Below are positions 1 through 64,000 of a stretch of DNA of 64,000 bases, piece after piece. Numbering within the stretch: position 1 is the stretch's first letter; each line of letters starts with the position of its first letter. Origin of the DNA: Marsupella aquatica. Its lineage: Eukaryota; Plantae; Marchantiophyta. The notes below the pieces were generated by a model. It ran no database searches. It was not told the origin of the DNA and saw only the letters and a list, made by a program, of their open reading frames with translations. Where the stretch lies: the NCBI GenBank assembly GCA_973895155.1, contig OZ316891.1:26101899-26165898 (forward strand), written 5' to 3'. The position numbers were made by a program, and so were the translations under genes.

Positions 1-3000
1 GAGCTTTGTTGTAGGGGAGGTTTATCGGCAGCTAAGACTCTTGTTCATTGTCTGGGGAAGGCACGGAAGTTTGACAGAAGCTGGGGGAAAAGGAAGGCCC
101 TGGAGAGACGCTTGCGGGAAACACAACTTCGTACATCGCTCACCCAAGCACAGCTTCAATTCGAGAGGGACCCACACATAGCTCAAAATCAAGATGCTCT
201 GAAGGCGGCTGAAACATTGGTGCAGGAATTTGAGGCTGAGAAAGTCCAGTGGATGGACTACATTCTGCAGTCCCGGTGGATTGGCGATGGGGAAAAATGC
301 TCCAAGCTTTTCTTCAGAACTTTCAAAGGATTGGCCATGAAAAACGAAATCACTCAACTTTTCACTAAGGAGAATCTGCTAGTCAGCGATTGGGACGGGA
401 TGGCTGATACTGCCACTACTTTTTTCAAGGATATCTTGGGCCAATCTGCGGGTCCACAGTGGGAACACATTGCAAGGGTTCTGGAGCTGCAAAAAACAAG
501 AATCACAAGGGAGGACCAGGAGATGCTGAATGAGCCTTTCACGTTGGAGGAGCTTGGAAAGGCTACGGCAGCGCTGGCGTGCAACAAATGCCCGGGTCCA
601 GATGGGGTACCGGTGGAGTTTTTTGTGGCGCATTGGGACATTGTGGGTCCCTCTCTGCTTGGTGCGCTTACGCAAGAAATGGCTGAGGGGGTTTTCTCTG
701 ATGCGATTACTAGGGGATTCATTGTACTCCTACAGAAGAAGGATGATCAGCGGTACTTGACCAACAAAAGGCCCATTACTTTGCTGAATGTGGTTTACAA
801 GATTGGCGCGAAGGCCTTTCAGCTACGTCTGATTCCAGTCCTACAAAGGTTCATCTCACCACAGCAATTTGCCTTTCTACCAGGTCGGAATATTCACCAT
901 TCCTTGATGCTACTCAACGAAATGTTACACCATGCTCACGTCTCTGGCCTGGATTACATTCTGATGAAATTAGACGTAACCAAGGCTTTCGACAAACTTG
1001 AATGGCCTTTCTTGATGGCTCTCATGGGGAAAGTTGGCTTCGATGGGCTACTCATGAAATTTCTGGGAGCTACTCATGCCTCAGCATCCTCGGCAGTACT
1101 TCTCAATGGGAGAATGGCTTCACCCTTTGGTCTAGCCCGATCGGTCAGACAGGGATGCCCCCTATCACCTCTTTTGTTCCTTATTGCAATTGACGCCCTT
1201 AGCAGGATGATACAATGGGCGGTCGATAGGGGGACCATTCAGGGTGTCGACATTCAACCTGTACGCGTACACAATGTGCACAATTTATATGCAGACGACT
1301 TGGCTATGCTCATTCGCGCTTTCATGGAGAATGTTGACAATTGTAAGCAGATCTTGGACCGTTTTGGCTCAGCATCCGGACTCGTTTGCATCTGGGAGAA
1401 AACGCAAGCAGCATTTATTTCCCCACGCAGACTCCCGATTCAATTCAGGCGTTTGCCCTGGAGTTGGGAGACCGAAGCCACCGCCACTAAGCTCTTAGGA
1501 ATTCCCGTGGCATAGAGTATCTCTGAAGAACAAATGGTGCTTTCCTTAGCGGAGAAGCTTGAATCCAGACTAGACAAGGTCCGTCGGAGTTCGGGGTCCC
1601 TTATTGCTCGTGTCACGGTCGCTAACCATTTAGTCATGAGCACTCTTTGGTTTATGCTCACGGTCTGGACTGGGCAGCTGCACACCCTGGCTACACTTCA
1701 AAAGAAAATCACTGCCTTCGTGTGGGCAGGGCAGAACGAGAAGGCCCGATCGAGGGTTGCCTTTGCTACTATCACTCGACCGAAGCGGCTGGGGGGACTA
1801 GGACTCATCTCATTGGTGGCGCAATTCAGGGCATTGGCAGGCAATTTCATCACTTGGGCACTGGCCGAAGGGGATCACCCACTGCGTCGAATTCTACAGC
1901 ACGAGATTAAACAACTCTCTAAGCAGAAATGGGGAGGGGAGGACTTCTCATGGGTATTCTCACACTGCCACACATTGCCACACAATGGTTCGAAGGTTTG
2001 GACCAATGTTTGTACAGGGTGGAACGTCATCAAGAAGAACCTCCGTCCCACACCCCCTGCTCATTTAGAAGGATGGCGTGATCTTCCTCTTTGGACCCCG
2101 CACATCAATCACGTCCATGCTAATGCAGCCAAATGCCGTAGCAATCCACAGAGGAAAATCAGGAGGGCAGGATTTATTTCCATGCAGGATGTCCTTGATG
2201 TACAGGGAAGTTTCATCGAATGGGAGACAGGCCCGAATTTGATACTCCCAGGGAATTGCGCCCGTGCCTACCGCAAGCTTATTGCCAACCTCAGGAGTGT
2301 ACCAGAACTACATGGCGAGCCTGAGCAACTCGTTCCTATCTTTATGGAAGCCATCATGCCCTGTGGAACTCTGTTCATTTGGGAATACCAAATACAGCGG
2401 AATCGGGTCACAACCCAATGGCAGAGATTTAATGATACTTCACATCCACGGCAGACCTTCAAGGTGGCAAATGGACTCCTCTACAAATCAGTCAACTCAA
2501 CTCCCCCGATCGGTACCGTTCTACACCGGGTTCTGGTGAGATCACACGGTAGAGCTCCCATTCTCAAGCAGCGGATTGGCAGACCTCTGGGATCCCTTTC
2601 ACCCCTGCTACAATATGAGTGGAAAGATGGGCTTCCCTTTCTGGACACCCACACTGCACATCTGAGGGAAATTCAAGGTACAACTTCTGGATCCCTTCAC
2701 AAAGCGGTGCAGAAATGGGCCATCAGCTTGAACTGGAGACCGGATCCACTTACGCTATGGGCTGATACTTGGCTACCTTTTCGGGCTGCTAGTGAAAATT
2801 GCTACTTGTGGCAGTTGATTTATAGGATCCCGGCAACACAACATTGGAGATTTCCGCGGCTACCACCCTCCGATTCCAGCACTTGGTGCACCCGGTGTGG
2901 ACTGGATCAACAGGAAGACATACTTCACTGCATATGGAGTTGTCATCAGTCTCAGATCATTTGGAGATGGGTGGAATGTGTTCTCCAGCTTTGTGCATTC

Positions 3001-3381
3001 TCTAGCCCGGGCAACTCAATTCGCCTTCAGCCCGCACACATTTTTGTTGGAGTGCCACTACCTGATGAGTGGGATACACCGGTAAAGCTTTGGCATACCC
3101 TACGGGCTATCATTTGTTGGAATGTGTGGAAGGACAGAAGCACACATTTTTTTGAACACATCAGACCTAACCCACAGGGGGTTATTCGGAAATCCTGGCA
3201 TCGACTCGGAATTTACCTCCGAAAGGACTGGGCACGACACAAAGTCCGCATTAGGGCTGGCAAGACCACCCCAAGAGAGGCCCGAAATGAGATGTCCTTT
3301 AACTACGGCACCTGGGTAGGCCTGTGGGAGATCCACGATGAAGCTCTCCAAGTTCCACCTGTCCCTCCACGTCCCCCGTGA
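1..3381 (+). pseudogene. LINE ORF2 (reverse transcriptase + zf-RVT) interrupted by a single in-frame TAG
   Basis: ORFs 112..1515 and 1534..3381 share one frame and are separated only by TAG at 1513-1515 (LLGIPVA*SISEEQM). Confidence 0.9.
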
Positions 3382-3701
3382 ATCAGAATCTTATCTCAGG
3401 TTTGGAAGTTGCACTGCAGACTGACTGATTGAGCTCTTGCTCTCTCACGGACCCACTGGAAGGAACCCCGCCGGAACCTGATCACTGGCCAGTCTTTAGG
3501 AGTTTGCTGCTCTGGCTGTAGTCTCTAAATTACTTGTTTAGGCGCCTTCCTTTTGGGGGCCAGCTTCTTCCCTGGTACCGGCCTCCCCGGTCTTAGCGCT
3601 TCGACCTTTGGTCCTTTGGGTTGGTGCCTTTTGGGCCCCCCTTTTTGTATGTTGACTTTTTGAATGGAATTCAATTGGTTCTTTCAAGGCAAAAAAAAAA
3701 A
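1..3701 (+). mobile_element. L1-clade LINE retrotransposon, 3' portion (ORF2 RT + zf-RVT, 3' UTR, poly-A); 5' end lies outside the window
   Basis: Frame open from base 1. RT motifs KCPGPDG, RPITLLNVVYKI, KLDVTKAFD, RQGCPLSP, YADD; C-terminal zinc knuckle CTRC...HCIWSC; T-rich 3' UTR 3382-3690; A11 tail 3691-3701. Confidence 0.95.
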
Positions 3702-4613
3702 CATTAATGCACCGAATTTGGTTCTGTAGAAACTTTCATGCAACTTTGGCAAATTGAAAGCTTTCTGAGACTGGTCCTTTCTTGTGCTTCATTTTGACCT
3801 AAAATTGTATGAGTCATCTCTAGATAAGGGAGTTTAGGTTTGCTGTGAGCACATATTATCCTAAATTGTCACTATTCTAAACTAGTAGCCCTTCAAATGT
3901 CACACTCCCTAAAACAAAAGGTGCCCAACCTGGAGCCACCATCCCAGTCAGGAGACCCCATAAAGGGTTCCATAAATCTTACTATTAAATAATGAACAGA
4001 AAGCTACTAGAGTGAGTGAAGCCTCTAGACCAAGACTCTAGGGCCCCACCAAAATTTGCAAATGGAAATAACAATGAGTCATGGCTCCTATCCATACTGA
4101 AAGAATGGGCATTCAGGCTCTGTAAAGAAAAACTCAAGAACACCAAACAGCCAAACAGCCCTTTCCCAACAATTGTACTTTGTTTGGTCATTTTTAGTGA
4201 ATAGGGGTCTTTCTTGGCAATCAATGATTCGCTTGCATAAGTATTCGCTAAGATTCTCGTTTGTATTCCTTTCTTATGGAACAAGGTACACTTTACACGT
4301 ACACTGTGAGCATATATTAGAACAGTTGGCCCTTTCCCAAGCAATTGCAAATTCATTTGCATCCGGTGTTTTTGCTCCTTTCCTTAGTCAGAGCACAACA
4401 CTGCACCCACGCCAGAGCAATTTCCATAGCTCAATCAAAATCTCGACAAGAAGCTCCATAGCAGCTCTGAGAGCTGAGTTTTTTCCCGGGAAGATTTCGG
4501 TGTTTCCAGTTGAGCAGTTTAGTGTAGCGATTCAAATCCATGCAATTGATTGCCTAGAGCTGCACTGGCAAGCTATTGATTGATTGATTGATTCACCACA
4601 GGCTGCTGTAGCC

Positions 4614-7600
4614 ATGGGTTCCATGGTTGAAGAAGGACGAGAGAGCAACACTGAGAGAGAGGAGGGAAATGGACGAGAAAGCAAAGTTCTGATGAAGGAG
4701 GAAGAGGGGTGGCAGTTTTCCACACTCGCAGCTCAAGCGGGCTTCTGTCAAGACGGAAACGCCCACAGCACGACTGGGAGGGGGAAGGCACTATGGACAA
4801 CTGCGGGATTCCAGTTCGAGTCTTTGCAGGAGTCTGCGGATTCGCCTTACATGTACAGGAGGGTCAAGGGCCCCAACGCTGATGACCTCGCACACGCCGT
4901 CGCCTTGCTTGAATCGGCAGAAGCAGGTTCTCATTTCTTCGCGAAGAGTAGAAATTGAATGGACTGCTGATTCAATTTATGAACTGCTTTGCGTGCGCTT
5001 GTGCCTTGCTTGATTGATGAGCGAATGAGTGAGCCAAACAGCAAAACATTTTCACTTGTCTGAGGCAAAGTGCGCGAGCTGAAGAATTTCTAGTAATCTG
5101 AAATTTCCGAATTGAGGAGAGCAACGCAGGTGGAAGGACGACAGAACAGGACTAGCTTAGGCAGTATTGCGTTGCATTTTCAGAGTCATCTATGGAAGAC
5201 GGAAAAGCAAATTAGGGGAGCAGTGAATTGATTTTGCGACCCAATTGCCTGCAGTATTCCCAACAGGGAGCTCTTTACGAGAAAGAGCCAGATCTAGTGA
5301 TGATAAACTGATGTTTTTAGATTGAAAATTTGGCAGCAATTACCATCAGAGAATTCGAAGGGAAATCACTTACATAATCCAGCTGACATTCCACAGCCCG
5401 AAGTGATGAACCAAATCACAGCAGGAAAGTTCCAGCTGTACAAATGCACTAAAGCAAAGTCATTTCCAACGCAACTAACATTCTGAAAAGTGAGCTCCCC
5501 CAAAACCAACCAATGAACTGCCTTTCTAGCCCAGATCTTTGTCAGAGAAAGGTGAAATTCAGTACTTGCATGTAATTAGTACCCGTAGGCAGCTCGAATG
5601 GTCAGTCCTTCCATGGCCGGTTGCGTTGCGCTTGGGTTGAAAGGAAACCAACAAACAGGACTTAATGGTGAACAGCTTAGCGTGTGTTCATCGTGATGGT
5701 TGAAATTTCCGTTCAGTTTTCGTTGCTCTAACCTTCTAATTATCCTGAAACCTGAAATTGAACTTGAGATTCAACTGAAAGGGACATTGTGTGATTGTCA
5801 TGATTCATGAAAATAGATCTTCACAAAATTGACATTGAAGGCCGGCTACTGTGTGATTGACAAGCCGTTGGAGTCCGAGACAACGTCCTCGAAACAGACA
5901 TTAACTTGGCATGAACGAGAGCGATTTTATGGGCATGATGCTGTTTAAGAATGGATCCATGTGTATCAACACAGAGGTGAACCTCCGCCCGGTGCTGTGA
6001 AGGAATGTCACTAATAGTGAAACTGCTGGGCGTTGATCTGCAGGTCTGGCGACCTCATCTGGAATGGGAGCGGTAGTTGCTGCAGTCATGGGATTGCTGA
6101 GCGCAGGTGACACACTTCTCACCCATATTGACACTTATGGGGGAAGTACCGAATTCTTCAACGTGGATGCGAGGAGGTTTGGAATCGATGTACATTTCGC
6201 AAATGTCCATCACGTGAAAGTTCTGGAGGATTACCTAGCCAGATTGACGGTGGAGGACTCCGTGGCAGAAGCTGCTCCAAAGAGAAAGAGGGTGATGGTG
6301 TTTCTGGAAACCATCACCAATCCAATCATTCGAGAAGCCGATGTGCCTGCAATCAGTGCAGTGGTCAAGAAGTATGGCGCTTTGCTGGTCGTTGATCACA
6401 CCTTTGCCACTCCATTGAGGGAAAGACCTCTTCTGCAGGTCAGATTCTTTCCCTCTCTCATTCCAGCTCAAAACGGTTTCATCAGTCTTTGCCTGGATAA
6501 CCAAAATTAAAACATTCATTTTGTGTCTATAGTAGCGTCTGGTAAGAGGGCATTATAGGCAGTCATGCCCTAGTCATGACCTGAATTATTTTGGGATTTG
6601 AGGACGGATTGTTTAAAGACCTAGAGTTTTGTCATTTTTTATTACTATTTTTGTGTTGAGTAGAGGAGAAGTTACATAATGGTCCAATCCAAATCTGGAC
6701 TGGGTAGTCTTATCTATAAAGCACCAAAAATCACCAGAGTAAGGCAAAGCCATGGGAGGAGGAATTCTCGATAACCTCTAGGGCATTATTGCCCACAATG
6801 CTATGTAAACAGGATGTTACCATGTTAAAACAAATGGAGAGGGCTTATGTATAGGTTCGTTCATCTTTGGCTAGCTATTGGCCCACCAAGATAATGAAAA
6901 AAAAATTTCAGGAGATGATTCACGAAGTCTTGAATCTAGAGTCATAGGGCTGGATAGGATCTCTATCTGGCAAGGCTTCTTAAACTTGCATGAGATATCT
7001 GAAAATGTTTATTTTAACTGGATGGCATTCATTTTGAAGGAAAGGTTAGGCTTTAATACAAAGACAATGTTGGGATCCTATTTGATTTCAAACGTTTGAG
7101 GAGATCCCATCCAGGCCTCTGGCTCTTCTGAATTGCCCTATTGAAGTGGTCTGTCTTTCCTAATCATTTGCTTAGTTTGGAGTTCAATTGCATTTGCCCT
7201 CTTCTTTTGTGTTTAGAGTTTGTGCTCTCTGGTTTTGCAATTGCTCTATTGTACTTTGATTGCCCTTATTAATAAATTGGGGCCCTTTTCCCTTATGGGT
7301 CCTTGAGTCTATGATCTACATTTGTATGCAGGGAGCAGATTTAGTGATACACTCTGCAAGCAAATTCCTGGGAGGTCACAATGACTTGATAGCTGGAGTT
7401 GTGGTAGGGCCTTCTAAGTATGTGAAGAAAGCAAGTAGGGTAGCTGTGGGTTGGGGTTTGGGTGCCTCTGCTTTCGACGCTTGGCAGGCTGTGCGCGGAA
7501 TTCGTACTCTCCAGGTGAGTGAGCGTTCTCTGCTAAATTTAGATAAGTAACCATCCTACATTTATGGCTTTCTTTGTTACAAAAAATCTTTTTTCTTTCT

Positions 7601-9259
7601 TTCTTTGGGTTCCTCGAGGTTGGGTGTGCAAACTCTTATATCCTTTGAGGCTTCTCTGATGTGTTATTGCATTGCAAAAAAATTCAATTTTAAAGATTAA
7701 GTTTAGTTTAGATTGCAACATCTAATTATTATTTTAGAAGTCAATGCTATGATTAACTACAACATTTGACCTAACAATTTGATGAACCAAACATTTCTTG
7801 ACACCCAAATTGGTGGCTATTTATACAACAAAAAAGTGTTATCTACGTAAAATGCATGTTTCAGAGTGGTCCATGGAGATCCTACACTCCATCCAAGCAT
7901 CTTGTCAAGTGTTATGGTCTATAGGAGTTTCAATTTCTACTTTTATTCAGAGCAATATTTGGAAACTGGGAGCCCCCATATGGACCTGATCGTCTGACAA
8001 ATGTCCGGATGGACTAGCACAACCCAAATGGACTGCAGAAAAATGTACCCGCTTTGCACTCAGATAGCAACTTTCTTTTGTAAGCACATTCATAGGTATC
8101 TAGCCAACAGTAACCTGGTCCATCCGGGTTACAAGGTTCAAGGGAGTGGTCCCTTGGGGGCCTCACTCTAAAAGGTGTCTCATAACACGCTCGACGGTTT
8201 TAGCTATTAAACACCCTAAAACCGTCGAGCGTGTTATTACCCCTATCATTTTGGAATATTCAAAAAATGTTTTCAAAAATAATTTCTAAAACCCTGTCTT
8301 CTCTTATAATTCTCAAAATTGGATTTTAAAAACCCTAATGTTCTTCTACAGAAATTTTTAATTATTCTTCTCAATCCAATAAACCTAGGGAGTGGTCCAT
8401 CTAAGCATAACTTTCAACCTTTTGTTAATGAGTGTCAAAGTTGTATTACCTAGGGTAATTGATAGTCCACTAACAAAGTGCAATAGGAAGCTAGGATAAA
8501 GGCCAAGGGTCAAGAGTGACGCCTTTAGACTGTGACTCACTTCTGCGACATAGCTCGAAGACCCTTGGGTACCTAGGGTAATTGATAGTCTAATAACAAA
8601 GTGCAATAGGAAGCTAGGATAAAGGCCTAGGGTCAAGAGTGACGCCTTTAGACCACGACTCTGGGGCATAACTCAACTCGAACGGGACACTGGTCCTCAT
8701 CATCTATTTCCAACCAAAGCTCGGGCATTCAGGTTAGTTATTATTAATATATCAACCAGTTACTACCAAGAGTCTTATGTCAAAGGAAGTTTCATGATGT
8801 TCATGATTGTGCCACCAACAAATGTGAACTGAGGAGGGTGAGATTTGCATGCAGGTGCGAATGGAACGATCATGGGCCAATGCAGAAGAGCTTGTGAAGA
8901 GAGTGTCAGCGAGTGGCCTGGCCATCGAAGTAAATTCCGCTCCTCGATGTGCTGTGTTCAGCTGCGAGGTCTATGGTGGATTGGATGGGGTTGCCAGAGC
9001 TTTGCCAGCAATGCGTCGTATCAAACTCACTCCTACTCTCGGAGGCGTGACCACAACTCTGTCTCATCCGGCCAGCTCATCTCACAAGAATTTTGCCCCC
9101 ATAGAGAGGCGCAAGTCAGGCATTTTGGATGGGCTTATAAGGATCTCCGTTGGTCTGGAAGATGCGCATGATCTTTGGGCAGACCTTCAGCAGGGGCTCA
9201 TGGCAGCCAAATCCACTGATAATGACCTTCTCACGCAAATCTCCGATCTGTCCATCTAG
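4614..9259 (+). CDS. Cys/Met metabolism PLP-dependent enzyme (cystathionine gamma-synthase / Met gamma-lyase / sulfhydrylase family), 431 aa, 4 exons
   Basis: Exons 4614-4926, 6044-6438, 7332-7514, 8855-9259 with GT-AG boundaries splice in frame (1296 nt). Family motifs span the junctions: EAGLATSSGMGA, YGGS, FLETITNP, VDHTFATP, GADLVIHSASKFLGGHNDLIAG (PLP lysine), RGIRTLQVRMER, LIRISVGLED. Confidence 0.92.
8182..8237. repeat. Perfect 22-bp inverted repeat (12-nt loop) in intron 3 of the PLP-enzyme gene
   Basis: ataacacgctcgacggttttag (8182-8203) / ctaaaaccgtcgagcgtgttat (8216-8237). Confidence 0.9.
8447..8653. repeat. 84-bp direct duplication (period 123) in intron 3
   Basis: tacctagggtaattgatagtc...gacgcctttagac at 8447-8530 and 8570-8653, few mismatches. 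Confidence 0.9.
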
Positions 9260-10000
9260 ATATGTAGCAGCCTGGAGTTTGAGGTAAATCACTATGTGAA
9301 CAAGCTCTGGACTCATTTCTCTGAGCTATCAGTTATTCACCGATGTCTACATGGATCCCACTGCCAGTAGCAGCAGAGAAATACAGAAACCTTGCCAAAC
9401 GCCGAGCAAAAGTATACAATTAAATAATGTTAGGCACAGTACACAACCAAGATAATGTTGACGCCAAACAGTCCTTCGAGAAATGGTCCCTAGAAGATTT
9501 TGTACATAAATAATTACACTGCAAGAGGGAGCTGCAGTCCCTCCAACTATGCTAACAATGATACACTAATACAAATGATATATTGATACAAATGCTGCTG
9601 GAGACTTGTATGAGATGGAATCAAATTCAATTTGGGATGAGCTAAAAGTCGATGCCCTGATGGTGGAAAGCTGCAGCATGCAGATATGATGAATTGGAAT
9701 AGTAAATGACCAACGCTTCTAGTCCATATGAATTCGATTTGAATGAACTGAATATACACACTAAAGCTAAGTATGTGACGCTGTCAACTGAAGTAACTGA
9801 CGTCGTCCTATCCATCGGTAGGAGTCCGATTACCCGCAGCCAGGTGATGATTAGCTTAAACGACAATTATGGTCCAGTCTCAATGCTGATGTATAAAGAT
9901 GCTGCACTATCTTTTAAGTAGGGGCGTCCACTACCCTCCATGTTGTCACTTCGCTCCCTCCCAGCAGCTCCGGTCGACTCTACTTGCCAAATTTGAGGTC

Positions 10001-12705
10001 TCACGCACAATTCGGCATTTTCTTGGCTGTTTCGCCTGAACAAAAACCAAGAGGTGCGTCTTTGTCATACTCAAACCTGAAAACAATTGAGCAAACGTAT
10101 GTATATAGTGACCAGTGTCCAAACAATAGTCTAAGCAATATGTACTCACACAAAGCATAGCAAGGCTGTTGATAGGCCGCATCTTCTTCTAATGGAGGTG
10201 GATGGAGTCCGTATATCATATCACAACTCATGTCTTCAAAATCTGGTCGGGACACCGCCGTTTCAACCAAGAAAATTATATGAGGGTATCCATATAGAGT
10301 GTTGATGGTTAGCTTTCGTACAGCATTGAAACCATTGCCTTTCAATGCTCCGTCTTCTTGCCAGGGGACAAAAAGGGGAATGCAATCAAAACAGAACGGG
10401 AACTCGAGACATACTCTTCAATAGCAAAATAAATTGGGGCAAAGTAAGGAGGCAGAAAAGTACTTGGATTCATTGTCAAGGGCATGCCAAACTGCTCGAG
10501 AATGAACCTTTGAGTGGGACTCTTGCAGAGGTTAACACACAGCCCAACACACCGGCTCTGCTCAAGATACCTGTGTGCATGACAATCTTCACAACATTAG
10601 AGTTTTCTACTGTTTGTACAAAAATTTGAAATCTAAGCTGACCTCACTGCACAATCATACGACTTGGTCCTAAAAGTAAGGTTTATTTGGATCTCTGGGC
10701 TCACCTGCATTTTTTTATATGTACAGTGCTTTTCATCATCACACCATCAATCTCACCCTCCCTGACCTGTCCATCCAACAGCAGCAATTACCATTTATAA
10801 AATCGAAATACAAAGATGTCATCCATACAATCAATACAGTATTTTACAAAGCAAAATTCTTGATGACAGACAAGTTCTCTCCACGATTACGAGCAATAAT
10901 TGGTACGAAGACAGGGTGCCTTGTGCATAGAAGTACCTCGCATTCTCCTACAAGCCATTTGAAGAAGATTAAAGTGAATTTTGCGAAGATCTCCTTGACG
11001 GATGTTGTTTTCGGAATAATGCGGAACTGCACATTTGGGTATTGCAGTCAGTAAAATAATTCTTGTTTGTTATGATTATATGATTATGGAAGAAATTACT
11101 CACAGCCAATCCTAACCAGCCGAGTACTACAGATAAAAAAACGCAATTGAACCTCCGTTGTGCACAGCACAAAAATGTTTCCAACGATTACTTGCGAGCA
11201 TCATCAGAAAAGTCTTCCATTGAAGGCCAGGTTTGACTGAAGATGCCACGTTATTGGGAGGATGACCTCCTCACTGACAGCAACATGAATACAGATACAA
11301 GGAGAGTTGAAGGTAAGACACACACTCACACAAAATAGAAGCCATTGCGGCAAGACAACATTGAGCAGCTCGTTAACCCTCTCCCGCTGCAATGTGGATG
11401 GGAGCCCATGGACAAATTTTCTGGTCATGTCCACAAAACCATCATAACCCTTCACATCTGCTGTCTTGCCTTCACAAATCCATTATCATCATCACAACAT
11501 CACGAATTAGCTCATAGTTAGCTACTAATGTTTTACTATCAAACAGCGATGCTGATACAAAGTGAGAACGGCGGTGTAACTCTTCACTCAACGGCTTTGG
11601 CAGTTTATAACATAAACGTTGATGTCAAAATAACATTAACCAGAAATTCTCCCTCAGAAGTATCACCGCTCTAGCACGCATGTGAACCAAAGGTCTTCTG
11701 AAGACAGAACCCTTGCCGCGTTTTTCCTAAAGTCCTGAATTTTAGTTACTATGCTAAAATTGGTCTTACATGACTAAGTTTATACTTATTGTTGTGGAGG
11801 AATAGTTTGACGATAGATACATCGATACAGTCAAGAAACGGGCAGCGCTAAATGAAAATGAATGACCTAAGGCGACGCATTTTCTAGGTGACGAGAACTT
11901 TGATGAATCGACTCATTTTTGAGGCCTTAATCAGATACCCAAAAGCTGTTGTGATTAATTGCTCCTTTATGGAATGTAAACCGCTTGATACAACTCGAGT
12001 TAATAATTAGGCAATTTCAAAATTTGATGCATCCAAGCTGGTGCTTTCAAAATGCTGTAATGACTAAACTCTGAAGAAGATGAATTAATGTACAACCAAG
12101 AGGGTGACGGGACTGAAGATACAAAGGGGCCCGTATATCGATAGTATTGAAATCGGCTCTACTAATTCACAAAGTGAAATGCAGCAAAACGAATTGAGAG
12201 AGCTGATCAAAACATTTCACAGCCACGAGTCTCGGATATGATACAGAATGTGCAATTCCTGTATCAATTTACTGTTCACAGGTCTCAATCCTTCAATGAC
12301 AGGGGCTGACAATGAAGAGACAAATTGGGGGCTTCGAGCATTACCGCAAAGGACAGACATTTGGTTCGTGAGAAATTCGACAGCCTTCACTTCTAACCAA
12401 GAATCCGTGTACTGCGTCAAGCTGCTAGGCTCCGCACTACCTTCTTCCCGGATTGGCCGCGGTACCCCTCTGACCGGCATTCCATCTTTATTGGGCCTCT
12501 CTCTCCCACTCCTCCTCACTAATCCTCTCTTTCGCTGTTGCTCCAAATGAAGACCCACAATTGGCAGCGCTGGTGATCCCAAAGCCTTCACAAAATAGCT
12601 GCGTCCATGAGGTAGTGCTGGCCTGCTGGTGCTAGTGCCGCAAATTCCCAGAATGTCTTCCGTTCTTCCCGTGCATCGCCATCCGCTCACCATTGTCTCG
12701 GCCAT
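10001..12705 (-). CDS. D27: Beta-carotene isomerase D27 family (DUF4033; closest to D27/D27-like1), 295 aa, 7 exons, probable plastid transit peptide
   Basis: Minus-strand exons 12345-12705, 11330-11469, 10937-11026, 10705-10766, 10464-10570, 10150-10242, 10001-10035 (888 nt, in frame, GT-AG). They give [70 protein letters not shown], QPCY, characteristic of the D27 family. Confidence 0.93.
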
Positions 12706-14508
12706 CGCCACCTCACTGGTCCCCGTGTGCACCAAGAATTCAATTGAATTCCACGCTGCAGAGAATGGCAGGCTGGTACTTTCACCAATGAACTGATGAG
12801 AAGTACCCACGCAATCTCTCCTGGCTACTTTTTGAACCGTAATCTGCCCCTCCAGACCCACATTCTGAATTCCTGCACCTCCAGAGAAATTATTTCCGTT
12901 TTTACAGCCTCCACCGAGATCAAGGCAACGGCCACTCCTCAGTACATAACACTTGTTCTGGAGCACCCTCCTCTCATCATTCTACTCAGACAGCCATGCA
13001 CTTGACACACCACACACACCGAGAATAGATTTGGTGGAATTTTCCTGAAGAATGGCAATTCGTGCCCAGAGCAGTATCTTGGTTGGGATATTTCGGCCCA
13101 TCTGGGGCTCCTGATCCGAGAAACTCGCAACCGATTCTCACGCCCTCCACGCCACCCAACCGCCACTGGCAATCAATCAATCAATCACGCATACATCAAC
13201 CAACATCAACAACAACAATCCTCCAGCTTACTGCTATCACTGCAGTCTCTCTACTCTAGCTTTGACATCCCGGCGCTGGACATGTCCTCCCTTTCCTTCC
13301 CATTTCTTCCCTTCCGCCATTCACTCCTTTGCAGCAACGGCGCTGGACTCTTCCCTCAGCTCTGCTGATGACAGATGAAATGTGGCAGATGGAATGTCGC
13401 CAACAACTGAAATTGAGCTGGAGGAATTCAGTAGCTGACTAGCGAACACGCCTACACGCGATGCCCCCCGCCTCACGTTCTCTCGTTCTCGTTTTTCAGG
13501 GCTGTCCACGAAATCGCGACCGCCATCGAGGGATTTGGCGGGCCATTTGGCGGGCCAGAGGCGGCTGCCCTGTAAATCAATGCGGCCGCCATAACGGGAG
13601 TTGGCGGGCCCTTTGGTGAGGAGCCGACAGCTGGCCTGCAAACCTGGGGGACGATCAATGTACCGTCAGCCTTGGTTAGAGCATCTCCCCTGGTTTGGTG
13701 GCTGAAGCTACCCAAAAAAAAAGAAATCAAGTTGTGTTTGTGTGCACTAGCCTGATTACCCATTCTTTTAACCTACATAGAAATATGTAGAAAAATAAAT
13801 GCAAAAGAAAAAATCGTAACTATTCTATCTTTCTATTATATTTTCCCCATCCCCAATTTTTTTCACCCTCACTTTGTCCTTAATTAGAGTCCAATTTTAT
13901 GGAGTTACGGTCTAGCTAGAGGTTTCACTCTAGACCATAGCCCTTGAAAGGTAGCTTATGTTTGTGATTTATTAGTAAGACTAGGGTGTGTCAAGGCAGG
14001 ATAGTAAGTGAGGTATAGCCAAGGACATAACATGGTTTTATGGTTGGGACAAAACCTTAATTGTGGGCTACTTTTATAAGTGCCCTGTAAAGATAGGATG
14101 TCCAAAAAGTCACAACCATAAAATTTTGTTTATGGCATTGCTTTTGACACGCCCAATTGAGTGGTGTGGTGGCCCATGCTTCCAGAACAATAAAAATTAA
14201 GGTGTGTTTGCAGGCACTGAGTGATATTTTGTTATAAGTGCAATAATGCTTTGCTACACTTACAAGCACAAAAGACTTTGCACTTTGTAGTGCACAGATG
14301 GGTGGTAATTTTAAGCATTCATATTGTGAGCCAAAGAGCCAAACAAATCAATGGGCTTGGAGCGTATGCATGAAAAGATAAAGTTGTATACTTGAAAAAA
14401 AAAACTATTTCTATATGTAGTGGATAACAAATGAAAGTGCAATAACCAAAACCTTCAGTAAATATGTTTATTGATAACACAATTCTGCATATCTTGGGCC
14501 AGCTGCCT

Positions 14509-14690
14509 TCCACAAAATTTGAAATTTATTTTATCCTTGTCACATTTAGCTCTACCTAAGAAAAGATATGCCTGCGGCCTTCCACATAATTTAAAATTTA
14601 TTTATCCTTGTCACATTTTGCTCTACCTAAGAAACTCCACATAATTTAAAATTTATTTATCCTTATCACATTTTGCTCTACCTAAGAAAC
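14509..14690. repeat. Three degenerate tandem copies of a ~55-70-bp AT-rich unit
   Basis: ccacataatttaaaatttatttatccttgtcacattttgctctacctaagaaa repeated three times. Confidence 0.8.
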
Positions 14691-15920
14691 CCCCAAGGAC
14701 TGTGCGTGAATTGTGTGGGAGTAAGTGTTATTTTGATGTTGTTCTCAAAAAAAGAAAGCACACAAACCCAAAAAATAAATTTACGGTGAGTGAACATTTT
14801 GACACTTCACCCTAAAATCTAAACCATTTGAGCCAACATGAAAGTTTTGACCCTCTGCTCACTTCAAGTGCACATAGTCAAATGGCAACACAATATTCTT
14901 GAATTTTATCCCACTCAATCTGCCAAAAAGAAATTAGATCACTTACACATCACTACAACACAAAATGCAACATGCTACACGTACCAGGATGAATGTTCTA
15001 CATCATGGACTCACGCATTTGTAGTTTGGAATGGGTCATTGTGCAGTTCAGATGAGGACACAAAACATTGTCCCACACAAAACTTTGACATAGGAAATGT
15101 TGGCCTAGGAGGGAAGGAGGTAGAAAAAGGCAATATAATTTGCAGCAGGCCCAGAAGATATTGGTCCAAGGAGGACCAATACACACAATTGGGGGCTGGG
15201 GCCACAATCTGGGAGCAAACACAGCTGACATATAACCAATATGCAGTCAGGAAAGTGTTTGAAATTGCAACTTGCATTAATGAGATAGAAGAGTCAGAAA
15301 CACCTTCAATGAAGTTGACCTAGAGCCGCTGGTTTAGATGATTAGATGAAATCAAGCCAGTATCATAAGAGTTGCAACAAAGGAGTTTGAGCACCAGGAT
15401 ACAACTAGACAGCATGTCCCATCTTGGGCAGTAAAAATTATGAACACCTACAAATGGAGTTTTCATTTGACTGGATACACAATGCAAGGATAAGTGGACA
15501 AGCCTTTCCTTGGTTGTGCAAATGAACAATTCATACATCAAAAATGGTTTCTGGAATATAATACTTCCATCAATTCCACGACTGACAAACAGAGGGGTCA
15601 CTAGGATATAAAACGGACTTCTAATACCAACACAAGTACAAATCCTTATGTTGGTATTACTAACGATTTTCTTCAATCATTGGCACCTGAACTAACATGG
15701 TGACTGTGATGGCATTCTGTGTCCAATAATTCTCTACCAACGTCAGAAGCTCTCCTTATTTGTTCCCTTCCACTAACCAGGATTTATGTGCGGGGGACTT
15801 CGAGCAGTTGCTTTAGTGGCTAATGAATTTCCACCATATCCCCTTCATCTGCAGTGTAGTGAACCGATCCCCTAACTAAACTACATCCAGGCAAGAGTGG
15901 AAGATCCTGTGGCAATTTGC

Positions 15921-18827
15921 TTAAGGACCCAAGAGTCCATCAATTGTGTATGACAGTGATTTGGCCCATTCAGATTGGAATAAAAGTGATTGCATGGAGT
16001 CCATGATGTTGAGCTCCGGGTCCAACTTTCGCTGCCAACCCTGCCAATTGTTCGGAAGTCATCTGTTAGAGACATGGACCACTGAAGCCCTGGCAAACTA
16101 CTTTGACCAACAACTTCAACCCACAAAAAAACTAACCAACAAAATTATGAAGACAGCATAGAGAGAGAAATATCCACTGCACAGTAGACTCACCTCAAGG
16201 ACAAGCGTTGTAACCATCACTGTGCAAATATCACCATCAATATTGACTTTGTGCTGTCGTACTTGCTCCAGAAGCTCTTGAATGCAGTCCCCAGCATGAA
16301 CACGGTCCCCTTCCTCAGTTGACCAATACGCAAAAGATTTTTCAACACCCTGCGTTCAAAGACTCATTTGTCAGCCGCAGAATCCACATCCTTCTACTTT
16401 GGGTGACCGGAACAGATTCTTTGCAGAAACTATAACAAATTCACACTTTTGTTGTGTAAGAATCAGTGACATGATCCCGAGAGTATTTGTGCAATGCATT
16501 ACTCTCTTACCCTGAAGTTATTTTTCACAAGGCTCTTGATCGTCCATCTAGTTACGAGGACTAGGGTATTATGGGATCAAATTTGTGGACAACAATTCAA
16601 CAATAATTCTCCGACGGTCAAAACGAGCGGATTACAAAACCAATTTTCCATTTAGCATGTTGCATAAGTTTCCATAAAAGCACCTTGCTAATATAGTGTC
16701 ACTCAGAGAATAACTTACGGCCATGAAAGCTTCTGGATCTGGACAATTCTGGGCCCGGGAAAACTGAAGTGTGTATTCTGCCACTTTTCTCCCATCCTTA
16801 ACAGCAACTGCCGTGAAGAAATCAAGAAAGTTCTGACGGTCCTTCGGAGAGAGCTCTACCGTCATACCCACATCCAATAGTACGACATGTGGCCGTGATT
16901 TGAACAATCCTTGTCGAGGGGACTCATTCGCCCGGACTAATATATTCCCTGGATGCATATCTGCGTGTATGAAATTGTCCACCTGTAGATATGCAGATAC
17001 AAGAAAAAATATTGAAGATCATTTCCAGAAAGGCAAATGACTTTTGTTCCATAACATTGCAGAAGACCATGCACACCTAAACATTTGACATGAGAGGCAA
17101 GTGTTATCACCGTTCACCAACATCGATGAAGTACAATTCATTTTAGGCCCACAAATCCGGCTACTACCCATATTCTTTGATCTCGTTGATCAAATGCCAG
17201 ATTCTCAACGTCTGGCTGCGTGACGTGAGAATTTTAATCTAAATAGATTCATCAATCGCCCCTTGCGGAATTTTCTTGAGAAGTAAAACACTACAATTCC
17301 CCTCCAACCTAAGAGCTGATCAACCAAGCTAATAGAAATTAAATTCATCACTGGATGGCCATTATCACAACATGCCTGAACAACAAAGTCAACAAGTGAT
17401 ACAAAGGCGTTACCAGGAGCATCTTCAATAGAGTATTTGTTCCAATGAGAGCCAGGCTCTTGTTCAGTGGCGTCGGTTCTGGCTTATTCACATAATGTGC
17501 AACACTTTGTCCCTCCTCAAACGTTTCCACCAGCACTTCCGGGTGCACCAAAGGATAAAGCGGCTTAGGGAATGACACATCTTTCCACTTCCTAAAATTG
17601 TGGATGAAACGACTCAAATGAGCAGCTTCCCTGGCAAGATCCACCTGTGTCAACATAAAGACAGCAAACTGCTGCACACTCTCATCAAGCCGCAACCAAC
17701 TCAATCCCGGGATGTGTGTAGAAATCTTTGCCATCAGGTTTATAATGATAAAGTCCCGTCGGATCACTTCTGTGACCCCAGGATGCCTAACTTTGACGGC
17801 CACAACAACTGGTTCTAACGTCTTTCCTGGATGCCGATACCTTAGCACCGCCTTGTGCACCTGACCAATGCTGCCTGAAGCCACAGGCTTTTCCTCAAAG
17901 TCCTCAAAAATCTCGTCAAGCTTCCTTCCGAAAGCACCTTCTATTGTGTTCCTAGTCTGCGCAAAATTATGGGCAGGTGCAGAGGCATGAAGTTTCGAGA
18001 GGTGTTGGCAAAGATCCCGGGGGAAAAGATCTGGTCTGGTGGCGGCCCACTGTCCCCACTTGATGAATGCAGCACCAGCCAACTCTAAAGTGTGATGAAC
18101 CAACTCCAACCAAGTCTCACGGAATCGTCCTCCAAATGCATCAACGAAAGGTGCAGTTATTATAGCTGGTGCGAAGAGGACTGTCAGATAAGCAGCTCGA
18201 AGAATCAGCAACAATCCTTCAATCAAAGAAAGAAGCAAGGATATTACAAACACCGAAAAGGTGATTCCGTTCTTGTATTGTCCATCGAATACAGGTATAG
18301 GTAAACTTTCTCGAGCACTTTGATGCACCCAGGTTGCATTTCCCAACACCACGGCCAAAGTTTGGGGGACCACTTGATATTTCACGCAAGTTAGGCTGGT
18401 TGCTTTCAGGACTCTTCCTAAATGAGGAAATGTAACCTTTTGCCCTGTGGGAAGATAACCCCGCTCTGCCAATAATTTCCATGCTATCTGTCCCTGCGAC
18501 CTTACATCTTCTCTCACAGCTGCAAATGATTCTCCAGCAACTCTTACAGTTTGCTGAATCTCCGCCAAAGCTTGTCTTCCCACCTGTGATAACCCAAGTA
18601 AAGCACTCTCTGCATGATAGTTACTGCCAAGGTTTTCCACACTCTTAATAACATTGCCGAGCTCACTTCTGCCACCAGTGCCTTGATAAAATATATTTCT
18701 TCTAAAGCCCTTCAGTGAATTTCTCACAAAGCCATCTCTGCTTGAGGCATTACCGTAGTTGTTGCTGAAGCCCTGACAAGGTCCTGTGCCTCGTATATTA
18801 CGGATCTTACCGACTGCCCTATAATGC
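15921..18827 (-). CDS. ABC1K10: ABC1/UbiB atypical protein kinase (ABC1K10 / ADCK2-like, probably mitochondrial); first coding exon unresolved
   Basis: Minus-strand exons 17414-18827, 16719-16982, 16194-16349, 15921-16040 join in frame. Motifs FIKWGQWAATRPDLFP, PVASGSIGQVH, VAVKVRHPGV, VDNFIHADMHPGNI, LLDVGM, VLEGWQRKLDP...WAKSLSYTIDGLLGP*. The long exon has no early ATG and begins after a ttttgtag acceptor, so a short upstream exon must supply the start. Confidence 0.9.
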
Positions 18828-21428
18828 CTACAAAAAGAGACGCAGGAATTTAGGTCTACCTCTTATTTTGGTGCTGGTATTTAGTACCAAAAGGTAGGTC
18901 TAAAACTCATGGCACTTTTGTGTATCACATACTGCGATGAAGACCGAAGAGGCAACAAAAGGTTAACTCACCTGGAGTCTTGATGAACCTAGGTAACCAA
19001 CATCACATACATAATCTAGTCCGTCAAAATTAAGAACAGCAAACCTAAAGCCAGAATGAGCAAGGAGTCTGCACTTCCATACTACAATTAGATGGACCTT
19101 GCATCACAACCATGCATGTAAACCCAAGAGCGAATATTGCAGCGGAGTTCCACGTACCTATATTTGAGATGAGTCAATTCTTGAGAAAACCTTCGCCTGC
19201 ATGAGTTCAACACTGTAGGGATCGTCATGATTGCCTCGCGAATCTTCAAAAGTTGTCTCCCTACGATCCATCCTGTAAATTGTGAATATCTGCGCTTCTT
19301 TTCATGCGTGCAAGAACGTTTTCAGGCAGAGAACAATTTCCCCATTACGATACTATCTGTCTCTCTCCTCTCCTACTGCCAGCTCTCTCGCCTGCGTGTA
19401 CTGTTGTCCCTCGTCCCTTGCGGGAGTCCCGCGCCCTGCAATTTAACTCCTTCACCGGTATCACTCTTCCTCAGAGAACCTTTGCCACAAGTCATCTGTA
19501 GAACCACCTAAACCTTTGTCAATGCGAGGCTTATCATGAGGTGCATACGGACAGAATTCATGCTCCCTCACAGAATTTCTGCACACCAACGCAAGCCAAG
19601 AACACGAGTAGCCCCAATGTGATGGAAGACTTTGTTTACCCAATCAGCTCAAACCAACCAAATCCAATTGATACTTAAAAAGCCCAACCATGGCGCTAGT
19701 AAGTTCTGCTAGGCAGCGAGATCTGCGAGAAAATTTCCCGGTCCGCACAACCAAGCAACTCAGGTCGTATCCAACGGGCGTAGTGCTGGTTCTCTTTCTC
19801 AGCTGCCCTGCTGCAGGCACAACAAGACTCCCGTAGTAACGAGCCCTGCCTGTTTTGGATTTTTCCAACAGAATGGAACGACCTCACTCTCAGGTTTATA
19901 GGTCCATTCACTGTGACTGCTTTATATTTTGCAGTTTTGTCAATAGGACAAATTATTTATTTTTGTCTTTCATTCTCCCTTTACTGTCCCTAAAGGACTC
20001 GTTCTGTTTGTACGTTGAGAATGTCGGGCCCTTTTGGACCCCCCCGGAAAAGCTCCCCGCCAACTTGAGGGCTGGCCTGAAGTTCTCCTTTCGTCATCAG
20101 CAGACCCAAGTCCTCAGTATTTGACTCGACCTTCAATTCCACCATGATTTCATTTGCATGCTTAATCGAAGAGAAGGAAGGCAAGCGGAGAGAGAAAAGG
20201 AGACAGAAAGATGAAGAACGGGCGGAAAATGTAAGAGAAGAATTGTATTTCCTGCTAGAGTCGTGGATCAAAGGGATCAGAGAAGACTCAAAGCTTTGCA
20301 AATTAGCCCACAGAGCAGACCACAAAACAGATAGCCAAATTAAGACTACGGGAAATTGCAAGCCCTATCGAACGGGGAACAAGCAATGCAGATAATTTCG
20401 TCACCACTACGCTACTAGGCAGGCAATTGCTCCCTTTTGTTCTTTGACGAGAGATCGGCTCGCATGGATTCAACCCACCTGTTGAATTCCGAAGGGGGCT
20501 GGAAGCGAGCTGGGAAAAAAATCAATTCCGCGCCATCATGCCAGATTCAAGTCATTGCAGCCATCGGAATTCTGCATACCGAGGACGAGAAGATTTCCCT
20601 GGAGGAGAGAGCTGCGGAGACAAAATTGCTCACGCCTTGGAGGAAATCGGGATACAGTATTAAATAATTTACTCTCAACGGCTGGAGTCTTTGGTAAACT
20701 TCTACTTGCAATGCTACTCTGCTGGATGAAACCTGGCTCTTCTCTAGACGAAAACAACACAACCCCAAGTCCACCTTCTCTCAGCCAAAGGACTCCGAGC
20801 CACCACGTCCTTTCACTCTCCCAGTTGGGACCTCAAGCCGCTTCTTCACTCTCCACTCTGTCCAAATATTGTACAAAGCCCTAAGCTTCCTTGGCCTTCA
20901 CTCACCGAGGAACTGTTGCTTTCTTTCTTTCTTCACTTTTTTTCTTAAGCAAAAGAATGCAGGTGTGGGGGAGATGAGAGGGAGGTGGGAAGATGGTGCA
21001 GTGCATCGGTGTAGAGCTCAGAACCACTTCATTCACGAAGTGGACTGTACTTCTTTGCTCAGCTTTGTTCTGGAAGCTTTGGCGAGGGCTGCAGTGGAGG
21101 GGAAGAAGGTTCGTGAGAAAGGCGAGAGGCAGGGCAGAGAGGCCGATTTGGGTCTTGACTTGGCAGAATTGGCCTTGTAGCGCAAGGCACACTGTGCTTA
21201 CCTTAGTGGGCAAGGAGAGAGTGTGCCCGGTTGGGTCGTGCAAGAATTGGCCTTCCAAAGCAAGGTATTGAGGAGGAGCAGGTGACTAGGCGTGTCTACC
21301 TCAATTCCTTAGGTAGGTTTGGTTTTGTATTCTTCAGTGCATGTATCTATCTGCAGTCCCTACTTAATCACTATGTGGACCTCTTAGTTTTGGCTTTGTA
21401 TGGCATATATGTACCTTTATATTCACCA

Positions 21429-23863
21429 CTAGCCTGATGCCCGTGCGTTGCACAAAAGTTGTCAAGGTGAGAAAAAAAGATGTCGAGAAGAGAAAAAGAT
21501 ATCGAGAAGAGAAAAGATATCAAGGTGAGCAAAAAATGTGATGGCGAGTAAAAGATGTTGAGGAGAGAAAAGAGGTCAAGGGGAGCAAAAGATGTCAAGG
21601 AGAGAAAAGATGTCGAGGAGAGAAAAGATGTCCAAGAGAGAAAATATGTCGAGAAGAGAAAATATGTCCAAGAGAGAAAAGATGTAGAGGATAGAAAAGA
21701 TGTCAAGATGAAAAAATAATGTCAAGGTGGAAAATAGATGAGAGAGAAAATGATGTTGAGGTGAGGAAAAAATGCAGGAAAAAATGGCAAGGAGAGAAAA
21801 AGCTGTCAAGGAGAGAAAATTTGTCGAGAAGAGAAAATTTGTTGAGGTGAGAAAATTATATTGAGGTGAGGAGAAAATATGGGGGGGAGAATAAAATATC
21901 AAGGAGAGAGAAGGAAGAAAAGATGACGTGGTGGGACAAAGATCAAAATGAGAAAAAGATCCCAATGCCCATGCATTGCACAGAAGATGTTGAGGTGAAA
22001 AACAATGTCAAGGTGAGAAGTATATATCAATCAGATAAAAGATGTTCAGGAGAGAAAAAGATGTTGGGATGAGAAAGAATGTCAAGGTGAGAAAAAGATG
22101 TTAAGGTGAGAAAAGGGCACTCGGGGGTTTCACTTCCACAAAAATGACATATCACGTGCGACGAAGTATAGGGTCATTTTATTGGTTTGAAGGGAAGACT
22201 TAAGAATTTTTTGAGAAGAACAATAGGGTCTTTTAAATCCAAGTTTGAGACTTATAATAACATTAGGGTCCTTATAACCAAAATTTTGGAATATTCCAAA
22301 AATATTCCAACTTTATAGGGATTAAAAATAATAATTTTTTCTTACATTTTAGGGGTCCGAGGCCTAAAAACGTCGCAGGTGATGGGGAGGCATCCATATA
22401 GTGAGACCCCCGAGAAAGGGCATTGATGAGAGCAAAAGATGTTGAGGAGAGAGAATGATGCAGAGGTGAGAAAAGATGTGACCAAGGTGAGAAAAAGGTG
22501 TCGACAAGAGCAAAAGATGTTGAGAAAAGAAAACAAATGATGTCAAGGTGATAAAATATGTCAAAGTGAGAAAAAACAGAAAGTAAGCAATGCATGAAGT
22601 AAGTCATTGAGAGAAATGTTGTTGAGAAAAAACATTGTCAAGGTGAAAATGTTTCAAAATGGACGTGTTGTTGAAGAAAAAGTATTGAATGTGGGTGTGG
22701 AAAGATTCAAGGAAAGATTGCAATTTAATAGTAGCTAGATTTATTAGTATTGCCAAGAAAATAGTTGCTGAATCAGTGAAAATCTTTGTTGAGTAGAAGT
22801 GGTGTTGCATGGAAGTTATTGTGACTCAAGTGGTGCATTTGCATCCATGTTGTCGATATGGAAAACAACAAAGTTGACAACAGGTGTTAATGAAAACATA
22901 TCAGTGGGGTAAGGATTTAGGGATCAACACATTCAAAATAATCTCTTTGGGGCATAAAGTTCTCTCTCAACCTCCAGTCACAAAAGCCCCATGTTGTGCG
23001 CATACACATCATACATCACTTGTCACATACATCCACAACTAAGCACAATACATCACACACACATAAGAGAATGAAGGACAAGTGGAATGCATGTCCACAC
23101 ATGTCCAAAACCCACAATAATCTCAATCCGAACGAACCATGATCGACGCCAACAATACGCACTCAATCCCGTCTGATCCGATCACATACATATGTCAAGC
23201 CAACGCACCCTTGCACCCAAGGAATCCACGCTACATAGAAGGAGCTTCGACCACCATAGCCACTACACGAGCTCCTCTCTCGAAGGCTCAACATCGAAAG
23301 ATAACCTTTCGGTGCCTCACAAGAGAGAACTACTCTCCCACACCAAACCTAACAGAACCTTATCGGCTCATATAGCACACATACTAAACATACGGATCTA
23401 GAGAGTACAATATACCACAATACTACCTAGAATGGTGTGACACCAGAGATAATTGTAGACACCGAGTATCCATCAAGGATGGCACTTCTTGGAGAGAACA
23501 GGCCTCAATGGGCGTGGCTTGCCAGAAGCCAGACACAGAGTCAGGCGCCCACGGAAGGTAAATTTGTTCTGTCCTCACCTAGGTCAGCGAGGTGAGAGTA
23601 CAATGTGTGGTACTTTGTGCAGGTAAAGGGAGTCGGAGGGCAAGAGAGTCCAAAGCAGCGTTTGTCTCGGCATTTGTTTTAGTGGCAAAAGTTTACTAAA
23701 TTCCACCTTCCCAATAAGCTTTCACCCCTTTTGGCAAACATTCACTCATATTTTCCTGTCTCATTAGCGAATGTTCCACCTAATCACAGGCCCCATTAGC
23801 CAGAATTTAAAGGTCATCCTTCAATCTGACTAGGGAGATCTGACAATCAGGAAATATATAATA
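21429..23863 (-). mobile_element. Non-autonomous Helitron-like element with internal AAAGATGT minisatellite
   Basis: Minus strand ends gtgcaacgcacgggcatcagg-CTAG|T, a typical plant Helitron 3' end. It is inserted within a ~62-bp tandem array present on both flanks. The right boundary is approximate. Confidence 0.65.
21455..22650. repeat. Purine-rich ~18-20-bp degenerate minisatellite (gagaaaagatgtcaag)
   Basis: Dozens of gagaaaagatgtc(a/g)ag units, interrupted at ~22115-22430. Confidence 0.85.
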
Positions 23864-24074
23864 TATAATGACTATGTGAAACCTAGCTACTAGTTTTGGC
23901 TGCGTAGTTTTGAGTGAATATATTTACCTATATAATCACTATGTAAACCTCCTAGTTTTGGCTTTGTATTTTTGAGTGCATATATCTACTTATATAATCA
24001 CTATGTGAACTTGCTAGTTTTGGCTTTGTATTTTTGAGTGCATATATTTACCTGTATAATCACTATGTGAACCT
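23864..24074. repeat. ~62-bp tandem repeat (about 3.3 copies; further degenerate copies at ~21320-21427)
   Basis: Units tataatcactatgtgaacctcctagttttggctttgtatttttgagtgcatatatttacc start at 23864, 23931, 23993, 24055. Confidence 0.85.
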
Positions 24075-25989
24075 ACAGTTTAGAGCCTACCATATAGAGT
24101 GAGACTCCTAGAGCCTACAATCTAGACGGTGACTATGGGGGCATAAGCAAAGTTTTGGGGGGAAATGGGGAGTTGGGGCAAGATGAGTTTTTGAAAATGG
24201 CACAGAGGAGTCACTATGAACCAACCGGAAAGTGCATTTGTGCATGGGCAACTGGCTTAAATGTCTTCACCTCCATGTATGTGTCAAAGAAGAGTCAGTC
24301 ATGCTAGTTTTCTGCAGTACACACCTAGCTTTGAGGAGTGAATTATACTTCTCGATATTGGCATAAGTAGCTCAAGTAAAAATTGTTACCTTTATGGAAT
24401 ACAATACACAATTTTGCAAGGAAATCTTTCCATGGCCTAAACTCCTGGCATTCTAACTTTTTTAATTTCTTCACACACTATTCCATGACCTAAACAACAG
24501 CAAATTTACTCTTTTTTGTTTCTTTCCAAAAATCACTTGAGCTCATAAGTAATGTAGCATTCTGCTTAAGGGAATTGTGGGCCAAGGACCCTCAAACTTG
24601 GGCTGCAGCCCTCATTTTGGGGACATCATATCCCACAATACCCTCTATTCCGTTTTCTTTTGGGAGGGGGGGGGGGCATATCTATCACCCATGGCATTTT
24701 TGGGTAAGAAAACCCCTAAAAGATAAGAAAACCAGTTCTTTAGAATTATTCTTCTAACCCTATCTTTTTGGATTATTCCAAAGTTGGTCTTAAAAACCTA
24801 TATTTTCTTATTAAGCCTAAAATTGGATTTTAAAGCCCAAAAGTTCTTTCAACAAAAATTATAAGTCTCAACGAATTAAACTCAATGAGAAAGCACAAGA
24901 TGGGTTGGACTAAAAAAGGGCTCTCTTCAGGATGTTATCCTATTGGAAAGTATTTTGAGCAACTCTAGAGGCAAGATTAGGCTAGTCTAACTTCATAATT
25001 ATTATAGCCATTAGCATGAATACACATGAGTATGCACATGGAGGGCTCATGTCCCGTCTCCTGTACCCAGACTACCCATGCCATCCCTATTCCAAACATA
25101 TTCTAAGTTAAAAAAATTAATGACAGTGAGCACATAATTACCCCAAGAATTATAGCATATGGAGTCTGTTTACGGACCCCACGGGAAGTTCTTTCCCATG
25201 TTCCTAGATGCATGTGCAGCCACACAACATGATTTGTCACAAACAAGAACCCTTAGTTATGTAAGAAGAACCAAATTTGACCATTTGTGTTTGGAACCTT
25301 GTAGCTGTAAAAACAATGGAAGACTGAAAAATAGCATTTTAAGTAAACAAAGAAAACTTGGGTAAAATATGGGTAAAATAAACTAATCCGTGGACCTCCA
25401 TGTTCATCCAAGGAATGTGTGTGTGATGAAGTGAAATCAATTTTCAGCAAGGCGGTAACCAATGGCTTTGAGTCTCCCAGTGGTCTAGCTTGGTTGAGAT
25501 GATCTCTTTGGTTTATCAAACGGAAGGTTGAATGTGGAGGAATTAAGTTTTTTTATGGTTTTCGCTTACACATTGGACAAATCTTGTTTCTACCATTCTT
25601 GATTGATTGTTTGTGAGTTACGTTGAGCATTACCGCCACAAGAAAGACTGGAGGACAACTTTCAACTGTTGGCAAAAGAGTGCTTGTCGTTTTGGTGGGA
25701 AGAACACACAAAATGGACAAGTCATCACTTCACATGAAGGTTTTGTAGTTTTTTAATTTAATAAAGCTATGGTGTGAGGGGGAGACCAACGATTGTTTCT
25801 TCAACATAGAGGCTGCATTTGGTGTCAACCTGTGTTCAAGTGAGCTTCAATTGAAGACTGGAGGGATGCGAACAATTCAAGCTAGGAAGCAGGCGTTGCG
25901 GACAAGCAATGGTGACGTGTTAATCAAGGAAATCAATTTGCAGTGACTAAGTTTGTGACGGTAACAAGATTGTGACATCTCTTAATCAA

Positions 25990-26480
25990 GAAAGGGTTTC
26001 CAATGAGCTTCACATTGACAAATTTTGTCAACTTCCAAATAAGTTTTTGAATTTCTTTGCCTTTCCAATGAGTGTGACAATAAGAAATTTTGATCATGAT
26101 TTCATGAATTCTTTTAGCTTTCCAACATTGAGTCCGACATTGACAAATTTCATGTCAGATTTTGTCACGGTAGTGAAGAGATCATGAGATTTTCTATCTC
26201 TCTAGCTTTCTAATGTGTGACATTAGAAGTATTAGTCAAGAATTAGAGAGATCATGAGTATCCAAATTTCTCTAGCTTTCCAATGAACCTAACATTGATA
26301 GATTTTGTCAAATACTAAGGAGATGATGAGTTTCTAATTTTACTCTAGCTTTCCAATGAGTGTGACATTGAGAGATGTCATCAAGAGAGTACTAAAGAGG
26401 TCATGAGTTTCTAAATCTTGATCTAAGTGAGCTTTCCAATGAATCAAACATCGACAAATTTCATCAAGTACTAAGGAGAT
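25990..26480. repeat. Degenerate tandem repeat (~60-85-bp period)
   Basis: Recurrent ctagctttccaatgagtgtgacatt ... agagatcatgag motifs, about 6-7 copies. Confidence 0.7.
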
Positions 26481-27639
26481 TGATTATTTAGTTTTATAAT
26501 GTGGAGCCAAAGGGGTTCTAATTATGTATAATGTATATTTCTATTAGTTGGTTTTTTCAAACTTGCAAACAATTAAAAATTACAAACATTTTGATGTAAA
26601 ACTTTGATATATCATTGACAAATATCATAATGGTAACTTTATTTTAATAAATGATATCTCTTTCTTTGTATTCTGGTCTTTTACGGTAAATAGTTACGGC
26701 ATGGCGCCCCAAAAATTACATTGCTTTTGCCATAAACATGAATGTACGCTTTTGTTACTGTCAAGAATATGATCTTTCTTGTTTGTGGTTGGTTGTGCTG
26801 ATGTGATGCCACCTTGTGGCAGGAAATTTTCCAGGGACCTCTCATGGGGTCCGTAAATAATATTTGGATGAGTCGTGATTGATATCAGTGGTTTCTGGTA
26901 ATCTGTTTCAAATTCTAATTTACACACCTTTGAAAATAATGACAAGTAGAAACTCTTCAACTACTCTAACATTTACCAAGGTAGTATAAGAAACCCAATA
27001 AACTTTTTAACTTCTCTAACATTTACCAAGATAACTTAAGAAACACTTTGGCTACTATAGATAGAGTAGCAAGCAAAGGTCAAAAATACCATAACTACTA
27101 TGGGTAGTCAGAGGAATACCAAGGGATTGTAAGACCTTTCAACTACTATGGATAAAGTAATATTGTGCATGATCTACATGGAATGTTACATGTATTGTAG
27201 AGAGACTAATTGTCATGAATGATAGACTTTGATTGCAAATTATAGTACAGAATTATAATATAGATACCAAGAGCATTGGGCGCCAGTGTGGATCGAGCCC
27301 ACGTAGTGCAAAACTAATTGCTCAACTTAGGGCCTGAAGCAATGTTCATTGCGAGTTTGCATCGGCCCTTGCAAAAATTGCTTGGAGCAAGTGAGCAAAC
27401 TTCCAGCAGCAGAAGACATGGAGGGGAAGAATCAAATATACTGGGAGATTGGGACATGTGGCACAGTCAAAACAATCTTGGCAACACCAAAATGTGCATG
27501 AATTGTGCATGAATTGGTGGACGTGGTATCAAAACAGTAGGCAGCCCAAATGCAATGTGAGTAACCATGAAAAGCACTAAAAAGCAATGCAAGTGACTCA
27601 TGCATACTCCTTTTTAGCAAGTTTGGGAAATTCTTGCAC

Positions 27640-28730
27640 ATTTGCAGGATATTAGGGGCCTGATGTGAAAGGACTGCTGCATTTGCTACAACATGACAAG
27701 CCTGAGGTGTTTTGTTTGGACATTGAAGCTAAGGCAGTGACTTTGAGAGTAATTTCAGTGTGTGAGACTGCTAGCACGGACCTTAGGTGAAAGATAAAGG
27801 CCCCCCACCATGGACTTGTCCAAATTAAGTGGTTGCCTGCCTGTTTAATTGGACAATCCCCGAGAAGGGAGGACTTTGATTTGCTTTAGGTCCTGAGTGA
27901 AAAATCTCTAACTTTAGTGTTAATAGAGAAAGTCCTTTGTTGGATGTCAAGAACATTCTCTCCGTGTCCCATGCAATCTGCTCTGAGCCTGATTCTCTCT
28001 TGTTTCTTAAGTAAGGGTAAGGATCTTCCAATCTGCAAACAATTATTAATTTTGACTAGAGTTCACAGACTACAATTAGGAGGCATTGATTGGCATGTTT
28101 TCTCATGAGATTAGGTGGATGGTGAACTGTTAGTATAACATCAGTCTGGCAAGGATGGTGACTAGGATTTTCCAGAATACCATCTTTATTTGGACCCAAA
28201 CCTGGTCGGCAACTAGGTAGAAGGTTTGGCAAAGGTGTGAGCCAAGGAAGGATCTTGGCTTGGATCCAAATCTTCTACAAGGTAGGTAGTGTTCTGATTG
28301 GGAGGAATGTGCCAAGTGAGGAACGCGGTGAGGAATAAGCTCAGGGGGTTCACTAAGTCTATAGTTCAGATACCATGTGCAATTCATCCTAGTCTATCCA
28401 AATGCCCCTATTTCATGAATATTCTAAAAATATCCTTTCTTTTCATTGTAATGATCTATTTCACTTTTGGAGGCTATATTAATATTAGCAAATATTTACA
28501 GGATATGAGTGTATATTGCCTTCTTTGACCTCTTATGCTCACATGTGGTTCATACTTATTGCATAGTCACTATGCTCAAATACTGGACACAAGTTACAAC
28601 AACTTTTTGAGGAAGGAATTGAAGTATGGGTTTAGTGCCCAGCAACTCTATTTGAATAGAGCACCTAGGGCACTACCTGTGTGTCAAGTTTTTTGCATCA
28701 GTATGAGTTGGTGGTTGTGGTTTTGAAAAA
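27640..28730 (+). pseudogene. Highly decayed LINE ORF2 remnant (APE endonuclease start, RT domain 0)
   Basis: Fragments DIRGL / KGLLHLLQHDKPEVFCL (resembles WNVRGL...PDILCLQE) near 27650-27730 and KELKYGFSA..NRAP near 28615-28670; many stops and frameshifts. Confidence 0.35.
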
Positions 28731-30160
28731 TAACCTTCGATCACAAGGCCCACACCTTGTGATCAAGAAAGGCACAAGTATGTCCCAAGGTATGTATGGA
28801 GTGTTTGGGAGTTTTAGCTCTGAATGGAGGGCAAGCAAGGTGGTTCAGCCGAGGGTTCAGCTTAAGCCTGATAGGAAGGGGGCAAACATATATAGAATTA
28901 CTCCCATCTCAACTTGAACATAGGGGGAACATAGTAGGATACAAATGACTTTTGAATAAAATTGTGCTGATTCGGCAAGCAGCAGTAGTGTCTGTGAGGA
29001 CATAGTAATTGAACTAAAGTACACTTTTTCTCCAATTGACTGGTTTTCCAGATTTTTGATCACTAAGGCGGTGTTTTCCGGGGAAGATGGTAGTGTATGT
29101 ATTGTGCATGGATTACCTACATCTAACCATGTGTTCCTACCCAAGAACAACTCTCTAATGGATTGGATGGCAAACACGGCAGATGAAATTTAGGATCTTC
29201 AATTATTATTACCGTAATTTAGGAAAGTTGAAAAATCACAAGTTTATTTTGCCAAATTACAGGTCTAATTACCATTTCTTCACAGAATTGCGAATAGTGT
29301 TATTCAAGCAAGTAACAGAGCTAGACAAAATAAAAGCAATAAAAAGTAATTTTGTCGTATGGGGACTTGGGTTAGACTCTTCTGACCAGATTTCTTGGCA
29401 AACTTGTTCAATTCATTCCCGCCAATTTAAAGTAAGTTCCCAAAATAAAATGAGACAAAATACTCCTTTTAGGCACATTAATGAGAAAGTAAAAGTAAAC
29501 TCTCGAGGGATATGCTTGATGGACCCAGCCATAAAAGATAGCTTTCCCTGATCAGCCCTCACGAAACGTTTTTTACAAACTCAACCTCCTCTTAGAGCCA
29601 GACAACATGTTAGAGCCAGGCTATGTTCTTGTAGTGTAGGTTCTTCTCAAGTGAGGTATTGAAGACTTGGACCAAACTCTTTTACTGGCCTTTTTGTCAA
29701 TTTCTATTTTAAGTTATTTGCATTAAAAAGTGACCCACAAGTCTTTCATAAGATCTTCTCTTCTCCCCTCTACAGTAGAAAGACTTTGGGCTGTCTTGCA
29801 TGTTCAAGAGTCCTGAAAAATGCGACCCTTAGCAGTTCACAGATGTACAGAAAAAAGTGTGGACCCAGGATCTAAACACAATCAAGAACAGCTTATGTGT
29901 GAAGTGCTCTCCAGCCAAGCATATCCCTCCTAAAATTTTACACATTTTTTTGGCAAAGCGACAAAAAAGGCCTCTTCAGCATACTAAAGACAAAGTCAAA
30001 GTAAACTCCCCAAACTCTCCCACTCAAGGTCCCCAAAACAATTTCACAAAATCCAACCAGACAAAAATTGCCTTGTAGGCACATTAAAGACAAAGTAAAA
30101 GAATCAAGTATTCCGACTTTTGCTAAAACATCATTCCCTATATTTAACAAGACACCCAAT

Positions 30161-30783
30161 TGAGGGAGATATGGCCCCGAAAGTGTCATGAAAAATCACC
30201 CTGCCGAAATCGAAGAAGAGAGTCAAAATCAAATCCGAGGAGAACTGTGGCGAAACTTGACCGTTTGGGCTGATCTTGGGGTCGATTTGAAGCGCCTCGA
30301 GAAGAGCTTTCCGAATCAGTGGACAGATCCAGATTCCGAGAAAAACTGAGGGAGATATGGTCCCGAAACTGTCACGAAAAAGCACCCTGCCGAAATCGAA
30401 GAAGAAAGTCGAAATCAAATCCGAGGAGAACTGTGGCGAAACTTGACCGTTGGGGCTGATCTGGGGGTCGATTTGAAGCGCCTCGAGAAGAGCTTTCCGA
30501 ATCAGTTGACAGATCCAGATTCCAAGAAAAACTGAGGGAGAGATGTTCCCGAAACCGTCACGAAAAAGCACCCTGCCGAAACCGAAGAAGAAAGTCGAAA
30601 TCAAATCCGAGGAGAACTGTGGCGAACTTGACCATTTGGGCTGATCTTGGGGTCGATTTGAAGCGCCTCGAGAAGAGCTTTCCGAATCAGTTGACAGATC
30701 CAGATTCCGAGAAAAACTGAGGGAGATACGGTCCCAAAACCGTCACGAAAAATCACCTTGCCGAAACCGAAGAAGAAGAAAGT
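30161..30783. repeat. 186-bp tandem repeat, about 3.3 near-identical copies
   Basis: Unit starts tgagggagat at 30161, 30347, 30533, 30718. Confidence 0.95.
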
Positions 30784-30789
30784 TTACAA

Positions 30790-33408
30790 GTGGCCCAAGG
30801 TTGATGGTCTTTCAATCAGAATCTTCGAAACCACCACTTCACCTATGCCTTCCTCCATGCCCCTCGTTGCGCTGCTGGTGGCCCCTCCGGCTATGTCTTT
30901 GAGCATTTTCGTGATTTATTCCCCCTTGAGGATCCTTAGTCTGGTTTTCCAGTTTTCTTCTCCTTTTGCCAGTGTATTGCAGCCGGTCGTTTGCCTCCTC
31001 CCGTCTCTCGGCTCTTGAGTGCTTCTCGTTTATTGGCCTTGGCTAAGTCTCACCGGGTGTTCGGCCAATTGCTATTGGGGAGGTTTTTCTTCGTCTGGTG
31101 TCTCGCACACTTTCCTCGCAGTTTCGCTCTGCACTATCGGATCATCTCTCTCCACATCAGTTTGCAGTGGGCGTTCCTGGCGGTTGTGAGACAGTTATTG
31201 CGGGTATTCGAGCTACCTTGGACCTCCACCCTGATTGGGTTGTCCTCTAGGTTGATGTCTCTAACGCTTTTAATACGGTTTCTCGGGCAGCCATTTTTCG
31301 TGCTTTGAGGGCAGCGGATCCAGACATCCAGTCCCTGATCCCCTTTGTCCGTTGTTTTTATGGACTCGAGGCCCCACTCTTCTATAGTCATCACTCCTCT
31401 ACCGGAGTGTATACCACTCTTTCTTCTGCAGAAGGTACACGTCAGGGTGACCCTTTGGGTGGGCCTCTTTTTGCCATTGCCCATTTTACAGCTTTACGGG
31501 AAGCCGCCATGGCCCACCCCCAGTGTATCTTTCCCTCCCTTTCAGATGACACCCACATCATTGGTCCTCCTACTGCGGTTACTTCTGCCCTCGCCACTCT
31601 TTCCACCCATTTGATGGGCCTCAGTTTACGGGTTCAGCCTGTGAAGAGTCGTGCATGGAGTCCAGCTGGGTTACCCTCTGATCTTGCGCTTCCTCCAGGG
31701 TTCTTACGTCCAGCCGATGGTCTTCGGGTCCTTGGCTCTCCAGTCGGTACCGCCTCCTTTTGCTCATCTTTCATCACTGACGCTCTACAGGCCGCCTTAG
31801 CCCCTACTCCTATGCTCCCTAAGTTAGCAGATTCTCAGGCAGCATTTGGGATGTTGTTGAGGTGCATCCACCCTCGTGCGTCTTATCTGGCTCGGACGCA
31901 TCCCCCTACCGAGGATCTTTGTCTCCACCTTCGAGCATTTGATGTCTCCATTCGTGAGACTCTGGCCTCTCTTTTAGGGCCGGGTACGTTGCTCTCATCT
32001 CCGTGGCTTCATCGACAACTCGGTCTTCCTATTTCGCAGGGTGGTTTTGGTCTTACTTCCATTGAGAGCCTTGCACCTTTGGCCTTTTTGGGTGCGTGGG
32101 CGGCCGCCTTCTCATTGTTGGCCGATCGTTTCCTTACTGAGGATCGCCATTTTTTACTTTCATCTCTCATGGAGGTAGAGGAGGGTTCCCTCCCGTTTCA
32201 GGTTCATTTGCGCGCGGCGCGGTCATCATTACCAGATCCCGTTCGCGCTGCGTTCCCTTCTTTTCAGGAGTTTTTATCCTTGGATCCCGTCCGTCTTCAG
32301 GCAGACCTCGCTGGGCGTATGCACGCTTTCACCCTTTCCAGCATCCTCTCCGAGGCACCTGACACAGACCGAGCTCGGATTCTTTCTTCCGGAGGGAAGG
32401 GCGCAGGAGGATGGCTTCATGCCAATCCAGTCATTCCTCATTTGCGGATGTCTTCAGCGGAGTTCTCCACAGCCATGCGTCTTCGTATGGGGCTGCCCCA
32501 CCCACTTCTTGCAGGTTTACCTCCTTGCACTTGTGGGAAGCCTTGTGATGCCACAAGTGTCCATCTTCTTCGGTGCAGTTTGGGAGGTGAAACCATTACT
32601 GTTCACGACGCGGTGCATGATGCGACTGCTCAGGTTCTCTCTGGCTCTTTGGTATGCGTGCGGCGGGAGGTGGTACTCGAGTTACCTGGTCCTCCATCCC
32701 AGCGGTTACGAGTGGATCTTACTATGGTCCGTGAGGGTCAACGTACTTTGGCAGATGTAGTGGTGGCAAACCCATTGCGCTAAGACATCCTTGGGACAGC
32801 GGCAACAACGGCAGGGGCAGCAGCGTCACGTGCGGCAACAACGAAGGAGGCCAAATATGTTGCACGAGCTTCATCCGACAGCTTCCTCCCCCTTGCTCTA
32901 GAGCTCTTCGGGCGTCTTCATCCTCAGTTTGATGGGCTTCTTCGGCAAGCTGCCCGGGATGTTCATGGCCGAATGGGTCCCACCGGACCCCCGCTATCTG
33001 TTTTGACCATGCACTTTCACCAACGCATTTCAGTCACCTTACAGCGTGCTCAAGCTCGGGCCATCTATCGTCGATCTCTTACAGTGGGTGCTAGTGTGCC
33101 TCCGCATCGGCTAGCTCCCCTAGAGGATGTTCCAATCCCACTTGCCGATCTAGTTTTGACCCTTGATGTGGACCATTAGCTTTTTGTCACATTTGCTACG
33201 AATGATGTGGACCTCGGTCCGGTTGGGTTAGTTTTAGTCCCTCTTTCTTGGTTTTTAGGGGTTCCCTATTGCTCATTTCTTACTTTTAGTTCCTCTTTTT
33301 GGGTGTTTTGAGGTTCTCTTTTGTTCACTTCTTTTAGGTTTGGTTTTGTACACTTGGACCCTCTTTTGTTTGTTCTTGTGTTCAGTGTTTGGTCCCTTTC
33401 TATAAAAA
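30790..33408 (+). mobile_element. CRE-clade (R2 superfamily) non-LTR retrotransposon with RT, CCHC finger and restriction-like endonuclease; N-terminally truncated, slightly decayed
   Basis: AAGGPSG, SRLLALAK, GVRPIAIGEVFLRL, HQFAVGVPGGCE, VL*VDVSNAFN, GTRQGDPLGGPLFA, SLSDDT, LGLPISQGGFG, CTCG...HLLRC, RVDL...LADVVVANP, KEAKY, FLPLALELFG. Stops at 30937, 31248, 32781 and a frameshift near 31055; ORF ends 33179; T-rich 3' UTR and short A tail to 33408. Confidence 0.85.
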
Positions 33409-33789
33409 GTGTGTGTATATTATATACAATTATGGGGTCAACATGGATAAATAGCAAACCTCACACAATGACTCTAGGCCTTCCTGTACAGAGCCCAAAG
33501 CCTGCGCATAATTACACTGTTGCAATAAATACACTTTTCTATGGCCGTATCATATTCCAAATCTATTCATCTCTCTGCCACCAATGTACAGTAAAATGCC
33601 CAGGCCCCGGTTTTGGGGCCTTTTTGCTGCAGATTTGGTGGAGATTTGGGCACTTCTATATTCCCAACGCCAATAAATGCCACTGTATGACTGTGCATCG
33701 GTGCAGCAATCCCAATTAATCAAGTCATCAGCAGACTGGCAAACTTCTTGTCCTGTTGGCAGAGAGTATCTCAGAATTATTTTATCACG

Positions 33790-36700
33790 ATTTCGAAACA
33801 GATTGGATCCCAACAGCAACACCCATCAATCCTGCTGCAACGGCGCTCTTCCTGCTGCTGATCACCTGGCCGTGATCGGTGAGGCCAATCAGCTCCAGCC
33901 TCTTGGCTTGACGCCTCGAGTTCTTTCTTGTCTCACTCTCTTGCAATTTCCTGTTTAGATGCCTTTCTAGAAAGATGAGTGTGGATAAGTTTAGCTCACC
34001 ATCAAGTCATCAACCTCTCTAAATCTGTACGAGTGAGTGTTTGTTAATTTGTTTGTAGAGAGATGAGACATGACTGAATCACTAAGCCCCAAAATAGACT
34101 TTTCGGCCAAAAACAGAGTCCAAATTGTTAGAGAGGAGTCCACATTACACGGTACCACGGTGTTCTTGTCGCTCAATGTGTTCTGTGTTCTGTGTTCTGC
34201 AATTTGTGTGTTGCAAAGGTTCCCGTGTCTGTCGTCATTGCAAATCCTTTGGTTCGGGCCTTCGAGTGTGGGAAAGTCACATCTGAGCTAAAGTTTTTGA
34301 GTCGATCGATCAACCTCTTTCTTGCAGACATTCTTACAGTGAGGAGAGCTCTTGTTAGCTGCTGTCCTTCTTTGCTGTAAGTATTTCGGTGGCTCGCAAG
34401 TGTAGCTGGATGTTTCAAATTGTGATGCAAGATGTGATTCCTTCATTCAATGGATTCTTCGTTACAGACGCTTTACTTTTGATCCGTGATTCTGTGTGGG
34501 TCGCAATTGTCGCCACCCTCTCTACTTGGCTTTGCACCTGAGAGGCCGCTTATCTTGTGTGCCTCCATCCCTTGAGTCTAGTCCTCGAGCTGTAATAATT
34601 CTTGCCAGGATCACCGGTTGCCTTAATGCTCTGTATGAGCACTTCTCTCAACTAGAACTTGTCTCTCTTGTACTTCGTCAACTCCAAGCGTTGGACCTTG
34701 CTTCCCAAGCGCAGTGATTTTTGCCGGAGTGAGGTCGACGCACGGATTTTGAGAACCTTAGAGTTCTCATTCTGTACGTCAAACCTGTTCATTACAAGCT
34801 TTTTAATTTGTGCTTTATGCTTCCAAATAAAGTACTTCTTGTCGGTGTGGAAGGTATTAGTCAAACATTTCCGTGCAGAAATGTTCTCAAGACGAAGTCA
34901 TACTAGTTCGTTGTCACATTTTGTGACAAGCTTTTGATTCTGGGATTCCCCATGGTACATTTTCGAGAATGGGTCGGGTTTTGCTTTCCTGATTTATTCG
35001 AAGGGTGCATAGCACGGATAGGTGTTGCAAATACTTGCCAACCTATGAACTAGTTCTGCGCCAGCAGTAGGGCCAGGCGCTTGAACTTGCTCCCAGTCTA
35101 TGAATTCTTGAATTTTGCAAGGCTCTTAATGCAATTAGCTGCAGGTTCGCGAATCTGATGCACAATTTGGAATTCAATTTATGTTCTAATAATCTTCTCT
35201 GTATTTACCTTCTTACCTACAGTGAACTATTTGGTTGAGAAGATGGACAGCACCAATTATGACGATTGGGTCTTCAAGATGAACATGTTTATATGTGTAA
35301 TGCAAGTATGGGATGCTGTGGAGAGTGCACCGTCTGCTACGCAGGCCAAAGAACGGCAGGAAGGAGATGGGTCAGGTCGTCCAACTTTGGTCATGAACGT
35401 GTCATCCGAATGATGGAGTTTGTGACGAAGGAGGATCAGGCCAACTTTCACCCAACTTTCTGGGTGTTGTTGCCTCATGCAGAGAAGTTGAAGAACCCTC
35501 AGACGCATCTGATCCTTTATCGATCACATGGCAAAAGTGACATGCTTCCTTGGACTGCTGTGGAAGCAGAAGCAAACACGCTCGAGGGTTGTCAAGGTGT
35601 TTAATGTTCATGTTTGCCCAAGGGGTCAAGCGAGTGACGTTACGAGGTCCTGTCAAGAAAAATTCTTCAAGAGCGAATTTATTGAAGGGTGATGTTGTAG
35701 TTGTAGGAGTTTCAGGTAAGACGAACACAGGATGGAACTCCTGCTACAGTAATACCTGGGATCCCAAAACTCTTCAAGCACTCGAGAGGTAATATTCGTT
35801 GTGCAGCATCTGTGGTAGCCTTCTGGCTTTTCAACCGGTTCAAATTGAAGCGATGAAGAGAAGGAGTAGTAATAAAAGTAGGGAACTTCTGAATTTTGTA
35901 GCTGACTGCCTACTTTAGTGAAAAGCATCCAGCTTCAAGTCTACGGCGCCCTTGATAATCAGCTCGTATAGGTTGAGGCAGGAGATTGGCTAGAAAGTGA
36001 GAGTAACTGACATAGTTTGACTGAACTGCAGTTGCGTCTGGTGGGCATAGAGGTAGCGGAGGGTCACACTTTCTCACTTGGTTAAAGAGGTTCTTTGTAG
36101 ACATGCACCATCCTTTGCGACTGAGTTTTGTTTAGTGTTGATCAGATTGACAACAACCGATATATTTAGTGCTAGGTGGAGCGTTTTTTTGACTAAGCGA
36201 CTTAGGTTATGCTTGGAGTACACCCTCCACCCAGCACTAGTGGATTTTTTTCAATCAGATGCTCTTCTTGCTGATAACTTTGCAGCATAATCAACTGATT
36301 GCGTTCGACCTAGTTCCAGGGTACTCTGAGCTGCTATTCAAACCTTTCAAACTTGTCTTTTAATGGATTTTTTGTTACTACACATCCCGATTCTTCACTT
36401 GCTGCATTAGCTATGGCCTTCTTCTCTGTGTGCGCTGTTGTTCGTCCTTTTCTGTTCAGAGCAGAACTAGTGAATTCTGGTCAGAGATTCGTCATATAGA
36501 CTTTCTTAAATTCGTTCTTCCATGATCTCCCTCAAAGCGACGGTATGGCGTTTGTTTTTGTGTTGGCACCTTGCCATTTTGTGCTTGCGTTTGAAGTGTC
36601 CAAGCAGTTATGAAGGCAGCCTATTACTTGAGTCTGTTGTCTTGCTGTTTCCAGCCATTAAGATGTGCAATTAGTTTTGAACACCATTGCTCATGGCTAC

Positions 36701-37360
36701 ATTTGCAGATTTGGCTTGGTGCTCTCCGCAATCACTAACAAACTTCTGTTCCCTTTCCTCGAAATGAATTATAGAATGTGGCTAGAGCATTGGATATTAA
36801 ATTCTATGAAAACCGGAATCTCAATGTACACAGTGACGACCTTGTTTTGAGAACAAATGCTGCTAACAGAGTAAGGTACTTATTTAAATTCACCTTTTTC
36901 TGGATGCGTCATTCTCTTGGCGTGTGTGAATCCTATTTGACAGGGCTGTTTGAGAATCACGAAGCTCTTTCTCTTCTCGTTCCTGAATTTATAGATGATA
37001 TATGCCATATGTTTCATCATGATTGTTCAAATTCTCGATCAGGTCGTCCCTGCAATACGGTAGCAATGGGCGTGCAAGTTTAAGATGCAGCTGACCTGGG
37101 TGAAGGTTGAAATTAACAAAACAATTTCATGAGCAGTTTATTATACACCCTTGGGTTTCAATTTTCAATCAGCGCCTGAGCTGTCATGCTTAAGGCTTGG
37201 GAAAACAGCGCTGTTCACGATCCATATAATGTAGTTCATGTTTATCCGAGAAAATCTTGTCAACATTTTGTTCAACGATTCATTTAAAATAAGTTCTTGA
37301 AGTGACACTGAATGAAGAGAGTTCCCCATGATATGAAGTGACAAAATGAACACGGGTTTC
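33790..37360 (-). pseudogene. Possible decayed coiled-coil protein gene
   Basis: Minus-strand fragments rich in E/K/Q/L (e.g. IQEREEKELRDSQTALSNRIH ~36950; SKVQRLELTKYKRDKF ~34680; NRKLQESETRK...AVAAGLMGVAVG ~33800-33950) broken by stops; no family recognised. Confidence 0.25.
35231..35413 (+). mobile_element. Ty1/copia Gag N-terminal fragment
   Basis: VEKMDSTNYDDWVFKMNMFICVMQVWDAVE matches the copia Gag N-terminal pattern (KLxxxNYxxWxxKMxxxLxxxxLWxxV). Confidence 0.55.
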
Positions 37361-40300
37361 ACTCATATGCCGTAGGCACGTATGTCGTTTATACTTAATT
37401 ACCAGCAAAGTCGCCCTTATTCAGCACCCTTCAGACGACGACTCTCAAATAAAAAGTCTACAACCCAGCATTTCTACATCGCCGTTTCGCAAAAGCATTA
37501 GTTGAATTGTAGCTTCGGGTAAAAATTCATTATTTAGCCGTGGCTCACTTCATCGTTACTTAATGAGTACTCTGCGGGATCCTAACCAACAGCATCGCCC
37601 TCCTCGAATTCTTCGGTCCTTGAAGATCTGGCACAAGGACGTACTTTAATGGCCTGTGGACGTGGAACCAATTTTACTCAATTTGTAACCATGTTAACAT
37701 AACGTAAACGTACTTTCAAGACTACTTCAAAGCCTGTACCTTTTTCTCAGTACGTTGTTACGACGTGAGATGTTACCCAAATATTTCACTCATTCAATCG
37801 CTGCCTATTGAGCAGTGACCATGCCAAGACAAATTCGGGATTCAGCTCCTGGTATGTATCTCGATTGGTGGACCCTAAATTCCACCAATCAAGTGAAGTG
37901 AAACGCTGTGTAAGTTGAACAAATCATCGAAAGGGATGCGTGAAAGACCCAAATTAACTCAACTTCTAAGGATCCAGGTACCACAACAGGGTTTAGGGTT
38001 GAAGATCTGATTGGGGCTGTGGGCCATTGTCTGACTTACGCGTATGGCTACAATGTTATCGATGATTATCCTCTATTGCATATCTGCTTATTTTTTACAA
38101 ACGTAGGACATTTATGCTAGGAGTATGACTGTCTGCTAGGAGTTTAGTCCTTACTTTGAGACCATACATAGCACAATTGGTGTAGTGCCCATCGTTTACT
38201 GGGAGAGCCTGGGAGAGGTTGAAATATGGCTGCAAGTTCAATCGTTGGGGAAAACAAAGGAATAAGTTTTCTACTTCTGAACATCTGACTGGGTATCTTG
38301 AACTCTCTTGCCTGTCGGGTAGCAGACCTTTTATAAACGTGCTCACCTGCCCGCAAATTTTGAAGCTAAAACGGGTCAGGTCTAGTTCTTGGAAAGCATA
38401 AATATGTAAACCAGACAAGTGTACATATTGGCTACGTTGTCCGACGATCGTTGAGGTCAGGGCCGTCTTCTTTTCTCATAATTTTTTGCTATCCATTTTG
38501 TTCATTCTCTACAATAGGAACCAACTGCAAGACGGGACCAAAATGATGTATAAATAAACGAAAACTTTTACGAAGTAGCTACTTTAGCTGTGGAAGAGTT
38601 GTTCATGTCATGCATGCATTGTTGAAGATCTGCAAGAAATCATTGTGCTCACCACAGTTTCATTTAGGAGGATCCTGAAAACCTGAGTGTTGATTTGATG
38701 CTGCACAAACCTGCTGAAGGTGATCAGTCGTGCTGAGAATAAAGGTTCAAGTGTGATCAACAGGACACACTCATTCTGGGTTGGCCCTGTTCGGTGGTCA
38801 AAGCTGCAGAATCTTCGTTACTCCAGTAAGGATGCTGTCCATTGATGTAATATGTGGTATAATCTGAGTTCAGCTTCTTAACACTTTCTTCCAAAAGCGC
38901 ACTTTCGTTTAACGCCCCTGGTTCCTAAAAAAGCTACACTAACTAAGATAGTTCCCATAGGATTGACTATTAGTAGCCCATCTGCAGTTTGTGCAATTGA
39001 GAGGGCCAAGCTAGCTAGAGACGAATTTACGTTTGCATTACGAAATTGTCTGAAATGTACACCTTTCGAAAGTGGGAAAAGGATAGCGACGACACATGGG
39101 CACATCTTCAGGTCCATGTTCATGTTTGGGTTTGAAAATTGTGTTTTGGAGCTCAGCCATTCCCTAATTGTGTCGAAAGACACTGTAGTTGCCTATTCAG
39201 CTTTCTCATGGGTGCTTCCATAATAAAAACCACTCAGTCATTCTATCAATTACCGCAAATCTGAAGATTTGCTGGGCTCCCACGAAAACTTTCGACCTGC
39301 AGATCCAGAGGGAGATATTTGGTATATGATTGGTGAAGTATAAAGTTCAACTTGAAGTGAATATGCCCTCCTCTTGGAACAAGGATATTCAGTGAGTATA
39401 TTTTTAAAGTCGCGTGGCCAATGATAGCTTGTGTTAGGGGGAGGAGGTGCTAGGAATATTCCTTATGGCAATGTGTGACCAGTACATCACCCTAGATTGA
39501 ATTGTGGCGGATGGTCCCTCTGGTGCCTCTGGTGTGGTGGGAAACTGCTGAAAGTGGCAAATGATTCTACAGGAGGTGGAAGTTGGCAAAATTTCGGCAC
39601 CTAAATAAACCTTGGTTCACTCACCTGGGATCTCTCGAGGCTGGCCTCCCTGCCCCTGGCATCCGCCATTCTTTGCGGACCAAGCTGACCAGCAAAGATC
39701 GATGAAATTAATGTCAGACATGTCCATTAGCCTTTACATGGGACAAACGTGTCTCACTTGCAAGATCACTGCGAAGTCTGTGGTACGCACTGTTCTAATA
39801 TCGTTATCTTTGTCAATTTCAAGTTTTGAACGATCCCTCCTTTGTACTGTACCGCTTTCATCTGGAGTCTTTTCATTGGTTGAATCTATACCAAAGGGCG
39901 CCATTCATACCTGAGGATTGAGGAAAGCCCCAAAAGTATATGAAGTGACATAGATCTTATTCTCTCAGATGCCTCTTTCTGGACGAACAGACGTGTCCTA
40001 TCTGTGGATTCGACAAGTATCGCCTTTACAGGGTCAAATTTAATGTCAGCGTTTCGTACCTACAGATTGTTCGGCATTTCATGTGATCCCCGTCATGATT
40101 GCGACTGTAGACCGCATATGAAGCGCTCCCTTTTCACACGGCGAACACTCGGAAATTTGAGTCATCGGACCTCATTGCTGCGAGAAAGTGATAGCCTGCT
40201 TCGGAATAAGGGGCCACTGCAGAGCTGAATTTCCAGATTAAAAAAATGTTCAGACCAATCATCTGTCCATGTTTTGTTAGATCACAATGCTTGTTAGGTA

Positions 40301-41445
40301 CTAAATTCTTTTGCAATGATAGGTATCATTTAATCATAGTACAACAAATTAATTAGTGGGGCAGCTTAGCTAGATTTGCATGGTTGAAACTACTCGCTCG
40401 CACGTTTGCAGTACTTGGCTACCGTCGAACGACATTAATATCCCTAGACTTGCCATTCTGGCTCTCGATTTTAATTTTCATAACGAGACGTTATTCTTTC
40501 TTCAGCAATCTTAACAATGCTCCATATGAGTTTCCCAAGTTTCCTGCCGTCTGTCGCTCAGCAATTCAACTTGTACATTCGTTGTAGTCAAGATATCTCA
40601 TAACAGGTTATAATCTTGCGCAGGAAGGTTGGCGGGATAATTATCTAGAGCAGGACGCCGTTGGGAAACGGGGAGGTTCGACGAATGAACAGTACAGTAA
40701 TTTAATGCTCTGCATGGCTTTGTTTTAGCACTGTGCCCTTGCATCATTCTGTCTTCCGTCTGCAATAATGGTATGGGCAGAGGCTGAAATTCCTCATTCA
40801 AACTACACCTGACCCCAATTGAACAGCTGGGAGTACCATCAGCGTCACCGTTGTGAATGGCATGATTTGGTTGCATGCATGTGGAGAAGAGCCGGACTGA
40901 AAGGTTCCAAGTGCTCAAGTGGGCATCAGGTGCAGGATTAGTTTACGGGTGACGGTACAAATGGTTTCCTAAAGTGCATCTGGAGTGACCAGTTGCTGAT
41001 GCTAAATTCCACTTTAACGAAAATCTGACTCTCACTAATTACATCTGAGCCAGAAGTGACCATCATGCTCTCTGATCGTCTACTTATGGGGCCCTGTCGT
41101 GCTCAGGTGCTTGAACAGCTGACCCATGCCATCCACCCAGCAGAGCCCTGGCGATTCAGGCTAAGATGGGGATAAGCTCGCTAGGTAGCCAGCTACTGTA
41201 GCTTCTGACACTTTAATTTGAGGTCAGCCTGCTGTAGCCTACGGTAGTGGATACGAACTCCAATAGTCGGAAGTGGGAAGGAATTGTATGATCGTGAAGT
41301 AATTGTCTCGGAGAGATTGATTCAAAATAATGAACAAAGGTTTTCAGACTGTCAACGTGAATTGACGCGTATTTTGTAGATCATCGACGGCCTGAGTTTT
41401 CTGTCTGGCACAAGAAAGTCATTACAGGGACAGAGACTTTCATTC

Positions 41446-41522
41446 AAATTGTGGCAGACTTTCAATAAAATTGTGGCAGACTTTCAATAAAATTGTGGCA
41501 GACTTTTAATCAAATTGTGGCA
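41446..41522. repeat. 22-bp tandem repeat x3.5
   Basis: aaattgtggcagactttcaata repeated. Confidence 0.9.
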
Positions 41523-44500
41523 ACGAATTATAACCCGGAGTGAAACATCTTTATAAAATTCAAATCACTGGAAACCTCGTGAAAGTATTCAAACCTCTTT
41601 TACACCGAGAGAGAGTGAGAGATCGCTTCATAATGTTGGGGAATGGGATAGGAGTACAATCCTGGATAGATCTGCTGTCATGGATAAAGGATTACCCAGT
41701 GACGGCGGGCGATCGCATGAACTGGAGTAGTTGGATGATTCGATCCCCCTACCTAACCTGCTGACTTGCTAGCTTGCATCTTTCGTTCTTTACTGTAGGG
41801 TCCGCTGGTAAGTTAGTGCTCTGAGGATGATAATGAGGATCATTGGGGCCTTCGACTGTACAGCGTATGTCCGCCAATAGCGAGGCTTTGAGATCTTGTT
41901 ACAAACTTCAGTGACCAGCAGCGCGTGTATGGAGAGTTGTGTCATGTCATTCGTCATCATGTACTGTGACTTTCAATTGAAAACTAATATAGCATGACAG
42001 CATCACGCTAGAAAGCGTGGATCCACTTCATCTTGCTAGGAGTCTGTCCCTCGCGCACAGTGCCGGCAACTTGAGCTCAACTGAGCAACCTGAGCGCTTT
42101 GTTTGAGCAGTCATGGATTCATGGTGGTCACTGACAGAATGATGCAGGGCAGTCCAGATTTTTGCATCATGACAACTGAAACTTTCATGCAAGCACAGGA
42201 TGAAATTTTCAGCCTAGTCCACATACGATGCATTGTTATTCGGAAGAAATCTTATAATGAATGCAACTCAGACCATCATAGCTGGCCACGTACGACATTT
42301 GAATTAAGACCGCGTGTATCCAGGTTAATGCATGATGACAATTTTAGCGTCTCAAGTGAAGCCCAGGTGGAAATATGTGGACTGCTGAGTAGAGAACAAT
42401 TTGGGATCCGTGCTACGTGGTAAGTATCTAGAATTACGCATCATGACGAAAGAGAGCTTCTTTTAAAGCCCAGGGTTCTGGAACCAAAGATGCCGAGGAT
42501 CTTCATTTAGTACCAAACATCCAGGTCAATCATGTTGTTAGGTCCTGTCCTGTTGCGACCAGAACGGTCGTCTTGACCCCACAAGTTGGTAACCTTGACT
42601 AGTCAATCATACCTTCACGTGTAGGTTTTGCCTCCTGCGCAAGATAATGATCGCTTGTAATAATCTCAGGAACACTCATTCTCTGGATGGATAACCCTAA
42701 AGTTAGAATCGGTTTCCTCTTACCATGAGTTGAGACTTGCAACCAACCGGATGGACTAGTTGAATGAGTTACAAGGAGTCCCCACGTTCTCAAAGCACCA
42801 AAATCATGGCATATGGAGATGAAATATGCTAGGCTTGGAAATCGGTTACAATCACTTACGTATTAACTTTATTAATTACCTATACTCACTTGAATTCACA
42901 ATAGCAACATCTGTATGCATACTGCTTCACTCAATGGAGTTCACTGAAAGCTTTCGAGGCAAAAATAAGCAAGAGCAATATCTCGAGCTCCTTAGACAAT
43001 TTTGGTACAACTGAATAGTTAGTATCTTATGTTTCACGGTCAATTATTGATATTGTGGTGTGTTAATATGGTTCATCAGAATTTTTTGTATTTTACTTTT
43101 GAGTGAAGAGGACACACTGAGACAACCTTCCACCAGTTCATTCGCTACCAGAACCAGGAAAGGAATCCAACTGGCACTGCTAAGTGCTAATGATGATGGT
43201 CTACCACGTAATCTACCTGACGAGGATCTCGCTTGCTAGCTAGCGAAATGCATACAAATATCAGTCTTCTCTCAGACTTTATTGACCCTGGTTCGTTCTC
43301 ACACGATTGCCAGGATAGATTATCAAATGTCGATGACAGCGACGTTTATCGAGCCACTGAGGCACTGACCGGCGAAAATATATCTCTGCAGCCGTATAGC
43401 ACCCTGTAGTACTAACGAAAGATACATCACGTACCTATACTTAAGTAAAGTCTACAATAATGGCAGGTACTCTGAGCAAGTGAGCAAGAGTCTGAGGCTC
43501 TGAGCATTCCTTGAGTCAAGAAAGTCTCGGCAGTCAAGGATGGATTACAGTAAGTTATTTTCAACAGCAACAAGGCTGCAGGGAGCTCCTGCGTAAAGTT
43601 GACCGCAGAATAGTCTGTCGTGAAGATGGAAGAGGCAGTTAATGTTGATCACCTGATTCAACCTGTTAGCTTCGGACCCTTTCAGTTGGCAGCAGTGTGT
43701 CTCATCGCAGTGGAACCAGTATACATAGCTGACTTTTGAAATGTGGAGATACAGTTACCTGAGGACCTGTACGAAGCGATTTCAAACATGAACAACGTCA
43801 CCCCACCCCACCAAAAAGGAGAATAAATCAAGAGCAAAAAAAACAGCTTACCTGAGATTGTTTGCCGACTTTCTCAGTGTCCATACAATCACTTTATCAA
43901 GAGCTTTGCCAATAGCAGGCTGGCAATGAGAAAGATGCACTCCTTTCTCAGGTCTGCCCTAATTTGGCCTGCAGTACAGTAGCCATATCCTCGACATACC
44001 GTCACCATAGTTTGGTTCTGATATTGTCTTTCTGCAGAACATCGTGCTACTTACGATAATTGTTGTAGCTGGCTTTTTGTAGCTCTTTGCGCGGTGCTCT
44101 TTTTCGGTACTTTCTGCTTCAATTTCATTTGGTCGGGCCTATTGGGCATTTGTACATTTTTCCTTTTTAGTAGTACACTTTTGCTTTCAACCGCACAACA
44201 GAGAAGAAGAACCGACTATCTCAAGCCTCGAAAGGATCCATAACATTGCAGTCTACTATAATCAATGGAGTTGGCCATCTGGACGATCTGATCAGCGGCC
44301 AGTTTGAAAAAAAAATCATACACGCCACCTGCAGAACTGTAGCTCCCTGCTCTTAGCCAAAAGGTGGTCAAGCAATGACGTCTCCGGTATCAGAAAGGGA
44401 AAGAATGCAGTACAGATCTAGAGATCTGAGCCAATACACCGCTTGTGCATCATTTTGCTCTTGTCATATCTATTCATTAGGATTGTACGTTGCCTGTGAC

Positions 44501-46977
44501 CTTCTCACCTCTCTACACCTGCCATTTCCCTTCGTTGTTGAATGCACCGTGTCATATGCTGGTGCACATCTGCACATGTCCTCGATGCGCAATTATGCAG
44601 ACAACTCAACTCTCTGCAGTTTGGCTCTTAGGAAGTGTCATCATAGGAATTATTTAATTGAGACCCTTCGAGCCAAAAAGCAAGTATCATCAAAACGCCA
44701 GTTCAGCCCCAATAATATCGGGGCTTCACTCCAAAATTCGTAGATTTATTACATTAAAGAATGGTAATTTAAGCTCAGACATAGCGCAACAAAGCAAAGA
44801 GAATCCAGACCTCCTTCTGGATTACGTTGAATAAATGTAGTTCGTGGATTTCGTTGAATGAACGCAAGGGACAAAAGGTGATCTGCGCCAGAGATCGTGA
44901 GGGAAATGGTGCGATTCATTTGAATACAATTCAGTGAAGTATTACAGTTCAATAGAAAATAAATAAATCTTTCAAAGCAAAAAGGTGAGATTCATGGAAA
45001 CGCAAACAAGTCACTGCATCACGTACTAGACCAGAAGTCCAGACGCGGTTTCTCATCATTTGCAGAAGAAGAATCCACCACTTTTCCTGCATCTTGCATC
45101 GTCTGCTACGCCGTGACAGTCTGCAGGAGTGTGGACTGGGGAGTCAGGAGACCATTTCCCCATATCCCTAACATTTCGTTCTGACATCGGAGGATTTTTG
45201 GGAGATTCTTTTTCACGCAATCACAGTCTTGTCCTCACAGGTGGGAGACCAAACTTCGAAGCCACTCCGTGGTGGTGATCCGTGTCCCCTTGTCCCCCAA
45301 AACCCGTTCTTCCTTTCCCCAATCTCGCCCTTTCCTGATGGCTTTGCCCGGACGACCCCTGCCCAGTTCCAACCCAAACCTCACACTTACGTCACAGACG
45401 TTGTTCTTACGTTGCAGGCTGGTTGTGACTCGTGAGGCAGGAAACATGATGTCTAAACACTGTAAACATTCGAGCAAAAAAGTATGTATGATCTGGAAAT
45501 ATACAAAAGCATGGGTGGACACAATTGAGCCACATCACTCTCCCTGATTTTGGACTTGGAGTATCCACTTTCCTACGTAATTATTCCCTGCGAGTGTTTG
45601 TATCGAAGACGGTCGCCATAGAGCCACATACCTCTCCTCGATTATACATTTAATTTTTCCCTCTTTCATAAATATTATTAAGGGGACTGCTAGTGCTTTA
45701 TGTAAGATAGCCACAGCCATGATTGTGCCACATCACTCTCCGAAATCCTGCACCTAGATATATGTATCTTTTCCAAATGTGTCCTTGCCTGCATGCCACG
45801 ACTATGAGCGACTATAGCTACATAGAAACACAAAAGCAATCCAGGGGACAAGATCCAAACGACAGAAGACCAAAGAAAGGGAAGAAAACAAGTTAGAAGA
45901 ATAACCCACCAAGACCAAAAAGCCAAAAAGCCTCTTTCACACAATGGCAGAGGAACTAAAGCCCTATCCAGCCGTAAACTGATGGCATGCTGAAGTTCAG
46001 CAGTAAATCCCATATCAGGTCACCCTAAGGTATTTGTCTACAGGCGTGCTTTTTAGTGCAACAGACACCCTTGTCTAAAGAAGACGTATAAAAAAAGGAA
46101 AGAAATCATGTAACCTTTGTTTTCTTAGCTTACATTCACAAGTCTTATTGAGTCTTTTTAAACTTCATGTTCTGTAGGATTTGGCCATATGCGATGGTTA
46201 TGAGGACAACAGACTGGCTAGACAAAAGAAACTCGTTTTTGGTGGCAAATGGTTGTGCATCTTCTTCCCTTGAGTCAAGTTTGGCTCCCCAAACACCCTC
46301 CAGAAAACTCAAGGAGTTTAATAGAGGGTTTCAAACCCCAATTCAAACCTCAAATTTTGATGGACCTTAAGTCAGTAATGAAGGTTCTAGACAGAAAAGG
46401 TTATGGACTACCAAATTCATAGTCCATAAGCTTTTGCCATACTGAGTGGTCACTGTTGAGGCTAATGAATTGTATATTTTTAGACTGTGAAGTACAACAG
46501 TGAAATATAATACATTAGACCATAAGTCACTGTAGAGGCTAGTGGAAAAAAGAAAACATTCACGTAACCTGTGAAAAGTCTTGGGCCATTAGTTTATGGC
46601 CAAAAGCCATTGTCCCCTACTTTGGAGCTTGGAGGGCACTAGTATGGCAATATGACCCTAAACCTGTTGGCCATCTTAGTATAAAAGCCTGAACAAAGTC
46701 TACTCTTAAGGGCCTAGGGTTTACTCTTAAGGGCGTATGGTATAGAGTGAAGCCTCTTTCTCTCTACACAGTAACCCTTGATACACACAAAAGTGATCAT
46801 GAGTGTCAATAAAAAAAACTTTAAATGAGGATAGATAAAACTGAAATGAGAGTGGACCAAAAAAACGAGGATTGACTGAAATAGCATAGAAATTTAATTA
46901 TGCAAGATTCTTTTCTCTCATGTATTAACTTCTTTTCTCTCATGTATTAACGTTCAAGGAAAGTATAATCGGGCTAG

Positions 46978-47345
46978 TACGACAAAATTCACATGAAAAG
47001 TTTGGACTGAGGCTTACCACACACAGTTCTACAAGTTACCGCCATACCTTTGTTCCAGATAATACAAGTAATGTAGTTCGATAATATGACAAAACGACCC
47101 TAAACCTGGTGGCAAAATACGACAACCTAGAAATGAAAAGTATGGATTGACGGGACACAGTTACACAAGTTTACCACTAAATAGTGGACCATAAATATAA
47201 ACTAATGAATGAACCACACCCTTGGTAGTTCAGTAATATGACAAAACGACCATAAAACCTGGTGGCCTAATACGACAAAAGTCGCATGAAAAGTTTACAC
47301 CGAAGCTTACGACACAGTTCCACAAGTTTAGAGCCATACCTCGGT
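46978..47345. repeat. Degenerate ~130-165-bp tandem repeat, about 3 copies
   Basis: Recurrent aatatgacaaaacgacc..aaacctggtggc..aatacgacaa...atgaaaagt...acacagtt.cacaagtt. Confidence 0.7.
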
Positions 47346-47640
47346 TGACACAGGTGGCAGGAGAGGGATCTCCCTCACGGAAGATTCTGCAACCGACGGC
47401 CGGGTAGTAGTAGTGTAACGGGTCCCGAGAACAGCAGCAGTACTTTCCGGCCAGGTAAGGTAAGGCAAGGCAAGGCAAGGTCAGGTGAAACTGTGCGCCG
47501 GAAGATGCGGTTGGAAAAGAAGGTCGGTGGATGCTGTACAGCGAACAAAAAGGCAGCGTTATTTTATTTATTTGTAAAAGGGCATCCGAACGCAAATGCG
47601 AAGTACAATACAGTAGTCGACTACTGTAGTAGAAGCTCTC

Positions 47641-47929
47641 GTGTCACCTCTGGTTTGAACCCGAGGCGTTTGTGCGTACATAAGGGCGATTGGAGGCTGT
47701 GTCACCTCTGGTTTGAACCCGAGGCCACTGTGGGTACATAAGGGCGATTGGAGGCTGTGTCACCTTTGGTTTGAACCCAAGGCGTTTGTGGGTACATAAG
47801 GGCAACTGGAGGTTGTGTCACCTCTGGTTTGAACTCGAGGCCACTGTGGTACATAAGGGCGATTGGAGGTTGTGTCACCTCTGGTTTGAACCCGAGGCCT
47901 TTGTGGGTACATAAGGGTGGTTGGAGGCT
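47641..47929. repeat. 58-bp tandem repeat x5
   Basis: Units gtgtcacctctggtttgaacccgaggc...gtacataagggcgattggaggct start at 47641, 47699, 47757, 47815, 47872. Confidence 0.95.
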
Positions 47930-49462
47930 GGCCCAAACAGGTCACTTTGTGTTTGGGACAATGCCTGCAAGTTTGTTCGCAGGAAGCGTAAAAGAAATTC
48001 AAAAACAAATCAAAATTGCATTCCAAAAAACAAAGAGAGGGGTTAGAAAACAATAGTTTAGCAATTTTAGTTGTTTTTCAATTTTTGACTAAACAAAATA
48101 TATACTAAATTTTTTATTAATTACAGTGATACATCTGTTTACATAAGAATGACCGTGTTTCAACAAGCTGTCACTATTCTTAGTCAGAGTAAAGACCACA
48201 AAGCTATCTCTTCATTAGTGTTTCTTTCGCCTCCTATGAATATTGAGTTTTCCTTCCCGTCCTGCTTTTCATTGTTTTTAGATTTATGGCTTCAGCGATT
48301 GGCCCAACTCTCACATCACATGAACAAGATTCACAGCCACAACAATAGTAGTTCGCCTACACAATTCTAGATACTGCTTCAGTCCACTCCTACAGTGAAT
48401 CTGGAAGACATGGTCCAAGTTAAAATCTAGAAGGCTTTGAGTTTCTGGGATACAATTCCATAGCATGTAGAGTGTCCTTTGCAAAAACCAGATGAAGCAG
48501 AATCTGAATTTTGAAGCCAAAATTATTTTTTCTCATTGCTTGCATCCACACTGTCTGTCAATGAGAAGTTCTGAGTACATCCATAGCTTCAATGGCTTCT
48601 TCTACAAACATGATAATTGCATTTGGATAAGCTTTTCTTCTTGTACAATAGCCAGTTCTCTTTCCCCAATTGGAATGTGGTGGTCCATCATGCTTATTTG
48701 TGTCACATGTGTGCACAAATTGATTTATATAGAGGAGCTTTTCTGTTGTGGCAGTGCAAACATATATAGTGGGAAGCTTACCACAGCCCAGTATATTGTT
48801 TTCCCCGGCAAACAACAGCCATGCAATCATTGGCACCATAGGACATAACTTTGAATTGGACTAATAGGTATGAAACAGAGTTTGGCTGTTGTATTTTTGT
48901 CTAGAAGACAACTCAAAGATCTACCTGTGAATTCAAAATGTGGCCCCATGAAGGACACTTATCTGCAGGCTCTGGCCTTGTACATTTTGGATTTGGGCAG
49001 GCTGTCATGGCTCAGGTTTTGAGATGGTTTCTATGTAAAGGAAGGATGACTTGTGAATCAGTGGCTTGAACTATATTGGCCTTGACCTTCTTATGAAAGA
49101 ACAGACTGATGTGCCACAACAGTGGGGTTCGAGGCTTGCTTGGATTCATTAGGCATTTGTTAGTAGGAGGGTAACACTAGCGGGAACACTAGTCAAGATG
49201 ATATAGTGGACCCCGCCGACTTGGAAGAGATTCCAAGTAAACACAGAATGCGCTTATGGACTGTGCACTTAGACATCCTGGGCCCTCAGCCTGTCTCTCT
49301 TGCGAACATGACAACTGAAGGGTTATTTCAATCAATTTTAAACTAACTTTTATCAATTATTACCAATAAGAGGGATTTTTTATGGGGAAAGGGAAGGGAG
49401 AAGGCCAAAAAAGGGAGGGTGTATATCCATAGGTAGGTTCAATAGTTTATATGTAGTGACAG

Positions 49463-52400
49463 TTAGCTCAATGCCTGTGTGTTGCACAAAAGATATTGTT
49501 CCATAAAATATGTCATTTAGTGAAAGATGTTGCGGCGTCTAAGATGTTGTCAAGTAAAAAGATCTCATTGTGTCAAAGATATCGTTAAGTACAAAGATGT
49601 TGTGACGCCAAATATGTCTCTAAGGCAAAAGATATTGTTACGTCCAAGATGTTGTTGTGTCAAAGTTGTTGTGATGCTTTAAAAGATGTTGTTGCATCAA
49701 TGAAGTCACTAAGTTGAAGATGTCATTCTAAGTAAAACAATGTTGTTGCGTCAACAATGATTGTTGATAAGTAACTTACGGATGTTTTTTTTATAAGTAA
49801 AACCCGCAAAACCTTACGGGAAAGGGGGCCAAAAAGGCAACATAGAGGCCCAAACAGGGCAGGCAAGCAGCCAAAAGAGCAACCAACAAAACCCCACTAA
49901 AACCGAAATAGACCACACTACCAAGAAAAAACCCAGGGCAAGAGGCCCCAGGGCAAAGACAGCTGAAAACATAGCATCACCGCCCATGTAAGCCCTAGAG
50001 ACCTGTGCTATCTAAGGCAACCCAACCAGGGAACAGCCAAAAGTCTAAGTAGAGTGGGCTAAGGACAGATGTCATAATCAAGGAGAAATGAAGAACCGAG
50101 CCTCCGCCCGGGAGGCCCAATTCAAGTGTTCCTTAATAATTTCCTCCTTGGTCCGCAGCAACCGTGTGCGCCGATTGCAGGGGCCAGAATCCTCACACAA
50201 TCCATGAAGTTGATCAATGATCTCCGTAAATATCTTCAGCAGATTAAATACACTATCATTCAAGCAAGCCAAATATGCCAGAGAACTTGATACATCATGA
50301 AGACTATCACTGAGCGGGCAAGGCTGTGTCCAGAAAATGCGTCCATTAGTGCTTTCAGATCACCGTCCTGCAAGCCAGGTGATCAGATCCGGAAAAGTCC
50401 TGACAACCAGTTCCCAACCTTTGACCGCAAGCTTGCATGTAAAGAAAATGTGGGGTATGGTCTTAGGAACATGACAACACAGACCACAGGTACCATCACT
50501 CTTACGCATCTTTGATGCCCGGACATAATTAGTGAAAAGCCCTTGTGCAATCACTCTCCACAGAAATGTGCAAGACTTTGTGGGGAGATCAGACGACCAC
50601 AGTGAGTGCAAAAGTTTACTTTACTCCAATCAATCAGAGAGATGAAGGGACCAGATTCTGTTGAGTCTGGTGAAGTCATTGCCCTTCGTTCATAGGAGTT
50701 GATATGCTCTAGCATTGGGAAGAGCAAAGCGGCTCATTCTCTCCTTTTTGTCCGCCAGATCCAACACGCTACTGAAGAGCCAGCCTCCCTATCATCCGTA
50801 ATCCTTCTGATTCTCGTCACGAAGGAGATGCACAGCGCCCCCAACTCCTCGTCCAAGCCTCTGATCTTGTTGAGCTTGTGTCGGGCATATTCAGGAGTGT
50901 TGCCACCCCAACGTCTAAGGTCAGAGACCTTTCTCAGACCAATCCGGCCACAAGTCCTGATCAGCATGCCTTTCACTTCTTCTTGTAGATCCTGAAACCC
51001 TTCCAGACTCCCAAGTATATCTTCAATGCTCCGCCAAGCGGCCACAACAGCACCAGCAGGCGAGAATAACAGATGAGTACGAAGTACTTCCCAGGCTTTC
51101 CATAGATTGCCAATATAGCTCAATCCGTCCGCTGAATGAGTGAGGATAACACAGTAAGAGGTGGTCAGAGAGGGAATAGCCATTTCTCCTGATTGTCTGT
51201 TGATTACGTCATTTTGCCATTTTCAGATTCTTGTAGTTAGTAGAGCTTGGCCCAGTATGTGTCCGGGTGATCAAGCGCCTTGTAGAACCATTGTGCTAGG
51301 AGTGAATCCAAGTGGCTCCTAAATTCCTTGAAGCCCAGCCCACCCTCAACCTTTGGGCGGGCCAATGTCTTCCAAGCCATCAATGGCACCTTTCTCCCCC
51401 CTGCAGCATTGTATCCCCAAAGGAAGTCACGGCATAGAGCCACCATTTTCCTGGCCAGGGCAGTTGACGAATGTAAGAACATCATATGGTAAATGGGTAC
51501 AGCTTGAAGAACATGTTTTACCAGTATAGTCCTGCCTGTGAATGACAAAAACCTGGTGGCCCACATAGAGAGCCTGGATTCAATTTGATCAAGACAGAAT
51601 GTGTGGAGCTTGGAGGCCTGTATCCCCCATCCCAAAGGAGCACCTAGGTACTTATGTATTTCCCCTTTCCGACTAATGGTGCAACCTGTCTCTGCAAGCC
51701 ATTCCGGAATCTCATTGAGTCCCAAAGGTATTACCGTCGACTTATGCAAATTCAGTTTTGCACCCAAAGCCAGCTCGTAAAAATCCTCAAGATTAGCAGG
51801 AATGAACATTCCGAGGTCGTCAGCAAAACATTTGTAGCATATCGTCAACACCTCCGATATCTGAATTCCTCTCAGGGTGTCTTGTGCCAGTTCTCCATTT
51901 AAGAAATCCATGAATGGTTGGGTCTATAGTACACACAATAGAGGAGAGAGTGGGCAGCCTTGGTGTACTCCTCTTAGCATTCGAATGTCCTTAGAAAAGA
52001 GGCCATTAATGTGAATCTTGGAGCTGCCTCGCCCCCATAACAAGAGATCTAACCAGCCTGATGAAGCCTAAGTAACTTACGGATGTTGTTAGCAAAAGAT
52101 GTTGTTGACATAACATATGGCGTTAACCAAAATATAGTGCCAGGTAAAAGATGTCGTTCAGTGAAAGATGTTGACGTGAAAAAATTCATTAAGTAAACAA
52201 TGTTATTGTGTACTAAGTAATGATGTTGTGTGCAAAACATGTTGGTTCACAAAACATTATTGATAAATTTGTGATGAATGATGTCCTGAGTTTCATCCCA
52301 CCTTGGGATCTCAGGTCCAGGCGCAACTGGGAGTTGCCGCCCCCATCCTCGGGGCAAGTCAACTCGTGTTTGGGGTGAGTCAGGCCAGCCAGGGCGCTTT

Positions 52401-52910
52401 TGGTCCAAGTCAAGCCGTGTTGGGCAAGTTGGGTTCTCGCCGGGCCGGTGAGTCGGGCCGCATTTGGCAGTTCTCAGGCCACTCATTGTCAGGCCGCTCA
52501 TTTTCATTGGTCCAGCCGCTCTCGCCCACTTGCCGGTCGCCACTCTTGGACAGGTCAATTGTTTGGGCTGCTCTCGTTGGGCCTCGCTTGTGGTCGGGCA
52601 CTTTTGGAGGAAGGGGAGTCATGGGAGTTGCACCCAAATGTAATCCAACTGCTCCCGTTCATTGCAGGCTCGTAGCTCTGAAGGTCCCACACCCAACCAA
52701 ATTGGGAGGGAGGGGTGTCGAGAGTCGAAGGGGAGGAGGGAGTGAAGAGTCAAGAGGGGAGTCAAGAGGGAGGCTAGGGAGTTGAGCATGGTGGGAGTTG
52801 GAAAGTGAGAGAGTAATCTCGGGCTCTCCTTCTTAATTAATATGCAGAGTAAGTGCTAATGCTTGAAGGCTGGTTTATAGACTTTGAACTAATAATTATG
52901 TTTTTATAGA
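49463..52910 (-). mobile_element. Second Helitron-like copy (same family as 21429), interrupted by a LINE
   Basis: ttagctcaatgcctgtgtgttgcacaaaag at 49463 resembles ctagcctgatgcccgtgcgttgcacaaaag at 21429. It is followed by aaagatgttg-rich repeats that resume after 52088. The right boundary is approximate. Confidence 0.5.
49787..52068 (-). mobile_element. 5'-truncated L1-clade LINE with poly-A and 19-bp target-site duplication
   Basis: TSD taagtaacttacggatgtt at 49768-49786 and 52069-52087; T-run ~49785-49792. Minus-strand QGCPLSP, FADD, KYLGAPL, PKVEGGLG, zf-RVT CGLC...HIFFTC; stops and frameshifts. Confidence 0.92.
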
Positions 52911-54557
52911 AAAATAGAAATAACAAGGGGGAAGAGACACAGGGTCACGATCTTGGGGGTGTTCACTAATATTACATGGACTGAGGGCCCAGGGGAGAGA
53001 AGGGAGTTGGCCACAGCAGGCCAGGGTGGCCAATCTTGGTCACGGGAGGGTTCTGGGTACACAAATGAGGGAGGGTCACCACGTATTATGCCGGGCAAAA
53101 TAGCACAAGTGGAGATTTTTTCTCTTCTTGCTTCCTTGCTTCCCGTTTCCATTTCTTTCACCCAAAATGGCCCAGCAATTTTTAATTACAACCACGCAAA
53201 AGAAGGCACAACATTGTGACTACTATAGTTTTTGACAAGGACCCAGGGCTTTGACATGGTCAACTCAGGGGTCACTAGAAGAAAACGTCCCCTTTTGAGA
53301 CCCTATGCTTTGTGACTTTAGGGAGACTTTCAAAAATACATGACTCCAAGTTTAGGGGAGTCATTGTTGTTACATTTTATCAACTGATTTTTGGGGGATA
53401 TTTGTGAAAGTCATTCCTACAACTTCTGATAAAGTAGCAATTGTAACACTAGTAGGGCAGTCATATGTAAGTTGAATAAGCTACTCTCCATTACGGCATT
53501 CTGAAATAGAGTGCAAGAAGGGGTACATGCACTCTAGACATCACGGAATGTTCCATTTACAACCCTTGACTTGCAACTTGCGGAGTCGGGAGCACTAGGT
53601 TCACATAGAAGGAATGGGGGTGGGTGGGTTGCAGAACTAGTTAAATGTCTTCGTGACAAGAGCATTGTAGTTATCCTAGCCTAATTAAACGTGCATGGGA
53701 GTACTTGCCTCTATAATAGTAAGTCTTATGCTGCTCAATGGATTCCTTAGAGTTCATGGGCAACTTTGACAAGAATATTAATTGGGGTGACATCATTTCC
53801 AATTCAGGGCTAAAGTAGTGTCTGGCCCCCATTCTTTGTCCACCCTCCCTAAGTGGCATGTGTAAGGCTTAATTTACAGTTGCATTCTAAGGGGTTACAG
53901 TTGCGTTCATTTAATCTTTGCTCACAAAGTGTCGTGTCCAATTTGCTTTAGGGTACTAACATGTGCATCAACGGCTCATGTCAACGCAAAGTGGTCAAGG
54001 CTCATTGGGTTTGGTTCACTAAGTGTCACTAAGTGTTAAGGTATGCTTTGTGCGTGAGTGTGCCTTTGGACACGAGTTTAGGGTGCGCGGGTTTTGTTTA
54101 GGGTTTAAACACGCCAGCAGAGTGCAAAGTTTAGTTCAATGTGCGTGGGAACTCGAAGGTTTTTGTTTCAGAAAAACTTGCTTGTCCATTACGGGGACAT
54201 TCGTCGTGCCTGAAGGTCAGCACATTGTGCGCGGTCTCACGAAGTGGGGAGTGTGCTTCGCGATCGGGGCAGTTCCTTCGCGTAGGGAAGTTTTGTGCTT
54301 GGAGCTTGAAGGTCTAGAGCATTCAAGCTGAGAGGGCGACCGGCTTGCGGAGTGGAGAGGTGAGCTGCAGTGGGCGACAAGCTCTAGGACTGGGAGGAGC
54401 TGTGGGCAGGCAGGAGCTGCAATTTGGGAGCTGCTCTGGCCGCCGGTCTGGCCGAGGAGCTACGAGCGGAGAGGAGCTGGAGTGGAGCTGGAGTGGAGTG
54501 CAGCTTCTGTCACACACTGCTGAGGATTGCTATGTAGCTTCAGTTTGGGCGGCGGTG

Positions 54558-54680
54558 TGAGCGGAGGTGCTGAGAGCGGAGGTGAGAGCGGAGGTGCTAA
54601 GAGCGGAGGTGCAAGCGGAGGTGCTGAGGGCGGAGGTACGAGCGGATGTGCTAAGAGAGGAGGTGGTAAGAGAGGTGCTA
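54558..54680. repeat. GC-rich 12-15-bp minisatellite (gagcggaggtgct)
   Basis: About 9 degenerate units; produces a spurious Gly-rich ORF. Confidence 0.8.
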
Positions 54681-54954
54681 TTGGATCACTGAGAAGGCTG
54701 CAACCTCTCTATCTTATTCCTACTATTTGGCGGTTGCAGTTGGAAGGAGGGTCGAGTGGCAAACATTTTGTCAGTTGAGGACTCAGCTGCGGGTTTGTCA
54801 TTTCCTGGAGCTCAATCGCCTGCTGCTAAGACTACTGTTGCTGCAATTGCGAGTTGCTCGATCATGAGCTACCTAGCTCCATTGTGAGTTGCCTCCCTAT
54901 TCTCCTTATTCTCCCTGTCTCCCCCAGGTTGCTTGCAGTTACTATCGCCGGGAA

Positions 54955-55753
54955 GAATGTGTTTGGCCAAGATGCTAGATTGCGACTTGTCTTCTTGCTT
55001 CTAGCTCGTGTATATGCTGGCATCCGTGGGGGTTCCTTGAGTTTGAGTCTGCAGAGGAAGAGTCTATCATAGTCTAATTAAATGTGGGCCATATTACTCT
55101 AGTCAATGAATGAGTTCCCTGGAAATAGAACCTCTCTGATTATAGAGGTGCGATTTGGTCAGAATTTTTTCCCCTCTCATTGTATCCACTGATGCCAACT
55201 CACTTTCATCACCTCAATTATGAACAATGAGTGTAGTCTCAGGCTCCATACTGCCTATACTGAATGGTCTAGCTGCAATGTCCACCTCGGCTGAAGTGAG
55301 CTCTGACTTGGAGCCTTAACATTTGTGTTCTATGGGGCTGAGCAAAGTTGGTTCCATCCAGAAGCTGCTCTACTGAAGTGATCGAGCTCCGGCTTGGAGG
55401 TGGATCTTCACTTTTTTGTGGATCTGAGTGACTTCTGTCTAGCTGGGCTTAGCTGAGTCAGTAATACATTCAAAAGAGGTGAGTATCCCTGACCAACATT
55501 TATGCTTAAGGAACCTGCATTTCCTTCCCTGTCCCCATGCTATCTCCACTGCACCTTCCACTGCTAGCTATGTTGATTCCTTCCACTGCTAGCTCTAGAC
55601 AATGATGCAGTCCAAATGCTGATCAGTCTCACTGGGGGTGCCGGTGCAGACATGACTCGCATTGTGTGATTGTAGTTTTGCTTTGTTGGGACGAATGTGT
55701 TTGGCTAAGATGCTAGATTGTGGCTTGTCTTCTTGCTTCCATCTCGTGTATAT
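54955..55753. repeat. 61-bp direct repeat pair 738 bp apart
   Basis: gaatgtgtttggc.aagatgctagattg...ctcgtgtatat at 54955-55015 and 55693-55753. Confidence 0.85.
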
Positions 55754-58427
55754 TCAATTAGTAGAAGCTGGGAACAAAGTGAAAATTGAATTTCCTTATA
55801 TTAAGCATCCCGACCTAGAAACTCAATACATAAACTCCAGGAGTCCCTTGGGACATAAAATGAGCCAAATTGTTTCAAAATTGGGAACCTGCAAAATTGG
55901 GAACCTGCAATTGGGAACCGGCAACTCAAACAAATGTGTTGGGCCTGGTGGCCTTGTAAGTCGTCTTCAGCTTTCGCGATGGAGGTTGAATCTTGCGGTA
56001 CGTCAAGGGGAACTTGACCTTTGAATCATGGAACTGCTTGGTACTTTCTCGCTTGCACAGAGAGACAGGGACTGTCGTAGTCTTGATGATCTGGATGCAA
56101 GGGAACCGAACTCTATGACAAGAAGCCATCTCATCCTACATCTACTCTACAGCTCCGTTCAATGTGGTATCACGATATTCCTTGTACATGTTGTGATAAC
56201 CTGTACGACTCTAATACCTCACCCAGATACCAAAGTTCTTAATTGTGGTGGGCTTCTTTCCGAAGATCTGGTAGACACATTATTCAGCATTTGCTAACTT
56301 CAAAACTAGAAGGGACACATTAACCAACAGAGAAACTCACAACATCCTCCTTTGGTCCTTCAGAGTCTGTACTTTGATTATGAAGTTTGAGTGAGTTTCT
56401 GTTTACTAAAAGAATGTGACTGTGTAAGAGTTCCGTTTGGCAGTGGATTGGTTGAAGCACTTCATGCTAGTGTGTTGTCCACAACTCTTCAACCAGCTTT
56501 TGTATTCCTTGTCTTTCACCACTTACGATGACATCAATCCAGCTAAAACCATAGAAGGTTCCAAAGCATCTAACTTGTAAAATCGCATTCTATTACATCA
56601 AGGACTAAGGTGTTGGGTGCCAAAGGAGACAACACAACAAACACGCTGAAAAGACTTCAGGACTAGGTTCAACAAGGTAGTGAAGGTGCTTAAAGCCATA
56701 GTAAGTATGCATTTTGTATCTTTCTTTGTTGATGTGAGCTTGTGCATAATGGGAGTTGTAGTTGGCAAGAGTTCCATAAGGCCAAATATGAATAGATCCA
56801 GAAGTATGTGTATGAACCAAGTGTAGAGTTGACTCTTTGTAAATATTGTAGTCTCTTTCTGAACGTACAGTTTGGTATGGCCAACGCCATGCGATTATGT
56901 ACTTGCTCTATAAAGTTCTGAAGATATAAGCATTTTCTGTTAGACCAGGCAACTTGGGAGTTGGTAAGTGTCACCTGCATCTGAGGGGCTACACCGGGGG
57001 CATCAGTGGAGGTTCACTTGCACAACACGACAGCCAGTGAATTTTCTCTCTACTGCAACCTGCAAGGTGAGACTTTCGGTCTTTCTGGATGAAAACACAG
57101 GATTTTAATATGATTGATATACATGTCCATCGAGAACATGGGTTTATCACCAAGCTCTTTGTCTTAGGAAACTCATACACTCAGAATCAAATATGTACTA
57201 TGCATGTTTCATGCTATGTGTATACTATGACCTGTAGTTGGAACCAAGACAGTGAGTGGGAACTGATTAGTTTAGGTTGGTTGCTGTTGGCAAGGCCTCC
57301 TACTCACCTTGCTCATCAAAGGACGTGAATAGAGGACATCACAACAAAAGCAACACTTATGGTGAGGACCCGCAACGCTGAACATGTGCGGCTTGCACGC
57401 AAGGCAGAGATGTTGTGCCTTGAGTATGTCAGACTTGGGATCCTTCCAGCCCAGTCTGCATAGTACTTTGAGTACCCTGTTGTTTCCAGGAACAACTACA
57501 GCCGGCCTTTACCTGCTTCAGTACCCATCCCAACGTCCTTGGTATTTGTGTCTCTTGTACATGACCCGCCACAAATTAGGTGCCAAGGGTGTGTGCACAG
57601 TTGCCAATATGACTGTCCTGCCTGCAGGGCTTCTGGCCCAGAATTGGATGACCGTTCTCTTGGATGCCGATTTTTGCACAGAGCACAGTGTATCATTTGG
57701 AACCACTCGCCATCCTGCAGTGTGCCTGGTGATGTCACTTGTCCTGCCCTCCCAGACCCCACCACTGGTGGCTTTGGTGTCTACACATGTTTGGATCACA
57801 TGCTCTAGAGGACCACTTGTCACACCGCATGCACAGACCAGATACCATGATTGACCTATACCTTAACACTCTGACTTCAACACAGAGGATATTTACTTAA
57901 AATTTTGATGTATGAGCAATTTTGGGTCCAGGGTTTAGGGTCAATAGTACACAACTTATCCTATCATGCCTGCACTAAGCAAAATATCCTAATTTAAGGG
58001 GCTAGCAAACTCGCTTAAAAGTCTCTATTGAAAGTCTGCTTTAATATTGCTTTAACCTGGTGAACATTGCAACGTTTAATGAATTAATGGGCAATGTGAT
58101 AACCTGCAAAATGTGATTTATGCCTCACTTATTTGTCTCAGCCACTATCATAGCCTATTTAGGATGTATAAATTCCAACCCTTATGACACTGCTTCATAC
58201 CAATCCTCTTCAAAGAATGCCTGTTTTACATGTCACGACTATTGTATGTGATTGAAATGCATGAAATGTTGATGCAGATCTCCTTTGGTGAATCATAGCC
58301 ACAATTAAAATTGAGGTGTTGGTAAAGCAATTGTATTAGGGGATCAGTTTTGTGTGTGGGCTCAACATACCAAAAGTATGTCTGCTCTGCATCCTTGTGT
58401 GGCCATTCCAATTCATTGCAGTAGCAC

Positions 58428-58569
58428 ATGCCTTTGTACCTTAAATGCTAAATATATTTTACTTTCTATGCAGTCTGCTAAATTGTAGAGTCTATCTAAA
58501 TGCCTTTGTACCTTAAATGCTAAATATATATTACTTTCTGTGCAGTCTGCTAAATTGTAGAGTCTATCT
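58428..58569. repeat. 72-bp tandem duplication immediately upstream of the PHD ORF
   Basis: atgcctttgtaccttaaatgctaaatatat...gtagagtctatct at 58428 and 58500. Confidence 0.9.
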
Positions 58570-58580
58570 CATGCGCAGGC

Positions 58581-59261
58581 ATGGCACGGCCTAAAATTCA
58601 AGCCAAAAAGCGTGTGACAGAGGTGAGAAACACAGGTGTACTTGGGGCAGATGCTACTAACTTCTCTGCAAGTCAGATTTTCCAGAAGGCAGCTCATTGT
58701 TGTGCCATTTGTGATGATGGTGGGGGCCTGGTCATTTGTGAGGGCCCTTGCATGAGGCATTTCCACCTCAACCCGGAGTCTGATCTTGCTGCAGAAAACA
58801 ACTGTCCAGGGGTGGGCCTCCCGTCAACACACCAGGGAGACTGGATGTGCACTGATTGTTTGGAGAAGCAGGCTAAGTGTGCACAGTGTGGGAAGTTGGG
58901 GTCCTATGAGGGCTCTGTTGATGCTGCAGCAAATGTTAGGAAATATCCAGACCGTTTTTGTGTGAGATTTTTCTGTTTTGAGTGTTTGCCTGCTCATGCC
59001 ATAGCTTGCCCACTTCATAGGTGCAAGGCATGTGATGAGCATGATCATGAGTACTGGACTGACATAGTCCACTGTGCTAGGTGTCCCACCATGTGGCACT
59101 ATCATTGCCTGAAAGATCGTCAAGCAGAGGGTTATGCTTGTGACAGAGAAATCTATGATCACTCTGCACATGGTGCTGATCGATGGATATTTTATTGTCA
59201 TCGCCATGCCATTGATCCTACCTTGCGCACTCCTGTGAGAGATCACATATCTTGGTTGTGA
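58581..59261 (+). CDS. Stand-alone EDM2-type composite (tandem) PHD zinc-finger protein, 226 aa, TE-borne
   Basis: CAICDDGGGLVICEGPCMRHFH...C...WMCTDC...CAQCGKLG...CPLHRCKAC...CARCPTMWHYHCL...YCHRHAIDPTLRTPVRDHI mirrors the EDM2 PHD region (CAICDNGG..CCEG.C.RSFH...CPLHKC...CRRCP..YH..CL...YC..HEID..L.TPVRDH). Basic N-terminus; ATG follows a gcag acceptor-like site. Confidence 0.85.
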   Translation: MARPKIQAKKRVTEVRNTGVLGADATNFSASQIFQKAAHCCAICDDGGGLVICEGPCMRHFHLNPESDLAAENNCPGVGLPSTHQGDWMCTDCLEKQAKCAQCGKLGSYEGSVDAAANVRKYPDRFCVRFFCFECLPAHAIACPLHRCKACDEHDHEYWTDIVHCARCPTMWHYHCLKDRQAEGYACDREIYDHSAHGADRWIFYCHRHAIDPTLRTPVRDHISWL

Positions 59262-59854
59262 AGCTAAACATTGTACATGCATAGTGCACCTGATGTGGAT
59301 GTACTATTTTTTGAGATTGCAGAGATTCCAATTTTGAAAAGGAGTTGGGTAGGCGAGTTTATATAGGCAGCACTTATCTTGTGCTCTGGCGTCAGTGGCT
59401 GGGTACATGCCTATAAAAACTTATCCTTACAAGCGTTCTTGGAAGTATTTAGGCTGAGTGGTCATTTTCATAAACACTTTCATCAGACTGCTAAATTAAA
59501 ACAGGACTTCTAAGTTGTAAGCGTATAAATTATCAGGCATGCAATTAATTAAATTGCCCTATAAGTTTGTCATTGAATGTATCCTCCTTTACAACAAAAT
59601 ATGTATGTGCCATGACAAGTTGGTTACACTTCATTTCACCTTCGATATGGATTTTTGTAGTATATATTCAAACAATGTCCTGCATCCGTGCAGGTGCCTA
59701 GTACATATTGTTCACATATCCCTTGTACCTATCAAAATCGGACCTGAGCACCAGTGGGCCAGATCAACTCAAAAAGCAGGAATTTTGTTGTCCTTGTATT
59801 GTCAGGTGAACCCATTCTTCCAAAATTCACTGTCATCACGTAGGGTGTGTGTAC

Positions 59855-61045
59855 ATGGAGCCTGGGAAACGTAGAAAGTGTGACCACCCAACAGTGTTTA
59901 CAGGGGTCAGAGCCATTTTGGTCCATGGCCAGCATGGGTTGACCAAAGTGCATTGGCCAACTGTACAGAAACGATTCTCTGAGCTCCATGGCACTGTAGT
60001 TCAGGACATCACTCCAAAGACTACACATGTTGTTGCAGGGACATGGCTATCAGTGATAAAGAAGTGGTCATGGTCCTACATGAATTCTGCAATTACTAAG
60101 CAAGGCCTAAAAGTAGTTGAGGCCTCTTGGATCACAGATTCCATAGCACATAAGATTGTACAGGATACTGAGCAATATGAGTTGTGGGAGGATGAAGAAG
60201 CTACTGCATCAGCTTGGGCTGAACAAGAAGTCTGGGAAGCAAAGGCACGGCTTGCTGATCTCCAATATGGACCTGTACTCAACAAAGGACAGAGCTCTAC
60301 AAGGCTGAAGAGTATGTTGGCTGAGGAGACAAAGCAACCAACCCCCATTCTGAAAGGGCTGAACATGGTATTTGTGGAGGTGGGAATTGGAGAGGTTAAG
60401 TGCAAAGTGTACAAGTCCACAGTGCTTGACCTAGGTGGGATAGTGGAGGAGAATATAACAGAGGACACCACTCATGTCATTACTAAGTCATATCCCAAAG
60501 CCTGCCGCAAGTTTGGGAAGGGAGACATTCGCTTTTATCAATCTATTCATTAAAAGTGAATTATTATTCAATTTATGAACATTTGGGTAACAAAAGTGTA
60601 CATTTGGCTTTCAAAAAGTGTACAATTGGACAAGAAATAAAGATGCTTGCCATCAAATGTACCACCATGTTCATCCTTTGTAAATAAACTAGGATGAGAC
60701 TCCTTCTAGTAAAGATCATTTTTTCACCCTCAAGTTTACAATTGATCATTTAGGTGTAGAGTAGTGTACATTTAGAGAACAAAAAGTGAACATTTAGAGG
60801 CCTAAAAGTGAACAAAATAAAATACACTTTTAATGAATACAGTGATTTTTATGTCATGTCCCATAATGTGTTTGTGGTTTCATATGCTTGGCTTGTGGAA
60901 TCAGTAGCAGTTGGGAAACGTCAAAACCCAATGGACTATAGATGATCTTTTTGAGGCCTGGCCACGAAAGGGTCAGGATCCTTATAGAGAGGACTATGAG
61001 ACAACAAGTGAGGAATGGGTCATTAGCGATTCTGAATCAGAGTGA
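59855..61045 (+). pseudogene. Tandem BRCT-domain protein (DNA polymerase lambda-like BRCT), second BRCT split by a MITE
   Basis: MEPGKRRK (NLS-like). BRCT1 VFTGV...GTVVQDITPKTTHVV...VVEASWITDSI; BRCT2 ILKGLNMVFVEVGI...LGGIVEE...TTHVI, resuming after 60840 as VVSYAWLVESV...NPMDY. An acidic tail follows in a shifted frame to TGA 61043-61045. Confidence 0.75.
60544..60839. mobile_element. AT-rich MITE-like insertion with perfect 15-bp terminal inverted repeats
   Basis: tattcattaaaagtg (60544-60558) / cacttttaatgaata (60825-60839); internal aaaagtg(t/a)aca repeats. Confidence 0.7.
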
Positions 61046-61243
61046 GGAGTAGTAGCATCAGTTTGGACACAAGTTTTTTTGTATAAATCAGATCATTGAA
61101 ATAAATGTGATCTTTGAACTAATGTACCTTTGGTGGCAGTTGGGCTTATTTTACTGTTGGCGGATTGTTGTTTCCTGCTGCCTGGGGGTGTCACTGTAAA
61201 TGTACTGGGTGGGCTCAAATCTTGGCGGCAGACTTTGGTGGGT

Positions 61244-61675
61244 ATGTTGCCTTTCCTAGATCAACAGGCGCTATTACGGCTCCTCCTCCGGGTTGCCATA
61301 TGGCTGGCCACAGTTAGGACTCTCTTGCATGGGTTGGTGCTAAAACATTTCTTGGCACCGCCTGAGGATGCAAGAGACGCTGAATCTATCGTGAATGAGG
61401 ATGCACAGTTGGAAGTGGACATCTACTTTTCAGCAGATGAGTTAGACAAGCCCGATGTTGTAGGTGGTTCCTTGTTGCCTGATTTGGCAGATGATATAGT
61501 TCTTTCACATGTCTGGCCGAGGGTTCTCGTGGTGTCCTGTGCACAAGATATCTGCAAATATAGACAAATTAATACACGGTGGAGGGACTTGGTAGCAACT
61601 TGCCCCCAGTGGAGGGCATTGCATCCACTGCTTGTAGGCACGGATGCAAGACCCCATGGCATGAGCAATGTTTAG
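61244..61675 (+). CDS. F-box domain protein (TE-borne, possibly truncated)
   Basis: LLPDLADDIVLSHVWPRV...ICKYRQINTRWRDLV matches the plant F-box consensus LPxLPDDxxxxxLxRV...xxVCRRWRxLV; first in-frame ATG at 61244. Confidence 0.6.
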   Translation: MLPFLDQQALLRLLLRVAIWLATVRTLLHGLVLKHFLAPPEDARDAESIVNEDAQLEVDIYFSADELDKPDVVGGSLLPDLADDIVLSHVWPRVLVVSCAQDICKYRQINTRWRDLVATCPQWRALHPLLVGTDARPHGMSNV

Positions 61676-62102
61676 ACCTTGATGATTTAATGTACATGTA
61701 CCTGAGGTCTGAGTGGCATCGAGAACAGGGTTGGTACCCATATCTCACCTGGTAATAAGGTGAGATATCTGATACCACTCTCACACCTGTGCCTGTGACT
61801 ATACATGACTGGACTATGATATGGTCATGGGTGTACATGCAGAGGTGGTACATTTGAGGATAGCAGAGGAGGTGGTGACACCCTCCAATATTTAGGAATT
61901 TTGTGTCATTCACTTGACAATAGGTACACTACTCGCGAACCTGTTTTTTTCTTTTGAGGTGGTTTAGGGTTTGTGAGAATTTTGGTACACGTTATGTTAA
62001 CTCTTTTGGCAGATACAGTCAGGGATATATGGAACACAAATACCACCATTAGGCATCCTTGTTTCCTGCTGTCCATGACTGCAGAGCTCCCAGCCTGTTA
62101 CA

Positions 62103-62566
62103 ATGCACCCTGGTCACCACCCTCCCCAGACCCAGCCTAGGGCACAAGCACTGCCTTTGCATCATCCCACAAGGATATCACGCCATGATGATAAGCTTTG
62201 GCAGCGTGAAAGGTTACAAACCAGACTTTCAGGAGCCAGTAGGATGAGATGTCCTTGTGCAATCTGCCAAGGATCCCGTACCAGAGGTCTGAATGAGGTT
62301 TGGCGGCATATCGCGGTTCATGGAAGAGATCCACGACATCGAGTTTGGAATGATCCTACAGAGGAAGATTCTTCCGACGAGGAGTGGAGGTTAGAATTTG
62401 ATGCTACCAATGCTGCAAGACGGGCAAGTGAGGTTCTGCCTGGTGCATTTGAAAATGTTGTAGCTGGTCTCTGTGGGTTGTCAGCTCTCCAACGGGATGG
62501 TGCTCAGGCAGCACCACGTGACGAAGGAATTCATGTGGAAGAGATGTGAGAGACATCTTCCAAGAC
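62103..62566 (+). pseudogene. CACTA transposase N-terminus (Transposase-associated domain), truncated
   Basis: RMRCPCAIC...EVWRHIAVHGRDPRHRVW followed by an acidic stretch matches the CPCxxC..HL..GF...W motif that precedes Transposase_21 in TnpD. A frameshift near 62546 continues as RDIFQD, then coding ends. Confidence 0.7.
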
Positions 62567-62871
62567 TGTGACGGGGTCCCCGTCTCAAAAGGTCACCATT
62601 AGGTGTTATTGGCAAGATGCATGTAAATAAATAAGCCAATATACACAATAGTTTTTCAAAAAAAAATTAAGTTAATCATCCCGGTGTGTGTTCATGTTGC
62701 TTTGGAGGGCCGGGGCTATTTGAACCCGGGAGGAACTATTTTTTTTAATTGACCCTTTTCTCCCTTGGGTCTTGTCGTTGTGGGAGAAGAAAATTAGGCA
62801 TCTTAAGGGGATACCACCCATTAATATTTGGAGACCCCGGCAGTTTTTCTTGGCCCCGGTATAATATGGCA

Positions 62872-63075
62872 GAGGAGCCCGCGAGCCATGGGGCGCGAGA
62901 TGGAGGGTCGCCCTGCGAGTAGGCGGAGCCCCGAAAGGGTTTGCCGGGGCGTAAGTGAGGGGCAGCCGGGGAGGAGGAGCCCGCGAGCCATGGGGCGCGA
63001 GACGGAGGGTCGCCCCGCGAGTAGGCGGAGCCCCGAAAGGGTCTGCCGGGGCGTAAGTGAGGGGCAACCGGGGAG
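62872..63075. repeat. GC-rich 102-bp tandem duplication
   Basis: gaggagcccgcgagccatggggcgcgag...gtaagtgaggggca.ccggggag at 62872 and 62974. Confidence 0.95.
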
Positions 63076-63430
63076 GGAAAATTAGCAAAGGAGCCACGGG
63101 GTTTCTTTATTTTTTCCTTCCTATTTTCTCACTTCCTCTCTTTTGCAAGACCAACTCATTGCCAAAAGCAAAAACTCGGGCTCTCTCTCAACTCTTGCCG
63201 AAAGCTCTCTCCACATTTTGCAATTATTCTGAAAGCCCTTTCTCATGGTCAATTGTTGGGGCTTGTTGGCATGATTCTTCCGAGCATTAGCGGCAGCAGC
63301 ACGGAGTGGCTTCTGAGGGAATTGAGGGTAATTGATTGATCGGGATACGGGGGCCATTTCGGGCCAGGGGATTGACATTGCTACGGGTGACGGGATTTGG
63401 TGATTGAGGATTTGATTTCTGGATGCATGG

Positions 63431-64000
63431 ATGCTAGATCAACCGGAGTTTAGTGCGGCACGCGTTCGGAGATACAAGGCTGCTTACCGTGACTACATTG
63501 AGACATTGATTGCAAGAGAGAGAGAAGAGAGAAAAGCTACGATGAGTATTGGGCTGGCGGCAAGTTCCACACCAGTGAGTAGGAGCGTTTTTCGTCGAAT
63601 TTATCCCAAAACCTCCACCAAGGTGATGGAGGATTGTAGGAATATTTTTCAAGCCACCGGGCTCACGGAGTTCATGAAGGTGGAGATTACAATCCCTTCG
63701 GGGAAGAGTTGGAACATTGAGGCCGGGATGGAGTTACGTACGGAAGGAATCTACTTTTAATGTCTCTAGCGGGTAGTGCCCCATGTGGAGTTAGCTAAGC
63801 TTCTATTCCTGGAGAACCAGCAATTCTCATTCACACCTCGGAACATAAGGGGAGAGCTCACGTTGACAATGGTGGCCGGTTGGGTGATTAATCCCACCTC
63901 CACTACTTCCATTCCTCTTTCCGCCGTAAAGGATGCTGAGCACAAGGGATTTCTGGCCAAGGTTCATGAACGGGTCCTTGGTAACGTGCAATCTGGGGTG
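63431..64000 (+). pseudogene. Unidentified, probably TE-associated ORF with two in-frame stops; runs off the window
   Basis: The frame of ORF 63431..63760 continues past TAA 63758 and TAG 63767 without a further stop to 64000; no family recognised. Confidence 0.4.

Follow-up and report, generated by a model that had tools for sequence, protein, structure and literature searches.

A decayed CACTA-type transposon with a row of small ORFs, among them an old EDM2-derived PHD gene, in Marsupella aquatica

The locus studied here is part of a 64,000-nt stretch of Marsupella aquatica DNA (the window). It is one decayed copy among the many of a CACTA-type transposon that carries small ORFs in its 5′ half. 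One ORF encodes a stand-alone PHD protein that, judged by its sequence, is derived from EDM2 but is not an EDM2. With moderate confidence, we favor an explanation in which the ORF row is host-derived, the selected PHD protein probably works on the EDM2 pathway, and the BRCT protein probably docks repair factors. Our verdict is a CACTA element with old captured mini-genes, a combination that is new to the literature as far as we could find; a search returned no published description of a CACTA with mini-genes of this kind.

Terminus, repeat boundary, and layout of the ORF row

The 5′ CACTA terminus, CACTAGAAGAAAA, spans 53273..53285 (+) and occurs only once in the window. Directly before it stands GGT, the triplet expected of a target site, whose right-hand partner would fall outside the window. 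As claimed in the first-pass annotation, this sequence begins an element: the CACTA end at 53273 is a sharp repeat boundary by depth in public sequencing runs. Depth rises at the terminus bin in runs X1, X3, and X5; one X3 contig matches the flank until 53272 and then continues into 120 unlike letters, and a second X3 contig starts at 53272, with unlike letters before that point. Flank contigs had depths of 61–78 in X1 (112–157 for low-depth X3 contigs), and inside the element single X1 contigs reached 3,887 (terminus) and 12,714–24,208 (ORF row), with contig depth serving as a rough measure that gives no copy number and cannot rank parts. Cover was found in 30/30 bins in X1 and X3, 29/30 in X5, and 25/30 in X7, the last two being low-depth runs that could contain traces of another organism's DNA. 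All ORFs have high-copy cover, and the prospect that they might be single-copy, which had been named as grounds for abandoning the proposal, gave way to run contigs in which a high-copy CACTA-type family carries them. Neither a reverse partner of CACTAGAAGAAAA nor another 3′ TIR was found after 53273 in a search up to 64000. Position 62611, where the first-pass annotation closed the feature, is not an element end, and the element may extend beyond it. Subterminal repeats in 53273–54400, scored without a control run, comprised short families only (at best 5 copies of 10 nt), and no clear subterminal array was seen 3′ of the terminus. An 18-nt match of the terminus to a viral contig (L013) was set aside as chance, because it coincides with the start of a phage reading frame and the contig shows no further similarity to the window.

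The region that follows the terminus (53286..57358, +) is non-coding, repetitive, and, in the run contigs, less common to copies. Within it are GC-rich short repeats (54537–54683), a duplicated stretch of 66 nt, and three donor-like sites, at 55479, 56964, and 57067; it has no Rfam match, and from these sequence features it is likely to comprise a promoter and leader exons. Downstream, an ORF scan confirmed the reported four co-oriented ORFs within 4 kb, which start with ATG, lie on the + strand at 58581–59261 (226 aa), 59855–60553 (232 aa), 61244–61675 (143 aa), and 62103–62549 (148 aa), and span 3.97 kb, with the first ORF 5.3 kb past the terminus. From 53273 to 62611, the + strand holds five ATG ORFs of at least 140 aa; 200 Markov resamples averaged 0.08 such ORFs, and 0/200 reached five. 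Acceptor-like sites were found within 60 nt of 3/5 start codons versus 23/208 ATGs (P 0.011), using a home-made splice-acceptor score that was applied after the fact; the first-pass label 'intron-free' is accordingly unproven. None of seven window ORFs had a verbatim copy in the protein collection (0/7). A fifth, broken frame, ORF0 (57359..57808, +), had been overlooked; it is Cys/His-rich and 149 codons long, is interrupted once, by a stop at 57461–57463, is covered in all four runs (X1, X3, X5, X7), and has no family match (Pfam 0, PDB 0).

Could the row consist of several independent repeats nested in one place, or belong to an element other than the one whose CACTA end lies 5 kb away? We consider this improbable. 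Cover runs unbroken from 53273 onward in X1 and X3, all ORFs are co-oriented with the CACTA-type transposase domain, and contigs bridge the ORFs: from the PHD 3′ flank to the BRCT start (X5, 59315–59864), from the BRCT end to the 5′ region of ORF3 (X7, 60872–61201), and from the ORF3 3′ flank to the start of the transposase domain (X5, 61833–62169). As contigs span at most ~600 nt of the element, the order in other copies is chained from short contigs. The ORF0 and F-box bins kept ratios of 2.25–2.42 and 0.52–0.67, respectively, to the transposase-domain bin in 4/4 runs, with the proviso that depth cannot rank parts. Nesting would nevertheless fit the low cover over the first 2 kb at the 5′ end and over 62868–63251 (~3–13% of the transposase-domain bin), the one nested insert that is proven (in the BRCT gene), the PHD and BRCT bins, whose cover does not track that of the other bins in X5 and X7, and the lack of a 3′ TIR in the window.

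An old stand-alone relative of EDM2

The PHD ORF (58581..59261, +) is an open frame of 226 codons that holds the atypical 2.5-repeat PHD module of EDM2 proteins. Pfam matches to PHD-1st_NSD (E 4.6e-5) and PHDvar_NSD (E 0.0024) are both under cut-off. Its match to a grass RFD+PHD protein covers 210 aa at 30% identity and stops at a TPVRDHI motif that the two have in common. Position 122 is Tyr where 7/7 other full-length relatives have Cys, indicating loss of a conserved Cys.

A PHD profile search gave 560 matches, with short proteins ranked at the top and long ones next, and two of the long matches (P0018 and P0026) carry the name EDM2. The stand-alone relatives are 187–257 aa long and lack other EDM2 domains; 5/128 PHD candidates were of this type, with lengths of 217–245 aa. 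All 13 stand-alone relatives that were looked up came from raw assemblies only and had no informative name (13/13). These relatives sit on contigs of 1–13 kb, and some may be host genes; short EDM2-like genes also occur in grasses (L002, P0036). When the PHD profile was used to look for linked copies in metagenome contigs, each of the 11 loci recovered from 221 stretches was either an EDM2-like transcript of a host or an unrelated PHD gene. The profile matched 0/42 viral contigs and 1/20 prokaryote genomes (weakly, at 31%), and a word search for longer fused PHD forms gave 2/3361, both animal NSD proteins. In a careful tree of 35 rows, 11 stand-alone rows form one clade (support 94/90) of ~220-aa proteins, 35–81% identical, that branches deep among land-plant EDM2s. 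A quick tree had put this clade beside liverwort proteins; this placement was not kept in the careful tree and was dropped, and we therefore claim no donor.

Several features suggest that the stand-alone PHD is old and selected. Cys/His columns are invariant in 22/28 cases versus 20/182 for other columns (8 full-length rows, 35–81% identity), a count that is partly circular. A MAR start is common to 7/16 sequences and a HISWL/I end to 6/16. Open frames together with common starts and ends at 35–46% identity argue for selection on the PHD protein, the one ORF for which selection was evaluated. A recent, neutrally evolving host fragment, which the first-pass annotation had recognized as a threat to its case, is thus not what we find for the PHD, given the stand-alone clade, its 35–81% identity, the open frames, and the common ends.

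The same observations weigh on a further alternative, which we rate as quite unlikely, that the element is a Pack-CACTA, whose captured host pieces were amplified passively as cargo or camouflage and at most deter silencing, with DNA alone being what matters. Camouflage needs DNA likeness to a host gene, yet the PHD is only ~30% identical to EDM2-like proteins, and its open frames and common starts and ends at 35–46% identity need protein selection. There are precedents and signs that favor passive cargo: Chenopodium CACTAs have captured fragments upstream of the transposase-associated domain, for which a camouflage model has been proposed (PMC8978399); this copy is decayed, and 7/9 coding substitutions change the amino acid, as counted among 40 listed of 956 substitutions (12 of 123 indels between copies were listed); and the F-box module is dispensable. 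For ORF0, the BRCT gene, and the F-box-like ORF, the Pack-CACTA reading may still hold.

An acidic residue before the first PHD Cys probably has a role in H3 binding, with the caveat that EDM2's own PHDs are atypical. Such a residue occurs within the six positions before the first Cys in 0/15 stand-alone PHDs versus 115/118 other relatives, and because it is missing in 15/15, the 'histone reader' role of the PHD ORF appears doubtful.

BRCT repeats, a weak F-box, and a transposase-associated domain

The BRCT gene is in two parts. Part 1 (59855..60532, +) encodes BRCT repeat 1, the linker, and the first half of repeat 2; part 2 (60847..60945, +), whose codons are in phase with those of part 1, encodes the rest of repeat 2, including the W..S helix, and is followed in another frame by an acidic tail to about 61046. 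A MITE-like insert (60533..60846; 314 nt, 32-nt inverted arms of 87.5%, duplicated TTTT(AT)) splits BRCT2 and supplies the false stop of the ORF. The insert is absent in other copies, as three X3 contigs connect 60532 to 60847. An intron was also considered for this break and was dropped in view of the joined form in the contigs, the duplicated motif, and the inverted arms. Pfam recognized BRCT in two stretches of the ORF (E 1.4e-12), and each repeat alone scored above the cut-off of 21.3 bits (E 5.2e-6 and 1.4e-5; 27.0 and 25.6 bits). The repeats align with each other (0/2000 shuffles as good), and part 2 matches the end of BRCT1 (24/2000 shuffles as good). PDB matches were weak and only to other BRCT proteins, a single-sequence model of BRCT1 (pLDDT 37) was too poor for a fold search, and 0/7 viral contigs carried a BRCT.

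F-box-like ORF3 (61244..61752, +) is a weak call. Its stop at 61673–61675 results from a one-base loss at 61653 that other copies lack; in these, the next frame would be read for 33 codons. Pfam found no F-box in full ORF3, and an isolated 62-aa segment gave E 0.13–0.16 and 12.4 bits versus a cut-off of 20.5; the top Atlas match was an F-box cluster (0.90, 75/256 features, recognition 2277). There was no F-box match in the PDB, and the single-sequence model (pLDDT 51 overall, <50 over the motif) was too poor for a fold search. A Pfam N36 match was discarded as chance. Some copies in 4/4 runs have the module deleted, with joints at 61187–61676, 61201–61833, and 61226–61759, and no substrate-binding domain is recognisable in the ORF.

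ORF4 (62103..62602, +) encodes a transposase-associated domain (PF13963). Its stop at 62547–62549 reflects a one-base loss at 62545 that is absent in other copies, and the shifted frame ends at 62600–62602. The Pfam Transpos_assoc match (E 3.9e-5) is under cut-off, and 30/30 Atlas matches were to PF13963 (201/256 features). No catalytic Transposase_21 DDE core lies within the window, and a search for longer transposases found none among 460 candidates (0/460). The repetitive tail (62603..64000, +) has two copies of a 102-nt repeat and frames at 63416–63760 and 63770–64000, with no Pfam match in 63416–64000, and either continues this element or belongs to a nested one. A TnpA-type second ORF would be expected only past the end of the window. 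An LTR start at 62604 was tried and rejected, as no matching end or primer site was found.

Among the domains first proposed, the EDM2/NSD-type PHD, two BRCTs, and transposase-associated domain held up, and the F-box stayed weak by Pfam and Atlas. That the ORFs have 'their own starts and stops' was not confirmed, as three of the four stops are lesions of this copy (the 314-nt insert and two single-base losses). Because several stops reflect decay, we doubt the tidy 'trimmed modules' that had been offered as a selected toolkit rather than random capture; these are partly decay products. In its full three-part form, with the PHD reading H3K9me2 directly, the BRCTs engaging repair, and the F-box recruiting SCF to degrade silencing factors, the toolkit is unlikely. 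It draws on a PHD from the EDM2 family, with EDM2 binding H3K9me2 (PMC9910501), on solid Pfam BRCT repeats, on F-box clusters as the best Atlas matches, and on an F-box reported for a Zisupton transposon isoform (PMC12062965). The missing acidic residue before PHD1 (15/15) and an F-box that is under cut-off, without a recognisable substrate-binding domain, and deleted in copies in 4/4 runs stand against it.

A possible counter-silencing route and its known relatives

In our preferred explanation, mini-genes of intact copies would probably aid their own expression and the repair of cuts despite host silencing. The EDM2-type PHD protein would act on the host EDM2 pathway, yielding long transcripts from silenced copies, and the BRCT pair would dock repair proteins at the cut. 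As tnpA and tnpD of Spm are alternatively spliced (PMC8195511), the ORFs may likewise serve as alternative 3′ exons, all within a single transcription unit whose start lies close to the terminus. The transposase region would then lie 9 kb downstream, behind several ORF ends, and transcripts would reach it only by reading past proximal poly(A) sites that lie in heterochromatin. This step would be the one controlled by EDM2 with AIPP1 and ASI1 in Arabidopsis, where the EDM2 complex suppresses proximal polyadenylation (PMC7529245). Rather than reading H3 tails in the standard way, the trimmed PHD, which lacks the other EDM2 domains and the acidic residue, may mainly engage EDM2 partners as an adaptor or decoy, and the F-box-like ORF is probably an optional passenger.

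A bolder version, possible but improbable, is that an ancient CACTA lineage in early-diverging land plants has a multi-gene accessory unit with one leader, in which a re-tooled EDM2 module hijacks heterochromatin read-through. That unit would comprise the Cys-rich ORF, EDM2-derived PHD, tandem BRCT, F-box-like ORF, and perhaps more downstream, and silencing would be countered through RNA 3′-end choice, unlike the DNA motifs of VANC. The plant transposon counter-silencing proteins VANC, TnpA, and MURA bind DNA of their own elements. A transposon protein taken from EDM2, the host factor that lets transcription cross heterochromatin, would counter silencing in another way and, being stand-alone and 220 aa long, lends itself to testing. 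For a cut-and-paste element, a BRCT pair would offer a handle on how excision breaks pass to host repair, and the stand-alone PHDs reveal an unannotated mini-gene family. If the ORFs besides the PHD prove neutral, the case reduces to a Pack-type element with a single old captured gene.

BRCT repeat 2 may resemble the N-terminal BRCT of Pol lambda. In plant DNA polymerase lambda, this BRCT has Lig4 and XRCC4 as binding partners and is tied to repair at transposon excision sites (PMC4444747); the gene described here differs in having two repeats and no polymerase, and its weak PDB matches are to other BRCT proteins. The Zisupton/KDZ case likewise has an F-box inside a DNA transposon, but belongs to another superfamily, in fish, with the F-box within a large element protein rather than a weak stand-alone call (PMC12062965).

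VANDAL/VANC, KIU, and Spm TnpA are accessory proteins proposed to counter silencing, as here, and KIU shows that a transposon can retain a host domain (Ulp1) that it has captured (PMC10398659, PMC13317346). VANC differs in coming from a Mutator-type element and in its sequence-specific binding of tandem DNA motifs, with an effect that has been shown (PMC10398659, PMC13317346); no likeness to VANC was found in the ORFs of the window. With EDM2 and the ASI1-AIPP1-EDM2 complex (PMC7529245, PMC9910501), the PHD ORF has in common the whole atypical PHD module to its TPVRDHI end. Unlike EDM2, it has no RFD-like N-terminal part, acidic region before PHD1, or methyltransferase-like or other C-terminal domains, its second finger is shorter, and it is transposon-borne.

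The closest structural relatives are the En/Spm CACTAs, including maize Spm and the Jozin-like elements of Chenopodium, with which this element has the CACTA terminus in common (PMC8978399). CACTA ORF1 contains TAD, Transposase_21, DUF4218, and DUF4216, with TAD as the first domain, which is also present here, and Jozin-like elements, like this one, have extra captured sequence upstream of TAD; alternative splicing is a further likely similarity, judging by sequence. The known extras are Transposase_24 and Peptidase_C48 in ORF2, and the captured Chenopodium pieces are short non-coding fragments (80 bp of AP2, and Neprosin) (PMC8978399). This element, by contrast, has several ORFs of 150–250 codons upstream of TAD, at least one of which encodes a protein conserved over deep time.

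The CACTA terminus and the ORF row

The CACTA terminus lies at 53273, where the 13-mer CACTAGAAGAAAA has its single occurrence in the window, and is accompanied, as the first-pass annotation claimed, by four ATG ORFs in the same orientation that start at 58581 (PHD), 59855 (BRCT), 61244 (ORF3, F-box-like), and 62103 (transposase-associated domain, TAD). Five ATG ORFs of at least 140 aa occurred in 9.3 kb, compared with an expected mean of 0.08, and 0 of 200 resamples contained as many. Pfam and Atlas searches upheld the PHD, tandem-BRCT, and transposase-associated assignments, with two BRCT repeats above the Pfam cut-off, and NSD-type PHDs and PF13963 (TAD ORF; 30 of 30 Atlas hits agreed) under it, whereas the F-box call for ORF3 was weak. 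A fifth, Cys/His-rich frame with one internal stop (ORF0, 57359–57808) matched no family in our searches, was covered in all four runs described below, and may be a further accessory gene. The terminus and TAD fit a CACTA element; within the window we saw no reverse partner of CACTAGAAGAAAA downstream of 53273, and no 3′ end, target-site duplication, catalytic core, or TnpA.

The element is one member of a repeat family whose left boundary, at 53273, is abrupt. Parts of 57000–63000 were present in seven public sequencing runs from four organisms, and contigs from four runs (X1, X3, X5, and X7, the latter two shallow and possibly not independent carriers) were compared with the window. In the bin containing 53273, summed depth rose from 158–281 to 5,217 in X1 and from 200–1,179 to 6,155 in X3. 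One X3 contig matched the flank up to 53272 and continued with 120 unlike letters, representing an empty site or another neighbor, and a second began at 53272, preceded by a different flank. Single X1 contigs reached depths of 12,714 and 24,208 within the ORF row versus 61–78 for flank contigs; as a rough guide, since depth neither measures copy number nor allows parts to be ranked, this would correspond to hundreds of near-identical copies. The PHD-BRCT, BRCT-ORF3, and ORF3-TAD gaps were each bridged by contigs, piecewise, and none spanned the whole unit; we consider it very unlikely that the row is a nested pile. One X3 contig joined 62275 to 57268, linking the TAD region back to the ORF0 start, which suggests tandem or rearranged copies of the row. 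Contig cover was also locally higher in all four runs at 55956–56339, a stretch whose broken, Cys-containing frames may represent a further accessory ORF, or an exon, in decay.

Downstream of the TAD frame, which ends at 62602, lie AATAAA, then a 102-nt duplication and, at 63416–64000, a pair of unnamed high-copy frames with no Pfam match. In each of the four runs, cover of these features tracked that of the ORF row (0.40–1.22 of the TAD bin), so the element may continue past 62602, the alternative being a nested element. Elsewhere, the window, which probably comes from a non-seed land plant, contains LINE-type reverse transcriptase frames broken by stops (1–3381, 31251–33179, and 50734–51923; RVT_1 E-values of 5e-30 and 3.7e-4, the third having similar motifs and no Pfam hit), host genes in several exon-like pieces for a Cys/Met metabolism PLP enzyme (6037–9259, plus strand) and an ABC1 atypical kinase (16632–18862, minus strand), and tandem arrays at 21450–22650, 30158–30776, and 47641–47964 with units of ~18, 186, and 58 nt.

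Decay of the window copy

The window copy is decayed, and its ORFs therefore look neater than they are. The feature originally annotated is real but was partly misread, as the modules were credited with their own stops. The BRCT stop belongs to a 314-nt insert that has inverted arms, and falls within the left one; three X3 contigs joined 60532 to 60847, and the piece downstream of the insert is in phase and completes BRCT2 with its W..S helix. This MITE-like element (60533–60846) has internal AAAAGTG(A/T)ACA repeats and, its bin being deep in X5, is probably a separate family there. X1, X3, and X5 contigs carried one extra base at 61653 and at 62545, so ORF3 and the TAD ORF read past the window-copy stops, which reflect one-base losses relative to other copies. 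At one position the PHD ORF encodes Tyr, against Cys in 7 of 7 other full-length relatives. Joints deleting the F-box-like ORF occurred in all four runs, making this module optional. At 58430–58578, a 72-nt tandem duplication directly before the PHD start doubles acceptor-like sites.

Relatives and age of the PHD ORF

A word search identified 5 PHD ORF relatives among 128 candidates (217–245 aa, 36–81% identical). A profile search of 1.84 billion representative proteins gave 560 hits; among the best 150, short proteins ranked first and long ones after them, the latter including entries called EDM2 from a legume and from Selaginella, as well as hypothetical PHD proteins from Marchantia, Riccia, Calypogeia, and Diphasiastrum. 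The best solved relatives were NSD2/NSD3 PHD1–3 (E 3.3e-11). In a quick tree of 69 rows, 12 stand-alone rows grouped together (SH-aLRT 97) and five other short rows were scattered among angiosperm EDM2s. After removal of 15 long-branch, fragment, or duplicate rows and thinning of the remaining long proteins, a 35-row tree placed 11 stand-alone rows in one clade (support 94/90), whose branch arose from an unresolved fork shared with EDM2-like groups of liverworts, lycophytes, and angiosperms. Short EDM2-like PHD genes also occur in grasses (L002, L003, P0036, and P0043), on a branch separate from this clade; EDM2 has been cut down to its PHD module on more than one occasion.

Zinc ligands, starts, and ends are shared among stand-alone relatives down to 35% identity. 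A neutral frame would have closed over such a distance, and a recent neutral host-gene fragment, an outcome that the first-pass annotation named as fatal to its proposal, does not fit these open frames and shared ends. Judged by these comparisons, the PHD ORF is an ancient gene under selection, and we regard passive or camouflage cargo as quite unlikely as an account of the row.

AIRE-type PHDs hold H3K4 through an acidic residue before the first Cys. An acidic residue was present in the six positions before this Cys in 115 of 118 other relatives but in none of the 15 stand-alone proteins in which the motif was located, and the element's PHD protein may therefore have altered or lost histone-tail binding. 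A model in which the PHD reads histones directly and the F-box drives degradation is, in our estimate, unlikely.

A model for the element and known systems

Using a home-made score, we found acceptor-like sites close before 3 of 5 ORF starts versus 23 of 208 ATGs (P 0.011). Donor-like sites lie upstream of the ORFs. As alternative splicing yields tnpA and tnpD in Spm (PMC8195511), these predicted sites make one promoter with alternative 3′ exons plausible. Under this model, a single promoter would drive the ORFs as alternative 3′ exons, and transcription would have to run through several ORF ends in silenced chromatin to reach the transposase region. EDM2 of Arabidopsis brings AIPP1 and ASI1 to heterochromatin within introns and represses the use of proximal polyadenylation sites (PMC7529245). 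We favor the element's PHD protein acting as an adaptor or decoy within this pathway, although we rate this exact mode of action as less likely than not.

The BRCT pair would connect the excision break with repair. The element's BRCT may resemble that of Pol lambda. The latter binds Lig4 and XRCC4 (PMC4444747). We hold the structural part of this account (anatomy, repeat status, lesions, and conservation) with high confidence, and judge the whole, with the PHD as adaptor or decoy on a CACTA element using alternative exons and read-through, to be evenly balanced between right and wrong.

Within the openly accessible papers searched, judged by title and opening of the abstract in the looser searches, we found no description of a CACTA element pairing a PHD finger with BRCT or with an anti-silencing accessory, or of an EnSpm transposon with BRCT, and the terms PHD, BRCT, and F-box had zero occurrences in PMC13547354; a consensus with these ORFs may exist in Repbase or in a subscription paper. 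It is surprising for a high-copy CACTA family to carry a deeply conserved EDM2-derived mini-gene, and the idea could be tested at little cost. The element works like CACTA elements with captured cargo. Its PHD protein is not an EDM2, because EDM2's other domains are absent from it. If functional, the element would be like the VANC and KIU transposon anti-silencing systems in purpose but unlike them in kind.
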